A stretch of 64,000 nucleotides of DNA from a virus (taxonomy: Duplodnaviria > Caudoviricetes). The notes beneath the pieces are model-generated. The model was not told the origin of the DNA and did not search any database. It worked only from the letters and a program-made list of their open reading frames with translations. Both the position numbers and the translations under genes were made by a program. The DNA lies in IMG/VR virus record IMGVR_UViG_3300042914_002678. The stretch is one strand, 5' to 3'. Numbering within the stretch: the stretch's first letter is position 1; each line of letters begins with the position of its first letter. Positions 1-64,000 of the stretch are shown piece by piece.

Positions 1-2
1 AA

Positions 3-492
<490 letters not shown>

Positions 493-496
<4 letters not shown>

Positions 497-612
497 AATT
501 CGGATGGACCCCTGAGGCAGAGATCCTCAACGCTCGTTTGGCAATGCTTGGTTTTGTGATTGCCGTTGGCACTTATCTCACTACTGGGCAAATTATTCCC
601 GGTGTATTTTGA
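493..612 (+). CDS. hli: High-light-inducible protein, 39 aa
   Basis: Hand translation MKFGWTPEAEILNARLAMLGFVIAVGTYLTTGQIIPGVF*, with the AExxNxRLAMxGF chlorophyll-binding motif; AGGAG RBS at 481-485. Confidence 0.93.
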
Positions 613-1151
613 TTGAGGTTAAAATACGTAAAGAACAATATCAAATTCCTCAAGTTGAATTTGTATTTCGTGAGTCTGGTGAGTTTGTAACTCGTACATC
701 TGCAGAACTTTTCGATGGAAAGCGTGTGGTCCTGTTTAGTCTGCCTGGTGCTTTCACTCCTACTTGCAGTGCCTATCAGCTTCCTGGATTCGAAGAGAAA
801 TACGACGACTTTATTGGTAGTGGCATCGACGATATTTACTGCCTCTCTGTTAATGATGGGTTTGTGATGAATGCCTGGGCACAGGACCAGAACATTGAGA
901 AAGTCAAACTCATTCCAGACGGCAATGCTTACTTTACACGTTCTATGGGTATGCTCGTCAGCAAGTCTAACCTTGGTTTCGGAGATCGCTCTTGGCGTTA
1001 TGCTATGGTTGTGGATAACGGAATCATCAGTAAACTTTTCCTTGAAGAGGGTATGCGTGACAACGCCGATACGGATCCCTATCAAGCGTCTACTCCAGAA
1101 GTTGTTCTGGACTATCTGAAAACAACTGTGAAGGAAATCACACTAGTCTGA
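609..1151 (+). CDS. Peroxiredoxin (Prx5/redoxin type)
   Basis: LPGAFTPTCS peroxidatic-Cys motif, SVNDxFVMNAW and SWRYAMVV. Confidence 0.9.
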   Translation: MIEVKIRKEQYQIPQVEFVFRESGEFVTRTSAELFDGKRVVLFSLPGAFTPTCSAYQLPGFEEKYDDFIGSGIDDIYCLSVNDGFVMNAWAQDQNIEKVKLIPDGNAYFTRSMGMLVSKSNLGFGDRSWRYAMVVDNGIISKLFLEEGMRDNADTDPYQASTPEVVLDYLKTTVKEITLV

Positions 1152-1170
1152 TACAATAAAATATAATATG

Positions 1171-1206
1171 AAACTCTGCTTCTAAATAAGGGGCAGAGTT
1201 TTTTTA
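1171..1206 (+). terminator. Rho-independent terminator
   Basis: AACTCTGC...GCAGAGTT stem followed by a T run. Confidence 0.7.
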
Positions 1207-1210
1207 GTAT

Positions 1211-1375
1211 ATGTCCAAAGGATATTTGAGTAAGGAAATTATAAAGTGTGAGGTTCTTAAAATAAAAAGAGACTTGGATAAAGAGTGGATGAATAAATCT
1301 GGTTATGATCCAAAGCATCTTGCTCACCAGTATCTCAACAAAGTCTTGGATAAGATTGAAGAGTACAGGGCTTGA
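1211..1375 (+). CDS. Small hypothetical protein, 54 aa
   Basis: Hand translation MSKGYLSKEIIKCEVLKIKRDLDKEWMNKSGYDPKHLAHQYLNKVLDKIEEYRA*. Confidence 0.6.
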   Translation: MSKGYLSKEIIKCEVLKIKRDLDKEWMNKSGYDPKHLAHQYLNKVLDKIEEYRA

Positions 1376-1400
1376 CAGGAAAATCGGGTAGTGCTATGAT
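1372..1400 (+). promoter_or_regulatory. Sigma70-type promoter upstream of psbA
   Basis: TTGACA-17 nt-TATGAT. Confidence 0.75.
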
Positions 1401-1459
1401 AAATAGGTAAACAAATGTTACGAATCTCTAACAATTCGTAACAATGTTAAGCACCCGTT

Positions 1460-1556
1460 AACCGAGACCTATGGGTGTATAAATTACGTCTCTCATACCC
1501 AGTCTGAGGGTGACTGGGGAATAGTAACTCCACCATTTCCCTGATGGTCTTACTAC
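1460..1556 (+). ncRNA. Structured psbA 5' leader, probably a PhotoRC-II-type motif
   Basis: Hairpins CCCAGTC/GACTGGG (1498-1518) and AGTAA..ACCAT/ATGGT..TTACT (1523-1554) with complementary loops (AGGG/CCCT); family name is from recollection, not a search. Confidence 0.55.
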
Positions 1557-1569
1557 TCTTTTAAAACAA

Positions 1570-2580
1570 ATGACTGCTTCAATCGCTTCACGCCGTTCTG
1601 GCGAAAACCTCTGGGAACAATTTTGCCAGTGGGTAACTTCAACTGATAATCGTCTTTATGTCGGCTGGTTCGGAGTCCTCATGATTCCTTGCCTTCTTGC
1701 TGCTACGACTTGTTTCATCATCGCATTCATCGGTGCTCCCCCTGTGGACATTGATGGTATCCGTGAACCCGTTGCTGGTTCACTCATGTACGGAAACAAC
1801 ATCATCTCTGGTGCTGTGATTCCTTCGTCCAACGCAATTGGACTGCACTTTTATCCAATCTGGGAAGCTGCTTCCCTAGATGAGTGGCTGTACAACGGTG
1901 GTCCTTTCCAACTGGTTGTCTTCCACTTCCTGATTGGTATCTACGCTTATATGGGTCGTGAGTGGGAACTTTCTTACCGTCTAGGTATGCGTCCTTGGAT
2001 CTGCGTTGCATATTCTGCACCTGTTGCTGCTGCTTCTGCCGTATTCCTGGTCTATCCTTTCGGTCAAGGTTCTTTCTCTGACGCTATGCCTCTTGGCATC
2101 TCTGGTACTTTCAACTACATGCTTGTGTTCCAGGCAGAGCACAACATCCTGATGCACCCCTTCCACATGCTTGGTGTGGCTGGTGTGTTCGGCGGCAGCC
2201 TGTTCTCCGCCATGCACGGCTCGCTAGTGACCTCCTCCCTGGTGCGTGAAACCACCGAGAGCGAGTCCCAGAACTACGGCTACAAGTTCGGTCAAGAAGA
2301 AGAGACTTATAACATCGTTGCTGCTCATGGTTATTTCGGACGCCTTATTTTCCAATATGCCTCGTTCAACAACTCTCGTTCACTTCACTTCTTCCTTGCT
2401 GCTTGGCCTGTAGTTGGTATCTGGTTCACTGCTCTTGGTGTTAGCACCATGGCATTCAACCTCAACGGTTTCAACTTCAACCAGTCCATTATCGACTCAC
2501 AAGGTCGTGTGCTCAACACTTGGGCTGATGTTCTGAACCGTGCTGGACTCGGATTAGAGGTGATGCACGAACGCAACGCT
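1570..2580 (+). CDS. psbA: Photosystem II D1, exon 1 (337 codons)
   Basis: Canonical D1 sequence up to EVMHERNA, after which homology breaks. Confidence 0.97.
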
Positions 2581-2789
2581 CGATTTGTGGGCGCCCTTGC
2601 CTGAAAAGACAAGGTAAACTTCGGATGAATTGCTGGAAACCCTAACGGGCAATCAGCAGCCAAGCCCTAGACGCTTCTAGGGAAGGTTCAGAGACTAGGT
2701 GGTTTCCCAAGCGTGGGATGTAATACACCAATAGCGTCCGACACCTAACCTCATAAAGAGTATGGTGAAGATATAGTCCAAACTGGAAG
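2581..2789 (+). mobile_element. Group I self-splicing intron in psbA, 209 nt, no internal ORF
   Basis: 5' exon ends in U and the intron ends in G; P AATTGCTGGAAA (2628-2639), Q AATCAGCAG (2651-2659), R GTTCAGAGACTA (2686-2697), S AAGATATAGTCC (2768-2779); P3 TCGGATG/CGTCCGA; removal restores D1 in frame. Confidence 0.95.
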
Positions 2790-2861
2790 CACAACTTCCC
2801 ACTTGACCTTGCAGCAGCAGAAGCAACCCCAGTTGCTCTTACTGCTCCCGCAATCGGTTAA
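2790..2861 (+). CDS. psbA: Photosystem II D1, exon 2
   Basis: HNFPLDLAAAEATPVALTAPAIG*, giving a spliced D1 of 360 aa. Confidence 0.97.
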   Translation, partial: HNFPLDLAAAEATPVALTAPAIG

Positions 2862-2868
2862 TAAAATT

Positions 2869-2894
2869 AGAGACCCTCACGGGTCTCTTTTTTT
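2869..2894 (+). terminator. psbA terminator
   Basis: AGAGACCC-TCAC-GGGTCTCT followed by a T run. Confidence 0.85.
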
Positions 2895-2913
2895 ATGCTA
2901 TAATGTATAAATA
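2895..2913 (+). promoter_or_regulatory. Extended -10 plus T4 late promoter for the endonuclease gene
   Basis: TGcTATAAT immediately followed by TATAAATA (2906-2913). Confidence 0.65.
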
Positions 2914-2939
2914 ATGTAGTAGAGACAGCAGCAGTAAGA

Positions 2940-3515
2940 ATGAAACATAAACATCATATTGTTCCAAGACATATGGGTGGAACTGACGACCCATCAAATC
3001 TTATTGAACTGACTGTGGAAGAACACGCAGAGGCACACAGAAAGTTATGGGAGCAATATGGTAATATCAAAGATTATTGTGCTTGGAAAGGTTTAGAAGG
3101 AACCATTGGTAAAGAAGAAATCGTAAGGTTGCTGATGGACCCAACTGGAAGAGTTCATACAGAAGAAACCAAACAAAAAATTAGTCAATCACATAAAGGT
3201 AAATTGAAGCATACAGAAGAGAGTAAAGAAAAGTTGAGACAGTTTAGAACTGGTATGAAGTTGAGTGAAGAGCATAAGGCAAAAATATCAAAGAGTTTAG
3301 AAGGTAATACTTATATGGTTGGTAAAAAATTGAGTGATGAGACGAAGAAGAAAATAAGTGAGGCAGGTAAAGGTAATAAGAGAGCATCTGGTCCGCATAA
3401 TATTAGCGAAGAGGCAAAAAGAAATAGAAGTGAAGCAACAAAGGAAAGATGGAGACAATATAGAATATCAAAAGGACTTGACCCAGATAAAACTATTGAT
3501 GCACGATATAGATGA
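2940..3515 (+). CDS. Free-standing HNH homing endonuclease with NUMOD3 DNA-binding repeats
   Basis: N-terminal HHIVPRHMGGTDDPSNLIELTVEEHAEAH; repeats HTEETKQKISQSHKG, HTEESKEKL, LSEEHKAKISKSLEG and LSDETKKKISEAGKG. Confidence 0.88.
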   Translation: MKHKHHIVPRHMGGTDDPSNLIELTVEEHAEAHRKLWEQYGNIKDYCAWKGLEGTIGKEEIVRLLMDPTGRVHTEETKQKISQSHKGKLKHTEESKEKLRQFRTGMKLSEEHKAKISKSLEGNTYMVGKKLSDETKKKISEAGKGNKRASGPHNISEEAKRNRSEATKERWRQYRISKGLDPDKTIDARYR

Positions 3516-3528
3516 GTAGAAATTCCTA

Positions 3529-3557
3529 TTGACCTATTTTGTAAAGTATTGTAAACT
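3529..3557 (+). promoter_or_regulatory. psbD promoter overlapped by an HLR1 (RpaB) box
   Basis: TTGACC-17-TAAACT; the minus strand of 3538-3555 reads TTTACAAT-AC-TTTACAAA, matching (G/T)TTACA(T/A)(T/A)-N2 repeated twice. Confidence 0.7.
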
Positions 3558-3583
3558 AAATATGAGAAACGATAATGGAGGTT

Positions 3584-4645
3584 ATGACTTCTTCTACTCT
3601 TTCACTGCCGAACCAACAAAAAGGTTGGTTTGATTTACTTGATGATTGGTTGAAGCGTGATAGGTTTGTGTTCGTTGGATGGAGTGGTTTATTGCTCTTT
3701 CCTTGTGCCTATCTTGCTCTTGGTGGATGGTTAACTGGAACGACATTTGTTACAAGTTGGTATACACACGGTATTGCTTCCAGTTATTTGGAAGGTTGCA
3801 ATTTTTTAACGTCTGCGGTAAGCACCCCAGCAGACGCTATGGGTCATTCTCTTCTTCTTCTCTGGGGTCCTGAAGCTCAGGGGGATATCGTCAGGTGGTT
3901 CCAACTTGGGGGACTCTGGCCTTTTGTGGCACTCCACGGGGCTTTCGCTCTAATCGGATTCATGCTTCGTCAGTTTGAGATTGCTCGTTTGGTAGGTATC
4001 CGTCCTTACAACGCAATCGCATTCTCTGGTCCTATTGCCGTATTTGTTTCAGTATTTCTAATGTATCCACTGGGTCAATCCAGCTGGTTCTTTGCTCCCT
4101 CCTTTGGTGTCGCAGCAATCTTCAGGTTCCTTCTGTTTCTTCAGGGTTTCCATAACTGGACTCTCAACCCCTTCCATATGATGGGAGTTGCTGGTATACT
4201 GGGAGGAGCACTACTCTGTGCGATTCACGGAGCAACTGTAGAAAACACACTTTATGAAGACAGTGATCAATCAAACACTTTCAAAGCATTTGAACCTACA
4301 CAGGAAGAAGAAACGTATTCAATGGTTACTGCAAACCGATTCTGGTCACAGATATTTGGTATTGCTTTTAGTAACAAGCGTTGGTTGCATTTCTTCATGC
4401 TATTTGTTCCTGTCATGGGTCTTTGGACTTCCAGCATTGGTATCATTGGTCTTGCCCTTAATCTACGTGCTTACGATTTTGTAAGTCAGGAGATTCGTGC
4501 TGCTGAAGACCCGGAATTTGAGACATTTTACACAAAAAATATACTTCTTAATGAGGGGTTAAGAGCGTGGATGGCACCTGTTGATCAGCCAGGGGAACGA
4601 TTTGTCTTTCCCGAGGAAGTTCTACCGAGAGGCAACGCACTCTAA
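3584..4645 (+). CDS. psbD: Photosystem II D2
   Basis: Canonical D2 from [21 protein letters not shown] to [10 protein letters not shown]; GGAGG RBS favours the ATG at 3584 over 3575. Confidence 0.97.
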
Positions 4646-4654
4646 AATAAATAA

Positions 4655-4682
4655 GGGAGTTCTACAAGAACTCCTTTTTTTA
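4655..4682 (+). terminator. psbD terminator
   Basis: GGAGTTCT/AGAACTCC stem followed by a T run. Confidence 0.75.
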
Positions 4683-4762
4683 TGTCATTTCTTTTAATTC
4701 TTTTTCTATTTCAACTCTTTGGTATCATTATGTTTATATTGTCCATTACACAAGATCTCTAA
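4682..4762 (+). CDS. Possible 26-aa hydrophobic peptide
   Basis: Hand translation MSFLLILFLFQLFGIIMFILSITQDL*; no clear RBS. Confidence 0.3.
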   Translation: MSFLLILFLFQLFGIIMFILSITQDL

Positions 4763-4787
4763 TACATAAAACAGTTATTTCTTACTA

Positions 4788-4949
4788 ATGAAAAACCTAG
4801 AACTTTCAGAAGAACAAATTAAACTTCTTGCAGATGCATTATGGATGAGACAAAGATGTTTCGTCGCAGGAGATAGAAGATTTAAAGAATATGGATCAAT
4901 GTTAGATACACTTCTAGAAGGAATGGAATATACTCCCAAAAGATTTTGA
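4788..4949 (+). CDS. Small hypothetical protein, 53 aa
   Basis: Hand translation MKNLELSEEQIKLLADALWMRQRCFVAGDRRFKEYGSMLDTLLEGMEYTPKRF*. Confidence 0.65.
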   Translation: MKNLELSEEQIKLLADALWMRQRCFVAGDRRFKEYGSMLDTLLEGMEYTPKRF

Positions 4950-4951
4950 TT

Positions 4952-5656
4952 ATGACTTACGATACAGTTTTCATTTCTGATATACATTTAGGAACACCTA
5001 GATGTAATAGTGAAAAGTTTCTGAAGTTTCTGAAAGAACTCAAAACTAAAAAGTTAGTGATGGTAGGTGATATTATAGACATCTACTGTATGGAAAAATA
5101 TAATACTCGTTGGGCAAAAGAACATACAGAATGCGTTCATCAGATTCTAAACCTTGCAAAGAAGGGGACAGAAATCGTTTATATACTTGGAAATCATGAA
5201 GGACAGATTCGTCGTTACACGAACTTTGAGCACGAGAACTTTCAAATGGTAGATGAGTATACACATAAAGACTCAAAGGGAAATAAGTTTCTTTGTATTC
5301 ACGGAGATAAGTATTCTGAGTATTCTTCTGGGTCTTGGAAACAACTCATTTTCAACAAAGGATATGAGATTATTACACCCCTGAGTTTGTGGTTGGAAAG
5401 ATTCTTCCGATTCTCTTTGGTGTATTTCTTAAAGAATAGTGTGCGTGGTAAGAATTATATCAATCAGTATGAGACTGATATTGCTTCTTATTGTGCTCAA
5501 AGAGATAAGAAGTATGATGGTGTAATATGTGGTCATATTCATTCGGCAAATATACGGTATTTTAATAAAATTCTGTATATGTGCTGTGGAGATTTTGTGG
5601 ATACTTGCTCTGCGATTGTGGAGAAAAATGGAATGTATGCATTGGAAAAATACTGA
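4952..5656 (+). CDS. Calcineurin-like metallophosphoesterase (LpxH/UDP-2,3-diacylglucosamine hydrolase-like)
   Basis: ISDIHLG, VGDIID, GNHE, HGD and GHIH motifs. Confidence 0.85.
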   Translation: MTYDTVFISDIHLGTPRCNSEKFLKFLKELKTKKLVMVGDIIDIYCMEKYNTRWAKEHTECVHQILNLAKKGTEIVYILGNHEGQIRRYTNFEHENFQMVDEYTHKDSKGNKFLCIHGDKYSEYSSGSWKQLIFNKGYEIITPLSLWLERFFRFSLVYFLKNSVRGKNYINQYETDIASYCAQRDKKYDGVICGHIHSANIRYFNKILYMCCGDFVDTCSAIVEKNGMYALEKY

Positions 5657-5697
5657 CCAAGATCTATGAAATAAATATTCATAAGTTGCAAGTACTT

Positions 5698-6069
5698 ATG
5701 AATATTCTCCAGTCGCCTCAAGACTACTTGTTCAATTTACAGACAACAAGTTCATCTGAAGCAAAACGATTATGGAGAAAGCAGATAAAAGAAAGTTGGA
5801 GTCATAAATGTGCTTACTGTAACTCCGAAGAAAATTTAACATTAGATCACGTTGTTCCACAATCAAAAGGTGGTTTAGATATTACAAGAAATGTAGTATG
5901 CTGTTGCCATTCTTGTAATCAATCTAAAGGTCATGAGTATTGGAAGTTATGGTATGTCCAACAAGACTTTTATAATGAAGATAGTTTGAATAAAATAGAA
6001 GACTGGATGAAACCTCCATTACCAACAAATCTTTACAGTTATCGTCCAAGAAGGAATAATGCTTCATGA
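5698..6069 (+). CDS. HNH endonuclease (McrA/HNH_5-like)
   Basis: CAYC...LTLDHVVPQSKGG...NVVCCCHSCNQSKG; start moved to the ATG at 5698. Confidence 0.85.
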   Translation: MNILQSPQDYLFNLQTTSSSEAKRLWRKQIKESWSHKCAYCNSEENLTLDHVVPQSKGGLDITRNVVCCCHSCNQSKGHEYWKLWYVQQDFYNEDSLNKIEDWMKPPLPTNLYSYRPRRNNAS

Positions 6070-6206
6070 TAAATTCAACAACTCCATATAAACTGGCAGA
6101 AATCATTCGTGATACTTGGCCCAACCTTTACAGACCTGCCAAAGTATCTTATAATAAAGAAAAGGACTTAAATAATGAACGAATATTGGAACGTAACAGA
6201 CAATAG
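6066..6206 (+). CDS. Small hypothetical protein, 46 aa
   Basis: Hand translation MINSTTPYKLAEIIRDTWPNLYRPAK...; ATGA overlap with the HNH stop. Confidence 0.5.
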   Translation: MINSTTPYKLAEIIRDTWPNLYRPAKVSYNKEKDLNNERILERNRQ

Positions 6207-6447
6207 AACTGGAAGAGTCATCGCACATTGTGGAGATATTAATGACGCACTTATGATGGTGAGTTTCGATCCGCATAATCGGTCTTACAGTCGTCATCGT
6301 TTTCTTATGGATCAGGTGATTGATATTTCTTCTACTACTGATAAGCAACTTCCTGGGCAGATTGGATTACCTGCTGGACAAGTAAATCAAATTAATCCAG
6401 AAAGAATTAGACTTAATGAAGGTTATGGTGAACCTGTAATTGTATGA
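6175..6447 (+). CDS. Hypothetical protein
   Basis: ORF track; overlaps the next gene by 4 nt. Confidence 0.7.
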   Translation: MNEYWNVTDNRTGRVIAHCGDINDALMMVSFDPHNRSYSRHRFLMDQVIDISSTTDKQLPGQIGLPAGQVNQINPERIRLNEGYGEPVIV

Positions 6448-7445
6448 ATCATATTGTAGAATATAAATTATCTATTTTGTTTTATGGAGTTGATTCTCCA
6501 GTAAATAATCATGAGTATATTCTAAATGATATTTTTGCAAATTATAAACATATTGATTGTGATTATATTTTAGTTGGTGGCGAAAATCAGTTAAATAAAG
6601 ACTATGATGTTCTTGTTTATAATTGTGCCGATCCAACACGATACAGTCATTTTGGATTTCCACCAACGTATGAACAAGTTAAAAATTTAGTTTTAAAGTG
6701 TAAACCAAAAATTATAATACAATTAGCAGATGAATGTTTTCATGAACATAATGAAATTCATAATTTATTGGCAAATTTTTGTAATTTATTTTTAAAACAG
6801 CATAGGCATGAAACTCAACTTTACTCTTACAGTGATAACTTATTTCCAATTCCTTTAGGATATGTAAATCAATTTTATGATCGTAAAAAAACTTTAAAAC
6901 CAATTTCAGAAAGAAAATATACTTGGTCTTGGGTTGGAGTTCTTAAAAATGATAGAAGGGAAATGATAAATTCTTTTTGGTCTATGTGGAAAAATATTGT
7001 AGTTTGTAATGCTTATATGCCAACAAGTGAGGTTTTTGATTTATACTCAGAATCAATATTTGTTCCTTGTGGGAGGGGAAATTTTTCTTTGGATTGTTTT
7101 AGAAATTATGAGGCTACAATATCTGGAGCAATTCCTGTTATTGTTGGTCCAGAAGAAGAAATTGATTGGACTTTTAATTTTTTTGAAGAAAAACCACCTT
7201 GGATTTATGCCCAAAGTTGGGAAGAAGCAACTCAAAAATGTCAGCAAGTTCAATTTCAATTTGATATTTTACAAAGTATGCAAGAAGAAAATATTTTTTG
7301 GTGGAAAAGAATGTTAAATAATATTCAAGTTAGGGTAAAAGAAGCACTACTTAACGAAGTAATTGCGTCTCCCAATATCATTGAAGAATTAAAAAATAAA
7401 GAAAATAATATTACTAAACCAATCTCTATAGTTTGCTACCAATAA
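6444..7445 (+). CDS. Putative glycosyltransferase (exostosin/GT47-like)
   Basis: C-terminal SIFVPCGRGN..LDCFRNYEATISGAIPVI motif. Confidence 0.6.
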   Translation: MNHIVEYKLSILFYGVDSPVNNHEYILNDIFANYKHIDCDYILVGGENQLNKDYDVLVYNCADPTRYSHFGFPPTYEQVKNLVLKCKPKIIIQLADECFHEHNEIHNLLANFCNLFLKQHRHETQLYSYSDNLFPIPLGYVNQFYDRKKTLKPISERKYTWSWVGVLKNDRREMINSFWSMWKNIVVCNAYMPTSEVFDLYSESIFVPCGRGNFSLDCFRNYEATISGAIPVIVGPEEEIDWTFNFFEEKPPWIYAQSWEEATQKCQQVQFQFDILQSMQEENIFWWKRMLNNIQVRVKEALLNEVIASPNIIEELKNKENNITKPISIVCYQ

Positions 7446-7448
7446 GTT

Positions 7449-7649
7449 TTGAATTACCGTAAACGAAAACAAGCAGAAAATCAAAAAAATAAAAAGATGT
7501 ATACTCCTGACGGATATATTTCAGATCCTCCCGATGCTGTTTGTCCTCATTGTGGAAAAAAACAAAAATCTTGTTCTTATGTAAATAGTTTAAGTCGTGC
7601 TTGGGCAAGAAATGCATGTTCTAAAAAACAAAATAAACAAAATAAATAA
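7449..7649 (+). CDS. Small basic hypothetical protein with CPHC; start may be 7497
   Basis: ORF track. Confidence 0.5.
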   Translation: MNYRKRKQAENQKNKKMYTPDGYISDPPDAVCPHCGKKQKSCSYVNSLSRAWARNACSKKQNKQNK

Positions 7650-7676
7650 GACAAAAAATAGAGTATAAAATCACTT

Positions 7677-7684
7677 TATAAATA
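7677..7684 (+). promoter_or_regulatory. T4-type late promoter
   Basis: TATAAATA upstream of the giant fibre gene; exact copies also at 14866-14873 and 19567-19574. Confidence 0.7.
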
Positions 7685-7742
7685 TAAAAAAGTAGATCTT
7701 TGATTAAGATCATTAAAGTTTTTTATATTTTAGAGGACTATA

Positions 7743-10700
7743 ATGTCTATTAGAGTTAGATTGGGAACTGGAGAAGGAGATAATACACGGATTAGATTAG
7801 AATCCGGAGAAGGAAATGGTATTAAGGTAGTATCTAGCATTTATGGATCACAAGGTACTCAAGGTCTTCAAGGTTTAAGTAATCAAGGTGTTCAAGGATC
7901 TTTAAGTAATTTTCAAGGATCTCAAGGACTTCAGGGCAATCAAGGACTTCAAGGACACCAGGGAACTCAAGGTGCTCAAGGTCTTCAAGGTAATCAAGGT
8001 CTTCAAGGCAATCAAGGAACACAAGGAACTCAAGGTCTTCAGGGATTAAGTAATCAAGGGGTTCAAGGTCTTCAGGGAGATCAAGGAACTCAAGGTCTTC
8101 AAGGAACACAAGGTCTTCAAGGTTTAAGTAACCAAGGTGTTCAAGGTTTACAGGGTGAAAGGGGTGCTCAAGGATTTCAAGGTCTTCAGGGTCTTCAGGG
8201 TAATCAAGGTTTAAGTAATCAAGGTGTTCAAGGCACTCAAGGATTACAAGGATTTGCTGGAAGTTCGGGAGCAGTAGGACTTCAGGGTGCTGAGGGGTCT
8301 TTTGGTGGAGCTTCTTTTGAGTATTTGTACTATAATACTAGTGTTATAGACGAAGACCCTGGAAGTGGGAATGTAGGATTTAATACTGTACAGTTAAATT
8401 CTGCTTCTTACCTTTATATTAGTAAGATAGATTCAAATTCAACTGATTTAACTACTTTTATTAGAACTATTGACGATTCTACTTCCAATATTAAAGGTCA
8501 TTTTAGTATAAAACCAGAAGGATCTAATTTATCTTCTTTATTCTCTATAGTTGGGTTAAGTACTGAATATAGCGAGTATTTCAGTGTCCCTATAACATAT
8601 TTAAGTGGATCTGTTTCTTCATTAAATAATGATGATCTTATAGTACTTACTTTTGCAAGAACTGGTGATATTGGTGATACTGGTCTTCAAGGTAATCAAG
8701 GTCTTCAAGGACACCAGGGAACGCAAGGTCTTCAAGGAAATCAAGGTCTCCAAGGACATCAAGGTACTCAAGGTCTTCAAGGCACACAAGGTCTTCAGGG
8801 ATTAAGTAATCAAGGTGTTCAAGGTCTTCAGGGAGATCAAGGAACTCAGGGAACACAAGGTCTTCAAGGTTTAAGTAATCAAGGAACACAAGGTACTCAA
8901 GGTCTTCAGGGAGATCAAGGTACTCAAGGAACACAAGGTCTTCAAGGAAATCAAGGTCTCCAAGGACATCAAGGTACTCAAGGAACACAAGGTCTTCAAG
9001 GTGATCAAGGTCTTCAGGGAGATCAAGGTACTCAAGGTCTTCAAGGAGATCAAGGAACTCAAGGTACTCAAGGTCTTCAAGGTTTAAGTAATCAAGGTGT
9101 TCAAGGACTTCAAGGAGATCAAGGCGCTCAAGGTCTTCAAGGTACTCAAGGTCTTCAGGGATTAAGTAATCAAGGGGTTCAAGGTCTTCAGGGAGATCAA
9201 GGTACTCAAGGAACGCAAGGTCTTCAAGGAAATCAAGGAACACAAGGTCTTCAAGGTTTAAGTAATCAAGGGGTTCAAGGTCTTCAGGGAGATCAAGGTA
9301 CTCAAGGAACACAAGGTCTTCAAGGTACTCAAGGAACACAAGGTCTTCAAGGTACTCAAGGTCTTCAGGGAGATCAAGGTACTCAAGGAACACAAGGTCT
9401 TCAAGGTTTAAGTAATCAAGGTGTTCAAGGACTTCAAGGAGATCAAGGCACTCAAGGTCTTCAAGGTACTCAAGGTCTTCAAGGTTTAAGTAATCAAGGA
9501 ACCCAAGGTCTTCAAGGCACTCAAGGTCTTCAAGGTACTCAAGGTCTTCAAGGTTTAAGTAATCAAGGAACCCAAGGTCTTCAAGGCACTCAAGGTCTTC
9601 AAGGTACTCAAGGTCTTCAAGGTTTAAGTAATCAAGGAACACAAGGTACTCAAGGAACTCAAGGACTTCAAGGTACTCAAGGTCTTCAGGGAGATCAAGG
9701 TACTCAAGGGGCAGATGGAATTCAAGGTATATTTGGATCTTACAGTTCTTCAGCATTCAGATACACTTTTGACCTATCAATTTCAGAAACTGAACCAGAT
9801 CCTGGTCATATTAAATTTAACAATTCTAATTTTAGTTTATGTACTAAATTAATAATTTCTAAGAGTGATTTTTATAATGTTGGATTATCTACTTTTCTTG
9901 AAACTATAGATGATTCAACTTCAGACCATAAAGGATATTTTTCAGTTAAAGATTTAAATAATTATCAACATTATGTAATTTTTTCTATTAGTCCAAGTGA
10001 ATCTGGGTCAATATATCCAAATTACATAATTTTTAATTGTAGTTATGTTTCCGGAATTACAACCTCTCAACCACCATCTGAAATTGGAGATCCAATTTCA
10101 GATGTAATTATATCTTTTTCGAGAACTGGTGATCTAGGAGATCAGGGAGTTCAAGGTCTTCAGGGTGGTGGATCTCAAGGATTTCAAGGTCTTCAAGGAA
10201 ATCAAGGAACACAAGGTCTTCAAGGTTTAAGTAATCAAGGGGTTCAAGGTCTTCAGGGAGATCAAGGTACTCAAGGAACACAAGGTCTTCAAGGTACTCA
10301 AGGAACACAAGGTCTTCAAGGAAATCAAGGTCTCCAAGGACATCAAGGTACTCAAGGAACACAAGGTCTTCAAGGTGATCAAGGTCTTCAAGGTGATCAA
10401 GGTCTTCAGGGAGATCAAGGTACTCAAGGTCTTCAAGGAGATCAAGGAACTCAAGGTACTCAAGGTCTTCAAGGTTTAAGTAATCAAGGGATTCAAGGTC
10501 TTCAAGGAAATCAAGGTCTTCAAGGTACTCAAGGTCTAACAGGCCCTATAGCAGGTTCTGCAAATCAAATTGTTTATAAAGACGGATCTAATAATCCAAC
10601 TGGTTCTGGAAACCTGACTTTTGACGGCACTAATCTTTATGTTGGTGGTAATGTAACAATTGGCGGTACTAGTGTTCTAATTGCCGCCACTACATTAGTG

Positions 10701-13700
10701 GTAAATGATAAAGATATCATTGTTGGTCTTGCTACGACTGCTGGTGGTATTGTTATTTCTAATGATAATACCGCAAATCACGGTGGTATTGCTGTTGCAT
10801 CAACTGAAGGAAGTCCATTATTTAATATTAGTGCTGGTCTTGGTACTGATGATATTCCATCCACATATAAGCAGATTATGTGGTTGAAGTCTGGTACTTT
10901 GACTGGACTCAATACTGATGCGTGGTTATTTAATTATGCTGTAGGTGTTGGTACTGACCAAGTTCCAAATGGTGTAAGACTTGCTGCAGGTGCTATCAAT
11001 GTCTTAGATAATAAACTAAATGTAGCAGGAGATATTGATTTTAGTGGAACATTCTATCAAAATGGAAGTCCATTTGTAGCATCAAGATGGTCTGCTGGGA
11101 CTGGAGATGATATTTACAGATTGAATGGTAATGTTGGCATAAAAACATCATCTCCACAATCAGCACTTGATGTTCGTGGAACAATCTCAATTGGTAGAAC
11201 TGATGCTTCTACTGTAAACACTATTTACTCTGTTGTTGATATTAACTCTTGGGAGTATGGTGGTATAAGTCTTGCAGTTGGTGGACAAGATACTGCACCA
11301 ACAGACATTTACTTCAAAGATGATGGAACCAAGATGTTTATTCTTGGTGATACTGGAAATGATGTAAATGAATATGCACTTTCTACTGCTTGGGAAGTAA
11401 ATACTGCAACATTTACAACTAACTTTGTTGTTGGGGGACAAGAAACTTTTCCAACAGGTTTATATTTTAAACCAGATGGAACCAGAATGTATATCTGTGG
11501 TCAAACTGGGGTTTCTCCAACTGGTGATAGAGTTTATTCTTATACATTAAGCAATCCTTGGTCTCTTGTTGGAGTTACTACCGATACTGTTGCTGGTGCT
11601 GGAACCACTGTTAAAAACTTTAATGTAGGAGCAAATGATACTGGACCACAAGGACTTTATTTTAAAGATGATGGAACTAAGATGTATGTGGTTGGTTCCA
11701 CTGGTGATGCGGTTTATGAATATACAGTTTCTACTGCCTGGGAAATTGATTCAACTGTAACTCTTAATCATACACTTTTGATTGGCGCGACAAATACTCA
11801 AAATCTTCCACTGACTCTGACTGCTCCAACGGGTATTGATTTTAATGATACTGGAATCAAGATGTATATTACGGATTCAGCCCGTGATTTAGTTGCAAGA
11901 TTTGATTTATCTACTCCTTGGGACTTAAGTACTGCAGTATTTTATGATAATGTTTATGTTGGTTTCCAAGATCTTACTCCAAATGGAATATTTTATCAAG
12001 AAGACCAATCAAAGGCATATGTAGTTGGTGATAGTAATAATACTGTTTATCAATACAATACTGATGTTCCTTCACTTGAATTTGCATCTTCTGGTATTTC
12101 CACAAGGTCTTCGGTCATCATTAATAATGAAGCAAGATTAAAAAATCGTCTTTATGTAACTGATACTGCTCATTTTAGCAGACCAGTTACAGTTAAGGAA
12201 TCACTCCAAATTGATGGTGCTGTTGCAACAAGTAGTAACCTTACAGTTTCTGGTGGAACAATAACTACAGGAAACGTTGCTGCGACACTTCTTAGTGGTA
12301 ATACTACTACCAACATCACTCTGGCAAGTGGACAAACTTCAGGAACATTAATTGTTGGTGGTGCTTCACAAACTGGAACTATAACAATAGACCAGTCTGC
12401 TTCTGGTCATATTTTAAATATTGCTACTGGTGCTAATGCTTCTGGAGTAGGAAAAACTGTTAATATTGCAACTGGTGGTGCTTCTGGTTCCAGAACTTTA
12501 ATCACTGTTGGTTCTGCTGTTGCTGGTGCTGCAAGTACAGTCTTCATTCCATCACCAACTAGTCTTGGTATTGGAATCACAAATCCAGGAGCAACTTTAA
12601 ATGTAGTTCCAACAACCACAAGTATTGCTGGATTGTTCTCTGGAACCACATCAAGTGATATGGTTCGCATTACTCAACTTGGTTCTGGTAATGCTCTGGT
12701 AGTTGAAGATTCTGCTAATCCCGATGCAACTCCTTTTGTTGTTAGTGCTGATGGTTCAGTTGGTATCGGAACCACAAATCCATTAGGACCTTTACATTTA
12801 CAAAGTAATACTCCAATTATAAGATTTGCAGAATCTGATGCATCCGCAAATAATAGAAATTGGAATGTTGGTGTTAATAACCAAGAGTTTTATTGGCAAG
12901 CACTAAGTGATGTTGGAAGTGGTGGTGGTAATTTATTTAAATTTACTAGAAGTGCTGAACAAATTCAAACTTTTGAAGGTTTGAATGGTGGAGTTACTTG
13001 GTTTGAAGTTGATAACAGTACTCAAAGAGTTGGTATCGGAACTTCAATTGCATCAGCAGTTCTTGATGTTCGTGGAACTCCTTGGTTCTCTCCAAATACC
13101 ACAGGTGTAAAGGCAACAGCATTAAGACTTGGAACACTTGTTGATGGTGTTAATGCTGCCTTTGATATTATTACCAATGATAATACTGGAGATGATATTG
13201 AAGTCCAAAGCAATCGTTTTACTGGAAAATTAAGATTCAGTAGAAGTTCTCCATCTGGTATTCAGACAACATTTATACTTGATTCTAACTATCTAACTGG
13301 AACAAGTATTTCAATTGCCGATACAACAGGAACCACAACAAAAATAAAAATTGACGAAGCAGGAAATACTTTCTTTAACAATAGTGGAGCAGTATTAGTC
13401 GGCACTGCTACATCAACAGGAACCGCATCACAAAGACTTCAAGTTACTGGTGGTGCTTATGTTTCTGGTAATACTGGAATAGGAACTACAAATCCATCAG
13501 ATCCTTTAGACGTAAATGGAAATATAAGAGTTCGTTCTGCCCTTAAAGATTATTATGGAAATGTAGGTGCTGCGGGATCTGTTTTAACTGTTGTTGGTGC
13601 TGGTATTGGAGTAAGTTGGACTCCTCCATTTGCGGCAGGACTTCAAGGTACACAAGGACTTCAGGGACTTCAAGGTACTCAAGGACTTCAAGGCAATCAA

Positions 13701-14870
13701 GGACTTCAAGGTACACAAGGACTTCAGGGACTTCAAGGTACTCAAGGTCTTCAAGGTACTCAAGGTCTTCAAGGTACTCAAGGACTGCAGGGTACTCAAG
13801 GACTCCAAGGTAATCAAGGACTCCAAGGTAATCAAGGACTTCAAGGTACTCAAGGTCTTCAAGGACTTCAAGGCAATCAAGGTCTTCAAGGACACCAGGG
13901 AACTCAAGGTCTTCAAGGTAATCAAGGCAATCAAGGACTTCAAGGTGCTCAAGGTCTTCAAGGTAATCAAGGACTTCAAGGTCTTCAAGGACTTCAGGGA
14001 GATCAAGGAACTCAGGGTACTCAAGGACTTCAGGGATTAAGTAATCAAGGGGTTCAAGGTCTTCAGGGAGATCAAGGAACTCAGGGTACTCAAGGACTTC
14101 AGGGAGATCAAGGAACTCAGGGTACTCAAGGACTTCAAGGTAATCAAGGACTTCAAGGTCTTCAAGGACTTCAGGGAGATCAAGGAACTCAAGGTACTCA
14201 AGGACTTCAAGGTAATCAAGGACTTCAAGGTCTTCAAGGACTTCAGGGAGATCAAGGAACTCAAGGTACTCAAGGTCTTCAGGGTACTCAAGGTGCTCAA
14301 GGACTTCAAGGTAATCAAGGATTGCAAGGCACTCAAGGACTTCAAGGTAATCAAGGATTGCAAGGCACTCAAGGACTTCAAGGTAATCAAGGAAGGCAAG
14401 GCACTCAAGGACTTCAAGGTAATCAAGGATTGCAAGGCACTCAAGGACTTCAAGGTAATCAAGGAAGGCAAGGACTTCAGGGACTTATTGGAACTCCTAT
14501 TCCATGGACAGTAAAAACTGCAAATTACACTGCTGTTGCAAAAGACCAAATACTCGCCAATACCTCTGGTGGATCTTTTACTATTACTTTACCAGCATCT
14601 CCATCTTCTGGTGATTATATTCGTATTGGTGATGACAACGATTGGTTTACTAATAATTTAACAGTCGCTAGAAATGGAAGTACAATTGAAGGATTGAGTG
14701 ATGATTTTGTATTAGATATTAAGGGAATTATAGTTGAGTTTGTTTATAATGGTTCTACATGGCAAGTTTATTCTTATGCTGGTCCAGCGGGCGCTCAAGG
14801 TACTACTGGATCTAGTACAAGTGGTGGTGGAACTGGTGATATTTTAGAGATTATGTTATTTGCACTATAA
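7743..14870 (+). CDS. Giant collagen-like tail/virion fibre protein, 2375 aa
   Basis: Several long Gly-X-Gln tracts, two duplicated non-collagen domains, propeller-like repeats (PTGLYFKPDGTRMY, STAW..) and a C-terminal ANTSGGSFTITLPASP fibre domain. Confidence 0.85.
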   Translation: MSIRVRLGTGEGDNTRIRLESGEGNGIKVVSSIYGSQGTQGLQGLSNQGVQGSLSNFQGSQGLQGNQGLQGHQGTQGAQGLQGNQGLQGNQGTQGTQGLQGLSNQGVQGLQGDQGTQGLQGTQGLQGLSNQGVQGLQGERGAQGFQGLQGLQGNQGLSNQGVQGTQGLQGFAGSSGAVGLQGAEGSFGGASFEYLYYNTSVIDEDPGSGNVGFNTVQLNSASYLYISKIDSNSTDLTTFIRTIDDSTSNIKGHFSIKPEGSNLSSLFSIVGLSTEYSEYFSVPITYLSGSVSSLNNDDLIVLTFARTGDIGDTGLQGNQGLQGHQGTQGLQGNQGLQGHQGTQGLQGTQGLQGLSNQGVQGLQGDQGTQGTQGLQGLSNQGTQGTQGLQGDQGTQGTQGLQGNQGLQGHQGTQGTQGLQGDQGLQGDQGTQGLQGDQGTQGTQGLQGLSNQGVQGLQGDQGAQGLQGTQGLQGLSNQGVQGLQGDQGTQGTQGLQGNQGTQGLQGLSNQGVQGLQGDQGTQGTQGLQGTQGTQGLQGTQGLQGDQGTQGTQGLQGLSNQGVQGLQGDQGTQGLQGTQGLQGLSNQGTQGLQGTQGLQGTQGLQGLSNQGTQGLQGTQGLQGTQGLQGLSNQGTQGTQGTQGLQGTQGLQGDQGTQGADGIQGIFGSYSSSAFRYTFDLSISETEPDPGHIKFNNSNFSLCTKLIISKSDFYNVGLSTFLETIDDSTSDHKGYFSVKDLNNYQHYVIFSISPSESGSIYPNYIIFNCSYVSGITTSQPPSEIGDPISDVIISFSRTGDLGDQGVQGLQGGGSQGFQGLQGNQGTQGLQGLSNQGVQGLQGDQGTQGTQGLQGTQGTQGLQGNQGLQGHQGTQGTQGLQGDQGLQGDQGLQGDQGTQGLQGDQGTQGTQGLQGLSNQGIQGLQGNQGLQGTQGLTGPIAGSANQIVYKDGSNNPTGSGNLTFDGTNLYVGGNVTIGGTSVLIAATTLVVNDKDIIVGLATTAGGIVISNDNTANHGGIAVASTEGSPLFNISAGLGTDDIPSTYKQIMWLKSGTLTGLNTDAWLFNYAVGVGTDQVPNGVRLAAGAINVLDNKLNVAGDIDFSGTFYQNGSPFVASRWSAGTGDDIYRLNGNVGIKTSSPQSALDVRGTISIGRTDASTVNTIYSVVDINSWEYGGISLAVGGQDTAPTDIYFKDDGTKMFILGDTGNDVNEYALSTAWEVNTATFTTNFVVGGQETFPTGLYFKPDGTRMYICGQTGVSPTGDRVYSYTLSNPWSLVGVTTDTVAGAGTTVKNFNVGANDTGPQGLYFKDDGTKMYVVGSTGDAVYEYTVSTAWEIDSTVTLNHTLLIGATNTQNLPLTLTAPTGIDFNDTGIKMYITDSARDLVARFDLSTPWDLSTAVFYDNVYVGFQDLTPNGIFYQEDQSKAYVVGDSNNTVYQYNTDVPSLEFASSGISTRSSVIINNEARLKNRLYVTDTAHFSRPVTVKESLQIDGAVATSSNLTVSGGTITTGNVAATLLSGNTTTNITLASGQTSGTLIVGGASQTGTITIDQSASGHILNIATGANASGVGKTVNIATGGASGSRTLITVGSAVAGAASTVFIPSPTSLGIGITNPGATLNVVPTTTSIAGLFSGTTSSDMVRITQLGSGNALVVEDSANPDATPFVVSADGSVGIGTTNPLGPLHLQSNTPIIRFAESDASANNRNWNVGVNNQEFYWQALSDVGSGGGNLFKFTRSAEQIQTFEGLNGGVTWFEVDNSTQRVGIGTSIASAVLDVRGTPWFSPNTTGVKATALRLGTLVDGVNAAFDIITNDNTGDDIEVQSNRFTGKLRFSRSSPSGIQTTFILDSNYLTGTSISIADTTGTTTKIKIDEAGNTFFNNSGAVLVGTATSTGTASQRLQVTGGAYVSGNTGIGTTNPSDPLDVNGNIRVRSALKDYYGNVGAAGSVLTVVGAGIGVSWTPPFAAGLQGTQGLQGLQGTQGLQGNQGLQGTQGLQGLQGTQGLQGTQGLQGTQGLQGTQGLQGNQGLQGNQGLQGTQGLQGLQGNQGLQGHQGTQGLQGNQGNQGLQGAQGLQGNQGLQGLQGLQGDQGTQGTQGLQGLSNQGVQGLQGDQGTQGTQGLQGDQGTQGTQGLQGNQGLQGLQGLQGDQGTQGTQGLQGNQGLQGLQGLQGDQGTQGTQGLQGTQGAQGLQGNQGLQGTQGLQGNQGLQGTQGLQGNQGRQGTQGLQGNQGLQGTQGLQGNQGRQGLQGLIGTPIPWTVKTANYTAVAKDQILANTSGGSFTITLPASPSSGDYIRIGDDNDWFTNNLTVARNGSTIEGLSDDFVLDIKGIIVEFVYNGSTWQVYSYAGPAGAQGTTGSSTSGGGTGDILEIMLFAL
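7850..14490 (+). repeat. Interspersed 9-bp codon-triplet tandem arrays (CAAGGTCTT/CAAGGTACT-like)
   Basis: Arrays at about 7850-8290, 8680-9710, 10140-10540 and 13640-14490. Confidence 0.9.
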
Positions 14871-14894
14871 ATATTCAAAAACTATAGGGATATA

Positions 14895-15254
14895 ATGGCA
14901 CTTGCAAAGGTAGGATTAGGAACGGTCACAAGAGTTGCACTTGGAACTACTGCAACTGTTTTGACTGTAGGTTCTGCAAAAACTTGTTATATTCGTTCAA
15001 TAATCTGTCATAATATTGATACGATAAATTCAAGCACTATAAAAATTCATATTGTTCCTGTTTCTAGTGGTTCTCCTGGGACTGCAAGTTCTATTAATCA
15101 ACTTGCACAACTTTCTATTCAACCAACAGATACTTATTTCTTCGAACTTGCATATCCTATTACATTAGCAAGTGATAATGATACGGTTCAAGTTTATAAC
15201 TCAAGTACCACAGATGCAATCAATGTTTTAATTCTTGGCGATAAGGAGGCTTGA
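14895..15254 (+). CDS. ~120-aa beta-rich adapter-like virion protein
   Basis: Follows the fibre gene; distant resemblance to 57153, 19594 and 59836. Confidence 0.75.
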   Translation: MALAKVGLGTVTRVALGTTATVLTVGSAKTCYIRSIICHNIDTINSSTIKIHIVPVSSGSPGTASSINQLAQLSIQPTDTYFFELAYPITLASDNDTVQVYNSSTTDAINVLILGDKEA

Positions 15255-15257
15255 TAA

Positions 15258-17309
15258 ATGGCAGGTAAAAGTGTAAATTCTATTGGTTCAAAGAATTGGT
15301 CACCGGGACCACCAGCAACAAGATATAATGCAAGTGGTAAGAACCGCGAGTTTTATACTTTTGAAAATGCCCCCGGTTTAGGAAATTATGCAACTGGTGG
15401 AACCATTATTGACGGTGGTGATGGATACATTTATCATATCTTCACTGGTGATGGAACCTTTGCAGTTAATCGTCCTCCTGCGGTAATTGATAGTGTTGAT
15501 TATATGATTGTTGCAGGCGGCGGGGCGGGTGGTGCGGGATCTGGCGGCACTATTCCCGGCGGTGGAGGGGGTGCCGGTGGGATGTTATTTGGTAATATTG
15601 GTGTTTCTAATGCTCCAGGATCTTATTCAATTTCTATTGGTGGCGGTGGTGCATCTAATGGACCTAATAATCCATCGGCATCAAGACACGGAGTTAATTC
15701 CGCAGCATTTGGATTAACTGCCGAAGGAGGTGGGGGTGGTGGAGGTAATGGACCTTTCCCTCTAATAAGTTCGCAGGCGCTCGGGGATCCTGGAGGATCT
15801 GGTGGTGGAGCTTTCAGTGCCCCACCCACAGGTGGTAGATCTGGAGGAACAGGAAATACTCCTGAAACTATACCAAGACAGGGATATCCAGGCGCTCCAT
15901 CATCAATGCCCAACAGTAGCCCCCCGGCTATTGGTGGCGGTGGCGGTGGAGCAGGTGGTGCAGGTGGGCATGAAGCAAATGGTGATCCAGCTGGTCCACC
16001 TTTTGTTCCCAGAGGTTATGGTGGACCAGGAAGACTCGTTCCTCAATTTCCAATTCCTATTATTGGGAAAGCAATTCCATCAACAAATTATCCAGTTTGG
16101 TACAATGATGTAGCGGAAGGGAGCACTTATTCTGGAAATTCTGGAGGTGGATTATCTGCTGGAGGAAGAGCATGGCCTCCACCATCTAATTCTTCACCAC
16201 AACTTAATGCTACTGATAATACTGGTCATGGTGGAATTGGTCAAACAACATCTCCAGGATTTAATGGTGGTTCTGGAATTGTTTGCATAAGATACAAAAA
16301 AAATGCACCTTACACAAGAGCAACTGGTGGAACAGTAGAACCAAGTACTCATCCAGAACATCCTGGTGTATGGAGACATATTTTTACTTCTCCTGGAGAT
16401 TTTACTGTTACTGACCCAACACTTCAATGGATTGATTATCTTGCTGTTGGTGGTGGTGGAGGAGGCGGTTCTTATATTGGAGGTGGTGGTGGTGCCGGTG
16501 GTTTTGTGTCTTCCATTCATAATTCCACAACAACACCACTTGTAATTCCAGAGGCATATCCTTGGAACCCAGGTTATTCGGTAAGAGCAGGAGAACAATA
16601 TCCTGTGGGTGTTGCAACTTATCCAATTGGTATTGGAACTGGCGGTGCTGGCGGTAATAGTGCAAATCCTCTACCACAATCCGGATCTCCTGGTCAAAAT
16701 ACAACAATAGGAAATCCAGGAGCATTACAGATTATTGCATATGGTGGTGGAGGAGGTGGTGGATCCATTGTACATGTTAATCCATCCCCACCCGGAGCAA
16801 GAATTGCAGGTGGTGCTGGTGGATCTGGTGGAGGTGCTTGTGGGACTAACGGAGCACCTCCACCATTTTATACCGTTAATGGTGGAAGTGCTTCTCCAAG
16901 TCCACTAATTCAAGGAAATCCAGGAGCTTCTACGCCTGGTGCAGGGGCCCCCAACGGTGGACTTGGTGGTGGTGCTGCAAGCACCCCCTCAACCCCAACT
17001 AACGGAGGTTGGTATTCTGTTTTGTCTCCATCTGCTTATGGAACTCCAGGACCACTTACACCAACTGCAATATATAGATATTTTGCTGGAGGTGGAGGTG
17101 GTGGAGGTAATCCTGGAAACGGTACTTCAGGAGGAGCAGGTGGAGGAGGTAGGGGTGGAAGCATTCCAGGAGCTCCAGATGGTCATCCCGTTAATGGTGT
17201 AGATGGAACCACCAACACTGGTGGTGGTGGAGGTGGAGGTGCTGAAGAATCCACCGCAATAGGGGGATCTGGCGGTCCTGGCATTGTTATTATTCAATAT
17301 CCAGAATAA
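15258..17309 (+). CDS. Gly/Pro-rich protein with two glycine-rich domains
   Basis: Two copies of ATGG..YHIFT..G.F.V...DY..VAGGGxGG...GGSGIVIIxY. Confidence 0.8.
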   Translation: MAGKSVNSIGSKNWSPGPPATRYNASGKNREFYTFENAPGLGNYATGGTIIDGGDGYIYHIFTGDGTFAVNRPPAVIDSVDYMIVAGGGAGGAGSGGTIPGGGGGAGGMLFGNIGVSNAPGSYSISIGGGGASNGPNNPSASRHGVNSAAFGLTAEGGGGGGGNGPFPLISSQALGDPGGSGGGAFSAPPTGGRSGGTGNTPETIPRQGYPGAPSSMPNSSPPAIGGGGGGAGGAGGHEANGDPAGPPFVPRGYGGPGRLVPQFPIPIIGKAIPSTNYPVWYNDVAEGSTYSGNSGGGLSAGGRAWPPPSNSSPQLNATDNTGHGGIGQTTSPGFNGGSGIVCIRYKKNAPYTRATGGTVEPSTHPEHPGVWRHIFTSPGDFTVTDPTLQWIDYLAVGGGGGGGSYIGGGGGAGGFVSSIHNSTTTPLVIPEAYPWNPGYSVRAGEQYPVGVATYPIGIGTGGAGGNSANPLPQSGSPGQNTTIGNPGALQIIAYGGGGGGGSIVHVNPSPPGARIAGGAGGSGGGACGTNGAPPPFYTVNGGSASPSPLIQGNPGASTPGAGAPNGGLGGGAASTPSTPTNGGWYSVLSPSAYGTPGPLTPTAIYRYFAGGGGGGGNPGNGTSGGAGGGGRGGSIPGAPDGHPVNGVDGTTNTGGGGGGGAEESTAIGGSGGPGIVIIQYPE

Positions 17310-17323
17310 GGAGGTAAAATTAT

Positions 17324-17716
17324 ATGGCACACTTTGCACAGATTGGTTATGATAATAAAGTCTTAAGAGTATCCGTTGTAAGAAACGAAGATATTCTTGA
17401 CGAAAATGGAAATGAAAGTGAAGAAGTAGGAATACAGTTTCTCAAATCAGTTCACGGACCTTTAACAAATTGGTTACAAACTTCATATAACAGTAATTTT
17501 AGATGTCGTTATGCTGGTACTGGAATGGTTTATGATAATCAACACGATGTATTTTTACTTCCTCAACCCTATCCTTCTTGGTCTTTAAATACTGAAACTT
17601 ATGAATGGGAACCTCCAATACCTGAACCAGAACTTACAGAGGAACAAAGAGAATCTGGAAGTTATTATGAGTGGAATGAAGAAACTCAAGAATGGGAATT
17701 AAAGACTGCAACTTGA
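17324..17716 (+). CDS. Conserved hypothetical protein, paralog of 21960-22373 (possible fibre chaperone)
   Basis: Shared MAHF..L/I..N.V...VV.N, WxQTSYNxNFRCRYA and PQPYxSWxLNTxTYEWE. Confidence 0.8.
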   Translation: MAHFAQIGYDNKVLRVSVVRNEDILDENGNESEEVGIQFLKSVHGPLTNWLQTSYNSNFRCRYAGTGMVYDNQHDVFLLPQPYPSWSLNTETYEWEPPIPEPELTEEQRESGSYYEWNEETQEWELKTAT

Positions 17717-17772
17717 GGTTTTTATAAAAGTGATATATAATGGTGATGAATAAATTATAAGGAGATTGAAAT

Positions 17773-18393
17773 TTGGCATTCCAATCAATATGGTATCAAA
17801 CTGAGTTAAATCCAAAAATCATAGAAACAATTGAAGAAGACTTAACGGATAATTTTCAACAACAAATGGGAGACTCCAGACTAATGGGAGATGCTCTCAA
17901 TCGTGATAAAAGAAATTCAAAAAATGCCTGGGTTCCAACAACTCATTGGACTGCTGGATTTGTTTGGCATTATGTTGAAAGAGCAAATCGTGAGAATTTT
18001 TTATATGATATAAGAAATATTGATGGGGAGAGTATGCAATTCACTCAATATGGAGTTGGTGAGTTTTATGGTTGGCATAATGATGCCGGTATTGCCGGTC
18101 AATATAAACCAGTATCTGTTGGAAATCATCACGAAGGAAGAGCACAAGACTATCTAAATGAGAATCTAGAACTTGTAAGAAAACTTTCATTTGTGGTTCA
18201 ACTTTCAGATCCAGATGATTATGAGGGTGGAAATCTTCAACTTCTTGCAGAGGATGGTAAGTCTTATTTTGCTCCAAGAAAAAGAGGAACTGTAATTGTT
18301 TTTGACTCAAGAACTCAACATCGTGTTCTTAAAGTAACTAAAGGAACTCGTAAGAGTTTGGTCGGGTGGGTATGCGGTAAGAGGTGGTCCTGA
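17773..18393 (+). CDS. 2OG-Fe(II) oxygenase (prolyl-hydroxylase-like)
   Basis: YGWHND, RKLSFVVQLSDPDDYEGG, HRVLKV and RKSLVGW motifs. Confidence 0.9.
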   Translation: MAFQSIWYQTELNPKIIETIEEDLTDNFQQQMGDSRLMGDALNRDKRNSKNAWVPTTHWTAGFVWHYVERANRENFLYDIRNIDGESMQFTQYGVGEFYGWHNDAGIAGQYKPVSVGNHHEGRAQDYLNENLELVRKLSFVVQLSDPDDYEGGNLQLLAEDGKSYFAPRKRGTVIVFDSRTQHRVLKVTKGTRKSLVGWVCGKRWS

Positions 18394-18394
18394 A

Positions 18395-19114
18395 ATGGCA
18401 GAACAAATGACAGAAGAACAACTCTTCTACCAAGAAAGATTAAATACAGGAACTTCGAAGACCAATAATGAGTTCTTTGAAAAGAATGGATATTTGGTAA
18501 TTAAGAATCTGTGGGATTCAAAAGAACTTTATCGTCCAGTTCCAGAAGAAAGAGGACAGATTAATTATTGGGGTAAAAAATTAGATCAATTTACCTATCA
18601 CGAACTTGAAATGCAGGTAGAGGGATCTCTTGCTTGCTATTGGCACCCACAATATCGTTCAATTCATTCTGGTATTCGAATTAAATTAGAAAAAGAATTG
18701 GGAAGAAAACTTTATAATACTTATTATTATGATCGTTTTTATTTTCCAGGACAAGAACTAACAAGACACGCAGATCGTGATGCTTGTGAAATTTCTGTAA
18801 CAACTCATATTAGTACAAATCTTGAGGAACCTTGGCCCATTTGGATCAAAACTCCAGATACTTATGCGGATAAAAAGAAAACAATCATCTCAAAAAGAGG
18901 AGAAAATCGCTCAGTAATTCTAAATGCTGGTGATGGAATGGTCTATAAGGGATGTGAAAGACCTCATTGGCGAGATCCTATGCCTACTGAACATACAAGA
19001 ACTTGGTATGGTAAAAGAGTAGAAAAAGAAGGACTTTATTATCATCAAATCTTTTTTCATTATGTTCTTGCTGATGGACAAAGAGTGCAGTGTGCGAATG
19101 ATATGGCAAGGTAA
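18395..19114 (+). CDS. 2OG-Fe(II) oxygenase-like protein
   Basis: LTRHADRDACEISVT (HxD), HWRDP and QIFFHYV. Confidence 0.75.
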   Translation: MAEQMTEEQLFYQERLNTGTSKTNNEFFEKNGYLVIKNLWDSKELYRPVPEERGQINYWGKKLDQFTYHELEMQVEGSLACYWHPQYRSIHSGIRIKLEKELGRKLYNTYYYDRFYFPGQELTRHADRDACEISVTTHISTNLEEPWPIWIKTPDTYADKKKTIISKRGENRSVILNAGDGMVYKGCERPHWRDPMPTEHTRTWYGKRVEKEGLYYHQIFFHYVLADGQRVQCANDMAR

Positions 19115-19139
19115 TAAATAGTAAAAAATGTGATATAAA

Positions 19140-19349
19140 ATGCCAACCAGTTTATCGTCATTTTTAGGAACTACTTATAATGGACTTCAAGGTGTTCAAG
19201 GAGCAATTGCTTCTCAGGGATCTCAAGGTCTTCAAGGAGGTCAGGGGATTCAAGGTGTTGGAGGATCATTTAGTACACAAGGTGTTCAGGGTCTTCAAGG
19301 TCGTTCTGAAATTGGACTTGCCATACTTTCTTACTTGTCTCCTTCTTAA
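19140..19349 (+). CDS. Mini collagen-like protein 1, 69 aa
   Basis: MPTSLSSFL, GxQ triplets and a hydrophobic C-terminal tail. Confidence 0.7.
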   Translation: MPTSLSSFLGTTYNGLQGVQGAIASQGSQGLQGGQGIQGVGGSFSTQGVQGLQGRSEIGLAILSYLSPS

Positions 19350-19355
19350 AATAAA

Positions 19356-19565
19356 ATGCCAACTTCATTAAGTACTTTTTTATCAACTCAAACTCAAGGG
19401 ACTCAAGGTGTTCAGGGGCGTAGTTTTCAAGGAACTCAGGGTGTTATTGGAAGTCACCAAGGTGCTCAAGGAATTACAGGTGAATTAGTGGGACAAGGAA
19501 CACAGGCAACACTTGCTAAAAATGCTAAAGGTCTTTCAATGCTTGCTTGGTTGACACCTGGATAA
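19356..19565 (+). CDS. Mini collagen-like protein 2, 69 aa, paralog of the preceding gene
   Basis: MPTSLSTFL, GxQ triplets and a hydrophobic tail. Confidence 0.7.
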   Translation: MPTSLSTFLSTQTQGTQGVQGRSFQGTQGVIGSHQGAQGITGELVGQGTQATLAKNAKGLSMLAWLTPG

Positions 19566-19593
19566 ATATAAATATCTGAAAAACTGAAAGTAA

Positions 19594-19965
19594 ATGGCAG
19601 CACCAAACATTGTTAATGTTTCTTCTATTGTAGGTATTACAACTTTTGTTGCTAATATTAGTACAGGTTGGTCTGTAATAATTTCTAATCCTGAGTCTAG
19701 TAATTCGGTATATAAGGTCAATACATTACTTGCTTCTAATACTACTGGAACTTCTGCAAATATTACTGTTGATTATTTTAGTCAAGCAGCAGGAGCAGGA
19801 ACTTCCGTTTCAATCGGGACTACAATTTCAGTTCCTGCTGGATCTACACTCGCATTAATTGGAAAAGATACACCTCTTTATATTGAAGAAAATAGATCAA
19901 TAGCAGCACAGGCAGGAACTGCAAATTCAATTGATATTCTTGCTTCTTATGAGACTATTAGTTAA
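19594..19965 (+). CDS. Adapter-like protein, paralog of 59836-60213
   Basis: MxAPNI.N...VGxT, SN..S..VxKxN, TIxVPxxST and SYE shared. Confidence 0.8.
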   Translation: MAAPNIVNVSSIVGITTFVANISTGWSVIISNPESSNSVYKVNTLLASNTTGTSANITVDYFSQAAGAGTSVSIGTTISVPAGSTLALIGKDTPLYIEENRSIAAQAGTANSIDILASYETIS

Positions 19966-19970
19966 TAAAA

Positions 19971-20930
19971 ATGACTAGAAATATTGGAAACTTTATTGGA
20001 AAATCCCCAGATAATGGTGGATTTTTTAATAGTTTATCTCAGCAAGTTCTTATAAAAACAAATATTTGGAATAGAATTGATATAGAAGGAGGAACTCCCC
20101 ATATTCCAGGAAATGGATATAGATATCATGTTTTTACAAGCACTGGAACATTAACTGTAAATAGTGGTGGTTCTGTTCAGTATCTTGTAATTGCTGGTGG
20201 TGGAAGTGGATCTCCTGGTCCCAGTTTTGAAAGTGGAGGTGGAGGTGGAGCAGGAGGATTCGTAAGTACCACAACTACCATTGGACCAGGAAGATATACA
20301 ATTACCATTGGTGGTTCTGAATCTAATTCTTCTATTGTAGGACCTCCTCTATTTACTTCTATAACCTCTCAAAGAGGTGGTGGGGGGAGCGGTACTGGTA
20401 GTGGTTCTCCTGGTGGATCTGGTGGCGGCGGCGCTGGGAATGCACCAATAAATTACTCCGGCGGAGCAGGAAACTCCCCATCAATACCTGCACTACTTGG
20501 TGGTCCGCAAGGTAATCCTGGCGGGACCGGCGGTAGTGCGTTTAATCCAGAAGCGAATGCAGGTGGAGGAGGTGGAGGTGCCGGTTCTTCTGGATCGCCA
20601 GGTTTGGGAGCTGCACCTCCTGGTGCCGGTGGTGCAGGTGGTGCAGGGAAAACTGCTTTTAGTGGTGATACTGGATTACCTGGTGCCTATGGGATGCCTG
20701 GACCTACTGCTGGACGTTGGTTTGCCGGTGGAGGAGGTGGTGGTGGAGATGATGGTTATACTACTCCATCACTTGGTGGATCTGGTGGTGGTGGAAATGG
20801 AGGAGGAGCAGACGATTCTGGATCTCCTGGAAAAATTAATACTGGATCTGGAGGTGGTGGAGGAGAAGGTGGTGGATCTGGTGGATCGGGTGGTTCTGGA
20901 ATTGTAATTTTCAGATACTTATATTCTTAA
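19971..20930 (+). CDS. Glycine-rich domain protein
   Basis: GYRYHVFTSTG...YLVIAGGGSG...GSGIVIFRY. Confidence 0.8.
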   Translation: MTRNIGNFIGKSPDNGGFFNSLSQQVLIKTNIWNRIDIEGGTPHIPGNGYRYHVFTSTGTLTVNSGGSVQYLVIAGGGSGSPGPSFESGGGGGAGGFVSTTTTIGPGRYTITIGGSESNSSIVGPPLFTSITSQRGGGGSGTGSGSPGGSGGGGAGNAPINYSGGAGNSPSIPALLGGPQGNPGGTGGSAFNPEANAGGGGGGAGSSGSPGLGAAPPGAGGAGGAGKTAFSGDTGLPGAYGMPGPTAGRWFAGGGGGGGDDGYTTPSLGGSGGGGNGGGADDSGSPGKINTGSGGGGGEGGGSGGSGGSGIVIFRYLYS

Positions 20931-20942
20931 TAGGTAAATTAT

Positions 20943-21935
20943 ATGTCAAAGCATCTTGGAAATAGAATCGGATTTGGTGTTAGTACATATTCTGACGGTG
21001 GATTTTTTAATCTATCTTCTCAATCTTTTTTACTTAGAAAAAATAAATGGGTAAGTAAAGCAGTTATTGCAGGTGGAACAGTATTAACACCTGGAAATGG
21101 ATATAAGTATAATATTTTTACTGCCACAGGACCACTTACGATTTCTAATGGTGAAATTTATGTAGATTATATGATTGTTGCTGGTGGTGCAGGGGGTGCT
21201 ACTGGAAATGGTTCATTTACTGACACAACTGGTGGTGGTGGTGGTGCTGGTGGAGTTTCTGAAGGAACTGTTTTACTTTCTCCTGGATCTTATACTATTT
21301 CTGTGGGTGGTGGTGGCGCACAATCTACAGACGGAACCCCATCTTCCATTTCAAACCAGCCAAATGTCAATGTTGTAATAGGTGGTGGAACTGGTGGAGT
21401 TTTTCCTGCCCCAAATTCTGGAAGACCTGGTGGTTCTGGTGGAGGTGGAGGAGGAGGAACCTCTTTATTTCATGGTGGAAATGGAACAGGGGATCAAGGA
21501 ACTCCTGGTGGATACTGTGCTATTTTTTCATTTGCATCAGGTGGTGGTGGGGGTGCTGGTGGTGCTGGTGGTTCTGGAACTTCACCTGGTCCTGGAAATC
21601 TTGCTGGTCCTGGTGGAGTTGGTAGAGCAGCATTTTTAGGAGATTCTGGTATTCCACCTTCTTACGGAACCCCTGGTCCTACCCCTGGTAGATTTTTTGG
21701 CGGTGGTGGTGGTGGTGGCGCTTCTCCAACTCCTGTTACAACGCCATCAACTGGTGGTGCTGGTGGAGGAGGTGCTGGTGGAAGATCAAGTGCAACTGCA
21801 GGGATTAGAAATGGAACTTCAGGAACAACCAACACTGGCGGCGGCGGTGGTGGTGGTGGTGCTTCTCCTACTGGTGGCACTGGCGGTTCTGGTGGATCTG
21901 GAATTGTTATACTTCGTTATAAAGCATATACATAA
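20943..21935 (+). CDS. Glycine-rich domain protein, tandem paralog
   Basis: GYKYNIFTATG...YMIVAGGAGG...GSGIVILRY. Confidence 0.8.
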   Translation: MSKHLGNRIGFGVSTYSDGGFFNLSSQSFLLRKNKWVSKAVIAGGTVLTPGNGYKYNIFTATGPLTISNGEIYVDYMIVAGGAGGATGNGSFTDTTGGGGGAGGVSEGTVLLSPGSYTISVGGGGAQSTDGTPSSISNQPNVNVVIGGGTGGVFPAPNSGRPGGSGGGGGGGTSLFHGGNGTGDQGTPGGYCAIFSFASGGGGGAGGAGGSGTSPGPGNLAGPGGVGRAAFLGDSGIPPSYGTPGPTPGRFFGGGGGGGASPTPVTTPSTGGAGGGGAGGRSSATAGIRNGTSGTTNTGGGGGGGGASPTGGTGGSGGSGIVILRYKAYT

Positions 21936-21959
21936 TTAAAAAAATAATTTCATACAGTT

Positions 21960-22373
21960 ATGGCACATTTTTCTGAATTAGATGAAAACAATATCGTAAA
22001 ACAAACAATCGTAGTATCCAACCAAGATACTTCTGATTTAAATGGTGTGGAAGTAGAAGAAATTGGAATAGCATTTTGTAAAAAATTATTTGGGGCAAAT
22101 ACTAAATGGAAACAAACTTCATATAATAATAATTTTAGATGTCGTTATGCTAGTCCTGGAATGACTTATAATGAAGAATATGATGTATTTTTGAATCCAC
22201 AACCATACTCTTCTTGGATTTTAAATACCGATACATATGAATGGGAAGCACCAGTTTCTCAACCAGAAATTACAGAGGAACAAAAAGAAAATTTTTATTA
22301 TTATGAATGGAATGAAACTAATTTAAGTTGGGATTTTAAACAAAGAGAAAATCCCGCACAAAATATGGTATAA
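21960..22373 (+). CDS. Conserved hypothetical protein, paralog of 17324-17716
   Basis: See 17324. Confidence 0.8.
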   Translation: MAHFSELDENNIVKQTIVVSNQDTSDLNGVEVEEIGIAFCKKLFGANTKWKQTSYNNNFRCRYASPGMTYNEEYDVFLNPQPYSSWILNTDTYEWEAPVSQPEITEEQKENFYYYEWNETNLSWDFKQRENPAQNMV

Positions 22374-22395
22374 TAATTTTAAAGTTGTAATAAGT

Positions 22396-23373
22396 ATGAG
22401 TAATTTTGTAAAACTTGCGTTGGAAAATGGGGGATCTATTCATCCACTTATTATTCCTTCAACAGATTTAAAGGGACCTGCAATAACAAATCCATCAATT
22501 TATAATGATAATGGTAAACTCATTGTCAATCTTAGAAATATCAATTACACACTTTATCATTCTGAGAAAAAAACATTTGAGCACCACTGGGGGCCACTAG
22601 TTTATATTCACCCAGAAAATGATATGCGTTTGCGTACATGGAATGTAATTGGTGAACTGGATGAAAATCTGAGACTTAAATGGCATACTCATATTGATAC
22701 TTCTAAACATCCCGATAAAGAACTTTGGGAGTTTGTTGGATTAGAAGATGCTCGTATTTTTAGATGGGAAGGTAAACTTTATACGTGTGGTGTGAGAAGG
22801 GATCTTGATACCATTGGCACGGGAAGAATGGAACTTTGTGAGATTGAAATTGTAGATGGCGTGGTTAAAGAACTAAGTCAACACCGTATTCCAACTCCAG
22901 GAGATAACAGTTCTTATTGTGAAAAGAATTGGATGCCAATTCTTGATATGCCATATCATTTTGTTAAATGGACGAATGGTACAGAAGTTGTTAAATATGA
23001 TATTCACACTGGTCAGACAACTCAGGTTGTTATAAAAGAATGGACAGATCTAGGGTGTATTGATCTTCGTGGAGGATCTCAGGTTATTCCTTTTGGTGAA
23101 TATCGTCTTGCTTTAAATCATGAAACTTTTCTCACCAGAAGTCCCGCAGGCAGAAAGGACGGTACTTACCGCCACAGATTTATTGTTTGGGATAAAGATT
23201 GGAATATTGTAAAAGTTTCAAGAAGGTTTTCTTTCTTAGAAGCAGAGATTGAATTTGCCGTTGGTATGTGCGAATATGGTGATGACTATCTAATTACATT
23301 TGGTTTCCAGGATAATGCTGCTTATCTTTTGAAAGTTAATAAAAAATTTGTTTCTAATTATATACTTGAATAA
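22396..23373 (+). CDS. Putative five-bladed beta-propeller glycoside hydrolase/glycosylase-like protein
   Basis: NPSI, GLEDARIF, EKNWMP and EFAVG motifs resemble GH130/GH43-type propellers. Confidence 0.55.
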   Translation: MSNFVKLALENGGSIHPLIIPSTDLKGPAITNPSIYNDNGKLIVNLRNINYTLYHSEKKTFEHHWGPLVYIHPENDMRLRTWNVIGELDENLRLKWHTHIDTSKHPDKELWEFVGLEDARIFRWEGKLYTCGVRRDLDTIGTGRMELCEIEIVDGVVKELSQHRIPTPGDNSSYCEKNWMPILDMPYHFVKWTNGTEVVKYDIHTGQTTQVVIKEWTDLGCIDLRGGSQVIPFGEYRLALNHETFLTRSPAGRKDGTYRHRFIVWDKDWNIVKVSRRFSFLEAEIEFAVGMCEYGDDYLITFGFQDNAAYLLKVNKKFVSNYILE

Positions 23374-23375
23374 TT

Positions 23376-23942
23376 ATGGCATCACTAACATCTGAAATAG
23401 TAATCTCTTTTTTGAAAAATTTAACTGAAGATCAAAATGATTATGAAGTTTTTATAGAATCCGGAACTAAAGGAGGGACAACTATAATGAATTTGATTTC
23501 TTCTTTTAAAGTTCTCCATACAATTGAGTTGTCTGAAAATTATTATAACTTTTTTGACTCTATTAAAAAAGAACAAAACTACACTAATGTAGTAAATCAT
23601 TTGGGGGCTACTGAAAATTTATTGTCAGATATTTTACAAAGTCTAAATTCTAATGAACGTGTAGTTTTTTGGTTAGATGGTCACTGGTCTTCTTTTGATA
23701 CTGCCAGAGGTGAAAAAGATTGTCCACTACTTGACGAGTGTTCAATTATAGACAGTACATACAAATCAAATAAAGCTGTTATACTGATCGATGACTATAG
23801 ACTCTTTGGAACTAACATGGTAGAGGACTGGTCAGAAGTTACTCTGAAAAATGTAATATCATGTTTCAAAAACCATAGTCTTTTCTACTTTATTAGGGAT
23901 GATATTTTGGCTATTTTGATAGAAAAAAATGTTAACATTTAA
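23376..23942 (+). CDS. Class I SAM-methyltransferase-like protein
   Basis: FIESGT..GGT, TIELS, FWLDGH and LIDD motifs. Confidence 0.6.
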   Translation: MASLTSEIVISFLKNLTEDQNDYEVFIESGTKGGTTIMNLISSFKVLHTIELSENYYNFFDSIKKEQNYTNVVNHLGATENLLSDILQSLNSNERVVFWLDGHWSSFDTARGEKDCPLLDECSIIDSTYKSNKAVILIDDYRLFGTNMVEDWSEVTLKNVISCFKNHSLFYFIRDDILAILIEKNVNI

Positions 23943-24768
23943 TTATCTTGGACATTTAGGTAGACTTGGAAATCAAATGTTTCAATATGCTACTCTTTTA
24001 GGAATAGCAAATCACAATAATTATGATTACACACTTCCACCAAATTTAACAGATCATATAGAACTATATAAGTGTTTTGAATTGGACAATTTTAGTACAA
24101 AAATATCAGATTGGTCTTCATTTGAAAGAATATCTCCAAAGATTCATTCTTTTGATAAAAAATTTTTTGATCAATGTCCAGGAAATGTTGATATACTAGG
24201 ATTTTTTCAAACGGAAAAATATTTTACACATATAAAAGATACTATCAAAAAGCATTATACTTTTAAAAAAGATATTTTTAATACTTCAAGACAATGTTTT
24301 AATCAATTAAGTATTGATAATGAAGTTATTTCATTGCACATTAGAATGACAGACAGCACAGGTCATGACATTATGAAAAATCTTGATCTTGATTATTATA
24401 AAAAATCTTTATCTTGTTTTGATAGAGATTTACCAGTAATAATTTTTTCTGACGATGTTGAAACTTGTATGAGGCTAAGTATTTTTCACGGATCTAGATT
24501 TTCTTTTTCACAGTCTTCAAGTCATTTTGTAGATTTGTGTATGATGACCATGTGTAAATACCATATAATCTCAAACAGTACCTTTGCTTGGTGGGGCGCT
24601 TGGTTATCGGACAGTAACAAAGTTATTGCTCCAAAAAAATGGTATACTGATTATGTCCATAATACTAAAGAATGGCATGAAATATCGCAACTTACTTGGA
24701 ATCCATATGAAGATGGTACTGTTTGGGAATCAAAAGATGTTTGTCCTGATGAATGGATTTTAATATGA
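23929..24768 (+). CDS. GT11 alpha-1,2-fucosyltransferase-like protein
   Basis: GRLGNQMFQYA, HIRxTD, FSDD and ISNSTFAWWGAWL. Confidence 0.88.
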   Translation: MLTFNYLGHLGRLGNQMFQYATLLGIANHNNYDYTLPPNLTDHIELYKCFELDNFSTKISDWSSFERISPKIHSFDKKFFDQCPGNVDILGFFQTEKYFTHIKDTIKKHYTFKKDIFNTSRQCFNQLSIDNEVISLHIRMTDSTGHDIMKNLDLDYYKKSLSCFDRDLPVIIFSDDVETCMRLSIFHGSRFSFSQSSSHFVDLCMMTMCKYHIISNSTFAWWGAWLSDSNKVIAPKKWYTDYVHNTKEWHEISQLTWNPYEDGTVWESKDVCPDEWILI

Positions 24769-26885
24769 ATGTTTCACTAATTTGTGCATGTAAAAATAGA
24801 AATGCACCACTTAAAATTTCTCTTTCCTCTTGGTTGTTATTTAAAGAAATAACAGAGATTATTATTGTTGATTGGAGTTCTGACGAATCTCTTAGGGAAT
24901 TAACTGATTGGGACGAAAGAATTAAAGTCATTAATGTTCCTAATCAAACTTATTTTAATCAACCACAACCATTAAACCTTGCTGCCAATGTTGCAACTGG
25001 GGATTATATACTTAAGGTAGACACTGATTATATTTTAAATCCTTACTTTAATTTTTTTGAACATTACAAGATTGATAATGAATCTTTTTTGTGTGGACAG
25101 AATGATTATGAGCAAGTAGAAATTAATTCAAGTCCATATTTTAAATATTTAAGAGGTCTTCTTTACATTAGTAGAGAAAATTATTTAAAAGTAGGTGGTT
25201 TTAATGAAATTCATACTCAATATTATGCTTATGAGGATGACGAAATATCTCATCGTTTAGAACTTCTTGGATTAAAAAAACATAAAGTAGAATATAATCA
25301 TAATATTATTCATATTCCTCATCCTGATAAAAAAAGACTAGAAAATTTTGAAGCTTATCATACGGATAAGAACTTAGAAATGAATGTTCGCAATATGCTT
25401 TCTTCTTACTATAAAGGTGATGAACTTGAATGGCAAATTGAGTATGTTCTTGCTCAACAGCACATTGAAATAAATCGACAGAAATCTTTGTCCGAAATTG
25501 CAAGTTATTATTTTAAATCTGATATTGTTTGGAATTTAGAAAAAGTTACGGATCAATTTTATATTGCTTCAAAAAATTTAAATAATAAGTTAAATAAATT
25601 CCCCAAAGCATATTTTATGACTTTGGAGGAAAGTGCAGAAAGGCAAAAAAATATTAAAAATCAATTTTTAGAATATGGAATAAAGATTACTCCAGTAATT
25701 TCAAAAAGATTTTCAGAATCTAATGATACTGTTGTCGGAAAATATCTTTTCCAATTAAATTCTGGCACTGCAGGTTGTTGTGTTTCTCATTTGAAAGCAA
25801 TTAAAAAATGGTATGATGAAACTGAAGACGAATATGCATTTTTTTGTGAGGATGATCTTAGTTTAGAGACCGTTCAATACTGGGACTTTACTTGGGAAGA
25901 ATTTATAAAAAATCTCCCTAATGATTGGGATGTTGTTCAGTTGGTTACTATTCGGGAAGACTTTGGGAACTTTAAAGTAAGAGAAAGATATTGGGACGAT
26001 TGGAGTGCTACCGCCTATATCATAACAAGGGATTATGCTAAAAAAATAATAGACAATTATATTAAAGGTGATGTTTACTTTTTAGAGATACCTAATTCTA
26101 ATGTGATGCCTTTAATTGAAAATATATTATTTACTACTTTGGGTAAATGTTATACTGTTCCTCTTTTTGTAGAAGAAGTTGAATTAGAATCTACATTTAC
26201 AAAAGAACAAGATAATGACGTTAATGTCGGACAAAAAAGAAATCATTATCATGCAAGTAAATCTGTATTAGAATATTGGAAATCTAAAAACAAAATTAGT
26301 TCTCTTGCTGAAAAAACAGAACTTGAAAATCTTTTGGAAGCATATTCTTTAGATACAGAAAATCCAGATCATAATTTTAATCTTGGAGTTTGGTATGAAA
26401 ATCAAGGACACACTGCCCCAGCTCTCTCATATTTTCTAAGGTGCGCTGAAAGAGCAACAAACTCTGATCCTACTCTTGCATATGAGGCATTAATTCGTGC
26501 ATCTTATTGTTATGATAAACAAGGTACAAGAGACGGTAGTGCAAGATCATTATTATGGCAAGCACAAATGTTTTTACCAAGTCGCCCAGAAGCATATTTC
26601 TTACTGGCAAGATTTGCTCAAAAGCGTGAGTGGTGGCAAGATTGTTATTCAACTGCCGAACTTGCATTAATTCATTGTGATTTTAATCTTCCACCATTAA
26701 AAACCGATGTTGAATATCCTGGTAAACAGGGAATTTTATTTGCAAAGGGTGTTTCTGGATGGTGGTGGGGTAAAGTTGAAGAATCTAGATCTTTACTTCT
26801 AAATATTTTAAAAGAATATACAGTTTCCGAAAAAGATAAGGATATTCTGATCAATAATCTTGCTAAGATGGGTGTTGAGGTATGA
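24753..26885 (+). CDS. Multidomain glycosyltransferase (GT-A/GT7-like + GT25-like + TPR)
   Basis: IIVDWSS..KVDTD..GGFNE..YAYEDDE; SxxRxxN..GCCVSH..FCEDD; TPR-like C-terminus (PSRPEAYFLLAR). Confidence 0.75.
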   Translation: MDFNMNVSLICACKNRNAPLKISLSSWLLFKEITEIIIVDWSSDESLRELTDWDERIKVINVPNQTYFNQPQPLNLAANVATGDYILKVDTDYILNPYFNFFEHYKIDNESFLCGQNDYEQVEINSSPYFKYLRGLLYISRENYLKVGGFNEIHTQYYAYEDDEISHRLELLGLKKHKVEYNHNIIHIPHPDKKRLENFEAYHTDKNLEMNVRNMLSSYYKGDELEWQIEYVLAQQHIEINRQKSLSEIASYYFKSDIVWNLEKVTDQFYIASKNLNNKLNKFPKAYFMTLEESAERQKNIKNQFLEYGIKITPVISKRFSESNDTVVGKYLFQLNSGTAGCCVSHLKAIKKWYDETEDEYAFFCEDDLSLETVQYWDFTWEEFIKNLPNDWDVVQLVTIREDFGNFKVRERYWDDWSATAYIITRDYAKKIIDNYIKGDVYFLEIPNSNVMPLIENILFTTLGKCYTVPLFVEEVELESTFTKEQDNDVNVGQKRNHYHASKSVLEYWKSKNKISSLAEKTELENLLEAYSLDTENPDHNFNLGVWYENQGHTAPALSYFLRCAERATNSDPTLAYEALIRASYCYDKQGTRDGSARSLLWQAQMFLPSRPEAYFLLARFAQKREWWQDCYSTAELALIHCDFNLPPLKTDVEYPGKQGILFAKGVSGWWWGKVEESRSLLLNILKEYTVSEKDKDILINNLAKMGVEV

Positions 26886-27637
26886 TACCAGTTATTGGTG
26901 TTCCTATTGTTAATGGAGTTTATCTCCTTGAAAAATTGATTGAAAGTATTGATTATCCTGTAAATCATTTGTTTATTATTAACAATAATGGTAGAGGAGA
27001 AATTGATCAAGAATTAGATGAAATATCTAAAAAAAGTCACAAATATATAAACAAGATAAAAGTTTCTCATTTACCTTCAAATCTTGGTTGTTCTGGATCT
27101 TGGAATTTAATCATAAAATGTTATATGACATGTCCATATTGGATTATTTGTTCTCATGATATTTCTTTTTCTCCAGGACTTCTTATGGAGGTCTTTGAAA
27201 AAATGCAAGATCCTAATATTAAATTTTTAAATTATGAAAAAAGTTGGGAGTGGTTTGCAATCAGAGATACTCTTATCCAAGAGTGTGGTTTATTTGACGA
27301 AAATTTTTATCCTGCTTACTGTGAAGATGTTGATTATTTTTTTAGATTAAAAAGTAAAAAAATTCCAATCTCTAAAGTTAAAATAGGACACAATAGAATT
27401 AATAATGAAGGAAGTCAAACTTGGAGGAAAGAAAGGTCTTTAGAAAAAAGACTTTCATATTCAAATGAATCTAATATGTATTATATTGTTAATAAATGGG
27501 GATATAATCCAGATATTGACGATTCTCCATGGCATATTAGTAACCCATATAAGTTTCCATTTAATAATCCCAATGTTTCGATTTCTGATACTTCATATGA
27601 TTTAAAATTTATTCGTAGAAAACATTTAGGATTTTAA
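26882..27637 (+). CDS. GT2-family glycosyltransferase
   Basis: IINNNG, NLGCSGSWN and GLFDENFYPAYCEDVDY. Confidence 0.75.
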   Translation: MIPVIGVPIVNGVYLLEKLIESIDYPVNHLFIINNNGRGEIDQELDEISKKSHKYINKIKVSHLPSNLGCSGSWNLIIKCYMTCPYWIICSHDISFSPGLLMEVFEKMQDPNIKFLNYEKSWEWFAIRDTLIQECGLFDENFYPAYCEDVDYFFRLKSKKIPISKVKIGHNRINNEGSQTWRKERSLEKRLSYSNESNMYYIVNKWGYNPDIDDSPWHISNPYKFPFNNPNVSISDTSYDLKFIRRKHLGF

Positions 27638-27642
27638 CAATT

Positions 27643-27885
27643 ATGAATTTTACAATTTATTCAAAACAAGGCTGCCCATATTGCGATAAAGTTAAAAACG
27701 TGTTAGAATTGACAAAACAAAAATACGTTACTTATACTCTTGACGAAGATTTTAGTAGAGAAGAATTTTACGCAGAATTTGGAGAGGGATCTACGTTTCC
27801 ACAAGTTGTTTGTAACGATAAAAAAATAGGAGGATCAGTTGACACAATCAAATTCCTCAAGGAACAACAAATCATTAAATCATAA
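27643..27885 (+). CDS. nrdC: Glutaredoxin
   Basis: CPYC and TFPQV...IGG. Confidence 0.9.
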   Translation: MNFTIYSKQGCPYCDKVKNVLELTKQKYVTYTLDEDFSREEFYAEFGEGSTFPQVVCNDKKIGGSVDTIKFLKEQQIIKS

Positions 27886-28090
27886 CCTAAATAAAAAAGA
27901 AAACCACAGAAACCGTGGTGTTGAATTTATTCTTAATGGAGGTAAAAGAAAGCAAACTCAACCATTTCATATTATTTTTGAAAAAATGGTTTGCTTTCTC
28001 AATCGGGAAGTAACCGTTTATTTTGAATTTTCCTTTAAATCTAGGAAAAGAAAAGTAGTTTCCCGAGGTAAAAAAAATGTTAGCAGTTAG
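27839..28090 (+). CDS. Hypothetical protein; start uncertain
   Basis: ORF track. Confidence 0.5.
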   Translation: MTQSNSSRNNKSLNHNLNKKENHRNRGVEFILNGGKRKQTQPFHIIFEKMVCFLNREVTVYFEFSFKSRKRKVVSRGKKNVSS

Positions 28091-28304
28091 TTTAGTTTTC
28101 GGTTCATTTCTAACAGTTTTATTTTTTATAGTGGGCATTATAAGTGGTTGGGTAGCAAGGGAATATATGATGAACTATCGGGAAATTCCTAGACCTCATC
28201 CCGAAATGTTTGATTCGCAAGGTAATTTAATACCTGACGAGGTAATTGCATTTAATTTTGAGAACTATTATGACAACGACGACGCAACAGAAGACGAAGA
28301 ATAA
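28077..28304 (+). CDS. Small membrane protein
   Basis: N-terminal hydrophobic helix followed by HPEMFD..G. Confidence 0.75.
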   Translation: MLAVSLVFGSFLTVLFFIVGIISGWVAREYMMNYREIPRPHPEMFDSQGNLIPDEVIAFNFENYYDNDDATEDEE

Positions 28305-28863
28305 CACAACAAAAACAGTTGAATCTCAACTACAAAATCTACCAGCAAATCCTTTTTTGTTTGAAATTTTTAACTTAATTTCGAAACAAAGATCAAATGC
28401 AAAAAAATTAGAAATTTTGAAAAAGTATGAGCACCCTTCAATAAAGGCTGTTTTTATTTGGAATTTTGATGATACTATTATTTCAGTACTTCCTCCTGGA
28501 GAGGTTCCATATTCGAGTGTAGGTGAGCAAAATTCATTTAGTGGAACATTAAGTGAAAAAATTAATGATGCTGTATCTAAAATGAATGAACTTGGCAGCT
28601 CATCTTTAGGAGCAACAGATCAAGGATATTCTACAATACGTAAAGAATATAAAATGTTTTATAATTTTATTAAGGGTGGAAATGATACTTTAAGTTCTCT
28701 TCGTAGAGAAACTATGTTTATTAATATCCTTCAAGGACTTCATCCTCTTGAATCGGAAATTCTTTGTCTTGTAAAAGATAAAAAACTTCAAAATAAATAT
28801 AAAATAACTAAAGAACTTGTCTCTGAAGCTTATCCCGACATTAAATGGGGTGGGCGTTCGTGA
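28270..28863 (+). CDS. Conserved T4-like hypothetical protein
   Basis: RRETMFINILQGLHPLE..IL..KDK motif; start moved to 28270. Confidence 0.75.
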   Translation: MTTTTQQKTKNNTTKTVESQLQNLPANPFLFEIFNLISKQRSNAKKLEILKKYEHPSIKAVFIWNFDDTIISVLPPGEVPYSSVGEQNSFSGTLSEKINDAVSKMNELGSSSLGATDQGYSTIRKEYKMFYNFIKGGNDTLSSLRRETMFINILQGLHPLESEILCLVKDKKLQNKYKITKELVSEAYPDIKWGGRS

Positions 28864-29219
28864 ATAAATTGGAGAATGTAATTAAATCTGCTCAAATGGG
28901 AGGAACTGAAATATCCATGGAATGGACTCCAGAAGAAAAACAAAATTTACCTCCCAGATATGGTTGTCAAATTTTATTAGAAAAAACTACAATTGAACAA
29001 GCAAAAGATTCTTCTTTTCCTAATGACGCATACTTAATTTGGTATATGGTTGATAGTAAAGAATATTTGGATCTTTGTAGAGGAACAAGATCCAAAATTT
29101 TTGATCTTTATTATGATAAATTTGGTCCTAGTGTAATTCAAAAAATCGATTTTGGTTATGGTAGGACAAACCCAAAAATTTGGGGATACCGAGCGCCAGA
29201 GAAGAAAAAAAGAAAATAG
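28845..29219 (+). CDS. Hypothetical protein
   Basis: ORF track. Confidence 0.7.
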   Translation: MGWAFVNKLENVIKSAQMGGTEISMEWTPEEKQNLPPRYGCQILLEKTTIEQAKDSSFPNDAYLIWYMVDSKEYLDLCRGTRSKIFDLYYDKFGPSVIQKIDFGYGRTNPKIWGYRAPEKKKRK

Positions 29220-29220
29220 A

Positions 29221-29547
29221 ATGGGTAAGCATTATCTTCTTAATCTTTATGAATGCTCATTCGTTCATTTAAACGATGAGCATTTTCTTATTGATCTATT
29301 AGAAAACGCTGCGATTGCCAGTGGAGCAACTGTTTGTCAAACTATTTTTAAGAAGTTTGATCCCCAAGGTGTAACGGTAATTTGTTTATTGTCCGAGAGT
29401 CACATTAGTATTCATACCTGGCCAGAAGAAGGTAAAGCTGCTTGTGATGTGTATACCTGTGGAGATTGCAATCCTAAAATTGGATGTGATATTATTATTG
29501 AACAACTTAACTCTTCACGTCACACTTTAAGTTATATTGAACGTTAA
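29221..29547 (+). CDS. speD: S-adenosylmethionine decarboxylase proenzyme
   Basis: MGKH..., GVTVICLLSESHISIHTWPE (autocleavage E-S) and DVYTCG. Confidence 0.92.
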   Translation: MGKHYLLNLYECSFVHLNDEHFLIDLLENAAIASGATVCQTIFKKFDPQGVTVICLLSESHISIHTWPEEGKAACDVYTCGDCNPKIGCDIIIEQLNSSRHTLSYIER

Positions 29548-29623
29548 AACAAAATTCACTTTTAGTTTTCCGGATAGGGGGAAAAATTTTCGGCAAAAAT
29601 TTCAATCCCCTAAGATTTTATAA

Positions 29624-29645
29624 AATTGTAACAAATATTACAATT
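29624..29645. promoter_or_regulatory. Palindromic NtcA-like box
   Basis: AATTGTAA-CAAATA-TTACAATT contains GTA-N8-TAC at 29628-29641. Confidence 0.55.
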
Positions 29646-29650
29646 AAACC

Positions 29651-29679
29651 TTGCTATATAAATGCAATAGGTCTATAAT
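29651..29679 (+). promoter_or_regulatory. Sigma70-type promoter
   Basis: TTGCTA-17-TATAAT. Confidence 0.75.
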
Positions 29680-29685
29680 GACCTT

Positions 29686-29784
29686 ACGTTCATCTGGAAA
29701 TCAGACGGAAGTAAGCCGACGCGGAACGGATCGTTCATTCGCTATTTGCAAATAGCGAACGCAAACGCCGACTGAAGGAACGCT
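29686..29784 (+). ncRNA. Glutamine riboswitch (glnA-family)-like RNA with an expanded or tandem architecture
   Basis: CGTTCA-[TCTG/CAGA]-CGGAAGTA...GAAGGAACG core, with an internal second ATCGTTCA and a TTCGCTATTT/AAATAGCGAA hairpin; lies upstream of DUF4278. Confidence 0.75.
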
Positions 29785-29814
29785 CTTTAACCTAAACCAT
29801 TAAGGAGAACCCTA

Positions 29815-29946
29815 ATGTCAAAAGTAGTATATCGTGGTGTTGAATATGACACCGAAGTGCGTAAGCAAGAGCAAGCGCAGCAACAACCTCAACAATACAA
29901 CGAAACCTATCGCGGTGTTAAGTTTGTAAAGGAGGGGCACAAATGA
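29815..29946 (+). CDS. DUF4278-like peptide, 43 aa
   Basis: MSKVVYRGVEYDTEVRKQEQAQQQPQQYNETYRGVKFVKEGHK* with two YRGV motifs; AAGGAG RBS. Confidence 0.85.
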   Translation: MSKVVYRGVEYDTEVRKQEQAQQQPQQYNETYRGVKFVKEGHK

Positions 29947-30044
29947 ACACTTACTTCGTTCGTTACTTAAAGAAAAAAGCAAAGAAGGAAACCCTTCTCA
30001 AAATTGCACAACTGAATATGGCAAAGCAACCTCAAGTTGCTTGA
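29943..30044 (+). CDS. Small basic peptide, 33 aa
   Basis: MNTYFVRYLKKKAKKETLLKIAQLNMAKQPQVA*; AGGAGG RBS and ATGA overlap. Confidence 0.65.
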   Translation: MNTYFVRYLKKKAKKETLLKIAQLNMAKQPQVA

Positions 30045-30050
30045 TATAAA

Positions 30051-30075
30051 GGAGGGTTGATTCCCTCCTTTTTTC
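30051..30075 (+). terminator. Rho-independent terminator
   Basis: GGAGGG-TTGATT-CCCTCC followed by a T run. Confidence 0.8.
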
Positions 30076-30101
30076 ATAAATATCTAAAAAGATCAAGAAT
30101 A

Positions 30102-30785
30102 ATGAGGACCTATAAAGAATTTGTTTATATTTTAGAGCAACAGACTGGTGCTAATTTAATGTTTACTAAAAGACTCGGAAGTAGTGGACTTCCAGGATCT
30201 ACAGCAGTTACTGGTTCTGTTCAAGGTGGAAGACCTGGAGGGACTCAGGTTTCTGCAACAGGAACTTTGGGTAGGGGGACTGTATCTGGTCAAGGCGATA
30301 AAATAAATCAAGGTATAACTAAAGCTATAGAAAATCCTGGACAAGCAGCAAGTACTTCAACAATTAGAAAAGGTGCTTTTGGATCATTAAGTGCTAATGT
30401 AAGTGGTGGTGGAGCACCGAAACCAGCACCAAAACCAGTACCAAAACCACCTACACAACCAATAAAACCACAATCAGGACAAAAAATACAACCTCCAACA
30501 AAACCAACTCCACCAGTCGTAGAGAAACCATCACAGAAACCAACAGTTCCTAGTCTGACTGCTAGAGGATATACTGACGATAGAAATAATCCTTATCCTG
30601 GTTCTATTGAACGTGCAGGTCAACTAGCATCAGATTCACCTGACCCAGCAATTAGAGCACAAGCTGGACAAGACTATCAAGCAATGAGATCTCTTCAAAC
30701 ACAATTTAAAAATGAAAGACTTACTCAAAGCACTGGCGTTAAACCAGTAGTTAAACGATCTGATGGCACCTACGGAGTTCAATAG
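30102..30785 (+). CDS. Gly/Pro-rich protein, possible internal head protein
   Basis: Begins MRTYKEFVYILE; CATAAATA late-promoter-like site upstream. Confidence 0.65.
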   Translation: MRTYKEFVYILEQQTGANLMFTKRLGSSGLPGSTAVTGSVQGGRPGGTQVSATGTLGRGTVSGQGDKINQGITKAIENPGQAASTSTIRKGAFGSLSANVSGGGAPKPAPKPVPKPPTQPIKPQSGQKIQPPTKPTPPVVEKPSQKPTVPSLTARGYTDDRNNPYPGSIERAGQLASDSPDPAIRAQAGQDYQAMRSLQTQFKNERLTQSTGVKPVVKRSDGTYGVQ

Positions 30786-30849
30786 TATATTGGGGGGACT
30801 TGATCCCCTCATTTTTTTATGTTAAAATACCTGAAGAGAATAATAACTT

Positions 30850-31026
30850 ATGGACAGAGACAAACTAAAACTGATTGTCCGTAATCTTGAACTCTTGGTT
30901 GATTCTCTCAAAGCAGAGGTTTATTCTGATAAAACTGTTTACAAATATACAGAACCAGAAGTAAGAAAAAGACCAATTTTAGATTACGACGAAATTTTTG
31001 AGGATTCTGATTTAGATGACCAATAG
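30850..31026 (+). CDS. Small hypothetical protein, 58 aa
   Basis: Hand translation MDRDKLKLIVRNLELLVDSLKAEVYSD...; TTGATC-17-TAAAAT promoter upstream. Confidence 0.7.
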   Translation: MDRDKLKLIVRNLELLVDSLKAEVYSDKTVYKYTEPEVRKRPILDYDEIFEDSDLDDQ

Positions 31027-31183
31027 AGCACAAGAACTAGTAAAGTTGCTTGAGAAATTAACCAAACAAGAGCACCTTTATTCTGCTGAGCAACTGATAG
31101 ATATGAAAAAACAATTGCGAGTGGTAAAGGAAGAACTTGCAGAACTTGAAGCAAAAACATCAAAAGGATTTGGAAAGAAATGA
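31016..31183 (+). CDS. Small coiled-coil hypothetical protein, 55 aa
   Basis: Hand translation MTNRAQELVKLLEKL...TSKGFGKK*. Confidence 0.7.
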   Translation: MTNRAQELVKLLEKLTKQEHLYSAEQLIDMKKQLRVVKEELAELEAKTSKGFGKK

Positions 31184-31932
31184 AACCTATTAAAGCAAAA
31201 GATCTTCTTGAACTTGATAAAAATCTTGAAGTAGTAATGCTTCAATGTTATTCTGAACCTGAAAAGGTAATTTATCAGGCAGGTAAATGTGATTATTCAG
31301 AAACGCCAATTCATACGCAAACAACTCCTAATACAAATGAGTGTGGTGAATGGGTTGTAGAGCGTTTGTTAAGTAATGAGAAAGGGCACTGGGGACCGCT
31401 AGAACACCCTGCGATTACTTTTTCAGTTTCTGGGTACGTTCATAACGTTGCAATGCAAGCAAGGACTCATAGAGTAGGTGTAAGTTTTGATGTTCAATCG
31501 CAACGTTATACTGGAAAACGTGTGATCAAAGTGGCAAGTGGTGAATTGAAACCAGAAGATGTCTTCTTTGTTCGTCCTCCAGGTTTCTATACTAATCGTT
31601 ATGGTAAGAAGTATGATTGGACTCAGGAAGATTATCAAGACGAACTTAACTGGATTGTAGAGGGTTGTAAGCGTTATGCAACAAAATACGAAAAAGGAAT
31701 GTGTGAAGAGCACATTAGGGACTATCTTGCACAAGCAATTCGTCAGAACTTTGTGGTTTCTTTTAATTTACGCTCTGTTCTTCACATTATGGATTTGCGA
31801 GCAAAAATGGACGCACAACTAGAAATTCAAGCATTATGCGAACAGTTTGTTCCACACCTCCAAAATTGGGCACCAAATATTTGGAAGTATTATGAAGAGA
31901 AGCGTCTTCATAGAGCACGGTTGAGTCCCTGA
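31180..31932 (+). CDS. thyX: FAD-dependent thymidylate synthase
   Basis: GHWGPLEH, QARTHR..SFDVQSQRY, NLRS and AQLEIQ. Confidence 0.93.
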   Translation: MKPIKAKDLLELDKNLEVVMLQCYSEPEKVIYQAGKCDYSETPIHTQTTPNTNECGEWVVERLLSNEKGHWGPLEHPAITFSVSGYVHNVAMQARTHRVGVSFDVQSQRYTGKRVIKVASGELKPEDVFFVRPPGFYTNRYGKKYDWTQEDYQDELNWIVEGCKRYATKYEKGMCEEHIRDYLAQAIRQNFVVSFNLRSVLHIMDLRAKMDAQLEIQALCEQFVPHLQNWAPNIWKYYEEKRLHRARLSP

Positions 31933-31961
31933 TAAATAAATTATCTTGAATTTATAACTTT

Positions 31962-32210
31962 ATGCCTATATACCCCATAGTGAATACAAAAACTGGCGAA
32001 CAGAAACAAGTGGAAATGAGTATCCACGTCTGGGATCAGTGGAAAATAGATAATCCGGAATGGATTCGTGACTGGTCGGATCCTTCTACTTGCCCTTCTC
32101 CTGGAGAAGTTGGTGAGTGGAGAGATAAACTTGTCAACAAACATCCTGGGTGGAATGATGTTCTTGCAAAAGCAAGTAAAGCACCAAAATCAACCGTAAA
32201 AAAACTCTAA
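31962..32210 (+). CDS. Conserved T4-like small protein (FmdB-like)
   Basis: MPxYP..NTKTGE...GW.DVL. Confidence 0.7.
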   Translation: MPIYPIVNTKTGEQKQVEMSIHVWDQWKIDNPEWIRDWSDPSTCPSPGEVGEWRDKLVNKHPGWNDVLAKASKAPKSTVKKL

Positions 32211-32216
32211 TAAAAT

Positions 32217-32972
32217 ATGGCAACTAGAAAGAGAAAGAACGAATCTCCAATTGGAATTGGTATGACTGCCAAGCAAATGAGAAGAAAAAAACCAATCAAT
32301 AATGATATGTTGATTGATATTGATCCTCTTACAGAGAATCAAAAACGTCTTTTTGATTCATATTCTCAAGGAAAACATTTAGTTGCATACGGTTGTGCAG
32401 GAACAGGAAAAACATTCATTACTCTTTACAATGCTTTAATGGATGTTCTTGATGAAAGGACCCCATATGAAAAAGTTTATTTGGTTCGTTCATTAGTTGC
32501 TACAAGAGAGATTGGATTCCTTCCCGGAACACACGACGATAAGGCAGATATTTACCAAATTCCTTATAAGAATATGGTGAAATATATGTTCCAAATGCCT
32601 TCTGATGCAGAATTTGAAATGCTTTATGGAAATCTTAAATCGCAAGAAACAATTAAATTTTGGTCAACTTCTTTTCTTCGTGGAACAACCTTAGATAATG
32701 CAATTATTATTGTAGACGAATTTCAAAATTTGAATTTTCATGAACTTGATAGTATAATTACTCGTGTTGGTGAAAATAGCAAAATTTGTTTCTGTGGTGA
32801 TGCCACTCAATCAGATTTGCAAAAAACTAATGAGCGAAATGGAATTATTGATTTTATGAAAGTTTTAAGATCTATGCCTTCAATCGACATTATTGAATTT
32901 GGTGTAGATGATATTGTACGTTCTGGATTTGTTAAGGAATACATTATTGCAAAAATTGAGTCGGGATTTTAA
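32217..32972 (+). CDS. phoH: PhoH-like ATPase
   Basis: GCAGTGKT, IGFLPG, LRGTT, DEFQN and GDATQSDL. Confidence 0.95.
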   Translation: MATRKRKNESPIGIGMTAKQMRRKKPINNDMLIDIDPLTENQKRLFDSYSQGKHLVAYGCAGTGKTFITLYNALMDVLDERTPYEKVYLVRSLVATREIGFLPGTHDDKADIYQIPYKNMVKYMFQMPSDAEFEMLYGNLKSQETIKFWSTSFLRGTTLDNAIIIVDEFQNLNFHELDSIITRVGENSKICFCGDATQSDLQKTNERNGIIDFMKVLRSMPSIDIIEFGVDDIVRSGFVKEYIIAKIESGF

Positions 32973-33649
32973 TGTTTAAACATATTGATTTGAATTTACC
33001 TCAACTTGAGAGGGAGACTATAGACGGTGTTCGTTATTATAAAGTACCAGATCTTGAACAACTACTTAGGCTTGTTTCAATTACTTCAGTAACCAGTCAT
33101 AAAAATCGCCAGTTTTTTGCTAACTGGCGTAAAAAAGTGGGTGAGGAAGAAGCAAATAAAATTACCAAACAAGCAACTAGTCGTGGTACTGATATGCATA
33201 CTTTGGTAGAACACCACCTTAAGAATGAAAATTTACCAGATGTTCAACCACTGTCAGAATTTTTGTTTAAAATTTCTAAACCAGATTTAAATCGTATAAA
33301 TAATGTTTATGCTCTTGAAAGTTCCTTATACAGCAAAATTCTTGGAGTAGCAGGAACTGTAGATTGTATTGCAGAGTTTGACGGTGAATTAGCAATAATA
33401 GACTTTAAAACATCTAAAAAACCAAAACCACGGGAATGGATTGAACATTATTTTGTTCAGTGTGTTGCTTATGCATGTATGTTCTATGAACTTACTGAAA
33501 TTCCCGTAAAAAAACTTGTAATTATTATGGCTTGCGAAAATGGAGAATGCGTCGTTTATGAAGAAAGAGACAAATCAAAGTACATCAAACTACTCACCCA
33601 ATATATTAGAGAGTTTGTTAGAGATAAATTGGAATCATATGGAACATAA
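32972..33649 (+). CDS. PD-(D/E)XK exonuclease
   Basis: RGTDMH and AGTVDCIAEFDGELAIIDFKTS. Confidence 0.88.
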   Translation: MFKHIDLNLPQLERETIDGVRYYKVPDLEQLLRLVSITSVTSHKNRQFFANWRKKVGEEEANKITKQATSRGTDMHTLVEHHLKNENLPDVQPLSEFLFKISKPDLNRINNVYALESSLYSKILGVAGTVDCIAEFDGELAIIDFKTSKKPKPREWIEHYFVQCVAYACMFYELTEIPVKKLVIIMACENGECVVYEERDKSKYIKLLTQYIREFVRDKLESYGT

Positions 33650-33899
33650 TAAAGAATTAGAACAAGCAATAGATAATAAGTTTTTAACGCCTTCAAAATT
33701 TGCACTAGAAATTGAAAAAATAGTGTCTGAAGAAAATATTAATTACATTGACGCTATAGTTCATTACTGCGAACTTAACACTCTTGATGTGGAGTCTGTT
33801 GCAAAACTTATTTCAAAACCTTTAAAAGAAAGGTTAAAGTGGGACGCAACTCGTCTTAACTTTATGAAAAAAACATCGCGTGCTAAATTGCCTTTATGA
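33639..33899 (+). CDS. gp33: Late promoter transcription co-activator
   Basis: FALEIEKIV..NYIDAIVHYCE...LISKPLKERLKWDA; start moved to 33639. Confidence 0.85.
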   Translation: MEHNKELEQAIDNKFLTPSKFALEIEKIVSEENINYIDAIVHYCELNTLDVESVAKLISKPLKERLKWDATRLNFMKKTSRAKLPL

Positions 33900-34492
33900 T
33901 TGTGACTCCTTTTGAAACTTATCAACATTATTTGTCACTCAAAAATCATTTTACAAATCCAAAATACGACTTCTTTAAATATGGTGCTAAGACTCGTGCC
34001 AGTATCACTTCGTTCAACAAGCGTCGTGACAAATACTGGTTTGAAAAAACAAGTCGCAAGTATAAGGACGAAGAAATTGTTAATTTCTTGGTTGCAAACT
34101 TTGTAGAATCTACTAGCGTAAATCAAATATGGATTGGAGAAATTATCAATTCTGGAGAAAGGACTTACGCAGATTGGATGCGGAGACAACAGAGTTTGAC
34201 TTACTTGTTCAAAGAGCAAAGCAACGAATTGTTCTCGGAGATCAAATTAGAGGATGTCTTGAACTGTTCCAAAGGACATCCACCAGTTCTCAAAAGATTT
34301 CTAAGCGGGAAGTTGTCGTTAGAAACTTTAACTATCTACGAAAAAATATTCCATTTCTCAACAGATTTTGATAAAAATCTTCTTGACCCAGTATGGGAAA
34401 CCGTAAGTTTAAAAATCAAAAAATATTCTCCTTTTCTAAATATAGACGTATTCCAATTTAAACGCATTTTACGGGAAATTGTAAATGAGTAA
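33896..34492 (+). CDS. gp59: Helicase loader
   Basis: YLSLKNHF..YDFFKY..F.KRRDKYWFEK. Confidence 0.88.
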   Translation: MIVTPFETYQHYLSLKNHFTNPKYDFFKYGAKTRASITSFNKRRDKYWFEKTSRKYKDEEIVNFLVANFVESTSVNQIWIGEIINSGERTYADWMRRQQSLTYLFKEQSNELFSEIKLEDVLNCSKGHPPVLKRFLSGKLSLETLTIYEKIFHFSTDFDKNLLDPVWETVSLKIKKYSPFLNIDVFQFKRILREIVNE

Positions 34493-34814
34493 CTTTTTTG
34501 ATTCTGATATTATTCAAGAAGAACTGAAAGAAATTAACAAGTTACAAGAACAGATTTACGGAAGTATTCTCACTTTCGGTATAATGCCCCGTGAAGACAA
34601 ACTGGAACACATTGAAAAACTGTCCCTCTTGCTAGAAAAGCAGAGAGTGATGTATACTAGGTTATCTCTCTCAGACGACCCTAAAGCGGTTGAGATGAAA
34701 GAGAATCTACGCAAATCAGTTGCAATCATGGGATTTTCCCCTGAAACTGATATGCAAGTTTTATTCACTAGTATGACAAAAACAATTGAATCCCTCAAGA
34801 AGTACCTTGACTGA
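34485..34814 (+). CDS. Conserved cyanophage hypothetical protein
   Basis: ORF track, between gp59 and gp32. Confidence 0.75.
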   Translation: MSNFFDSDIIQEELKEINKLQEQIYGSILTFGIMPREDKLEHIEKLSLLLEKQRVMYTRLSLSDDPKAVEMKENLRKSVAIMGFSPETDMQVLFTSMTKTIESLKKYLD

Positions 34815-34835
34815 TCCCCCAAATCCTGTTATACT
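34807..34835 (+). promoter_or_regulatory. Sigma70-type promoter of gp32
   Basis: TTGACT-17-TATACT. Confidence 0.75.
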
Positions 34836-34877
34836 ATCCGAGTAATCCCCCGAATCCAAACTATCCGAGGTATCTAA

Positions 34878-35798
34878 ATGGCATTTGCCGATCTTAAAAA
34901 GCAATCTAAACTTGGTTCTCTCACCGAAAAACTGGTGAAAGAAGTCGAAAAAATGAATAGTTCTGGCAGTTCTTCCGACGAACGTGTATGGAAGTTAGAC
35001 TGTGATAAGAGTGGGAATGGATATGCAGTAATCCGATTCCTTCCTGCTCCCGATGGAGAAGATCTTCCTTTTGTGAAGGTTTATTCTCACGCATTCCAAG
35101 GTCCTGGTGGTTGGTTGATTGACAACTGCCTGACAAGTATCAATCAAAAGTGTCCCGTCTGTGAGCACAACTCTGGTCTCTGGAACAATGGTACTGATGC
35201 TGGTAAAGAAGTTGCTCGTAAGCAGAAGCGCAAACTGACCTATGTGTCTAACATCTATGTGGTAAAGGATCCTGCTAATCCTTCCAATGAGGGTAAGGTG
35301 TTCCTCTTCAAGTACGGTAAGAAAATCTTTGATAAGATTACCGAAGCAATGCAACCTGAGTTTGAAGATGAATCTCCCATTGATCCCTTTGACTTCTGGC
35401 AAGGTGCTAACTTCAAACTGAAGGCAAAGAACGTTGCTGGTTATCGTAACTATGATTCCAGTGAATTTGCTTCTCAAAGTGCTCTTCTTGATGATGATGA
35501 CGCAATGGAAGCAATCTGGAAGAAGCAGTATTCTCTCGCAGATTTCATGTCTCCTAGTGAATTCAAGACTTATGAGGAACTGAAAAAGCGTCTTAGTTCT
35601 GTCCTTGGAACCAAGAATACACGTATTGCTGAAGAAGTTGAAGATGAAGATGATTATCGTGGTTCTACAAAAGAACTTGATGATGATCTTCGTGCAGAAC
35701 TTAACAATCTTCAACCTACCCGTCGTGCTACTGCACCCGTAGAAGATAATGAGGATGATGATGCACTTTCCTACTTCGCTCGCTTGGCAGAAGACTGA
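34878..35798 (+). CDS. gp32: Single-stranded DNA-binding protein
   Basis: GNGYAVIRFLP, HAFQGPG, NCLTS..CPVC and an acidic C-terminal tail. Confidence 0.96.
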   Translation: MAFADLKKQSKLGSLTEKLVKEVEKMNSSGSSSDERVWKLDCDKSGNGYAVIRFLPAPDGEDLPFVKVYSHAFQGPGGWLIDNCLTSINQKCPVCEHNSGLWNNGTDAGKEVARKQKRKLTYVSNIYVVKDPANPSNEGKVFLFKYGKKIFDKITEAMQPEFEDESPIDPFDFWQGANFKLKAKNVAGYRNYDSSEFASQSALLDDDDAMEAIWKKQYSLADFMSPSEFKTYEELKKRLSSVLGTKNTRIAEEVEDEDDYRGSTKELDDDLRAELNNLQPTRRATAPVEDNEDDDALSYFARLAED

Positions 35799-35815
35799 TT
35801 ATCTGCTATAATACT

Positions 35816-35842
35816 GGGGAGGCAACGGTCTCCCCTTTTTTT
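35816..35842 (+). terminator. gp32 terminator, overlapping the start of a downstream promoter (TTGGCA-17-TATAAT, 35784-35812)
   Basis: GGGGAGGC-AACG-GTCTCCCC followed by a T run. Confidence 0.75.
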
Positions 35843-36430
35843 ATGAAATCTGACTATTATATTGACCGTATCGCAAAAAAGCAGGCAGAAGAACTTCTAC
35901 TAACTTATCATTATCTAAAAGATTTTTCTAAGGGATTTAAGTCTGGTTATAACTACGGTCTCTTTAAGAAGAATGAGTTTTCACCCCTAAACATTGGTGG
36001 ATTGTTGGGTGTTTGTATTTTTACTGGACTTCCAGTACCTGAAGTAGCACAAGGAGCATTTGGATTAGAAAGAAATGAGCAAGAAGGATTATTTGAACTT
36101 TCACGACTTTGCATCCACCCCGAAACTCAAGGAAACGAGTATAATATCACTTCTTGGTTTATTTCAAGATCGATTAGACAGTTACGGAAGGATACTGAAG
36201 TTAAAGCAATCATCTCTTACGCTGATAGTGATTTCCATAATGGTACAATCTATCGCGCTTGTAACTTTAAGTATTGTGGACTCACAGACGCAAAAAAAGA
36301 TTTCTACTATGCAGACGGAACTAAACACTCTAGAGGCAAAATTAAAGGTGCTGAAGGAGAATGGAAAGACCGCTCCCGCAAGCACCGATATGTGATGGTT
36401 TTTGATAAGAATCTAGAACTCTTATGGTGA
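35843..36430 (+). CDS. Mom-like (GNAT-fold) DNA adenine-modification protein
   Basis: HYL...YNYGL, ELSRLC, IISYAD..HNGTIYRACNFKYCG. Confidence 0.72.
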   Translation: MKSDYYIDRIAKKQAEELLLTYHYLKDFSKGFKSGYNYGLFKKNEFSPLNIGGLLGVCIFTGLPVPEVAQGAFGLERNEQEGLFELSRLCIHPETQGNEYNITSWFISRSIRQLRKDTEVKAIISYADSDFHNGTIYRACNFKYCGLTDAKKDFYYADGTKHSRGKIKGAEGEWKDRSRKHRYVMVFDKNLELLW

Positions 36431-37123
36431 TTTAATTCTAATATTATCTGCTCTTTTTAATCTATCATCAACATATTGAGTTGAATCGGAATATAACATT
36501 AATTTTCTACTATCATTTAAAAATTGTTGTAGATATTCTCTTCTCAAAACAAATATATTTCTTTTATCGTCATTTTTTCTAACTTCATGCTCATAGTTTG
36601 TAACTAAAGTGGTAACATTATATTTTGTTATGATTGTTTTTAATCCACTATCATAAAATTTCACATAAGAAGTATTTGGTTCAATATCAGTCGATGGTCT
36701 TGGAGATTTGAAGTTTTTATCTACAATTAATTTTTCTGGTAAAATTAATCTACCTTTAGAATCTTTTACTTCTATTGTCTCATAGAATCTGGCATCATTT
36801 AAAGAATTGCCATAAATTTTTTCAGCGTAAAGAAAAATATCCTTGTCTGATAAAGGCCATTGATCCCGAATATTGCGAATATCTGCACTAATTAAAACCA
36901 CCCAATCAAGATCAGAATCTCCATATAATTCTTCTGCAACATTATCTGGACGATCTCCGTCTCTGATTATATACTTGTTAAATGCAGTTATATAGTTTTG
37001 AATATCTTCTCTAATTTTAACTCTTTTAAATATATTTTTTACAGTAATATATTCTGAAGAAGAATTTCTATCAGATAAAGGTGAGAGATATTCTAAATCT
37101 GGAAGTTCTCTGAAGTATCCCAT
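36422..37123 (-). CDS. gp53: Baseplate wedge subunit
   Basis: YF..LPDLEY...NIF.R...Y.IRDGDRPD.VAEELYGD..LDWVVL. Confidence 0.9.
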   Translation of the reverse strand: MGYFRELPDLEYLSPLSDRNSSSEYITVKNIFKRVKIREDIQNYITAFNKYIIRDGDRPDNVAEELYGDSDLDWVVLISADIRNIRDQWPLSDKDIFLYAEKIYGNSLNDARFYETIEVKDSKGRLILPEKLIVDKNFKSPRPSTDIEPNTSYVKFYDSGLKTIITKYNVTTLVTNYEHEVRKNDDKRNIFVLRREYLQQFLNDSRKLMLYSDSTQYVDDRLKRADNIRIKSP

Positions 37124-37124
37124 T

Positions 37125-38075
37125 TTAGTATCCTACTCCTTTTGTTCCACCAGACCTCTTATACGTTAAGTCTGTTCCAGAAATTGGTTTATCTGTTGCT
37201 TCATCGTTATAATCACTATCATAAATTGGAGATAGTTCTTTAAATGTCAAATCCATAATTATAGAGATTGGAGTTCCATCTGCATAAGTTGCATAAACAT
37301 TTTCACCAGTGTAGTTTACACCCATATCAGTTAAAGCACATTCTTTAAATTTATTTAAAAATGGATGATCAGTATTTCCTTTTCTATAAGTAAGTTCAAA
37401 AATATTTGGAGTTTCTAAAAATGCAGCATAAACTTTTGGTGCCATATTTCTTTTAAAAGATCTTATGATAGATTTTATTTGAAGAGATTCATTTTCATCT
37501 CTTGGAGTCATTTTAAAAGAAAATCTAAAAGATCTAAGAGTTACATTGTTAAAAAGTAACTCCATATTTGGATTAAATATTCTACCTACCGATCTTGCTA
37601 ATATTTGATCCGGTGAAACATTTGCACCAAAAACATTTACCGCTTGAGAGGCAAAATATCTGTTAACTGCTAATCTTGCATCATCATCTTCAATAAGAGT
37701 ATTTAATGTAAGACCAGCATTTGCTCCTATTTGATCGACTAATTTTTCTGGAGCTATAATGTTTCCTTCATTTATAGTCTTACTAACCAATCCTGCTGCT
37801 GCTGCTGCATAAGAATTTATAGTATCGTCACCATATCCAACAGAATTACTATCTTGAATATTTGAAGGCATAGGCAATAAAATAATTCCGTCATCAACTA
37901 ATTCTGCTACAGACGAAGCAGTTGCTCCAACATCTGTCGCTTTTCCTATTCTTCTTCTAGAACTAGGACTTGTTAGTGTAGGTAATCCTCCAGCAACGTA
38001 TTTTTTAATTGCAATTTGCAAATAATCTGTTGTTTCGGTTATTGCTTCGTAAGGATATCTTAGAACAGTAGTCAT
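37125..38075 (-). CDS. gp48: Baseplate tail-tube cap
   Basis: LPMPSNIQD, NPNMELLF...RSFRFSFKMTP. Confidence 0.85.
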   Translation of the reverse strand: MTTVLRYPYEAITETTDYLQIAIKKYVAGGLPTLTSPSSRRRIGKATDVGATASSVAELVDDGIILLPMPSNIQDSNSVGYGDDTINSYAAAAAGLVSKTINEGNIIAPEKLVDQIGANAGLTLNTLIEDDDARLAVNRYFASQAVNVFGANVSPDQILARSVGRIFNPNMELLFNNVTLRSFRFSFKMTPRDENESLQIKSIIRSFKRNMAPKVYAAFLETPNIFELTYRKGNTDHPFLNKFKECALTDMGVNYTGENVYATYADGTPISIIMDLTFKELSPIYDSDYNDEATDKPISGTDLTYKRSGGTKGVGY

Positions 38076-38084
38076 TATCCTTTT

Positions 38085-38480
38085 TTAATTATTTAGTCTG
38101 ATTTTTTTAAAAGGAAGAGCTTGTGCGTCTTTTAGTTCTTCTGGATAAATTATATGCAAAGGACCAATTATTTCGTTCCATGTATATTGTCTATGTCCCC
38201 CCCAATGAAAATTAATTCCTTTAAATCCCCATTGAAACAATTCAGTAATTGCAACTAGTGGATATTCGTCATATCTAATGTTTGAAGTTTTGGGGCGATA
38301 TACAAACGTGTAAAATTTTCCTACACTTGGACTTGTTGTTGTTTCTTTAAGGACTTCTAATAAACTTAACATTATATCATCAGGATCTTCAGTGCCAATT
38401 AGATCGTCATAATTTTTACGAAGACGATTGTTTTTATCGTCAGTTGGATTATTTCTTTCTTTTAAAGTTTTTCTTGGCAT
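38085..38480 (-). CDS. gp2: DNA end protector-like protein
   Basis: GKFYTFVYRPKT...YDEYPLV...GINFH. Confidence 0.7.
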   Translation of the reverse strand: MPRKTLKERNNPTDDKNNRLRKNYDDLIGTEDPDDIMLSLLEVLKETTTSPSVGKFYTFVYRPKTSNIRYDEYPLVAITELFQWGFKGINFHWGGHRQYTWNEIIGPLHIIYPEELKDAQALPFKKIRLNN

Positions 38481-38917
38481 TATTTAATACCTAATTCATT
38501 TTCGGTTAAAACTTTAAATTCGTATCCACGATCTAAACACCAGTCTTTTGCCGCTTCCCATTTTGCTTGATTTTTTGCATATTCATAAACTTCATATAAG
38601 TATCCTTTTGTTTGTCTTTTTGGTTTTGGTGGAGGAGTCATTTGCTTTTTTGGTTTAATCTCAATCATATACTTTTTAATTGAACTATTTTCTTCTTTTA
38701 CTTTAATAAGAAAATCTGGAAAATACCTATGAGGTTTATTGTCTAATGGAGATCTATACCAAACAAACATTTCTTCATTAGACCATTCTAAAACATTTTC
38801 ATTTGTGTCACAATAGACCATGAATTTTCTTTCCCACAAAGATCTGTATATAATATTTGTGGGATCTCCAGCGTATTTGTTGGGATATGTTGGTTTATAT
38901 TTTCCTTTATATGACAT
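38480..38917 (-). CDS. gp4: Head completion nuclease
   Basis: YKGKY.P..P.KY.GDP..I.YRSLWERKFM..CD, YFPDF and IEIKP. Confidence 0.92.
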   Translation of the reverse strand: MSYKGKYKPTYPNKYAGDPTNIIYRSLWERKFMVYCDTNENVLEWSNEEMFVWYRSPLDNKPHRYFPDFLIKVKEENSSIKKYMIEIKPKKQMTPPPKPKRQTKGYLYEVYEYAKNQAKWEAAKDWCLDRGYEFKVLTENELGIK

Positions 38918-38954
38918 CTAAATAACATTAATAGACCAATATTAGGTATTTAGA
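38918..38954. promoter_or_regulatory. Crossing divergent late promoters
   Basis: TCTAAATA on the plus strand (38918-38925) and its inverse TATTTAGA (38947-38954). Confidence 0.6.
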
Positions 38955-38955
38955 A

Positions 38956-39798
38956 ATGCCAATCCCGTCAATTAATGCTCTCACAATGCTAAGTGGTAGA
39001 GAGCAATTTGGCAACGTTGCGAGAACTAATCAATTTCAAGTTTTTATTGAAAATGGATGGGGAACTAGTGGTTCTACAACACCTTTTTTAGAACACCTAA
39101 AAAATACCACTTTGTATTATGGAATTGATTGGACTGCAACATTTAAGAAAAAACTTTCTTTATTGTGTTTTGACGCAAATCTTCCTGCCTCTACTTATGC
39201 AACTGCAGAAGTAAAAGATAATTTTATGGGAGTTGCTCAAGAATTTGCACATACTAGAATTAATACCGATATTGATTTTAGTTTTTATGTTGATAGTAAC
39301 TATTATGTTTTAACATTTTTTGAGGCATGGATGGATTATGTTTCTGGAGGAAATAGCAAAAAGGATCCATCAACTGGAGATCCTGTTCCAGATGAACCAA
39401 GTTTATACGATAATAATATTAATCCTTATTATAGAAGATTTAATTATCCAAAATTTTATAAAAATCAATCTGGAGTTTATATTAAAAAGTTTGAAAATAA
39501 CTGGGATGTTGAAGGAACCACAAATATAACATATCAATTAATTAATGCATTTCCAAAATCTATTGCCTCTATTCCTGTTACTTATGGTGAAGCAGAAGTT
39601 ATGAAAGTAACGGTAACAATGAATTATGATCGTTATAGATTGTATAGAGAAATTGCAGGACCGCCAGTTGTTGGTGGTGCTCTTAAAAATTCTGATGGAA
39701 CTTGGACAGTTCAACTTATCATTGCTGGAGATGTTATTACTAAAACAGTAAGCAATACGGTATATCAGACTAAATATGCTTTACCACCAGTACCATAA
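38956..39798 (+). CDS. Tail-tube initiator / gp19-fold protein (gp54-like)
   Basis: ARTNQFQV..CFDANLP..FYVD..FFEAW..AFPKSI; position between gp4 and gp26. Confidence 0.7.
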   Translation: MPIPSINALTMLSGREQFGNVARTNQFQVFIENGWGTSGSTTPFLEHLKNTTLYYGIDWTATFKKKLSLLCFDANLPASTYATAEVKDNFMGVAQEFAHTRINTDIDFSFYVDSNYYVLTFFEAWMDYVSGGNSKKDPSTGDPVPDEPSLYDNNINPYYRRFNYPKFYKNQSGVYIKKFENNWDVEGTTNITYQLINAFPKSIASIPVTYGEAEVMKVTVTMNYDRYRLYREIAGPPVVGGALKNSDGTWTVQLIIAGDVITKTVSNTVYQTKYALPPVP

Positions 39799-39827
39799 AT
39801 AATTGCAACTGATTTGTGTAGGAAATT

Positions 39828-40550
39828 ATGCCTTTACCAAAAATTACAACACCAACTTATGAGTTGGAAATTCCCTCTACTGGAAAAAAGATTAAATATC
39901 GTCCTTTTTTGGTAAGAGAAGAAAAAATTCTAATCATGGCATTAGAATCTGAAGATATGAAATCAATCACAGATTCTATTGTCCAGATACTAAGCGAATG
40001 TATTCAAACAAAAGGTATAAGTATATCAGAACTTGCAACTTTTGATATTGAATACATTTTCTTAAACGTTAGAGCAAAATCAATTGGTGAAAAAATAGAA
40101 GTTAATGTAACCTGTCCAGACGATGGAGAAACACAAGTATCTACTGAAATTGATTTAGATACGATTAAAGTTCACAAAGAAAAAAATCATTCTAATATCA
40201 TTAAGATAGACGATGAATTGTCAATGAAGATGAAGTATCCTTCATTGGAACAATTTGTTGAAAATAATTTTGAATTTCAAGAATCTAATATTGATGTAGA
40301 TAAATCTTTGAATATGATTGTTTCTTGCATTGATATGGTATATACACCAGAGGAGTGTTGGTCGGCTTCTGATTGTACCAAGAAAGAATTGGTAGAATTT
40401 GTAGAGCAAATGAATACCAAACAGTTTAAAGAAATTGAATCTTTCTTTACAACTATGCCAAAGTTAACTCATAAGGTAGTAATTAAAAATCCCAAAACTA
40501 AAAAGGACAATGAAATCGTATTGGAAGGGTTAGCAAGTTTTTTCAGCTAA
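39828..40550 (+). CDS. gp26: Baseplate hub subunit
   Basis: MPLPKI.TPTYEL..YRPFLVREEKIL. Confidence 0.9.
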   Translation: MPLPKITTPTYELEIPSTGKKIKYRPFLVREEKILIMALESEDMKSITDSIVQILSECIQTKGISISELATFDIEYIFLNVRAKSIGEKIEVNVTCPDDGETQVSTEIDLDTIKVHKEKNHSNIIKIDDELSMKMKYPSLEQFVENNFEFQESNIDVDKSLNMIVSCIDMVYTPEECWSASDCTKKELVEFVEQMNTKQFKEIESFFTTMPKLTHKVVIKNPKTKKDNEIVLEGLASFFS

Positions 40551-40720
40551 TGATGTCTCATACTAGTCTTGAGGCATATTATAGAATTAATTTTTCCTTG
40601 ATGCAGCATCATAAATACTCTTTGACAGAACTTGATAACATGATTCCTTGGGAAAGAGAAGTTTATGTATCTCTCCTTCAACAATATATTGAAGAAGAAA
40701 ACGCAAAGCAGAGGCAGTAA
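40550..40720 (+). CDS. gp51: Baseplate hub assembly catalyst
   Basis: Hand translation ..YYRINFSLMQHHKYSLTELDNMIPWEREVYVSLL..; absent from the ORF track. Confidence 0.88.
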   Translation: MMSHTSLEAYYRINFSLMQHHKYSLTELDNMIPWEREVYVSLLQQYIEEENAKQRQ

Positions 40721-42994
40721 GTGGCAATAGGAAAACAACCATTTTTTAAAGCACCATCAGTACCTAAAATGGGGAAGAAGACAGTTTCTTCTTCTGTGTT
40801 TTCCAACGTTTCTCAACAAGTAGAGCAGAAATTTAAAATATCACCTTTTAGATTTCTTCAACCAAAGCAACAAAATATTGTTGCTCAAACTGAGTTATTG
40901 CAAACTAAAGTAGAACAATCTACAAAAAATGATGGAATTATAAATTCTACTTTAACAATAACAAATAGAGTTTTAGAAGGAGTACAAAAACAACTTTTCT
41001 CATATTTTTCATCAATAGAAGCAGAAAAGAAACAAGCACTCGCTGCGTCAAAAGCTTCCGCTAAAAAAAGAAGAATAGGAGCAAAAGAACAGAGTATTGA
41101 AGAACCAAATAAAATTAATCAAATAATTGGAAAAGCTTTTAGTAAAGTAACTGCACCAGCAAGATCTATATTTAGTAAAATACTTGAATTTTTTAGTATT
41201 CTTCTTACTGGAATACTCGTTAATAGTGCTTGGAAATGGTTACAAGATCCAAAAAATCGTGAAAAAGTAGGAAAATTTTTCAGTTTTATTGCAGAGCACT
41301 GGAGATGGATTGTTAGAGTATTAGTTCTTGGTAAATTATTAGGATTTTTATATAAAGTTTATCGAGTTGTAAGTGGTCTTAAAAAAGGTGTTGATTTATT
41401 AAGGAAAGGTTGGGATCTTCTTAATAAAAGTAAAAAAACTAGTGGTCCTGGTGGCGGTGGAGGAGGTGATCCTTGTAGACCATTACTACAGTGCATGGGA
41501 AATCCTGCTTTCTCTGCTAGATTTGTTGCTGCTTCAATCGCAGCATTTATTGCTAATCAGCAATTAACAAATCATATTAAAAATGTAGCAAAAGGATTAC
41601 TTGTTCCAGCACCTCCAACTCCAATACCTGCTGTTCCGCCAGTAGTACCACCTACAACTCAAAGACCAACATTACAACAACAATATCGTCAATCAAGGCA
41701 AGGTGCTCCTGCTGGTGGTTATTCTGCAACAAACGTGCAAGCGGCCCAGCAGGCAGCAGGATCAACTCCCGCACAAAGTTCTCAGCAACTATCAAAAACA
41801 TGGGATCAAGTTAGATCATTATCAAATGATCCGGAAATTCAAGTAATTCTAAAAACATCTGCTTTATTAACTTTTCTAGACGGACCAGTTCCATTTGGTG
41901 ACCCCCTTGCCGTAGGAAATCTATTAAGGATATTACCAAAATTAATTCAGGTAATGACAAGACGCGGCATGGCAGTTGCTGCGTCAAAAGGTGGAACAAT
42001 ACCAAAAGAAGCACCAAAGAAAAAGTGTGATACTTGTTCATTATTACCAACTTTCTCCCAAGGAGGAACAGTGGGTGGTCCAGGATCTGGAAATGTAGAT
42101 AGTGTTCCAACTATGCTTGCTCCTGGTGAAGAGGTTATTCGTACTTCTGCTGCAATGTTATTCAGACCACTATTGAAAGATATTAATGATAACGCTGGTA
42201 GAATGTGGCAGGCATTTCAGTCTGCTATTGACCTACAAGAAAGAAATAATTTTTCTCAACTTTCAACTACTGAAAAATTTAATAAATTACTAGATGCTTT
42301 TAATAAAGAATTAAAAGGTTTAATTCAAAAAGAAAAAGTTAAAGAATTAAAAAACAATTCAAGTATTTTTGGTCCAGGAAAAACTGGTAATATTCCAGCA
42401 CAAGAAGGAACTGGAAAGGAAGGACCATCTGATATTCCGCCAGGAGATTCTAGATTAAACGAATTAATTGAACCAGTAAGTAAAGATTCCCCTTTACCTT
42501 CACCAACTACTTCTCCATCAACTCCTTCTCCTTCTTCTTCACCTTCTCCTTCCCCAACCAATACTCAACCTACAGGAGAATCCAGACAATCACAAGAACC
42601 TTCTACAAAACCAACACCAAGAATTCCTACAGTTTTCCAACCAACCCCTCCACAAACACCATTAGAACCAGTAAAACCTCAGCCACTTCAAGTTATACCT
42701 TATAAATCACAGGAACAATCTTTTATAAATGTTGATCAAACTGTAAATAAATTTGTTACTGCAAAATCAAAGCAAATATCTCCAGAAACTTTTAAAAAAC
42801 CAGTTAAGAAAACTAATATTTTACCATTCCAAATGCCACCAATTAATTTGGCAGGGAATGTACAAAATAATATGAAAGGTTCTATGCCAGATCCTTCTAG
42901 TGGTTCTGCAACAGACGTTCCTTCAATATCTTCCTTTGATCCTAACAATTTTTATGTATCTTGGACTCCATATGAATACGGTATGATAACTTAA
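40721..42994 (+). CDS. Large tail/baseplate hub protein (tape-measure-like region)
   Basis: Helical N-terminus, GGTV.GPG..DSVPTML.PGE.V motif and a Pro/Ser-rich linker. Confidence 0.65.
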   Translation: MAIGKQPFFKAPSVPKMGKKTVSSSVFSNVSQQVEQKFKISPFRFLQPKQQNIVAQTELLQTKVEQSTKNDGIINSTLTITNRVLEGVQKQLFSYFSSIEAEKKQALAASKASAKKRRIGAKEQSIEEPNKINQIIGKAFSKVTAPARSIFSKILEFFSILLTGILVNSAWKWLQDPKNREKVGKFFSFIAEHWRWIVRVLVLGKLLGFLYKVYRVVSGLKKGVDLLRKGWDLLNKSKKTSGPGGGGGGDPCRPLLQCMGNPAFSARFVAASIAAFIANQQLTNHIKNVAKGLLVPAPPTPIPAVPPVVPPTTQRPTLQQQYRQSRQGAPAGGYSATNVQAAQQAAGSTPAQSSQQLSKTWDQVRSLSNDPEIQVILKTSALLTFLDGPVPFGDPLAVGNLLRILPKLIQVMTRRGMAVAASKGGTIPKEAPKKKCDTCSLLPTFSQGGTVGGPGSGNVDSVPTMLAPGEEVIRTSAAMLFRPLLKDINDNAGRMWQAFQSAIDLQERNNFSQLSTTEKFNKLLDAFNKELKGLIQKEKVKELKNNSSIFGPGKTGNIPAQEGTGKEGPSDIPPGDSRLNELIEPVSKDSPLPSPTTSPSTPSPSSSPSPSPTNTQPTGESRQSQEPSTKPTPRIPTVFQPTPPQTPLEPVKPQPLQVIPYKSQEQSFINVDQTVNKFVTAKSKQISPETFKKPVKKTNILPFQMPPINLAGNVQNNMKGSMPDPSSGSATDVPSISSFDPNNFYVSWTPYEYGMIT

Positions 42995-42995
42995 T

Positions 42996-45488
42996 ATGGA
43001 CTTAAAATCAGTTAAAAAACTAAAATTAAACGTTACTAATATTCGAAGTACTTTATTCTCTTATAATAAGAGTTTAAAGAAACTTAGATTAGATCAATCT
43101 TCTTTTGCAAGAAATGAATTAATAAAACAAAAAAGAGCAGAAAAAGAGCAAAACATAGAAAAAAAACCGTCAAGATTATCAACAGCAATTGAATTTGCAA
43201 AATCAAGATTACTTAGCGCACCTATTAGTATTTTTGATAAAATTAAAGAATTTTTTGGTGTTGTTTTAATAGGATTGTTAATTAGCAATCTTCCAAGAAT
43301 TATTAAAGGATTGCAGAAGTTTTTTGGTGATAATCCATGGATTATAACTGGAATAAAAGAAACGATTAATAATGTTGGAATTGGATTATCTAAACTTATT
43401 GAAGTTGTTCAAATGATAGCAGAACCAACATATAAATTTGTGGCAAGAAATAGAAACGAAATTGAAGGATTAATTAATAATATTGATTCTCTTCTTACTA
43501 ATATTGAAAATGGATTAATAGGTCTAGTTGGGAATGCCATTATGGGACCTCCACCTCCAACTGTAAATAGTCCTAATTATTCTAGTTTTGTTGCTGGTGG
43601 AGGAAAAGCATCTGTTAAACAAGGAAGATCAGTTTCTCAAGTTATTAAACAAGGACAGCAGAATATTTCTAGGTTTAATTCTGGTCCAAGAGCACCAACT
43701 CCTGCACCTTCTTTACCATCACCTGTAGCTCCACCTGCACTACCAATTCAGTCTTTTGCAAAAGGAGGAACAGTTCAACCAGTTTCTTCAAATGTAAAAT
43801 CACGAGGAAAAGTTTCTTCTCAAACTAAAAAATCACCATTCAGTAAACCTGGAGGAACACCAAGTGGGAGAAAGGCAATAAAATCCACAGAATCTTTTGA
43901 AAAATTTAAATCAAATACTGTAAATAAATTAACTGACATAAAAGTTCAAAAAGATAATAATAATCTTTTTGAAGGTTTGATTGAAAAATTTAGACAATTA
44001 AAATCATTAAAAGGAGATAAGGATACAAAAGGTGGTGGAGGTGGCGGCGGCGGTGGTGGTCCTAGTGGCGGAGATTATCAGGGTGAAGTAAGTGTTTCAA
44101 GTGATAGTCCAGATTTTTGGTTACTATCTACCGTTGCTTTATTTGAAAGATCAAGTCCACAAGGAGCTGCTGATGTTGCACAAGCAACATATAATAGAGT
44201 TGCCGCACCTGGTGATCCTTGGAAAACTGGTGGTAGTATAAGAACTGCTCTTTTAGATCCTGGTCAATATACTCCCGTGAGCAATTATGGTGGACCATCT
44301 GCTTGGGGAAAAATAGTTGATAAAAAATCTGCGGTGGAGTTTGTTGAAAAAAATGGGAAAAATAAAAAACAGTTAGAAACAGTATCTTCTGCTTTATTGG
44401 ATTCTAGTAGACAATCTTCTGCAAGAACATTTGTTGGACCAAGAGACAGTTTTAGAGCAACAACAAGCGAAAATATAAAGTATGATCAATTAGCAAATGA
44501 CACTGAAGTTAAAAGAGATGGTCATATTTTTGGATTTGAGCCTGGTGGAGCGCAAATTGAAAAGTTTAGACAAGGAAAATTACAACCAGCTGTTGTTAAC
44601 AAACAAGTCAGAGGAACTGTAACACCAACTGCACCACCACCAAAGCAAAAGGGTGATATAATATCAAAAGATAAAACTGTTGTTGTCGAAGGTGAGTTTA
44701 GATTAAGACCAGATGCTGCTGCTGCATATAAGAGAATGAAAGCAGATGCTAAAAAAGAAGGTGTAAATATTAGTTTAGAGTCTGCTTGGAGAGATAGTAG
44801 TGTCCAAGCATATCTTTATGATTTATTCATAAGAGGATTGGGAAATCTGGCAGCTCCTCCTGGTTCATCCGATCATGAAAGAGGAATTGCTATTGATCTT
44901 AGAGATGGAATTCCTTGGGCACAAAAAAATTGTCTTAAATATGGTTGGTATAATTCTGGAATGAATTTTTCACAAAAAGAACCTTGGCATTTTGATTATC
45001 GTGGAGGAGGAATAACACAACCACAGCAACAAAAACCAAAAATAGTATCAACAGTTAAACAACAAGAATTAGATAAGTTAAAAACAGTAATTCAGTCTAA
45101 ACCTGGAAGTAAAAAATCAGTAAATATAGATGGGGTTGGAACTTACATACGAGGAACAAATGTATTCGGAATGCCAGAAGACAAATATTTTGATGATAGT
45201 GGAAAACCAATAACAAAGGATGAGTTTTATAATAGACTTGAGAAAGCAAAGAAAAATAGCAATTTAATTTCTAGTTCTTCTGTTCCATTTGATGTAAAAC
45301 AACTTGAAAGAAATAATTTGCAAATGGAAGAGGAAGATGGATCTTCTAATATTTTGATTGCTCAGCAACCAATTTATCTTCCTGGACAACCAATACCAAT
45401 GCCATATCCAGTTGTTCAAAAAACTATATCTTCTTCAAATACAGTATCATATAATCCAGAATCTTTAGTAGCAAGGGGTTTAGTATAA
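42996..45488 (+). CDS. Tail-associated protein with SleB-like hydrolase and VanY/M15B peptidase domains
   Basis: E...GAADVAQATYNRV..PGQY; SAWRD..Q..APPGSSDHERGIAIDL..EPWHFDY. Confidence 0.8.
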   Translation: MDLKSVKKLKLNVTNIRSTLFSYNKSLKKLRLDQSSFARNELIKQKRAEKEQNIEKKPSRLSTAIEFAKSRLLSAPISIFDKIKEFFGVVLIGLLISNLPRIIKGLQKFFGDNPWIITGIKETINNVGIGLSKLIEVVQMIAEPTYKFVARNRNEIEGLINNIDSLLTNIENGLIGLVGNAIMGPPPPTVNSPNYSSFVAGGGKASVKQGRSVSQVIKQGQQNISRFNSGPRAPTPAPSLPSPVAPPALPIQSFAKGGTVQPVSSNVKSRGKVSSQTKKSPFSKPGGTPSGRKAIKSTESFEKFKSNTVNKLTDIKVQKDNNNLFEGLIEKFRQLKSLKGDKDTKGGGGGGGGGGPSGGDYQGEVSVSSDSPDFWLLSTVALFERSSPQGAADVAQATYNRVAAPGDPWKTGGSIRTALLDPGQYTPVSNYGGPSAWGKIVDKKSAVEFVEKNGKNKKQLETVSSALLDSSRQSSARTFVGPRDSFRATTSENIKYDQLANDTEVKRDGHIFGFEPGGAQIEKFRQGKLQPAVVNKQVRGTVTPTAPPPKQKGDIISKDKTVVVEGEFRLRPDAAAAYKRMKADAKKEGVNISLESAWRDSSVQAYLYDLFIRGLGNLAAPPGSSDHERGIAIDLRDGIPWAQKNCLKYGWYNSGMNFSQKEPWHFDYRGGGITQPQQQKPKIVSTVKQQELDKLKTVIQSKPGSKKSVNIDGVGTYIRGTNVFGMPEDKYFDDSGKPITKDEFYNRLEKAKKNSNLISSSSVPFDVKQLERNNLQMEEEDGSSNILIAQQPIYLPGQPIPMPYPVVQKTISSSNTVSYNPESLVARGLV

Positions 45489-45489
45489 A

Positions 45490-46797
45490 ATGTTAAATGC
45501 TTCAAAATCTTCCAGATATTCTGAAATTAAAATTAATAAAAATGGTAAAGAAGTTTCCTTAGAAGGTAGGACGGTTAGTTTTAGTTACTATGAGAGTTTA
45601 CTTTCTCCACATATAACTGCAAAAATAGTTTTTGTAGATTCTGGAAATGCATTGCAGGCAGAAAAAAAATATGATACTCAAGAAAGATATGGAACAATAG
45701 TATCTTCATTACCAGTAAGAGGAAGTGGAGATGAAGAAGTTTCTTTTAAAATAGAAAGCAAACTTGGCAATTTAGATTTTACTTCTTATCCATTGATAAT
45801 AAATTCTAAACCATCTCCAGCACAAGAATCTACCAGACAAGTTGTTACATTGAATTTAGTTTCAAAATATGCGATTGATAATGAAAATACTAATATTTAC
45901 TCCAAATATTACAATAGCATATCAGATTCCGTAAAACAAATAATTACTAATGATTTAAAAATTCCTTCTACTAAAATATCTCAAATAGAAACGACAAAAA
46001 ATTCAAATGCATTTAGTGGAAATTCAAGAAGAGCATTTGACGTTATAATATCATTGTGTCCAAAATCAATACCAATAGATGGAAGTGCTGGATACTTTTT
46101 TTGGGAAACTCAAGAAGGATTCAATTTTAGATCAATTGATAGTTTAGTTTCTTCTCCTGCAGTTGAAACTTATCAATATTATAATGTTGGAAATGCAAGT
46201 TTGGATAATGACGATAATGATTATAGAATTTTAACTCAACCACAATTTGTAAAAGATCAAAATCTTCTTGATTTGCTGAGATCTGGAACATTAAGATCAA
46301 AAAATATTTTTCTAGATCTTTCTACAGGAAAATATGAAGAGATATTTACAAATATAAGTGGATCTGGAATCAAGGTTCTTGGTGGAAATCAAGAATATTC
46401 TTCAAATTTATATCCAACTTCTGATAAAAAAGTGTTTAGTAGAACTAATCATTTTATTTTAGATACTGGTAATATGGAAAAGGAATTAAGTACAAAACTT
46501 AATAATGATCCTCGTCAGTATCTTGCAGTTTCTGCTATGAAATATAATATTACAATAAGTCAAGTTTTAAATGTCATTGTACCATGCAATCCTAATTTAA
46601 AAGCAGGAAATGTAATTAACTGTGAATTTGAAAAGATAACACCGAGCAGTAAAAATTCTGGATCAATAGATGAATCTCAAAGTGGAAAATATTTAATTCT
46701 TCATTTGTGTCATAATTTTGATCCAAATAGATCTTTTACTTCACTTACTTTAGTTCGAGATACATATGGAATATATACAAGTGGAGGGAAAATATAA
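45490..46797 (+). CDS. Baseplate hub protein (gp27/late control D-like)
   Basis: YYESLLSP, FFWETQEGFNF.SI.SL and SGKYLI..L.H.F; synteny. Confidence 0.65.
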   Translation: MLNASKSSRYSEIKINKNGKEVSLEGRTVSFSYYESLLSPHITAKIVFVDSGNALQAEKKYDTQERYGTIVSSLPVRGSGDEEVSFKIESKLGNLDFTSYPLIINSKPSPAQESTRQVVTLNLVSKYAIDNENTNIYSKYYNSISDSVKQIITNDLKIPSTKISQIETTKNSNAFSGNSRRAFDVIISLCPKSIPIDGSAGYFFWETQEGFNFRSIDSLVSSPAVETYQYYNVGNASLDNDDNDYRILTQPQFVKDQNLLDLLRSGTLRSKNIFLDLSTGKYEEIFTNISGSGIKVLGGNQEYSSNLYPTSDKKVFSRTNHFILDTGNMEKELSTKLNNDPRQYLAVSAMKYNITISQVLNVIVPCNPNLKAGNVINCEFEKITPSSKNSGSIDESQSGKYLILHLCHNFDPNRSFTSLTLVRDTYGIYTSGGKI

Positions 46798-46802
46798 AAA
46801 TA

Positions 46803-47291
46803 ATGTTTAAACCAGGATTTTTTGGTAAAAACCCCCCAAGATGGTGGATTGGTCAGGTTCCATTGGGACAGACTGATAATAAAACGGAATCTATAAAATG
46901 GGGAGACAGAGTTCAAGTTAGAATAGTTGGATATCATCCAATGGAGGGTAATATTCTTCCAGATGAAGATCTCCCTTGGGCAATTATTTTAAAACCCTCT
47001 TCCCAAGGTACACTAAATAGAGGATCAACCGCTATTATAGGTGGTGAATGGGTAGTTGGTATTTTTCTAGATGACGATTGTGAAAGACCTTTAATTATAG
47101 GTGTAATTGGAAGATCTAATCCTGGATATGAATGCACCCTTTCTGATCAACAATCTCAAAAAAGTACAGAGTTTAAAACAACATTATCATATTGGGGTTC
47201 AATAGTAGCGCAACCATATCATTTAGCTTCTGGTCAAAAACCTTCCGATAAACCTCTTGTTCCACCTGAAAATTTATTTCCTGGTAAGTAA
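46803..47291 (+). CDS. gp5: gp5 N-terminal OB-fold domain protein
   Basis: WWIGQV...RVQVRIVGYH...LPDEDLPWA...GEWVVGIFLD. Confidence 0.75.
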   Translation: MFKPGFFGKNPPRWWIGQVPLGQTDNKTESIKWGDRVQVRIVGYHPMEGNILPDEDLPWAIILKPSSQGTLNRGSTAIIGGEWVVGIFLDDDCERPLIIGVIGRSNPGYECTLSDQQSQKSTEFKTTLSYWGSIVAQPYHLASGQKPSDKPLVPPENLFPGK

Positions 47292-47293
47292 TT

Positions 47294-50200
47294 ATGGCAG
47301 AATTAATCCCAAATGCACTTAATTCAGATCTTCCAAATTATTGGAAAGATCTAAGTGGGATTGATTTTAATGTCAAGATAGACGAAACTTTTTATGGAAA
47401 AACCCAGCATTATTATACAACTGCTTCATATGAACAGTTTAAAATTCTTTCAGAATATGAATGGAATTTAGGTGATCCTTGTGGAGAAGGAACACTTGGA
47501 GAATTAAGTGTAAATTTAAACAACTTTTTTACTTTTTTAAGAGGCATACAGCAATATAGTAGTACTTATATTAGAGGATCAATTAATATGATCCAAAATG
47601 TTGCTGCAGAAATATCCAAAGTATCCGAAGCAATTGCAGCAATTTTAAAAACTTTAATTCAAAGAGTTAGAAACTGGATATTAAATAAAATTAGGGAGTT
47701 AATTGACAAAGCATTAGAGTCTCTTTTAACTCCTAGAACAAGACAAATAAAAGAAGGTCTTTTACAACAAATAATAGAGCAACTTGCATGTTCTTTTGAC
47801 GATATTATTGATGGATTAGTTGATTTTGTTGGAGACTTTTTATATGCATTAGTCGGACAAATCATTCAAACACCATTATGTGCAGTTGAAAATTACTTAA
47901 ATGCAATGTTGAATAGACTTTCATCTGACATTGAAGATTCTATTCAACCATTTTTAAATCAATTAAATGATGTTTTAGGACAAGCTTTAAGTATTGTTGG
48001 ACAAGTAGATAGTATTATTAATAAAATTCTTGGATATGAAGCATTTTTCTGTGCTCGCCCAGAATGTCCAGAGGTAAAAAACTTTAAAGCAAGTATTTGG
48101 GGAGGACCAACTCCTTCTGCAATTGCAAACTTTTCAAAATTTACAGCTTCTCCTACTGGTTTTGTTGATACTGCAACGACAAAAGCAGAAGAATGGTTAG
48201 CAGACTTTTTTGGTCCAGATTCAAACACATCACAATCCCCTGGAGCATGTTATACTGGAACGTTTAAATGTGGATTGCCTCAAGTTGTTATATTTGGTGG
48301 AGGTGGATCAGGAGCAGCTGCAAATGCAGTTGTGAATGCAATTGGAGAAGTTATTGGAGTTAATTTATTAGATGGTGGATCTGGTTATACCTCCCCTCCT
48401 TTTGTTTCTATAGTTGATCCAGGTGGTTGTGGGATTAATGCAAGTGCAACTGCCATATTGTGCCCACCGTCTTCAACATCTAAGTCTTCTGTTGTTAGTG
48501 GATATCGTGGTCCTGGCATTTACTTAAATTTAATAAGTGCTAAATCTTCAACAGTTGTTACTGGATGGAATGGTGCAGGAATTTATTTAGATTTAACTTC
48601 TGCAACTCCAATTGATTCTGTAGGAACAGTTGTTGTAACATTTACTTTGACCAAATCAGCATTATTTGTATATTCAGTTAGTATTCCTGGAACTACAATT
48701 AGTGGAGCTAAAATTCCACCTCTCCCATATCCCTCAGCAGATAATGTTCCAGTGCAAATATCTATGAATTTAAAAGCTGGTGAAATTTATGGACCAATTG
48801 TTAAAACAGGTGATCCTGGAACATTGTATGTTGGGGATCAAGTTGTTGCTGGAGTTATCAATAGTGGATCATTAACGAACACAAGCATTGTGGTTGAGAC
48901 AGGTGGTGACGATTGGAATGATTATGTTATTTCAACAAACGGAGGGTTTTTTGCCTCATACTCTACGCCACCTCCAGCACCAACAACAACTACTACAAGC
49001 ACTGCTCCAATAAATGTTATATTTACTACAACTGGAAGTGAAGTCGGATATTCTGTAGATTTACCAATTTCAAAAACAACGAAGCAAACTTTGACTGGTC
49101 CTGGATTTCCTGGAAACCGGATACAAAGATCAGTTAGTTTAGTTCCTGGAAAAATTTATGGACCTCTTTCAATATCTTCTGGATCTGGAAAATTATACGT
49201 CGGAAATGAAAAAGTTGCTAAAATATCATCCAGTGGATCTTTATCTAACACATCTGTAGTTATTGAAAAAGGTGGTGATGATTGGGATGATTATATTCTT
49301 TCCACCAATCATGGATTTTTTGAGACCTATAATACTTCTCCAAATTCAAAGAAAAAGGCAAAATCATCAAAGAGAAAAAGATCAGTTTGTAGTATTGGTT
49401 TAAACAATCCTGGAAGTAATTATAGTAATTCCTCATCTAATGGATCCCCAGTAATTCAAGTTTTTACTGGATCTCCAAATCCAGTTGATACAAATAATAC
49501 AATTACCTTATCTTGGTCCATACTAAATGCTACGTCTGCTTCTTTAAATGTACCAGGATTTAATAATATTCCATTAGTTGGAAATGCAAGCATTCTTGTA
49601 AACCCTACATTTCCAGTAGGAAAAGATCAAACAACAATTACATATACTATAACCGCTACTAATAATCAACCAAGTTCAACTCCTTATACAGTTACAAAAG
49701 ATTTTATTCTTACTGTTAACAAACCTTTTGCGGCTAGTGGATTTAAAAACGTACCTCCAGTATTAAATACAAATACACCAACTATAGATAGATTTGATGC
49801 AAATCCAACAAAACTTTCTGTTGGGCAAGTTGTAAACATAACCTGGGAAACCACTGATGCTAAATTTGCTTCATTATCTGCAACAGGATTTAAAGCTCCT
49901 TTGGTAGGATATTCTTCTATTCCGGAAGACGGAACATTGAGTTTTGTTATGCCTTCAGATATTCCATTTCCTGCTGGAGGAGATGCTACCATTGAATATG
50001 AATTAATTGCAACTAATCCAGATGCTTCAGGTGCTAAAACAGATACTGATAAGATTTCTATAACAGTTAGCCCCACACCAGCACCTCCCGGACCAGCAGC
50101 GCCAGGTCCAGGACCAGCAGCACCAGCTCCAGGTCCAGTTCCTCCTATCGCAAATCCCTTTGTTTGTACTCCAAGTGCAACAATTGTTAATGAAGGTGAT

Positions 50201-51175
50201 ACTGTGAATTTTACAGTTACTAATACTGATCCCGCAGACAATGGAACTTTTTATTATGAAATAATTTCTATATCTGGATCAGTAACTGACTCAGATTTTA
50301 GTGATAATACTTTAACAGGATCATTTACAATTGCGGGAAATAGAGGAACTATAAGTAAAACTATTTCCAATGACTTGCTTACTGAAGGAGTAGAACAATT
50401 TAACTTACTCATAAAAAGAGATCCATTACTATCTGCATTTGTTGCAACTAGTGGAGGAATAATAATAAATGATACATCTTCTACTCCTATTGCTCCAGGA
50501 GCTTTATCTAAGTTTACATGTACTCCAAGTACAAGACTTGCCAATGAGGGAGATACGATAGATTTTGATGTAACTACAACAGATCCAGCAGATAATGGTA
50601 TATTTTATTATCAAATAATACCTTTGGCAGGATCTGTTACTGCCTCCGATTTTACTGACCTTATTTTAAGTGGATCATTTACAATTACAAGCAATAAAGG
50701 AACTATAAGTAAAACTATTTCCAATGATGCTTTAACAGAGGGAACGGAAGAATTCCAATTAGTTATAAAAAGAGATTTAAAAGATTCTTTCTATCAAGCA
50801 ACAAGTGGTTCAATAACTATAAAGGATACCTCCCTCAGTCCTCCTGGAACGCCAGCAATAGCTGTAATTGGTTCAGTTCTCGTAATTGCTCCTGGAAGCG
50901 GATATCCAGCAGGAACAACAATAACTGCCCCTGGGGGCGCAATTTTGAAACCAATAATCACTCCATCTGGTTCTATTGGCGGAGTTACTGTAGTAAATCC
51001 AGGATATGGATTTACAAGAATACCAGAATTGCAAATAAATAGTAGAGAAGGTTTAGGTGCTAAATTGCGAGTAAATTTGGAATTTATTCCATTAGATCAA
51101 TTTTTACGTGATAAAAATTTAGAATCAGTTGATCCATCTAAACTTGTACGAATTATAGATTGCGTTTCCAGATAA
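47294..51175 (+). CDS. Large baseplate-associated protein with two Calx-beta-like repeats
   Basis: Twin ..NEGDT..F.VT....G...Y.....GSV..SDF...SGSFTI...G.I...ND..TEG.E.F domains. Confidence 0.7.
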   Translation: MAELIPNALNSDLPNYWKDLSGIDFNVKIDETFYGKTQHYYTTASYEQFKILSEYEWNLGDPCGEGTLGELSVNLNNFFTFLRGIQQYSSTYIRGSINMIQNVAAEISKVSEAIAAILKTLIQRVRNWILNKIRELIDKALESLLTPRTRQIKEGLLQQIIEQLACSFDDIIDGLVDFVGDFLYALVGQIIQTPLCAVENYLNAMLNRLSSDIEDSIQPFLNQLNDVLGQALSIVGQVDSIINKILGYEAFFCARPECPEVKNFKASIWGGPTPSAIANFSKFTASPTGFVDTATTKAEEWLADFFGPDSNTSQSPGACYTGTFKCGLPQVVIFGGGGSGAAANAVVNAIGEVIGVNLLDGGSGYTSPPFVSIVDPGGCGINASATAILCPPSSTSKSSVVSGYRGPGIYLNLISAKSSTVVTGWNGAGIYLDLTSATPIDSVGTVVVTFTLTKSALFVYSVSIPGTTISGAKIPPLPYPSADNVPVQISMNLKAGEIYGPIVKTGDPGTLYVGDQVVAGVINSGSLTNTSIVVETGGDDWNDYVISTNGGFFASYSTPPPAPTTTTTSTAPINVIFTTTGSEVGYSVDLPISKTTKQTLTGPGFPGNRIQRSVSLVPGKIYGPLSISSGSGKLYVGNEKVAKISSSGSLSNTSVVIEKGGDDWDDYILSTNHGFFETYNTSPNSKKKAKSSKRKRSVCSIGLNNPGSNYSNSSSNGSPVIQVFTGSPNPVDTNNTITLSWSILNATSASLNVPGFNNIPLVGNASILVNPTFPVGKDQTTITYTITATNNQPSSTPYTVTKDFILTVNKPFAASGFKNVPPVLNTNTPTIDRFDANPTKLSVGQVVNITWETTDAKFASLSATGFKAPLVGYSSIPEDGTLSFVMPSDIPFPAGGDATIEYELIATNPDASGAKTDTDKISITVSPTPAPPGPAAPGPGPAAPAPGPVPPIANPFVCTPSATIVNEGDTVNFTVTNTDPADNGTFYYEIISISGSVTDSDFSDNTLTGSFTIAGNRGTISKTISNDLLTEGVEQFNLLIKRDPLLSAFVATSGGIIINDTSSTPIAPGALSKFTCTPSTRLANEGDTIDFDVTTTDPADNGIFYYQIIPLAGSVTASDFTDLILSGSFTITSNKGTISKTISNDALTEGTEEFQLVIKRDLKDSFYQATSGSITIKDTSLSPPGTPAIAVIGSVLVIAPGSGYPAGTTITAPGGAILKPIITPSGSIGGVTVVNPGYGFTRIPELQINSREGLGAKLRVNLEFIPLDQFLRDKNLESVDPSKLVRIIDCVSR

Positions 51176-51759
51176 TGCCACAGTCAGCCCCAGACTATAC
51201 TATTGCAAATAACTCGCATTGTTTTATGCATTGTGGGCCCATTGGACCAGAATCAATCGACGATGGTAGAGATTTAACAATCATCACCTCTGCTGATTCT
51301 CAAGTGGTGTATGGTAAAAGTGGAAATAAAGTTGAACATATAATGCGTAGTAATTATGAGACTTGTGGACATCAAACAGATCCTGAAGAAAATGGTGGAA
51401 TAGCACGATCTATTTGTGCAAAAAATGGAGATATTGCATTAATTGCCGAAAACGGAAGCATTAGATTAAAAGCAAAAAATATTTACATAGAGACAAGCGG
51501 CCCGTCTGGATCTGGTAATATTTTAGCTTCTGCAAATGGTCAAATAATACTTGCCACTGGTGATCAAATAAAATTAGCTGGAGGTAAAAATGTTTGCATT
51601 CATGGTGAAGGTGGAGTCACAATATCGTCACCAGCTTTTATAAAAAATGCAGGTAAAGTGATTGACGGTGGAGTTGCTTCTACTGGAAGTTTAATTTCTA
51701 GTGTCCTTGCTGGAAATTGGGGATCAATATTGCAAGGACTATCTAATTCATGTAAGTAA
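51175..51759 (+). CDS. gp5 beta-helix-like spike-associated protein
   Basis: TAATG coupling with the previous gene; short beta-strand repeats (NGDIALIAENGSIRLKAKNI). Confidence 0.55.
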   Translation: MPQSAPDYTIANNSHCFMHCGPIGPESIDDGRDLTIITSADSQVVYGKSGNKVEHIMRSNYETCGHQTDPEENGGIARSICAKNGDIALIAENGSIRLKAKNIYIETSGPSGSGNILASANGQIILATGDQIKLAGGKNVCIHGEGGVTISSPAFIKNAGKVIDGGVASTGSLISSVLAGNWGSILQGLSNSCK

Positions 51760-51770
51760 GGAGAAATTAT

Positions 51771-52667
51771 ATGGCATCTTCAGATGGAGCAGGCGCAGGT
51801 TTACTAGACGTTATTCACGGATTATTTGGTACTTCCTTAGAATTACCTCAAGTTTTTAGGCAACCAGGAACTGCAAGTATATACCAAGCATATTTTGGCA
51901 TGGGACATACTGGAATGGATTTTTCATCTGTTACTATTAAACCAGGTCCTACGGCTCCAGTTAGTTTGACAGTATATGGAATATCAGATACTTTTGGATT
52001 TCATAATGTAAAAGGTGCAGTTGTTCATGATGGAACTACTTTGTGTGATGGTGTTTCATTTAAATCAATATGCACAGATAATTCTTTTCTTGGAGCTTCA
52101 TTTTCAGTAACTTCTGGTGGAGATAATTCAATCACAGCAGCTGGATCGAATGAAATTACTGCTCCAGCAACTACCATTAATAGTGAAATAACCACAATTA
52201 GTGGATTTGTTTTTATTGACGGAATTGGTGCAGATTTAGCAACTGCTATCAATAGTAAAAAAGGATTTGATATTCCTCACCCAAATAAACCTAATCATAG
52301 ATTGAGACACATTTGTGTAGAAGGTCCAGAATCTGCAATTTATATAAGAGGAAAATTACAAGGAAAAAATGTTATTGAATTGCCAGACTACTGGGAAGGT
52401 TTAATTGATCCAGAAACTATCAGCGTTAATTTGACACAAATTGGGCATAGTCAAGATTTAATTGTAGAATCAATTGAATGGGGAAAAAGAATAAGAATTA
52501 AATCTGGAAATGGAACTGCCATTAATTGTTATTATCAAGTTTGGGCAGATCGTTTAGGTGAAAAATTAATTGTTGAATATGAAGGGAAAACTCCCAATGA
52601 TTACCCAGGAGATAATAGCGAATACTCTCTTGCAGGATGGAACTACGACAGGAGAAACAATAAATGA
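51771..52667 (+). CDS. Spike/fibre-associated protein with a conserved C-terminal domain
   Basis: KGFDIPHPNK...LRHICVEGPE...IELPDYW. Confidence 0.65.
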   Translation: MASSDGAGAGLLDVIHGLFGTSLELPQVFRQPGTASIYQAYFGMGHTGMDFSSVTIKPGPTAPVSLTVYGISDTFGFHNVKGAVVHDGTTLCDGVSFKSICTDNSFLGASFSVTSGGDNSITAAGSNEITAPATTINSEITTISGFVFIDGIGADLATAINSKKGFDIPHPNKPNHRLRHICVEGPESAIYIRGKLQGKNVIELPDYWEGLIDPETISVNLTQIGHSQDLIVESIEWGKRIRIKSGNGTAINCYYQVWADRLGEKLIVEYEGKTPNDYPGDNSEYSLAGWNYDRRNNK

Positions 52668-55600
52668 CCAGAATTAGAATCTATTATACAGATAGACCAC
52701 CTGAGGAAATTAATGACTTAGAAGTCAACACAATTAGTGTTGGTGGTACTATTAGTATTGGTGGAACTTCTATTACTGGTGTTGGCGGATCTGTTGGTAT
52801 TGGATCTACTCTTCCACGTTATAATTTAGATGTTGGTGGAGACATTAATTTTTCTGGTAGTCTTTATCAAAATGGCACTCTTTTCTCTGGTGGTGGAGGA
52901 GGTGGTGGTTTACAGGTGTCTCAAGGACTTCAAGGATCTTTAAGTAATTTTCAAGGAACTCAAGGACCTTTAAGTAATTTTCAAGGAACACAAGGACTCC
53001 AAGGAGCACAAGGACGCCAAGGATCTCAAGGGGCACAGAGTCTTCAAGGATCTTTAAGTAATTTTCAAGGAACTCAAGGTACTCAAGGACTTCAAGGAAA
53101 TCAAGGACTTCAAGGAAATCAAGGACTTCAGGGTCTTCAAGGATCTTTAAGTAATTTTCAAGGTACTCAAGGTCTTCAAGGGAACCAAGGATTACAGGGA
53201 ACCCAAGGTCTTCAAGGTAATCAAGGTCTTCAAGGTAATCAAGGTCTTCAAGGTAATCAAGGTCTTCAAGGTAATCAAGGACTTCAAGGGAACCAAGGAT
53301 TACAGGGAACTCAAGGTCGTCAAGGACTTCAAGGAAATCAAGGACTTCAAGGAAATCAAGGACTTCAAGGAAATCAAGGACTTCAAGGAAATCAAGGACT
53401 TCAGGGTCTTCAAGGATCTTTAAGTAATTTTCAAGGTACTCAAGGGGCACAGGGTCTTCAAGGATCTTTAAGTAATTTTCAAGGTACTCAAGGGGCACAA
53501 GGAACCCAAGGTCTTCAAGGGGCACAAGGTACTCAAGGTCTTCAAGGTAATCAAGGTCTTCAAGGACATCAAGGAACCCAAGGTCTTCAAGGTAATCAAG
53601 GTCTTCAAGGTAATCAAGGTCTTCAAGGACATCAAGGAACCCAAGGTCTTCAAGGCAATCAAGGTCTTCAAGGAGATCAAGGAACTCAAGGTAATCAAGG
53701 TCTTCAAGGACATCAAGGAACTCAAGGTCTTCAGGGAAACCAAGGATTGCAGGGAGATCAAGGCACTCAAGGAACACAAGGTCTTCAGGGAGATCAAGGT
53801 ACTCAAGGAACCCAAGGTCTTCAAGGACATCAAGGTCTTCAAGGTAATCAAGGTCTTCAAGGACATCAAGGAACCCAAGGTCTTCAAGGTAATCAAGGTA
53901 CTCAAGGATTGCAAGGAAATCAGGGTCTTCAGGGGAACCAAGGATTACAAGGAAATCAGGGTCTTCAGGGGAACCAAGGATTACAAGGAAATCAAGGATT
54001 ACAAGGACATCAAGGTACTCAAGGATTACAAGGAAATCAGGGTCTTCAGGGTGATCAAGGAACTCAGGGAACACAAGGTCTTCAGGGTGATCAAGGTACT
54101 CAAGGTCTTCAAGGTAATCAAGGTCTTCAAGGACTTCAAGGTAATCAAGGTCTTCAAGGTAATCAAGGTCTTCAAGGTTTAAGTAATCAAGGAACACAAG
54201 GTCTTCAAGGTACTCAAGGACTTCAAGGTACTCAAGGTCTTCAAGGTAATCAAGGTCTTCAAGGTTTAAGTAATCAAGGAACACAAGGTCTTCAAGGTAC
54301 TCAAGGACTTCAAGGTACTCAAGGTCTTCAAGGCACTCAAGGTCTTCAAGGTTTAAGTAATCAAGGAACCCAAGGTCTTCAAGGCACTCAAGGTCTTCAA
54401 GGTACTCAAGGTCTTCAAGGTTTAAGTAATCAAGGAACACAAGGTCTCCAAGGACTTCAAGGTGATCAAGGCACTCAAGGTCTTCAAGGCACTCAAGGTC
54501 TTCAAGGTACTCAAGGACTTCAAGGTACTCAAGGTCTTCAAGGCACTCAAGGTCTTCAAGGCACTCAAGGTCTTCAAGGCACTCAAGGTCTTCAAGGTAC
54601 TCAAGGACTTCAAGGTACTCAAGGTCTTCAAGGTAATCAAGGTAATCAAGGTCTTCAAGGTAATCAAGGTCTTCAAGGACATCAAGGAACCCAAGGTCTT
54701 CAGGGGAACCAAGGATTACAGGGACAACAAGGAACTCAGGGAGCAGGATTCGATAAAATTTTTAATGACCTTACAAGTAATGAAATAAAATATGTTGGAT
54801 TTTTAACACAAAGTAGTGGATCTATATCAACAATATTCACTTCTTCGGAAAAATTAACATTCATACCTTCATCTGGTAGTCTTGGAGTAGGAACTTCTAG
54901 TCCATATTCAAACACTTCATTAACTGTTGTTGGAACTGCAACTGCTACAAATTATCTTGGTGATGGATCTGGATTAGTTGGAATTGTAACTCAATTAGTT
55001 TCTGGAATAGGCATTGATCTTAATCCAACTAATGGTAAAGGTAAAGTATCAATAACCTCTTATAAACCAATTGGAAAAACCATTTATGTTTCTCAAACTG
55101 GAAATGATAGTAACACTGGACTAGCAGAAAATCATCCAAAAAGAACGATTAAAAATGCAGCAGGAATTGCAAGTTCTGGCGATACGATTAAAGTTTTTCC
55201 AGGTGTATATGTTGAAGATAATCCAGTAATCTTACAAAAAACAGTTTCTGTTGAAGGAACAGAACTTAGAAATTGTATGATTACTCCACAAAATTCTGGA
55301 TTAGATTTGTTCTATGTTAATAATGGTTGTCATTTAACAGATTTAAGTTTTGTTGGTCCAGAATCAACTAATGGTGCGGCAATTGTTGCTTTCCAACCGT
55401 TGGCAGGAGTTTCTTCTGATAGATTTTTTGACGGCGCAAGAATGATTCGTATGAATCTAGATTTCATTGCTTCCGAAGCAGTTGGATATTTAACAAGTAC
55501 AAATTATAAAAATCCAGCGTTTGTTGTCCCAACAGGAAATCCAAATGATTGTAAAGATGATGTAAAAGATGTGTTCAGAGCAGTCTGTCATGACATTACA

Positions 55601-57151
55601 AGAGGTGGAAATTCAAAATGTGTTGGTGCTGGAAAGTCTTATTATAATGGTGCAACTCTTCTTCATATTACTGGAACAGATACGAATGGTTATAGTGTTA
55701 AAGACGCAACAATTGATACTTTAAAATATGCGATTGGAATTGCCTTCTCGTGTATTAATAATGTTTTATGGACTGGAAATCATCAAAGTGTGAATACTCA
55801 AATAAGAGATTTAAGTATTCAATCTGATGGAGCAACAAATTATAATTTATTAAATTGTTCTAATGTTCTTTCTGCAGTCCATACTTGTGTCGGTGTTGTC
55901 ACTACGATTATCAGAGATGGATTATCTGGTTCTGGAATTAATACAACATATCCGTCAGATTATGACGGTCAAACTGGAAATAATTGGTCCTTAAGTAAAA
56001 TTGGATTGACAACTTACTCTCCTGGGGTTGGAAATATCACACAAGGCCCTTATGTAAGAAACTGTACAAACTTTATACCAAATAGTATTGGACTGAAAGT
56101 TGACGGATTTCACGCAGAACCTGGAGATTTGGATGATTTTGGTGTCACAGGATCCATGTCCGTTGACTCTTATACTCAATATAATCAGGGTGGAATTGGC
56201 GTTTCAATTACAAACGGCGCTTATGCTCAGTTAGTTTCAATTTTCACGATATGTAATGATATAGGGCACTGGACTTCTGGTGGTGGACAATGTGATATTA
56301 CAAACTCAAATTGTTCTTTTGGAAATAAAGGTTTAGTTTCTAATGGAGTCGGTGATGCAGAATCTAGATCAATTTATCGTTATACTGGAAATGTAGTAAA
56401 TGAAGTAATATTTGATAGTGATAATTCAGATACGGTTGTAATTTCTGGGGTTGGAAATAATCGTCCGTATGATGGTCAGGCAATATATTTTGATAAACTA
56501 TATTATCAGGTTCAATCAATTCAAGTTACAAATAATGGTTCTGGATATTCGCCAACAAATCCCCCAACCATTGTATTTTCAAATCCGACAGGAGAAAATG
56601 GACTTACTGCAGAAGCTTCTGTGAATGTTTCTAATAATGGAACGATTATTTCAATAGACGTTAATAATACTGGTTCCCAATATCTAATGAATCCAGGATA
56701 CTCCATTAATCATAATGGTGGAGTTGGTCTCGCATTTACAACAACTCTATACCCAATTTTTTATGGAATAGAAAGTGCTTCATTGCCAGTGTCTGGAATT
56801 TCTACTGTAGTTTTACAACAGAATCTAAATAATACAGTCAGTACTGGAACTACTGTTTATTTTTCAAGATTAAGTTTACAACTTGCAACTACAATTTCTT
56901 TAGAGTGGGTTGGTAGCGGAATTGATATTAATACTGCAAAACCTTCTTTAGGTGGTGTTACAATTCCAGAAAATGAATTTGTAATGTTAGATGGTGGTAA
57001 AATTATATTTACTGGTACAAATCAATCTGGAAACTTTAGAATCGGACCAGACGTAACTATAAATCAGCTTACGGGAACAATCAGTGGAAGAGCGTTCAAT
57101 CAAAGTTTGTTAAATACAGTAACACCTTTAATTATTGCATTAGGAATATAA
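52664..57151 (+). CDS. Collagen-like fibre with a C-terminal pectin-lyase-like beta-helix, 1495 aa
   Basis: GxQ tract about 52920-54740; TIYVSQTGNDSNTG..PKRTIKNA...GDTIKV.PGVY.E. Confidence 0.82.
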   Translation: MTRIRIYYTDRPPEEINDLEVNTISVGGTISIGGTSITGVGGSVGIGSTLPRYNLDVGGDINFSGSLYQNGTLFSGGGGGGGLQVSQGLQGSLSNFQGTQGPLSNFQGTQGLQGAQGRQGSQGAQSLQGSLSNFQGTQGTQGLQGNQGLQGNQGLQGLQGSLSNFQGTQGLQGNQGLQGTQGLQGNQGLQGNQGLQGNQGLQGNQGLQGNQGLQGTQGRQGLQGNQGLQGNQGLQGNQGLQGNQGLQGLQGSLSNFQGTQGAQGLQGSLSNFQGTQGAQGTQGLQGAQGTQGLQGNQGLQGHQGTQGLQGNQGLQGNQGLQGHQGTQGLQGNQGLQGDQGTQGNQGLQGHQGTQGLQGNQGLQGDQGTQGTQGLQGDQGTQGTQGLQGHQGLQGNQGLQGHQGTQGLQGNQGTQGLQGNQGLQGNQGLQGNQGLQGNQGLQGNQGLQGHQGTQGLQGNQGLQGDQGTQGTQGLQGDQGTQGLQGNQGLQGLQGNQGLQGNQGLQGLSNQGTQGLQGTQGLQGTQGLQGNQGLQGLSNQGTQGLQGTQGLQGTQGLQGTQGLQGLSNQGTQGLQGTQGLQGTQGLQGLSNQGTQGLQGLQGDQGTQGLQGTQGLQGTQGLQGTQGLQGTQGLQGTQGLQGTQGLQGTQGLQGTQGLQGNQGNQGLQGNQGLQGHQGTQGLQGNQGLQGQQGTQGAGFDKIFNDLTSNEIKYVGFLTQSSGSISTIFTSSEKLTFIPSSGSLGVGTSSPYSNTSLTVVGTATATNYLGDGSGLVGIVTQLVSGIGIDLNPTNGKGKVSITSYKPIGKTIYVSQTGNDSNTGLAENHPKRTIKNAAGIASSGDTIKVFPGVYVEDNPVILQKTVSVEGTELRNCMITPQNSGLDLFYVNNGCHLTDLSFVGPESTNGAAIVAFQPLAGVSSDRFFDGARMIRMNLDFIASEAVGYLTSTNYKNPAFVVPTGNPNDCKDDVKDVFRAVCHDITRGGNSKCVGAGKSYYNGATLLHITGTDTNGYSVKDATIDTLKYAIGIAFSCINNVLWTGNHQSVNTQIRDLSIQSDGATNYNLLNCSNVLSAVHTCVGVVTTIIRDGLSGSGINTTYPSDYDGQTGNNWSLSKIGLTTYSPGVGNITQGPYVRNCTNFIPNSIGLKVDGFHAEPGDLDDFGVTGSMSVDSYTQYNQGGIGVSITNGAYAQLVSIFTICNDIGHWTSGGGQCDITNSNCSFGNKGLVSNGVGDAESRSIYRYTGNVVNEVIFDSDNSDTVVISGVGNNRPYDGQAIYFDKLYYQVQSIQVTNNGSGYSPTNPPTIVFSNPTGENGLTAEASVNVSNNGTIISIDVNNTGSQYLMNPGYSINHNGGVGLAFTTTLYPIFYGIESASLPVSGISTVVLQQNLNNTVSTGTTVYFSRLSLQLATTISLEWVGSGIDINTAKPSLGGVTIPENEFVMLDGGKIIFTGTNQSGNFRIGPDVTINQLTGTISGRAFNQSLLNTVTPLIIALGI

Positions 57152-57152
57152 A

Positions 57153-57500
57153 ATGGCAGTAGTTGCACTTAATAAATTTAGAACAATAAGATATAATTTA
57201 ACAACCGCAAATGTTGGAATATATACATGTCCCGCTGGAGTAGCATCGATTATTATTTTATCTCAAGTATCAAATACTTCTTCGGGTATTGTATCAGTAA
57301 CTGCATATCATTCTAGAACTTCAGAGTCTCCAAGTGATACTAGTTTAAGTGCTCAGGTTCCAATACCACCAAAAGACGGTTATAATATAGTTTCTGACGG
57401 CAGACTTGTTTTAGAAACTAATGATATTTTCAAAGTTCAAGCGAGTGAAAATAACGCCTTAACTTTAGTATTAAGTGTTTTAGAAACTGCAAAACAGTGA
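57153..57500 (+). CDS. ~115-aa adapter-like virion protein
   Basis: Follows a fibre gene; same layout as 14895. Confidence 0.75.
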   Translation: MAVVALNKFRTIRYNLTTANVGIYTCPAGVASIIILSQVSNTSSGIVSVTAYHSRTSESPSDTSLSAQVPIPPKDGYNIVSDGRLVLETNDIFKVQASENNALTLVLSVLETAKQ

Positions 57501-57510
57501 TAAAGATAAA

Positions 57511-59793
57511 ATGGTAAAATATAATTCTGGTAGAGTAAGAAGATTTGATCAAACTGGAATAACTTCTGATAGATATGAGTTTTTATCATTAGAACAAGCA
57601 GAACCAGATTTAGGTGATCCTAAAGTTGGTATTGCATCTACTACTGTAAATCCAAAACCAGTTGGTCAAACTTTTATCTTGGCTGCTGTTGATGGGCATG
57701 TTGGAAAAAGATATTGGTTGCCCATTTCTGAAGAAGGTTCTGGAATTGATTTAAAAGGTCTCCAAGGATCACAAGGACTTCAGGGAAACCAAGGATTACA
57801 GGGAAATCAGGGTCTTCAAGGATTCTCAGGAGGAACTGGAACTGAGGGAGATCAGGGTGCTCAAGGTCTTCAGGGAGATCAAGGTACTCAAGGAACCCAA
57901 GGACTTCAGGGGAACCAAGGATTGCAGGGAAATCAGGGTCTTCAAGGTAATCAAGGTCTTCAAGGTTTAAGTAATCAAGGTACTCAAGGACTTCAAGGTA
58001 CTCAAGGTTTTCAAGGTACTCAAGGTCTTCAGGGTGGTGGGTCTCAGGGCAATCAAGGTCTTCAAGGACATCAAGGAATCCAAGGTCTTCAAGGTAATCA
58101 GGGACTTCAAGGTTTAAGTAATCAAGGTCTTCAAGGACTTCAAGGCACTCAAGGACTTCAAGGTACTCAAGGTCTTCAAGGAGCACAAGGTCTTCAAGGA
58201 TTCGCAGGAGGAACTGGAACTGAGGGAGATCAGGGTGCTCAAGGTCTTCAGGGAGATCAAGGTACTCAAGGAACACAAGGTCTTCAAGGAACACAGGGAA
58301 TAGGTGGACAACCAGCTTCTTGGGTAAGAAAAACTATTTTAAATGATAATGATTTATTAGTAGATGGTAGTCAAGTAATATCGGATACAACTTCTGGATC
58401 TTTTACCTTAAAGTTACCACTTAGTCCTCCACCTGGAGCAATAGTGAGAATAGCTGATGGTGGAAATTGGTTTGTAAATAATCTAACATTAGATAGAAAT
58501 GGAAGCACTATTGAGGGTTATTCTGAAGATTTAATTATTGATATTTCAAATACTATTTTAGATATAATTTATGAAGATGAAGGTGGAACTGGTACTTGGC
58601 ATGTATTTTCTTCTTTAGGTAGTCAAGGAACACAGGGGGTTCAAGGATTACAGGGAAATCAAGGTCTTCAAGGACATCAAGGAACCCAAGGTCTTCAAGG
58701 CAATCAAGGTCTTCAAGGCAATCAAGGTCTTCAAGGCAATCAAGGTCTTCAAGGCAATCAAGGACTTCAAGGGAACCAAGGATTACAGGGAACTCAAGGT
58801 CTTCAAGGCAATCAAGGTCTTCAAGGTAATCAAGGACTTCAAGGGAACCAAGGATTACAGGGAACTCAAGGTCTTCAAGGCAATCAAGGTCTTCAAGGCA
58901 ATCAAGGTCTTCAAGGTGATCAAGGCACTCAAGGACTTCAAGGTGTTCAAGGACTTCAAGGTGTTCAAGGACTTCAAGGTGTTCAAGGACTTCAAGGATT
59001 ACAGGGAGCTCAAGGTCTTCAAGGAACACAAGGTCTTCAGGGAAACCAAGGATTACAGGGAAATCAGGGTCTTCAGGGAAACCAAGGATTACAGGGAAAT
59101 CAGGGTCTTCAAGGTACTCAAGGTCTTCAAGGTCGCCAAGGTCTTCAAGGTCGCCAAGGTCTTCAAGGTAATCAAGGTCTTCAAGGACATCAAGGAATCC
59201 AAGGTCTTCAAGGTTTAAGTAATCAAGGCACTCAAGGACTTCAAGGACATCAAGGGGTTCAAGGTCTTCAGGGAGATCAAGGAACTCAGGGAACGCAAGG
59301 TCTTCAAGGAAATCAAGGAACACAAGGTCTTCAAGGTTTAAGTAATCAAGGTCGCCAAGGTCTTCAAGGTAATCAAGGTCTTCAAGGTAATCAAGGTCTT
59401 CAAGGTACTCAAGGAACACAAGGTCTTCAAGGTACTCAAGGTCTTCAAGGTAATCAAGGTCTTCAAGGTAATCAAGGTCTTCAAGGTAATCAAGGTCTTC
59501 AAGGACATCAAGGTAATCAAGGTCTTCAAGGTCTTCAAGGTAATCAAGGTCTTCAAGGTAATCAAGGTCTTCAAGGACATCAAGGAACCCAAGGTCTTCA
59601 AGGTAATCAAGGTCTTCAAGGTAATCAAGGTCTTCAAGGACATCAAGGAACCCAAGGTCTTCAAGGTAATCAAGGTTTAAGTAATCAAGGCACTCAAGGT
59701 CTTCAAGGTAATCAAGGTCTTCAGGGAACAAGGCTCCAAGGAACTGCAGGTTCTGATGATGTGAGTTTAGTTATTTTGGCTATGTTATTTTGA
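57511..59793 (+). CDS. Collagen-like fibre protein, 760 aa
   Basis: GxQ tracts flank an SDTTSGSFTLKLP.SP..RNGSTIEG domain shared with 7743. Confidence 0.85.
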   Translation: MVKYNSGRVRRFDQTGITSDRYEFLSLEQAEPDLGDPKVGIASTTVNPKPVGQTFILAAVDGHVGKRYWLPISEEGSGIDLKGLQGSQGLQGNQGLQGNQGLQGFSGGTGTEGDQGAQGLQGDQGTQGTQGLQGNQGLQGNQGLQGNQGLQGLSNQGTQGLQGTQGFQGTQGLQGGGSQGNQGLQGHQGIQGLQGNQGLQGLSNQGLQGLQGTQGLQGTQGLQGAQGLQGFAGGTGTEGDQGAQGLQGDQGTQGTQGLQGTQGIGGQPASWVRKTILNDNDLLVDGSQVISDTTSGSFTLKLPLSPPPGAIVRIADGGNWFVNNLTLDRNGSTIEGYSEDLIIDISNTILDIIYEDEGGTGTWHVFSSLGSQGTQGVQGLQGNQGLQGHQGTQGLQGNQGLQGNQGLQGNQGLQGNQGLQGNQGLQGTQGLQGNQGLQGNQGLQGNQGLQGTQGLQGNQGLQGNQGLQGDQGTQGLQGVQGLQGVQGLQGVQGLQGLQGAQGLQGTQGLQGNQGLQGNQGLQGNQGLQGNQGLQGTQGLQGRQGLQGRQGLQGNQGLQGHQGIQGLQGLSNQGTQGLQGHQGVQGLQGDQGTQGTQGLQGNQGTQGLQGLSNQGRQGLQGNQGLQGNQGLQGTQGTQGLQGTQGLQGNQGLQGNQGLQGNQGLQGHQGNQGLQGLQGNQGLQGNQGLQGHQGTQGLQGNQGLQGNQGLQGHQGTQGLQGNQGLSNQGTQGLQGNQGLQGTRLQGTAGSDDVSLVILAMLF

Positions 59794-59835
59794 AAAATAA
59801 ACAAATAAATAAAATTAATAAGATTTATTTGAAAA

Positions 59836-60213
59836 ATGACAGCACCAAATATCAGAAATCCAAGCTTTATTGTTGGTAATACTACAGGAACTACTTTAAC
59901 TACAACAAATTTAACTACAGTATTATCAAATCTAGCAAATAGTGGAAAAGTTTTTAAAATTAATAGTATTTTTGCGGCTAATATTGACGGCATAACTGCA
60001 GCTTCAATAAGTATTGCAATAAATTACAACGGTGCTGCATCAGACATATACCTAGCATACACTATTGAAGTTCCACCAGATTCTACGCAGGTTATATCAA
60101 CAAAAGAAACATATTTTTATTTGCAAGAGAACTGTTCTATAAAGGCACAGGCATCTGTTGCAAATGATATTGCCGTAACTATTTCATATGAAGACATTTT
60201 TGAACAATTATGA
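59836..60213 (+). CDS. Adapter-like protein, paralog of 19594
   Basis: Shared motifs; see 19594. Confidence 0.8.
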   Translation: MTAPNIRNPSFIVGNTTGTTLTTTNLTTVLSNLANSGKVFKINSIFAANIDGITAASISIAINYNGAASDIYLAYTIEVPPDSTQVISTKETYFYLQENCSIKAQASVANDIAVTISYEDIFEQL

Positions 60214-61406
60214 AATTAGGTTTACTTGGATATACCTCTGGTTCAATTTTTAATCGAACTGCCAAAATTGGGGTTAGTGGACTTGAGCAAAGCACTCTAG
60301 GATTAACTGCCAATAGAACTTCTACATCCACAAGAACTAGAAAATCTGGAGTTTTTAGACCAGAAGATAATGGTACTAAACAATATTATAAGGGAGATCT
60401 TCAATCTTTTTTCTCCTCTGCAACAAATAATTTGTCTTATAGTTCATTGCAACCATCTGGATTAGAAGTACGACCAAATGATAGAGTTATATATGGCATA
60501 AGCGGACGTAGTGATACATTTGGATCTACTGGTTATGATGTAAATGAGATAACTCTCAGAACAGCAGGAAATTTAAACTCAGTTTCACTAGCACAAAGAT
60601 CGTTACTTTGGAGACTCTCCACCAATAGCAGTAATTATTATCCCAATATGCAGGGTATGACGTTTAGATCTGATGGGTTAAGATTATTCGGAGCTGGCAC
60701 ATTAAGAAGAGATTTTAGTGGTACTAGTACATATTATGGGAGTATTTTTTATCTTTGGACTCTAGGATTTGCTTTCGATCTAACAAATCTTATTTCTTCT
60801 ACTACCGTTCCTGGACAATTAATTACCGGAAATGGAGGAACAGGAGTATGGCCACAATATTTTGTGATTAATGTGAATGGAGATAATCCTTCTTCAACTC
60901 CCATTGATGATTCCGATATTTCAAATGGTCCAACGGGTGCTGCAGGACATAGAATTAAAGATACTTTTATGCACCCTGATGGACTCATATTTTATTACTT
61001 ATCAAATGATATCATTTATCAAGGTTCTTTATCCTCTGCATGGCGATTGGGATTTGGAACTGGACTTGGAACTGACGTATTATCTTTAAATACTTCTTCA
61101 CTCACTGTTACTCCAAATGATTATTCGGTAAATGCATTCACTTTCAATTCTACTGGTACAAAATTATTTACATTTGCAACAACAAATAATAGAATACAAC
61201 AATATAATTTAGGAACCGCTTGGCAATTATCATCTGCCACATTGTCAACCAGTTTAGATGTAACTGTTTCTGGAGGTAATAAAAGAATTGGAATTAAAAT
61301 GCTTAGAGATCAATCAACAATTGTCGCACTTTCTAGAAATGTTACTACTAGTAGTAGTTTTTCTAGTAATGGGTTTCTTCACGAAATTAACCAAGCATTA
61401 TATTAA
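60210..61406 (+). CDS. Beta-propeller-like putative receptor-binding protein
   Basis: FRSDGLRLF, FMHPDG and FNSTGTKLF..QYNLGTAW repeats. Confidence 0.6.
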   Translation: MKLGLLGYTSGSIFNRTAKIGVSGLEQSTLGLTANRTSTSTRTRKSGVFRPEDNGTKQYYKGDLQSFFSSATNNLSYSSLQPSGLEVRPNDRVIYGISGRSDTFGSTGYDVNEITLRTAGNLNSVSLAQRSLLWRLSTNSSNYYPNMQGMTFRSDGLRLFGAGTLRRDFSGTSTYYGSIFYLWTLGFAFDLTNLISSTTVPGQLITGNGGTGVWPQYFVINVNGDNPSSTPIDDSDISNGPTGAAGHRIKDTFMHPDGLIFYYLSNDIIYQGSLSSAWRLGFGTGLGTDVLSLNTSSLTVTPNDYSVNAFTFNSTGTKLFTFATTNNRIQQYNLGTAWQLSSATLSTSLDVTVSGGNKRIGIKMLRDQSTIVALSRNVTTSSSFSSNGFLHEINQALY

Positions 61407-61476
61407 TTTTATCCAAATAAATTTAAAGTTATAAAAAGTTAATTCTAAATATTTAAAATCTTGATTTGAGAAAATA

Positions 61477-63123
61477 ATGCCAGTAGACGTAAATCAAGCT
61501 TCAGCTTTTAATTTATTAAAAAATTTAGAAAATCAATATACAAAATATGATAACCAAGATAGAGATACTTTAGCAGAAACTAATACTACTTTACCAGAAG
61601 TTGTTAGAAAAAGAGATGTAACTCAAAATTCCAATGGTAGTTGGAATATGGTGACTGCAGATGATCCAAAACCATTTACTTCACCAACTTCATTATATAA
61701 AGGTGTTGTTGATGAAATAGATGATAATATAAAACAGTACAAAAAAATTCTTAGACCTTTTGACGAGCAATTTTATAATCTTAATCAAGAAATTAATAGC
61801 AAAAAATCATTAATTATATCATTAGTAAATACTGCAATATCTTCTGGTTGCACATATCTTCCAGGGGATGCTGGAAATATTGGGGGAATTGCCTGTGGAA
61901 TTGGATCAACAATTTACAACGATTCTGCATCTGTAACTTATTATCCAAATTTAACACGAGATTCTGCACCTGCTTCTAAAATATTTAAAAGAAAAACAGA
62001 ACCATTAGAACCTTCATTGTTTACAAAGGGATTTGAAAACACGTATAAAAACAATTCTGGAGGTTCTGTTGGGGATTATTACTATATCCCAGAAGATCCA
62101 AATTTACACATTTTCTTATCATTCCCACTATTAACAACTGCTCAACGACAAACCTGTGCTGGATATGGAGTTTCTATTGTAAATATTGCTCAAGAATTAG
62201 TTGATTTAAGATCAAAAAGAAATTCTCTTATATCAGAAATTAACAGTTTAAAAGAAGATAAAACTTCTGAGGAAATAGTTGATTGGGGAGCTAATAGGCA
62301 AAAAAATAATGCCAAGTCTGCTAAAAAGAAATTAACTCGTCAAATTAATAATATAAGAAAATACTTGGATAATATAGTTTCGGAAGATTTAGTTATTCAT
62401 TTAAATGCAACTAAAGATTATGGTATTACTTATTATGTTCAAAACACAACTGGTGTTGGAATTGTAAGTAGTTTTTTAAATTTAAGCAAAGAAGGATCTT
62501 CTCCTGTTGCAATTAACAATCCAACTTACGTTGGATTTTCTGAACAAACAACAGGAATTACAGTTCCTTCGGTCAATCTAAATGGCACCAATCAATATTT
62601 TGTAATCGATAAAGATTATATTAGTGATGTTAATGGAATACCAGATGGAGATACTTCTTATAGTATTGAATCTTGGTTTAAAGTATTAAGCGACTCAAAT
62701 CTGTCAACTTCACCTACTTCTGGAGGTGCTGCTATTGTTGGAATCAATTCTATTCACGGAATAGGATTGCAAGTTTATAAACCGAGTTCAGGTCTTACGG
62801 TTAATTTTGGATCTCGTGATAGTGGAAGCATTGACGCTGGAATAACATTATCTTTAGATACTTGGTATCATGTCGTTGCAGTTCGTGAGAAAAATGTAAA
62901 TAGTAGGATTTATGTAAATTCTGGTATTACTAGTTCCTCTACAACTGCTGGATTAAGCGTAATTACCACACCAGGTTTAATGCAAATTGGTTATGCTGGC
63001 ACACACATAAGTCAATATTTCTCTGGAAATATTGGAGTTGTTAGAATTTATAAAAAAGCATTAAGTGATGTGGAAGTGTTAAGAAACTTCGATGCAGACA
63101 AAGAAGGATTCGGATACGCTTGA
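61477..63123 (+). CDS. Virion protein with a C-terminal LamG/concanavalin A-like domain
   Basis: LNGTNQY, YSIESWFK, TWYHVVAVR and FSGNIGVVRIYKKALS. Confidence 0.78.
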   Translation: MPVDVNQASAFNLLKNLENQYTKYDNQDRDTLAETNTTLPEVVRKRDVTQNSNGSWNMVTADDPKPFTSPTSLYKGVVDEIDDNIKQYKKILRPFDEQFYNLNQEINSKKSLIISLVNTAISSGCTYLPGDAGNIGGIACGIGSTIYNDSASVTYYPNLTRDSAPASKIFKRKTEPLEPSLFTKGFENTYKNNSGGSVGDYYYIPEDPNLHIFLSFPLLTTAQRQTCAGYGVSIVNIAQELVDLRSKRNSLISEINSLKEDKTSEEIVDWGANRQKNNAKSAKKKLTRQINNIRKYLDNIVSEDLVIHLNATKDYGITYYVQNTTGVGIVSSFLNLSKEGSSPVAINNPTYVGFSEQTTGITVPSVNLNGTNQYFVIDKDYISDVNGIPDGDTSYSIESWFKVLSDSNLSTSPTSGGAAIVGINSIHGIGLQVYKPSSGLTVNFGSRDSGSIDAGITLSLDTWYHVVAVREKNVNSRIYVNSGITSSSTTAGLSVITTPGLMQIGYAGTHISQYFSGNIGVVRIYKKALSDVEVLRNFDADKEGFGYA

Positions 63124-63148
63124 CAGAATCGTCAAGACTCCCTATAAT
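63120..63148 (+). promoter_or_regulatory. Perfect sigma70 consensus early promoter
   Basis: TTGACA-17-TATAAT. Confidence 0.88.
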
Positions 63149-63173
63149 GACGGGGTAATCAAAAAAATCCCGA

Positions 63174-63365
63174 ATGCCTTCCAACACTGAAGAATATCTG
63201 TCACGTTGTGTCATTGATACTCTTGCTCGTAAATTTTATCTTTATTCAAGTGAAGGTGGTGAAAGAGTTGTAGAGTGTGAAACTGTTGAGCAGTTTATGA
63301 ATGTACTGGAAGTGGTACGCACTCAAGTAAGCGAAGATTGTCTTGCATACAGTAGTCCTTTTTGA
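63174..63365 (+). CDS. Small conserved hypothetical protein
   Basis: ORF track, directly after the promoter. Confidence 0.75.
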   Translation: MPSNTEEYLSRCVIDTLARKFYLYSSEGGERVVECETVEQFMNVLEVVRTQVSEDCLAYSSPF

Positions 63366-63368
63366 AAA

Positions 63369-63542
63369 ATGGAAGTTTTTACCGTGGAAGAATTTCAAGA
63401 ACGTTTCGATGAACTTATAGAACGAGTTGAGAATGGAGAAAAATTAGGTATAATTAACGAGAATGGGCAAGCAGCAGTTATGATGCCCGCAGATGACGAA
63501 CTCATACGAATACACACAGAACTAAATAACGAAGCACCCTGA
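63369..63542 (+). CDS. Phd/YefM-fold-like small protein, 57 aa
   Basis: Hand translation MEVFTVEEFQERFDELIERVENGEKLGIINENGQAAVMMPADDELIRIHTELNNEAP*. Confidence 0.6.
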   Translation: MEVFTVEEFQERFDELIERVENGEKLGIINENGQAAVMMPADDELIRIHTELNNEAP

Positions 63543-63557
63543 TAAACGGGGTTTTTT

Positions 63558-63629
63558 GGGAGTATAGCTTAATGGTTAGAGCGGGCTCCTTATAAGGGCT
63601 TAGTCTGGGTTCAACTCCCAGTATTCCCA
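63558..63629 (+). tRNA. tRNA-Ile(UAU), no encoded CCA
   Basis: Acceptor GGGAGTA/TATTCCC, anticodon loop CT-TAT-AA, T-loop TTCAACT. Confidence 0.85.
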
Positions 63630-63631
63630 TC

Positions 63632-63704
63632 GCTCCTTTAGCAATCTGGTGAATGCAGCGAACTCATAATTCGCCTGAGGCGTGTTCGATCCACGCAAGG
63701 AGCA
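63632..63704 (+). tRNA. tRNA with a CAU anticodon (elongator Met or Ile2), no encoded CCA
   Basis: Acceptor GCTCCTT/AAGGAGC, loop CT-CAT-AA, T-arm GCGTG-TTCGATC-CACGC; lacks initiator features. Confidence 0.85.
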
Positions 63705-63735
63705 TAAAATAAATATAAGATATGGGAAAATCCCT

Positions 63736-64000
63736 ATGTCTTATCGTATCGATCACGCATACTGTTGGTATGACAATGGCAGTATGATTGTGAAAATGTA
63801 TTTCATAAATCATGTTCCTTTTACTTTTGATGAAATGCCAGACGGACACTTGTATGATCACGATCTTTGTAGGGCAGCGGACAGAGAAAGAACATTTGAA
63901 CCAGAAGATTTATACAAATCTTCATTCTATTTAATTGACGAACAATGCCATCCTTGTTTGTTCCCAATTGAGTTAGAAAACCCTGAAGATATGCCAGACG
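63736..64000 (+). CDS. Hypothetical protein, 3'-truncated by the window edge
   Basis: Hand translation MSYRIDHAYCWYDNGSMIVKMYFINHVPFTFDEMP...; TAAATA upstream. Confidence 0.7.
   Translation, partial: MSYRIDHAYCWYDNGSMIVKMYFINHVPFTFDEMPDGHLYDHDLCRAADRERTFEPEDLYKSSFYLIDEQCHPCLFPIELENPEDMPD

Follow-up and report, generated by a model that had tools for sequence, protein, structure and literature searches.

How does a phage make D1 from a psbA gene whose reading frame, from position 1570, reads as normal D1 as far as ...EVMHERNA, runs on into RFVGALA and then stops at a TGA (2602-2604), and what kind of element separates this point from the rest of the protein? Group I introns of cyanophage psbA, with the free-standing nucleases that accompany them, serve as the textbook example of a possible origin of mobile introns. 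The gene lies in a 64,000-nt stretch of DNA, here called the window (IMG/VR record IMGVR_UViG_3300042914_002678, Caudoviricetes), which is part of a T4-like cyanomyovirus, is found mainly in lake and freshwater metagenome runs and carries a psbA only about 84% identical to those of cultured phages. The local gene order is a PhotoRC-II leader motif, psbA, an HNH-NUMOD3 gene and psbD (3575-4645). The PhotoRC-II RNA motif occupies the psbA 5' leader, outside the intron (1439-1532, + strand; Rfam RF01717, 86.1 bits, E 1e-13). Elsewhere in the window are two adjacent tRNA genes (63558-63704) and long repetitive collagen-like coding tracts (about 7800-14500 and 52900-59750), the latter giving hundreds of self-similar BLAST matches against contig L124.

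Exon 1 of psbA (1570-2580, + strand), defined by the list of open reading frames and by phmmer, encodes residues 1-337 of the window protein and ends ...CAC GAA CGC AAC GCT; its product matches solved D1 chains with E 1e-210, query residues 2-337 falling on chain residues 2-336. Exon 2 (2790-2861, + strand), supported by the reading frame and by metatranscriptome contigs, begins at the CAC of His337 at 2790, reads HNFPLDLAAAEATPVALTAPAIG to the C-terminus and closes with TAA at 2859-2861. The list of open reading frames misses this second exon, as had been pointed out, the exon-1 frame ending at TGA 2602-2604; gene callers would cut D1 short at this point, and primers for psbA-based diversity surveys will miss intron-bearing alleles or give them the wrong size. 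A terminator-like stem-loop with a U-run follows the gene (2869-2895, + strand), read from the sequence and kept in sibling contigs.

We propose that nucleotides 2581-2789 (+ strand) constitute a functional, ORF-less, IA-like group I ribozyme of 209 nt, and we put the probability of this reading, taken together with the family and partner history set out below, at roughly 0.85. The original prediction was a minimal 209-nt group I intron between Ala336 and His337, within the Mn-cluster-ligand C-terminus of D1, and three lines of evidence bear it out: the D1 frame, the rule that such introns follow a U and end in G, and Rfam. The full-length Intron_gpI model (RF00028) matches 2571-2801 with 80.6 bits (E 7e-19) against a gathering score of 50, and runs past the true intron ends by 10 nt at the 5' side and 12 nt at the 3' side. 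The coding sequence permits just two junctions, and only 2580/2581 with 2789/2790 combines a preceding U with a terminal G, so that the length is 209 nt and the junction reads GCU (Ala336) before and CAC (His337) after an intron ending in G; the same junction occurs in 16 loci of the window's intron class among the matches listed. In standard numbering the site is Ala336/His337, as had been stated, because the phmmer comparison sets residue 337 of the window protein against residue 336 of solved D1; in the protein's own numbering it is codons 337/338. The label 'minimal' holds only in a relative sense: 209 nt is near-minimal, but introns at the site used in phage S-PM2 go down to 199-202 nt. 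One such short intron lies at 12689-12887 on the - strand of contig L069 (IMGVR_UViG_3300005611_000357). As to subgroup, the P7.1/P7.2 element that IA introns carry between P7 and P3' is present, and the P9 that follows P7' is absent inside the window intron.

The secondary structure (all elements on the + strand) begins with a 9-nt internal guide sequence, UUGUGGGCG (2585-2593), which is invariant in 11 relatives and specific to its site. Nucleotides 2590-2593 pair with exon-1 CGCU in P1, and UUGUG (2585-2589) pairs with exon-2 CACAA (2790-2794) in P10, the pairing with the ligated exons CGCU·CACAA being continuous. P1 (2577-2582/2588-2593), read from the sequence and likewise invariant in the 11 relatives, comprises six pairs, C2577-G2593, G2578-C2592, C2579-G2591, U2580·G2590, C2581-G2589 and G2582·U2588, and thereby places a U·G wobble at the 5' splice site. 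The pairing of CGCU/C with GGGCG around a U-G, the P10 helix and the terminal G (2789) had all been predicted and were found at these positions. P2 (2595-2601/2608-2614) shows compensatory changes in four of its seven pairs. P3, of 7 bp (2621-2627/2735-2741), is 100% paired with one compensatory pair. The P and Q elements form P4-P5 (2631-2658), with P4 at 2631-2636/2653-2658 and P5 at 2640-2642/2647-2649, on the evidence of the Rfam alignment, covariation, minimum-free-energy (MFE) folding and RNAalifold. P6/P6a (2659-2687), placed by the alignment of relatives, has its P6a stem at 2665-2670/2677-2682, and in the 11-relative alignment this stem is swapped wholesale for other perfect helices (CCCUAG/CUAGGG versus CCAAUCA/UGAUUGG, CCUCACA/UGUGAGG and CCACCA/UGGUGG). 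P7 is an invariant 5-bp helix between 2693-2697, within the R element GUUCAGAGACUA, and 2774-2778, within the S element AAGAUAUAGUCC; both elements are canonical, and the helix is seen in the covariation alignment and by Rfam. P8 spans 2742-2767 (covariation alignment, MFE, RNAalifold).

The extra hairpin that had been noticed between P7 and P3 is a P7.1/P7.2-type extension (2698-2729) of two nested stems, outer 2698-2701/2726-2729 and inner 2705-2709/2714-2718, which is 100% paired with five of nine pairs compensatory. Two independent predictions, MFE folding and RNAalifold, both contain P1, P2, P3, P4, P5, P6a, P7.1/7.2 and P8. Covariation over 11 distinct relatives supports the predicted P3-P8 core with its P3/P7 pseudoknot: 98.4% of cells form standard pairs and compensatory double changes occur in 11 pairs, compared with 31-40% of cells paired in a control in which the 3' partners were slid. 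With the canonical R and S elements and the Rfam alignment, this agrees with the complete P/Q/R/S core and P3 claimed from the sequence alone.

The claim that did not survive is that of a very short P9. Only 11 nt (CAAACUGGAAG) follow the 3' strand of P7 and only 10 nt (AAACUGGAAG) follow the S element, and we conclude that there is no internal P9, because nothing else remains and the sole hairpin available there borrows exon 2. This hairpin spans the 3' splice site (2785-2799; RNAalifold, 98% paired), with GGAAG (2785-2789, including the terminal G) pairing with exon-2 CUUCC (2795-2799) around a loop, CACAA, that is the P10 partner. It is kept in 10 of 11 variants and reaches 7 bp in locus L022, where both the intron and the exon sides differ. 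The missing internal P9, or the pairing of the terminal G with exon 2, could slow the second step of splicing.

Is the site simply that of the known cyanophage intron? S-PM2 (AJ630128) carries a 212-nt intron between CGU (Arg334) and AAU (Asn335), 6 nt upstream of the window site, in line with what had been noted (about 212 nt, near codons 334/335). An S-SRM01 intron occupies the same R334/N335 site, and intron 2 of S-CBWM1 (MG450654), annotated as 227 nt and 230 nt long by reading frame, lies between CAU (His337) and AAC (Asn338), 3 nt downstream of the window site. Alignment of the exon junctions with these three phages thus gave a different site in every case, which upholds the suggestion that the window uses a neighbouring, distinct position. 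From IMG/VR and isolates we collected 82 phage psbA introns (55 unique) in motif-based scans, the counts of which are samples rather than censuses; all follow a U and end in G, with 55 at R334/N335, 16 (including the window) at A336/H337 and 11 at H337/N338. A maximum-likelihood tree of the unique introns places the window's class in a clade of its own, with support of 100/99 and a long stem (0.34), and changes of site label are minimal because each site class falls on one side of a branch.

The guides tell the same three classes apart. Pairing at the own site amounts to 6 bp for R334/N335, 4+5 for A336/H337 and 4 for H337/N338, and to less than 2 elsewhere; the window-class guide makes 4 bp of P1 and 5 bp of P10 at its own site and less than 1 bp at the S-PM2 site, its P10 averaging 5.06 contiguous bp at home and 0-0.4 at neighbouring sites. 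Within the H337/N338 class, exon and guide covary (ACAU:GUGU versus CCAU:GUGG). BLAST of the window intron to S-PM2 aligned only 77 nt of core, at 84.6% identity. Clade support, this core-only similarity and a guide that fits its own site alone together argue that the lineage is distinct, as had been inferred.

No record among 50,697 phage records covers at least 80% of the window intron by BLAST, and its class occurs in no cultured phage among them; the clade comprises at least 15 IMG/VR contigs. The check for a described intron matching in both site and sequence returned none from these records, with the site itself populated in IMG/VR contigs. In cellular genomes a scan for the exon-intron junction gave 10 matches in unrelated MAGs where chance alone predicts 8.7, none with the intron core motifs and so no sign of the intron there, and the class was not found in species-representative prokaryote genomes. 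In the reviews and later papers that were covered, the psbA introns named are the 212-bp one of S-PM2 and metagenomic ones called 'widespread', and the I-CreII and chloroplast-genome papers give no algal psbA intron site near nt 1008.

Compared with S-PM2, the window intron shares the gene, the C-terminal Mn-ligand region, a small ORF-less build, identical R and S elements, a P3-P7 core about 85% identical and a nuclease gene in the psbA-psbD gap. The two differ in site, the window's A336/H337 lying 6 nt downstream (GCU/CAC rather than CGU/AAU), in guide (GGGCG rather than GCGCUC), in clade, in P2, P6a and P7.1/7.2, in the P9 hairpin that S-PM2 has and the window intron lacks internally, and in the neighbouring nuclease, which in the window is HNH-NUMOD3 and not Endo VII-type. 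Intron 2 of S-CBWM1 is closer in position, at an adjacent site in the same codon block, has a similar P7.1/7.2 element (GGUGG...GUAAUACACC) and groups weakly with the window's clade in the tree; unlike the window intron, its H337/N338 class measures 233-240 nt in IMG/VR, has an internal 3' domain and uses the guide GUGG or GUGU.

The A336/H337 position is also used by a second, unrelated intron lineage, present in at least 40 further IMG/VR contigs (for example L058) with lengths of 251-259 nt. Its GCU/CAC junction and terminal G are the same, and its 5' guide region (AGAUUUGUUGGUG) is similar, but the core (AAUCGGGUUAAACGGGGAAAC...) is unrelated and instead resembles that of the intron at the Met331 site in L023 and L118. 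The window site is thus distinct from that of S-PM2 yet well populated, because at least 15 and at least 40 uncultured phage contigs, respectively, use it. As a side observation, the AAUCGGGUUAAACGGGGAAAC... core sits at the Met331 site in L023 and L118 and at A336/H337 in L058, which on sequence comparison looks like a second example of an intron lineage changing site. Among the matches listed, 24 of 34 second-lineage introns are followed by an unclassified ORF without a Pfam hit. A family of ORFs of about 200 aa (MGTKRPHCRRDWDK...), also without a Pfam hit, fills the nuclease slot in L022, L123 and L019 and lies downstream of psbA in 24 loci of this second lineage; it may be an undescribed homing endonuclease.

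Further psbA genes show how densely this region can be interrupted. In L127 (11561-11576, - strand; also in L131 and L132) a 16-nt micro-exon, GCATGAACGYAACGCT, is flanked by group I introns at the Met331 site (AU/G) and at A336/H337, and Rfam recognizes four group I introns in this one gene. Among cultured phages, S-SRM01 (L003, MW015081; 780-3185) has a psbA interrupted three times or more: by an intron that contains a nuclease ORF, by another at ...IVA/AHGYF and by another at the S-PM2 site; just two 'partial D1' coding sequences are annotated in its record, the last two exons being unannotated.

That the intron is removed from RNA is suggested by X16 and X18, two metatranscriptome runs of a single study, represented by short assembled contigs. 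In X18 a 116-nt contig carries 29 nt of exon-1 end (...CATGAACGCAACGCT) joined straight to 2790-2876; its exon-1 end reads ...GGTCATGCATGAACGCAACGCT and the part corresponding to 2790-2876 has 3 mismatches. An X16 contig begins to match at 2790, after 14 unmatched letters; a further X16 joint, from 2492 to 2790 (side 23), carries no weight. Both runs also contain intron-bearing contigs, with a 211-nt variant. RNA depth over exon 1 is swamped by the psbA of other organisms and says nothing of expression. The joined RNA contigs could conceivably represent an intronless allele never sampled as DNA. A search of 2.9 million viral contigs (IMG/VR) did not find the 29-nt sequence across the joined exons, and 241 million metagenome records gave it a single time, in a psbA whose second exon differs; 10 of 11 fetched alleles with an exon-1 end no more than 3 mismatches from that of X18 carry an intron. 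The evidence for splicing at exactly 2580/2790 is good but indirect, the RNA contigs coming from a close relative with another allele.

Under the proposed mechanism, the phage could make D1 only once the intron had been removed. The guide (2585-2593) would hold exon-1 CGCU and exon-2 CACAA, an external guanosine would attack after U2580, and the freed 3'-OH of exon 1 would then attack after the terminal G2789 and join Ala336 to His337. Unspliced RNA would meet a stop seven codons into the intron and give a D1 without the Mn-cluster ligands His337, Asp342 and Ala344.

How the intron reached its present site can be approached through its neighbours. Introns with 100% and 99.5% identity to the window's are present in L128 and L125, respectively, in exons that at 50-600 nt upstream of the junction are only 77-87% identical to the window; over the last 50 nt of exon 1 the values are 98% in L128 and 64% in L125. 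The exon comparison is ungapped, with L128, L125, L032 and L123 as informative loci and loci with further upstream introns left out. A near-identical intron in a diverged exon 1 reads as a signature of recent lateral spread. Among the matches listed, an ORF like the nuclease F-CphI lies downstream of psbA in 58 of 79 intron-bearing loci, and an F-CphI-family (Endo VII-motif) ORF in 9 of the 16 loci of the window's class; Pfam confirmed three F-CphI-like ORFs as Endo VII-motif. Conversely, all 71 close F-CphI homologues with a readable psbA end, among the matches listed, accompany an intron at codons 334-338, and none an intronless gene. This agrees with PMC3428280 and PMC6083498. PMC6083498 describes S-PM2 and S-RSM88 as having a 212-nt psbA group I intron and the free-standing endonuclease F-CphI; with reference to Zeng 2009 it states that F-CphI cleaves intronless psbA and that the S-PM2 intron blocks self-cleavage.

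In the window the corresponding place is taken by a free-standing HNH endonuclease gene with three NUMOD3 motifs (2940-3515, + strand), which starts 78 nt downstream of the psbA stop, scores 4.9e-17 for NUMOD3 and 3.6e-4 for HNH in Pfam, and encodes a protein 34% identical to T4 MobE; the X16/X18 metatranscriptome contigs give no RNA cover over it. L128 has an Endo VII-type ORF exactly in this slot, with both flanks homologous. Aligned side by side, window 2914-3527 and L128 4724-5116 present a clean gene swap between psbA and psbD, a 191-aa HNH-NUMOD3 protein in one and a 123-aa Endo VII-type protein in the other, with flanks 89% and 81% identical. A second HNH gene (HNH_5) lies at 5581-6069 of the window, and its homologues are directly downstream of psbA in L044 and L093.

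The architecture invites the idea that the intron and the HNH-NUMOD3 gene are a collaborative-homing pair, the nuclease cutting intronless psbA near A336/H337 and the intron protecting the genome that carries it. A free-standing endonuclease gene does adjoin the intron-bearing gene, in the slot held by F-CphI in S-PM2, and its architecture is one found in free-standing homing endonucleases of phages, among them T4 MobE, which mobilizes the neighbouring nrdB intron in trans (PMC2790892); both systems combine an HNH and NUMOD3 free-standing enzyme with a gene whose group I intron lacks a working endonuclease. The window system nevertheless differs from MobE/nrdB in that relatives of its nuclease adjoin intronless psbA: among the matches listed, a homologue (70-91% identity) lies downstream of psbA in 12 IMG/VR contigs whose psbA end can be read, and none of the 12 has an intron at codons 334-338, so that an enzyme never found with an intronless allele describes the F-CphI family and not the window's HNH. 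These intronless neighbours share no common distinguishing substitution at the site (L146 reads AACGCT/CAT). The window is, moreover, the only one of about 80 intron-bearing loci, among the matches listed, with an HNH-NUMOD3 nuclease, and the identical intron of L128 occurs with an Endo VII-type ORF instead. We regard such a partnership as improbable. The HNH-NUMOD3 nuclease is probably not the homing partner of the window intron and looks like an ordinary MobE-like free-standing endonuclease that took over the slot; the intron would not be required for immunity to it, and by analogy with T4 MobE and the nrdB intron the nuclease could co-convert the intron.

Three other accounts of the element itself deserve consideration. 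That it is merely the S-PM2 intron at the S-PM2 site with its junction mis-assigned might be argued from the roughly 85% identity of the P3-P7 core over 77 nt and from the UUGUG also found near the 5' end of many S-PM2-type introns; yet ...HERNA is complete in exon 1 and H is the first residue of exon 2, a junction placed as in S-PM2 would leave Asn-Ala duplicated or missing, only 2580/2581 and 2789/2790 provide the U and the G, and the intron falls in a separate clade with a guide that fits A336/H337 only, leaving this account with virtually no credibility. Hardly more plausible, to our minds, is a decaying relic that no longer splices, psbA being a pseudogene in the window phage. Although the intron has no internal P9 and no ORF, and the partner nuclease family is missing from the locus, the core helices are all intact and compensatory changes preserve them in 11 variants, P1 and P10 pair perfectly, a complete D1 frame is retained across both exons, and joined-exon contigs are present in RNA runs. 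A mainly regulatory role, in which light- or redox-dependent splicing tunes D1 synthesis along the lines suggested for S-PM2, is compatible with the ribozyme reading and less remote, if still unlikely. The S-PM2 psbA intron is spliced throughout infection and responds to light, which shifts its spliced/unspliced ratio (PMC5931967), and the hairpin that hides the terminal G, its loop being the P10 partner, could act as a gate on the second step; against this, most cyanophage psbA genes have no intron, and the strict tie to one nuclease family points to selfish spread.

Returning to the functional, ORF-less ribozyme that we favour, we infer a small cyanophage psbA intron family whose separate clades would have been retargeted to R334/N335, A336/H337 and H337/N338, within 9 bp. 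The family appears tied to F-CphI-type nucleases, because their neighbours are intron-bearing in 71 of 71 cases and those of the HNH type in 0 of 12, and it would spread and persist by interrupting the target of such enzymes encoded just downstream of psbA. In the window phage the F-CphI slot would now be held by the unrelated MobE-like HNH-NUMOD3 nuclease, and the intron would therefore persist as a neutral self-splicing passenger. Judging from co-occurrence only, it probably still makes the phage immune to F-CphI-type enzymes that co-infecting phages bring in, and it may also undergo co-conversion with whichever nuclease gene adjoins.

The kind of element, a cyanophage psbA group I intron, is already known; new are its site, its guide, the lack of P9 and its neighbour. 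The window adds a second insertion site in use, two codons away from the classic position and with its own retargeted guide; a near-minimal 209-nt ribozyme predicted to work without an internal P9; and a natural case of a 100% identical intron beside two unrelated nuclease genes in different phages. Among the matches listed, nucleases of the F-CphI type are never associated with an intronless site and those of the HNH type almost always are. More speculatively, and with the odds somewhat against it, codons 331-338 may be a hot spot at which at least four independent lineages were retargeted 3-6 nt apart, two of them sharing A336/H337, all in immunity to or hitch-hiking with F-CphI, and at which an intron can outlive its partner. 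The main value of the locus is comparative, since it points to a hot spot of insertion at which guides were retargeted and to nuclease partners that were exchanged in nature. If this is true and not already tabulated in the 2009-2010 papers, these introns would constitute a natural series for target-site change in group I introns, and the same series would test how partnerships between introns and endonucleases form and dissolve.

Follow-up and report, generated by a model that had tools for sequence, protein, structure and literature searches.

A psbA group I intron beside a MobE-like HNH-NUMOD3 endonuclease gene in a cyanophage photosystem locus: two selfish elements probably juxtaposed by recombination

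Known homing systems and the psbA-psbD locus

To our knowledge, collaborative homing and trans homing have each been documented in just a few laboratory phages. Bonocora and Shub reportedly described, in 2009, T7-like phages in which free-standing HNH enzymes take part in collaborative homing. Both processes are already known, collaborative homing from S-PM2 and the T7-like phages and trans homing from T4 MobE, and the locus described here is not by itself a new mechanism. In S-PM2 the psbA intron and the F-CphI endonuclease constitute a collaborative homing pair, as the findings of Zeng et al. 2009 are summarised in PMC6083498 and PMC5931967. In T4, MobE nicks the downstream gene nrdB at nt 122-126, which adjoin a conserved block, and an intron close by is mobilised in trans through its action (PMC2790892). 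Nuclease turnover has been proposed to explain arrangements of an intron with a free-standing homing endonuclease gene (HEG) (Barth et al. 2023; PMC10448857).

The window (the whole 64-kb stretch of lake cyanophage DNA that was analysed) carries an intron-bearing psbA gene, a free-standing nuclease gene and psbD in succession, and this locus was compared with approximately 200 related contigs. The features to which the text refers are as follows.

Window start: ferredoxin gene, small hli-like ORF and peroxiredoxin gene, in that order
1439-1532: PhotoRC-II RNA motif
1570-2580, + strand: psbA exon 1, D1 residues 1-337 in its own numbering, ending ...HERNA with last base U (ORF list, spliced translation)
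2536-2913, + strand: intron tract of 378 nt, 100% identical to IMG/VR contig L087 (pairwise identity profile)
2581-2789, + strand: ORF-less group I intron of 209 nt (Rfam RF00028)
2790-2861, + strand: psbA exon 2 (HNFPLDLAAAEATPVALTAPAIG, stop) (sequence, spliced translation)
2869-2894, + strand: psbA intrinsic terminator, stem 2869-2876/2881-2888, loop TCAC, T-run 2888-2894 (terminator scan)
2896-3880, + strand: HNH tract, approximately 99.5% identical to L195-L197, L199 and L200 (mismatch maps)
2899-2904 and 2906-2913, + strand: promoter-like signals of the nuclease gene, a -10-like TATAAT and the T4-late-type TATAAATA respectively (sequence, pattern search)
2940-3515, + strand: intact free-standing gene for a MobE-like protein of 191 aa, HNH plus three NUMOD3
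3529-3557, + strand: sigma-70-like promoter-like site of psbD, TTGACC-17-TAAACT (promoter scan)
3584-4645, + strand: psbD (D2), likely start ATG 3584 after GGAGG (ORF list, alignment of relatives)
3605-3836, + strand: HNH-linked psbD 5' haplotype (Fst, per-site allele frequencies)

Every part of the arrangement given in the original prediction, an ORF-less psbA intron followed past a terminator by a free-standing HNH + NUMOD3 gene, was found. As in S-PM2, a terminator, TATAAATA, a free-standing nuclease gene and psbD follow one another, and F-CphI homologs follow relatives of the window's intron in other contigs (L087, where the downstream gene encodes a 123-aa Endo VII protein with PF02945 that is 36% identical to F-CphI, and L089, where the Endo VII-type product is 81% identical). 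The parallel drawn with S-PM2 holds for slot and layout but not for intron position, the introns of S-PM2 and S-SRM01 being spliced at HER|NAHNF and that of the window lying 6 nt downstream. The window differs further from S-PM2 in having a nuclease of another family and in that its intron and nuclease do not co-occur across genomes.

The intron was matched to RF00028 at 80.6 bits (E 3.9e-20; Rfam gathering score 50). Splicing at U2580/G2789 would restore ...EVMHERNA|HNFPLDL..., with insertion between the canonical D1 residues Ala336 and His337, and the terminal base G of the intron and the preceding exon base U are as in group I introns. The product of psbA exon 1 is 92-97% identical to cyanophage D1 proteins. 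Compensatory changes were present in 15 of the 34 predicted pairs across 22 distinct copies of the intron family, in which the P1 U.G pair at the 5' splice site was invariant, and on its sequence the intron looks like a working ribozyme. In other contigs, copies of the intron that are 99.5-100% identical (0-1 difference) reside inside exons that are just 85-89% identical, flank identity around the near-identical introns extending for 12-68 nt per side before the psbA genes diverge. Near-identical introns in otherwise diverged psbA genes point to recent homing with short co-conversion, and the window's intron appears to belong to a recently mobile family at Ala336|His337. A further intron was inserted at HERNAH|NF in S-CBWM1 and a different group I intron (Rfam 56.6 bits) inside the Met331 codon in L194, and 4 distinct psbA intron insertion sites were found across 19 nt. 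These four sites fall at codons of D1 residues around the manganese cluster. A separate observation comes from one RNA run (Logan k=31 unitigs), which yielded a lone low-depth contig over the intron/exon 2 border and no spliced joint, and which is silent on splicing.

The nuclease gene is a predicted MobE-like free-standing homing endonuclease gene. Its product shares 34% identity with T4 MobE across 172 residues (E 1e-17), is assigned to PHROG 655 'homing endonuclease' (E 2e-20), and carries three copies of NUMOD3 (PF07460; 62 bits, Pfam) C-terminal to the nuclease motif. The Pfam HNH score of 21.1 bits is slightly below the 21.4 cut-off; the motif itself reads HHIVPRHMGG..SNL..EEHAEAH, with H5, H6, N20, H29 and H33 invariant in 12 homologs, and the catalytic residues and NUMOD3 repeats are kept across homologs of 50-91% identity. 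The motif aligned weakly with HNH domains of solved proteins (phmmer, PDB sequences, E 0.1-0.15), and an AF2 model of moderate confidence (pLDDT 69) contained strands at 3-6 and 21-24 and a helix at 26-40, the expected beta-beta-alpha elements. Foldseek against the PDB returned local matches only, of 36-40 residues with rmsd ~1 A to colicin E9, pyocin and Cas8-HNH (E >= 1), and no significant full-length match was found in the PDB by Foldseek or by phmmer against PDB sequences. The architecture had been expected to differ from that of F-CphI, and it does so, being HNH + NUMOD3 and MobE-like versus Endonuclease_7 (F-CphI itself matches PF02945 at 91 bits). Assignment of the window nuclease as an F-CphI ortholog was considered and rejected, given a BLASTP E value of 3 between the two proteins, different Pfam families and no PF02945 match in the window protein. 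Homologs of the HNH protein formed approximately 90 metagenome protein clusters at >=65% identity; the gene was present in approximately 25 psbA-psbD spacers, while most of the remaining spacers in this phage group lack it, a presence/absence polymorphism.

The nuclease gene had also been credited with its own promoter signals, which stands as regards the -10-like TATAAT and the late-type TATAAATA but not as regards a two-hexamer sigma-70 promoter, none being found upstream of the HNH gene in a promoter scan. TATAAATA also precedes the S-PM2 F-CphI gene and the L087 Endo VII gene, and the promoter-like segment at 2899-2913 is the left edge common to all nuclease cassettes. The motif is not enriched in the window, where a pattern search found 5 copies against 6.1 expected. 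All 5 copies are on the + strand. The promoter-like site of psbD at 3529-3557 is also kept in relatives without the HNH gene.

Distribution of the intron and the HNH gene among related loci

A search of IMG/VR with the HNH protein returned approximately 20 orthologs, 70-91% identical, all of which were encoded between psbA and psbD and all of which lay beside an intronless psbA. Of the HNH-bearing alleles, approximately 12 distinct ones had an intronless psbA, among them five contigs, from five samples, with an identical HNH protein (L195-L199); in L194 an identical protein is encoded beside the different group I intron at the Met331 site. The HNH gene directly after a psbA bearing an intron at Ala336|His337 was found only in the window haplotype (the window, L191, L192 and L193). 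Searching with the intron yielded 24 further contigs, in which an Endo VII-type gene then follows in at least 8-9 and an HTH-NUMOD3-type gene (encoding a 208-aa protein with HTH and NUMOD3, or distant relatives of it) in 7. In L105 an Endo VII gene is followed by a psbD 5' remnant and then by an HNH gene whose product is 49% identical to that of the window.

The same pattern was seen in a psbD-anchored sample, in which neither introns nor nucleases bias the selection. All 13 psbA genes that carry an intron at a 3' site there had an Endo VII or HTH-NUMOD3 gene downstream, as compared with 9 of the 47 without an intron (Fisher p ~1e-7, indicative only because the contigs are phylogenetically non-independent), and the HNH gene, confined to intronless psbA, was present at 0 of the 13 intron-bearing loci. 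Co-occurrence of intron and HEG across genomes, as the original prediction would have it, is contradicted by these distributions, since the HNH orthologs lie mostly with intronless psbA and the intron mostly with other nucleases. No Endo VII-type or HTH-NUMOD3-type gene was found elsewhere within the 64-kb window. The intron has probably been separated from its cognate nuclease in this genome and would then spread only via the nuclease of another phage or by co-conversion. Endo VII/F-CphI-like or HTH-NUMOD3-type nucleases are plausible cutters of intronless psbA at the insertion site.

The psbD 5' region as the putative HNH target

Following the logic used for MobE, HNH-bearing and HNH-less loci were compared gene by gene. 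Over nt 31-265 of psbD, Fst between the two groups was 0.32 (permutation p 0.0002, indicative only as the contigs share ancestry), versus 0.018 downstream. Per-site frequency differences reached 0.9 and the signal stopped abruptly after position 3836, adjoining an invariant psbD coding block of 16 residues at 3838-3885. In psbA, Fst was -0.02 to 0.08 throughout and 0.00-0.04 around the intron site, and some 60-nt alleles at the intron site were common to HNH-bearing and HNH-less loci. When Endo VII was used as a positive control (intronless loci, n = 7), a weak psbA Fst of 0.10-0.15 was obtained over the last 350 nt, with no rise in psbD. The HNH gene is therefore linked to nt ~30-265 of psbD and unlinked to the psbA 3' end, which does not agree with the suggestion that the enzyme has converged on a partnership at the intron site; psbD alleles, which had been named as another possible target, fit the linkage.

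From this linkage we infer that the HNH mobile unit extends from the TATAAATA promoter to approximately nt 260-350 of psbD and includes its own target, probably in a zone at ~3790-3930, at or just past the 3' edge of the haplotype and beside the invariant block. The target of the HNH enzyme is most likely psbD, rather than the intron site, with nicking or cutting of HNH-less psbD alleles expected near codons ~85-115. The carrier genome would be protected through its linked variant psbD 5' haplotype, as with MobE and nrdB. The psbD linkage could also come from shared ancestry or from ordinary recombination hotspots.

These comparisons bear directly on true collaborative homing, in which the HNH enzyme would cleave intronless psbA at or next to Ala336|His337, the intron would protect against cleavage and the two would spread jointly. 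The HNH gene does lie right after a psbA with an intron, occupying the slot that F-CphI has in S-PM2 and likewise preceded by the terminator and TATAAATA, and free-standing HNH enzymes reportedly provide a precedent in T7-like phages. Phages with an identical HNH protein are moreover polymorphic for nearby psbA introns (L191-L194 versus L195-L199), and the block of intron plus HNH gene is found in two psbA backgrounds. However, the majority of HNH-bearing loci are intronless, Fst between HNH-bearing and HNH-less loci is approximately zero at the intron site, and the usual neighbours of the intron are nucleases of other families. The HNH-linked tract is on the psbD side, and no basis for self-immunity is visible at the intron site because the 60-nt alleles there match those of HNH-less loci. 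On balance joint spread of this kind is considered distinctly improbable.

A target within psbD would instead place the window close to T4 MobE. In both cases a free-standing HNH enzyme, the two being homologous, is encoded between two conserved genes; the target, here a predicted one, falls within the 5' portion of the gene that follows, beside an invariant coding block; the carrier's own target-gene allele has linked polymorphisms; and a group I intron that is ORF-less or defunct is near enough for co-conversion. Unlike in T4, the window's intron interrupts psbA, the gene upstream, so that the nuclease gene separates it from the putative target, and it has usual nuclease partners in other phages. 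The window gene also has its own late-type promoter whereas mobE, which proved unclonable, is promoterless, and the target in the window is predicted rather than mapped.

The type of psbD haplotype seen at HNH-bearing loci was also present in the 49%-identical HNH relatives and in L198, and in a few loci (L102, L111, L116 and L123) it was found without an HNH gene. Loci with tandem nucleases (L021, L105 and L142) carry a truncated psbD 5' remnant upstream of the HNH cassette. The occurrence of the linked haplotype without the gene would suit an HNH-NUMOD3 gene that is defunct, domesticated or regulatory, its association with the psbD haplotype reflecting common descent and ordinary homologous recombination. 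The marginally low Pfam HNH score points the same way, as does the fact that MobE activity was never demonstrable in vitro (PMC2790892). Such inactivity is nevertheless unlikely, since homologs have conserved the catalytic residues and NUMOD3 repeats and near-identical cassettes occur where psbA is approximately 80% identical. The gene's presence or absence is moreover confined to a single position, its tracts end sharply and repeatedly at 2896 and ~3840-3930, and the cassettes of the tandem loci are bordered by psbD 5' remnants. An active enzyme directed at psbD remains the preferred reading of the linkage data.

Mosaic structure of the locus and nuclease turnover

Comparison of the window with L087 revealed 100% identity over 2536-2913, from 45 nt before the end of exon 1 through the intron and exon 2 to the terminator and promoter, and approximately 85-90% identity outside this tract. 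The identity ends at the last base of TATAAATA, after which L087 runs into its Endo VII gene. Against various backgrounds the left edge of the intron tract was at 2513, 2527 or 2536. When compared with the intronless HNH contigs (L195-L197, L199 and L200), the window showed dense differences to the left of 2896, and at the right end of the HNH tract differences began at 3874-3880 and were dense from ~3931. These two identity profiles indicate that the window is mosaic, with an intron tract joined to an HNH tract in the shared terminator/late-promoter segment. Near-identical HNH cassettes were also present in phages whose psbA genes are merely ~80% identical.

The tract structure also accounts for the codons preceding the intron (GGA CTC GGA TTA GAG), which had been thought unusual and possibly self-protective. 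They lie inside the 378-nt tract that is identical to the Endo VII-bearing L087 and so arrived as part of the intron tract; the position of the Leu in GLGLE is commonly polymorphic (M/L/F) in every locus class, intronless relatives included. The occurrence of similar codons in intronless loci means that the Leu codons are no evidence of self-protection.

Since the joint falls in a short shared segment, its authenticity was examined. In Logan unitigs from three lake metagenomes the branches leading to the HNH and the Endo VII cassettes both depart from position 2913. The k=31 unitigs end at 2877-2884 and 2909-2913, at the shared 30-33-nt terminator/promoter segment, and speak neither for nor against the intron-HNH junction. 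Read depths were ambiguous, those of run X1 being compatible with an intron tract leading to Endo VII and another terminator variant leading to HNH. A metagenome assembly chimera across the ~33-nt terminator/promoter segment, formed between co-occurring Endo VII-type and HNH-type phages, was considered because both branches leave 2913 and short unitigs cannot span this distance. The shared segment is, however, not as long as the k-mers and reads that assembly usually relies on. Window-type exon 2 was exclusively attached to the intron in runs X1 and X3, in unbranched unitigs 2513-2877 and 2513-2909. The exact HNH protein is recorded in 15 JGI contigs; L191 is the window sequence, L192, from another JGI sample, is 100% identical to the window from 2527 on, and L193, from a further sample, matches it exactly over 2527-3834, all 71 differences lying to the left, in a different left part of psbA. 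The junction is genuine on this evidence, as L192 and L193 reproduce it in other samples, and a chimera is regarded as highly improbable.

Taken with the distributions described above, the mosaic is probably best explained by recombination having brought together two selfish elements that are independent of each other; the intron would be orphaned from its usual Endo VII-type partner and could move with the HNH gene only via co-conversion. The founding recombination may have run in either direction, with the intron entering an HNH phage or HNH replacing an Endo VII gene. In the first case a ~370-bp intron tract would have been gene-converted from a donor with intron and Endo VII into an HNH phage; in the second, HNH homing would have displaced the Endo VII cassette, with a crossover in the shared terminator/late-promoter segment. 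Once the two were adjacent, trans homing may operate, an HNH-induced break in psbD ~1.05 kb from the intron leading to co-conversion of the intron. The distance from the intron to the putative psbD target, ~1.05 kb, compares with a co-conversion range of <= ~2 kb. The block 2527-3834 is intact in two different psbA backgrounds (the window and L193), and its sharing is also expected from HNH-driven co-transfer of the intron, so there could be some functional coupling.

More tentatively, a broader reading is possible, in which at least three unrelated nuclease families compete for the psbA-psbD spacer of lake cyanomyoviruses, Endo VII-type (possibly also HTH-NUMOD3-type) enzymes acting on the psbA 3' end and MobE-like HNH enzymes on the psbD 5' end. 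The window would then represent a case in which HNH homing evicted the cognate Endo VII gene, leaving an orphan intron reliant on trans homing. One intron tract was found beside at least three nuclease families, and one nuclease allele beside three psbA states, intronless and with two different introns. As in the HEG islands described by Barth et al. 2023 (PMC10448857), several unrelated nucleases occupy one slot by a conserved gene, sometimes in tandem, and nuclease genes delimit exchanged tracts; unlike in those islands, turnover is here visible directly as population polymorphism.

The value of the locus lies in this population view of nuclease turnover at one intron hotspot and in the testable cleavage-site predictions that accompany it, the sharp ends of exchanged tracts predicting a cut position for each nuclease. 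The ~200 environmental relatives provide a natural snapshot of how arrangements of introns and nucleases arise and decay, and bear on the shuffling of cyanophage-borne photosystem genes by selfish elements. If eviction of an Endo VII gene by HNH homing proves true, the window and its relatives would constitute direct population-level evidence of a nuclease-turnover route into or out of collaborative homing.

Group I introns in psbA

Within a 19-nt stretch of psbA, group I introns are inserted at four different sites, which together surround codons of D1 residues near the Mn cluster. The sites, compared over window 2560-2585, L194:555-845, L001:2970-3190 and L003:3495-3730, were as follows.

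Intron insertion sites in psbA
Inside Met331: L194, a contig with an identical HNH protein beside a different intron
R334|N335: S-PM2 and S-SRM01
A336|H337: the window
H337|N338: S-CBWM1

Up to three or four introns were observed in psbA of freshwater relatives (psbA regions of L086, L088, L105, L106 and L159), some of these relatives having intron-encoded HNH or LAGLIDADG genes besides the ORF-less 3'-site intron. At L155:2456-2700 an intron has apparently lost its 3' half, the 5' half being joined straight to exon 2 sequence; this is either a decayed intron, in which case psbA would be broken, or an assembly error. Upstream of psbA the window carries a PhotoRC-II RNA motif, present at the same position in many related contigs.

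1439-1532: PhotoRC-II RNA motif (Rfam RF01717, 86 bits)

Nuclease and nuclease-like genes

Where psbA has an A336|H337-site intron, the gene that ranks second in frequency downstream of it encodes a 208-aa protein with an HTH at the N-terminus, one NUMOD3-like stretch and a C-terminal domain. This domain gave no nuclease match in Pfam or PHROG; by eye, it may resemble the GIY-YIG/T5orf172 type. The protein may represent a third free-standing nuclease family.

L086:2951-3574: 208-aa HTH-NUMOD3 protein; also in L090, L096, L101 and L109
L102, L103, L121, L126 and L154: distant forms of this protein

In tandem-nuclease loci, the first nuclease gene is separated from the HNH cassette by a truncated psbD copy comprising the first 25-48 codons, which looks like a scar from a cassette inserting into psbD.

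L021:3204-3350: truncated psbD 5' copy
L105:8027-8098: truncated psbD 5' copy
L142:1398-1481: truncated psbD 5' copy

The window contains a second HNH gene, following a calcineurin-like phosphoesterase gene and unrelated to the HNH gene between psbA and psbD; the phosphoesterase and HNH_5 gene pair is also found in S-SRM01 and L086.

5698-6069: HNH_5 gene

The cassette edge and its variants in lake samples

The T4-late-type promoter-like motif TATAAATA, whose first copy forms the shared left edge of the nuclease cassettes, occurs five times in the window, a number not above chance.

2906, +: TATAAATA
7677, +: TATAAATA
14866, +: TATAAATA
19567, +: TATAAATA
33295, +: TATAAATA

Single lake samples (2020-2024; metagenome runs X1, X3 and X7) contained several terminator-loop variants together (window 2877-2880), and the Endo VII and HNH cassettes, branching at window 2913/2914, likewise co-existed within single samples from these runs. 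The presence of terminator-loop variants and both cassettes within single lake samples indicates that recombining partners share a habitat.

Follow-up and report, generated by a model that had tools for sequence, protein, structure and literature searches.

The window is a 64,000-nucleotide stretch of DNA from a T4-like cyanophage sampled in lake water, and the DNA runs that contain the stretch described here come from lake-water metagenomes throughout. Positions 29624–30074 form a self-contained cyanomyovirus unit of ~450 nt, which extends from promoter to terminator. In order, this cassette comprises a palindrome, a promoter, two aptamer cores, an anti-SD:SD helix, genes for a 43-aa and a 33-aa peptide, and a terminator. 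The initial annotation had described a unit at 29624–29946, directly after speD and containing a palindrome, a promoter, a strong RBS and a 43-aa double-YRGV peptide. The position after speD and all of the listed elements were verified, but the extent was too short, as a coupled ORF and a terminator follow to position 30074. The features are as follows.

29221–29547, plus strand: speD (S-adenosylmethionine decarboxylase; Pfam AdoMet_dc, E 4.6e-34), the upstream neighbour of the cassette
29624–29645, no strand assigned: palindrome AATTGTAACAAATATTACAATT, read from the sequence, with arms AATTGTAA-N6-TTACAATT and an NtcA-type GTA-N8-TAC core at 29628–29641
29651–29679, plus strand: sigma70-type promoter, with -35 TTGCTA (29651–29656), a 17-nt spacer and -10 TATAAT (29674–29679)
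29657–29663, plus strand: TATAAAT, a T4 late-promoter-like heptamer by sequence, directly 3′ of the -35 element
29669–29684, plus strand: inverted repeat AGGTC-TATAAT-GACCT, with the -10 element in its loop (fold -6.7 kcal/mol)
29687–29728, plus strand: aptamer core 1 (Rfam Glutamine, RF01739; 21.4 bits, E 0.043)
29729–29731, plus strand: GAU linker; the junction between the cores, GGAACG-GAU-CGUUCA, is invariant, and GAACG/CGUUC could form an alternative local hairpin
29732–29786, plus strand: aptamer core 2, glnA type (Rfam Glutamine; 33.8 bits, E 1.6e-5; match 29730–29786)
29783–29807, plus strand: expression platform, in which the anti-SD CUCUUUAA (29783–29790) pairs with UUAAGGAG (29800–29807)
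29815–29946, plus strand: 43-aa double-YRG peptide, DUF4278-like, with two YRGV motifs (Pfam DUF4278, E 3.7e-4, 21.2 bits)
29943–30044, plus strand: 33-aa basic peptide; its ORF is translationally coupled to the preceding gene by an ATGA overlap
30048–30074, plus strand: intrinsic terminator, with a 9-bp stem AAGGAGGG../..CCCTCCTT and a T run (RNAfold -15.9 kcal/mol)

A thymidylate synthase gene lies downstream of the cassette. Upstream of speD are two conserved phage genes without assigned function, at 28246–28863 (DUF6433, E 1e-36) and 28845–29219 (phrog_485, E 2.6e-23). The window also carries tRNAs and, close to one another, a PhotoRC-II RNA at 1439–1532 (86.1 bits) and a group I intron at 2571–2801 (80.6 bits); in cyanophages, this pair is expected near psbA.

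Loci homologous to the cassette are found in the cultured phages S-CREM1, S-PM2, P-TIM68, S-CAM7 and S-SRM01, and the order of speD, riboswitch and peptide is identical in S-PM2 (speD-p190-p191). The closest cultured relatives share 84–87% DNA identity with the cassette (83.7% for S-SRM01 and 86.5% for S-CREM1), and both share its double core and anti-SD helix.

The promoter is the best sigma70-like match within positions 29000–30400 in a consensus scan (10/12), its geometry is repeated in relatives, and it predicts a transcription start site (TSS) at ~29686. The palindrome is an exact TGTA-N8-TACA, separated by 9 nt from TTGCTA, in agreement with the ~10 nt given in the initial annotation. 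That annotation had also placed the box away from the canonical -41.5 position, and correspondingly its centre lies at approximately -51.5 from the TSS predicted for the sigma70 promoter, neither at the activating position of -41.5 nor over the -35, -10 or TSS. Inside the window, GTA-N8-TAC is about as frequent as expected by chance (12 found, 10 expected), and so is the 16-mer box pattern (2 found, 1.4 expected). Sequence comparison across relatives shows an enrichment well beyond chance: among 114 unique related promoters, 75 carry the exact box and a further 13 carry it with a single mismatch, as against 0 matches at 3420 background positions. The box centre lies 44–64 nt before CGUUCA in these promoters, mostly at 51–53 nt; a smaller set of relatives, S-CREM1 and DSL-LC02 among them, have it ~31–32 nt before CGUUCA, where it overlaps the -35 region.

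The conserved box letters in relatives are (T)GTA(A/T)C and TACA(AA), and the spacers between them occur in 53 distinct versions among the 114 unique promoters. Conserved (T)GTA and TAC(A) at N8 with so varied a spacer suggest a protein operator instead of a hairpin, and the pattern fits NtcA rather than CRP. A CRP site was considered and rejected, since the CRP consensus, TGTGA-N6-TCACA, misfits the box. NtcA reports 2-oxoglutarate. Sullivan et al. (2010, PMC3037559) analysed 16 cyanomyovirus genomes, S-PM2 among them, and predicted NtcA sites in every one.

Two further motifs overlap the promoter. In relatives, the columns right behind the -35 element are conserved as TA(T/A)ATA, and in the window the T4 late-promoter motif, as quoted in PMC3037559, is resembled by TATAAAT. 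This heptamer may be an overlapping late promoter with a second start at ~29670, near the base of the hairpin around the -10 element. The -10 inverted repeat covaries, such that 88 of 103 unique relatives fold at -3 kcal/mol or below with 58 different 5′ arms, which suggests that the hairpin is transcribed or single-stranded and that transcription may begin upstream of the TSS predicted for the sigma70 promoter. As the -10 element lies inside a covarying hairpin, some transcripts may start further upstream, and the geometry of the box would then change; with a TSS near 29670, the box centre would be at about -35. In the host, the Glutamine-II leaders of Prochlorococcus (L135 and L136) have a GTAGCAAC.GCTAC palindrome at the position equivalent to the -10 repeat.

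Core 1 starts with CGUUCA at 29687, 8 nt past the -10 element. It consists of CGUUC (29687–29691), a UCUG/CAGA hairpin (29693–29705), CGGAAGUA (29706–29713), AGCCGAC and GGAACG (29723–29728) and, like Glutamine-II RNAs, has no GAAG before GGAACG. Core 2 consists of CGUUC (29732–29736), a 9-bp hairpin (29738–29759), ACGCAAACGCCGACU, GAAGGAACG (29774–29782) and C29783. CGUUC/GAACG P1 helices are present in both cores, through pairing of 29687–29691 with 29724–29728 and of 29732–29736 with 29778–29782. The junction strands differ between the two: GAAGG is present in core 2, where ACGCAAAC replaces the consensus ACGGAAGUA, whereas core 1 has ACGGAAGUA without GAAG.

The initial annotation had recognised one glnA-type core at the expected TSS; its start at 29687 stands, and two abutting cores were found instead of a single one. 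The gathering score of the Rfam Glutamine family is 35 bits, and at this threshold no match is obtained in the cassette region. The two cores (33.8 and 21.4 bits) were seen only by a permissive search of a short stretch, and the Downstream-peptide model (Glutamine-II, RF01704; threshold 33 bits) has no match on core 1 in the window. The element is present in all eight cultured relatives, whose 3′ cores score 26–35.6 bits as Glutamine; those of DSL-LC02 (35.6 bits) and P-TIM68 (35.4 bits) exceed the gathering score. The 5′ cores of S-PM2, P-TIM68 and S-SSM4 score 24.6–28.9 bits as Glutamine-II. The candidate Glutamine-II P2 helix is only 3–4 bp, with CGA/UCG in the window, CGC/GCG in S-SSM4 and CGAC/GUCG in S-SRM01.

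At least 120 viral contigs contain an exact copy of the 17-mer at the junction of the cores, CGGAACGGATCGTTCAT. In the 119 unique junction contexts, the CGUUCA and GGAACG strands were each present twice wherever the downstream sequence sufficed. Both hairpins covary strongly. The number of consecutive pairs is 5.23 for the core 1 hairpin and 6.13 for the core 2 hairpin, against 2.24 and 3.49, respectively, with shuffled partners, and in each case 0 of 1000 shuffles reached the observed value; the comparison for the 29738–29759 hairpin covered 23 unique relatives. Judged from this covariation and conservation, both are real, selected aptamer cores despite their sub-threshold scores in the window, and are putative glutamine binders. 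The same two lines of evidence led to rejection of a decayed aptamer remnant.

Searches of 301 host-family genomes for GGAACG-N2–6-CGTTCA returned matches at the control level. Three exact phage-type junctions in host-family genomes all fall within an unrelated coding gene, and none of 25 sampled host-family loci has riboswitch cores alongside the junction. Support for phage specificity of the double core is limited to this non-detection of the junction beside riboswitch cores in the host-family genomes examined. A search for related loci in genome contigs gave only six, mostly in MAG bins and single-cell assemblies; one of these contigs equals a viral contig in length (189,106 bp), and the loci are likely to be phage DNA rather than host homologues.

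In many relatives (at L002:1205–1460, L004:684–945, L007:497–770 and L008:763–1040, in L051, L025, L054, L112, L114 and L010, and in about 60 further viral contigs), the hairpin of core 1 or core 2 is swapped for an ORF of 50–70 codons. The AUG of these ORFs lies in the 5′ arm, right behind CGUUCA, and the stop codon lies in or beside the 3′ arm or the aptamer core; in one example, ...AUAGACGCAAAAGCCGAC encodes KIDAKAD. The stems that close the ORFs are retained by compensatory changes (UCCUAU/AUAGGA, UCUUAUG/CAUAAGA, UCCGAUG/CAUUGGA and UCCCAUG/CAUGGGA). The window itself has plain hairpins.

The cores are followed by the expression platform. Its anti-SD:SD helix has 8 bp, contributes -5.3 kcal/mol and begins at the base adjoining the 3′ P1 strand of core 2; it is a further element beyond those in the initial annotation. 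The RBS described as strong in the initial annotation corresponds to the SD AAGGAG at 29802–29807, upstream of the ATG at 29815. Freshwater-type relatives all keep an anti-SD helix of 7–8 bp with a loop of 7–11 nt; marine relatives have another, weaker anti-SD arrangement. Covariation was not found in the anti-SD helix among relatives, since both of its arms are invariant.

The ATG of the 43-aa gene is located 33 nt past core 2, which places this gene directly downstream of the aptamer. The ORF at 29815–29946 encodes both of the YRGV motifs given in the initial annotation. At 21.2 bits, the peptide is below the gathering score of DUF4278 (PF14105; 25.3 bits), and 27 of 28 relatives match DUF4278 and no other family (best E 1.2e-5). 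It also matches phrog_5049 (E 3.9e-14) and is related to 327 protein clusters, all of which are unnamed. An AF2 model, for which proteins from annotated records were left out of the alignment, predicts two β-hairpins with YRG at each turn (pLDDT 65). A profile search of solved structures with the 43-aa peptide returned chance-level matches only (E 0.4).

An association between riboswitches and DUF4278 has been described (PMC6212724). DUF4278 forms the N-terminal moiety of IF17, where it is reported to be dispensable for inactivation of glutamine synthetase (GS; PMC6316151). The 43-aa peptide consists of the two YRG hairpins only and is without the IF7-like C-terminal region, which binds GS in IF17. 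Its target could hypothetically be GS or another nitrogen-regulatory protein; because DUF4278 is dispensable for GS inactivation, a GS role for the peptide is put forward as a hypothesis only.

A coupled ORF homologous to the 33-aa peptide follows 43 of 92 unique relatives at an offset of -1. The 33-aa peptide has no Pfam or PHROG match but is similar to the C-terminal half of the 48-aa protein of S-CREM1 (E 0.002). S-CREM1 and two contigs encode fusions that join an N-terminus with one YRG to a C-terminus similar to the 33-aa peptide, which hints at joint action of the 43-aa and 33-aa peptides. Variants of this kind, with the first DUF4278 motif fused to such a C-terminus, lie at L001:1326–1472, L029:2553–2681 and L049:497–625. 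Complex prediction for the pair returned a score of 0.00 with pLDDT < 50 and gave no verdict.

The intrinsic terminator overlaps the terminator part of the Rfam L20_leader alignment. Metatranscriptome contigs from four libraries and three studies lie on positions 29704–29991 with 88–99% likeness, and the cassette or close relatives of it are thus present in RNA libraries. These contigs leave speD and the region beyond ~30013 almost or wholly uncovered and are uninformative on transcript ends; as they show neither strand nor start, their support for the cassette is weak. The loose ends of the RNA-library contigs also carry variants with an ORF in a hairpin.

One of the closest described counterparts is the leader of gifB, which encodes IF17, in Synechocystis sp. 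PCC 6803. Like the phage cassette, it combines an NtcA-type box with a glnA-type aptamer in the 5′ UTR (PMC6212724, PMC6316151), has a short RBS-blocking helix by P1 and precedes a DUF4278 product. In the gifB model (Klahn et al. 2018, PMC6212724), bases immediately 3′ of P1 pair with the RBS and glutamine binding melts this short helix; the position of the window's anti-SD helix next to P1 matches this model. The two systems differ in that the phage has two abutting cores, a box located upstream of the -35 element (approximately -51.5), where that of gifB covers the core promoter (-30.5), a DUF4278-only product of 43 aa without the IF7-like GS-binding C-terminus, and a second, coupled peptide. 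Bolay et al. (2018, PMC6316151) reported that gifA and gifB are NtcA-repressed in the host, with the gifB box at -30.5; the box that overlies the -35 region in a minority of phage relatives resembles this position.

Glutamine-II RNAs (the Downstream-peptide motif, RF01704) precede short DUF4278 genes in marine picocyanobacteria (PMC2864571, PMC6698751), where the direction of switching is ON (PMC6698751). Phage core 1 is similar to them in its CGUUCA, hairpin, CG(G/C)A and GGAACGG without GAAG, followed by a short double-YRG peptide. Host Glutamine-II RNAs score 57–60 bits, whereas phage core 1 scores 21–29 bits, and, unlike the host RNAs, core 1 has a P2 of only 3–4 bp that shares bases with the next core. 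In the host Glutamine-II leaders that were inspected, a palindrome lies right beside CGUUCA, unlike in the phage.

Two glutamine aptamers in one leader are also known from the tandem glnA RNAs of Weinberg et al. (2010, PMC2864571), from which the phage cores differ in lying only 3 nt apart and in having identical P1 strands. The homologous 99-nt element of S-CREM1 has been annotated and published as a glnA riboswitch (PMC9964418). That paper gives the RNA by its Rfam match only and mentions NtcA 0 times; in the accessible passages, only nitrogen-metabolism genes, not the downstream peptide, are named as targets of glnA RNAs. Cyanophage glutamine riboswitches, tandem glnA RNAs, phage NtcA predictions, the link between aptamer and DUF4278, ON switching and NtcA repression of gif genes have thus each been published separately. 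The complete phage cassette of box, double core and two peptides was not described in any paper found by a literature search.

It is proposed that the cassette copies the regulatory logic of host gifB and DUF4278 genes by combining a glutamine-ON switch with an NtcA box, and this is, on balance, the probable explanation. Points against it are the sub-threshold scores of both cores and of the 43-aa peptide, the deviating junction strands, the box position and the chance-level box frequency inside the window, the covarying hairpin around the -10 element, the invariant anti-SD arms and the lack of an IF7-like C-terminus. Both aptamer types act as glutamine-ON switches in the host and precede DUF4278 genes there (PMC6212724, PMC6698751). 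On the pattern of gifB (Klahn 2018, Ren 2015), bound glutamine would stabilise the cores, open the helix attached to P1 and free the SD, which would switch translation ON. NtcA with 2-oxoglutarate would bind the box and, from its effect on host genes, probably represses, modulates or dampens transcription; this direction is favoured over activation by a core promoter near consensus and by the NtcA repression of host gif genes. Glutamine-ON translation together with NtcA repression would mean that peptide synthesis coincides with nitrogen repletion of the infected cell. The dual carbon/nitrogen sensing put forward in the initial annotation is partly supported: its parts are real, are conserved together in many cyanophages and mirror gifB, and its reading as a combined DNA and RNA sensor draws on the analogy with that gene.

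The sign and identity of the box can be read in other ways. NtcA may instead activate from approximately -51.5 in a class I-like manner, so that transcription would rise under nitrogen stress, translation would require glutamine, and the cassette would fire on nitrogen re-supply. In favour of activation, the box is displaced upstream from -41.5 by roughly one turn of the helix, and activation has been associated with NtcA sites located further upstream than -41.5, such as the one at -77.5 in Anabaena gifA (PMC6316151). Sullivan et al. (2010, PMC3037559) also put forward the idea that phages use NtcA sites to take advantage of the host nitrogen-stress response. A core promoter that matches the consensus at 10/12 positions should need no activator, however, host DUF4278/gif genes are repressed by NtcA (PMC6316151), and the box over the -35 region in a minority of relatives, ~31–32 nt before CGUUCA, has a repressing geometry, all of which make activation unlikely. 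It is improbable that the palindrome is no NtcA site at all but serves another CRP-family or phage factor, or is a structural element of DNA or RNA. Its non-canonical position and the chance-level frequency of GTA-N8-TAC inside the window would agree with such a role, as would the second covarying palindrome around the -10 element, which indicates that these promoters favour palindromes. Against it, (T)GTA and TAC(A) at N8, the letters that NtcA contacts, are precisely those conserved, while the spacer varies in 53 versions, the CRP consensus does not fit, and the elements downstream of the box are nitrogen-related.

Within the proposed glutamine switch, the cores are taken to fold side by side as a working model, and a strand-swapped fold is considered either a viable competitor or the state adopted without ligand; such a swap is possible because the cores are 3 nt apart and have identical P1 strands. 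In the nested arrangement, GAACG at 29724–29728 would pair with CGUUC at 29732–29736 in a central, GAU-capped hairpin, and 29687–29691 would pair with the GAACG at 29778–29782. The result would be a complete glnA-type core (ACGGAAGUA plus GAAGG) around a permuted inner core, or else a competing ligand-free state. Both pairings are feasible with four P1 strands of matching sequence, but nearest-neighbour energies favour the nested form (-25.6 vs -20.9 kcal/mol for side-by-side cores), and the minimum free energy fold uses the central local hairpin. Furthermore, only the outer pairing joins a full CGGAAGUA to GAAGG, the junction linker is short and invariant, and the S-CREM1 element is annotated as one 99-nt match of 44 bits (PMC9964418). 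The current Rfam model, on the other hand, gives two separate side-by-side matches, and co-transcriptional order favours earlier closure of core 1. The segments AGCCGAC and GCCGACU, which would flank the inner domain, repeat directly and are not complementary, so that the outer core would be without a P3 helix. Covariation does not decide between the two, because the P1 strands are invariant and pairwise identical and it is therefore silent on which pairs with which. Taken together, the nested fold is a serious contender but less probable than not, and side-by-side cores are retained as the working model.

A bolder and rather unlikely reading is that the RNA is a strand-exchanging double sensor, with the central GAACG/CGUUC hairpin formed in the ligand-free state, two cores or a nested core formed with bound glutamine, and the peptides acting as effectors of host nitrogen assimilation. 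If true, its response would be sharper than that of any described glutamine riboswitch, or have two thresholds, and the DUF4278 peptide and its basic partner would retune host nitrogen assimilation during infection.

For the probable reading, that of a cassette built on gifB/DUF4278 logic, the gain lies in context and breadth and not in principle, as its parts are already known separately. The cassette would be a testable case of a virus that reads two host nitrogen signals at one locus, 2-oxoglutarate via NtcA and glutamine via RNA, and its compact size (~450 nt) suits reporter and in vitro work. Many cyanophages retain short DUF4278 peptides, a group of unassigned role even in Prochlorococcus and marine Synechococcus, and studying infection could therefore help to reveal the role of such peptides.
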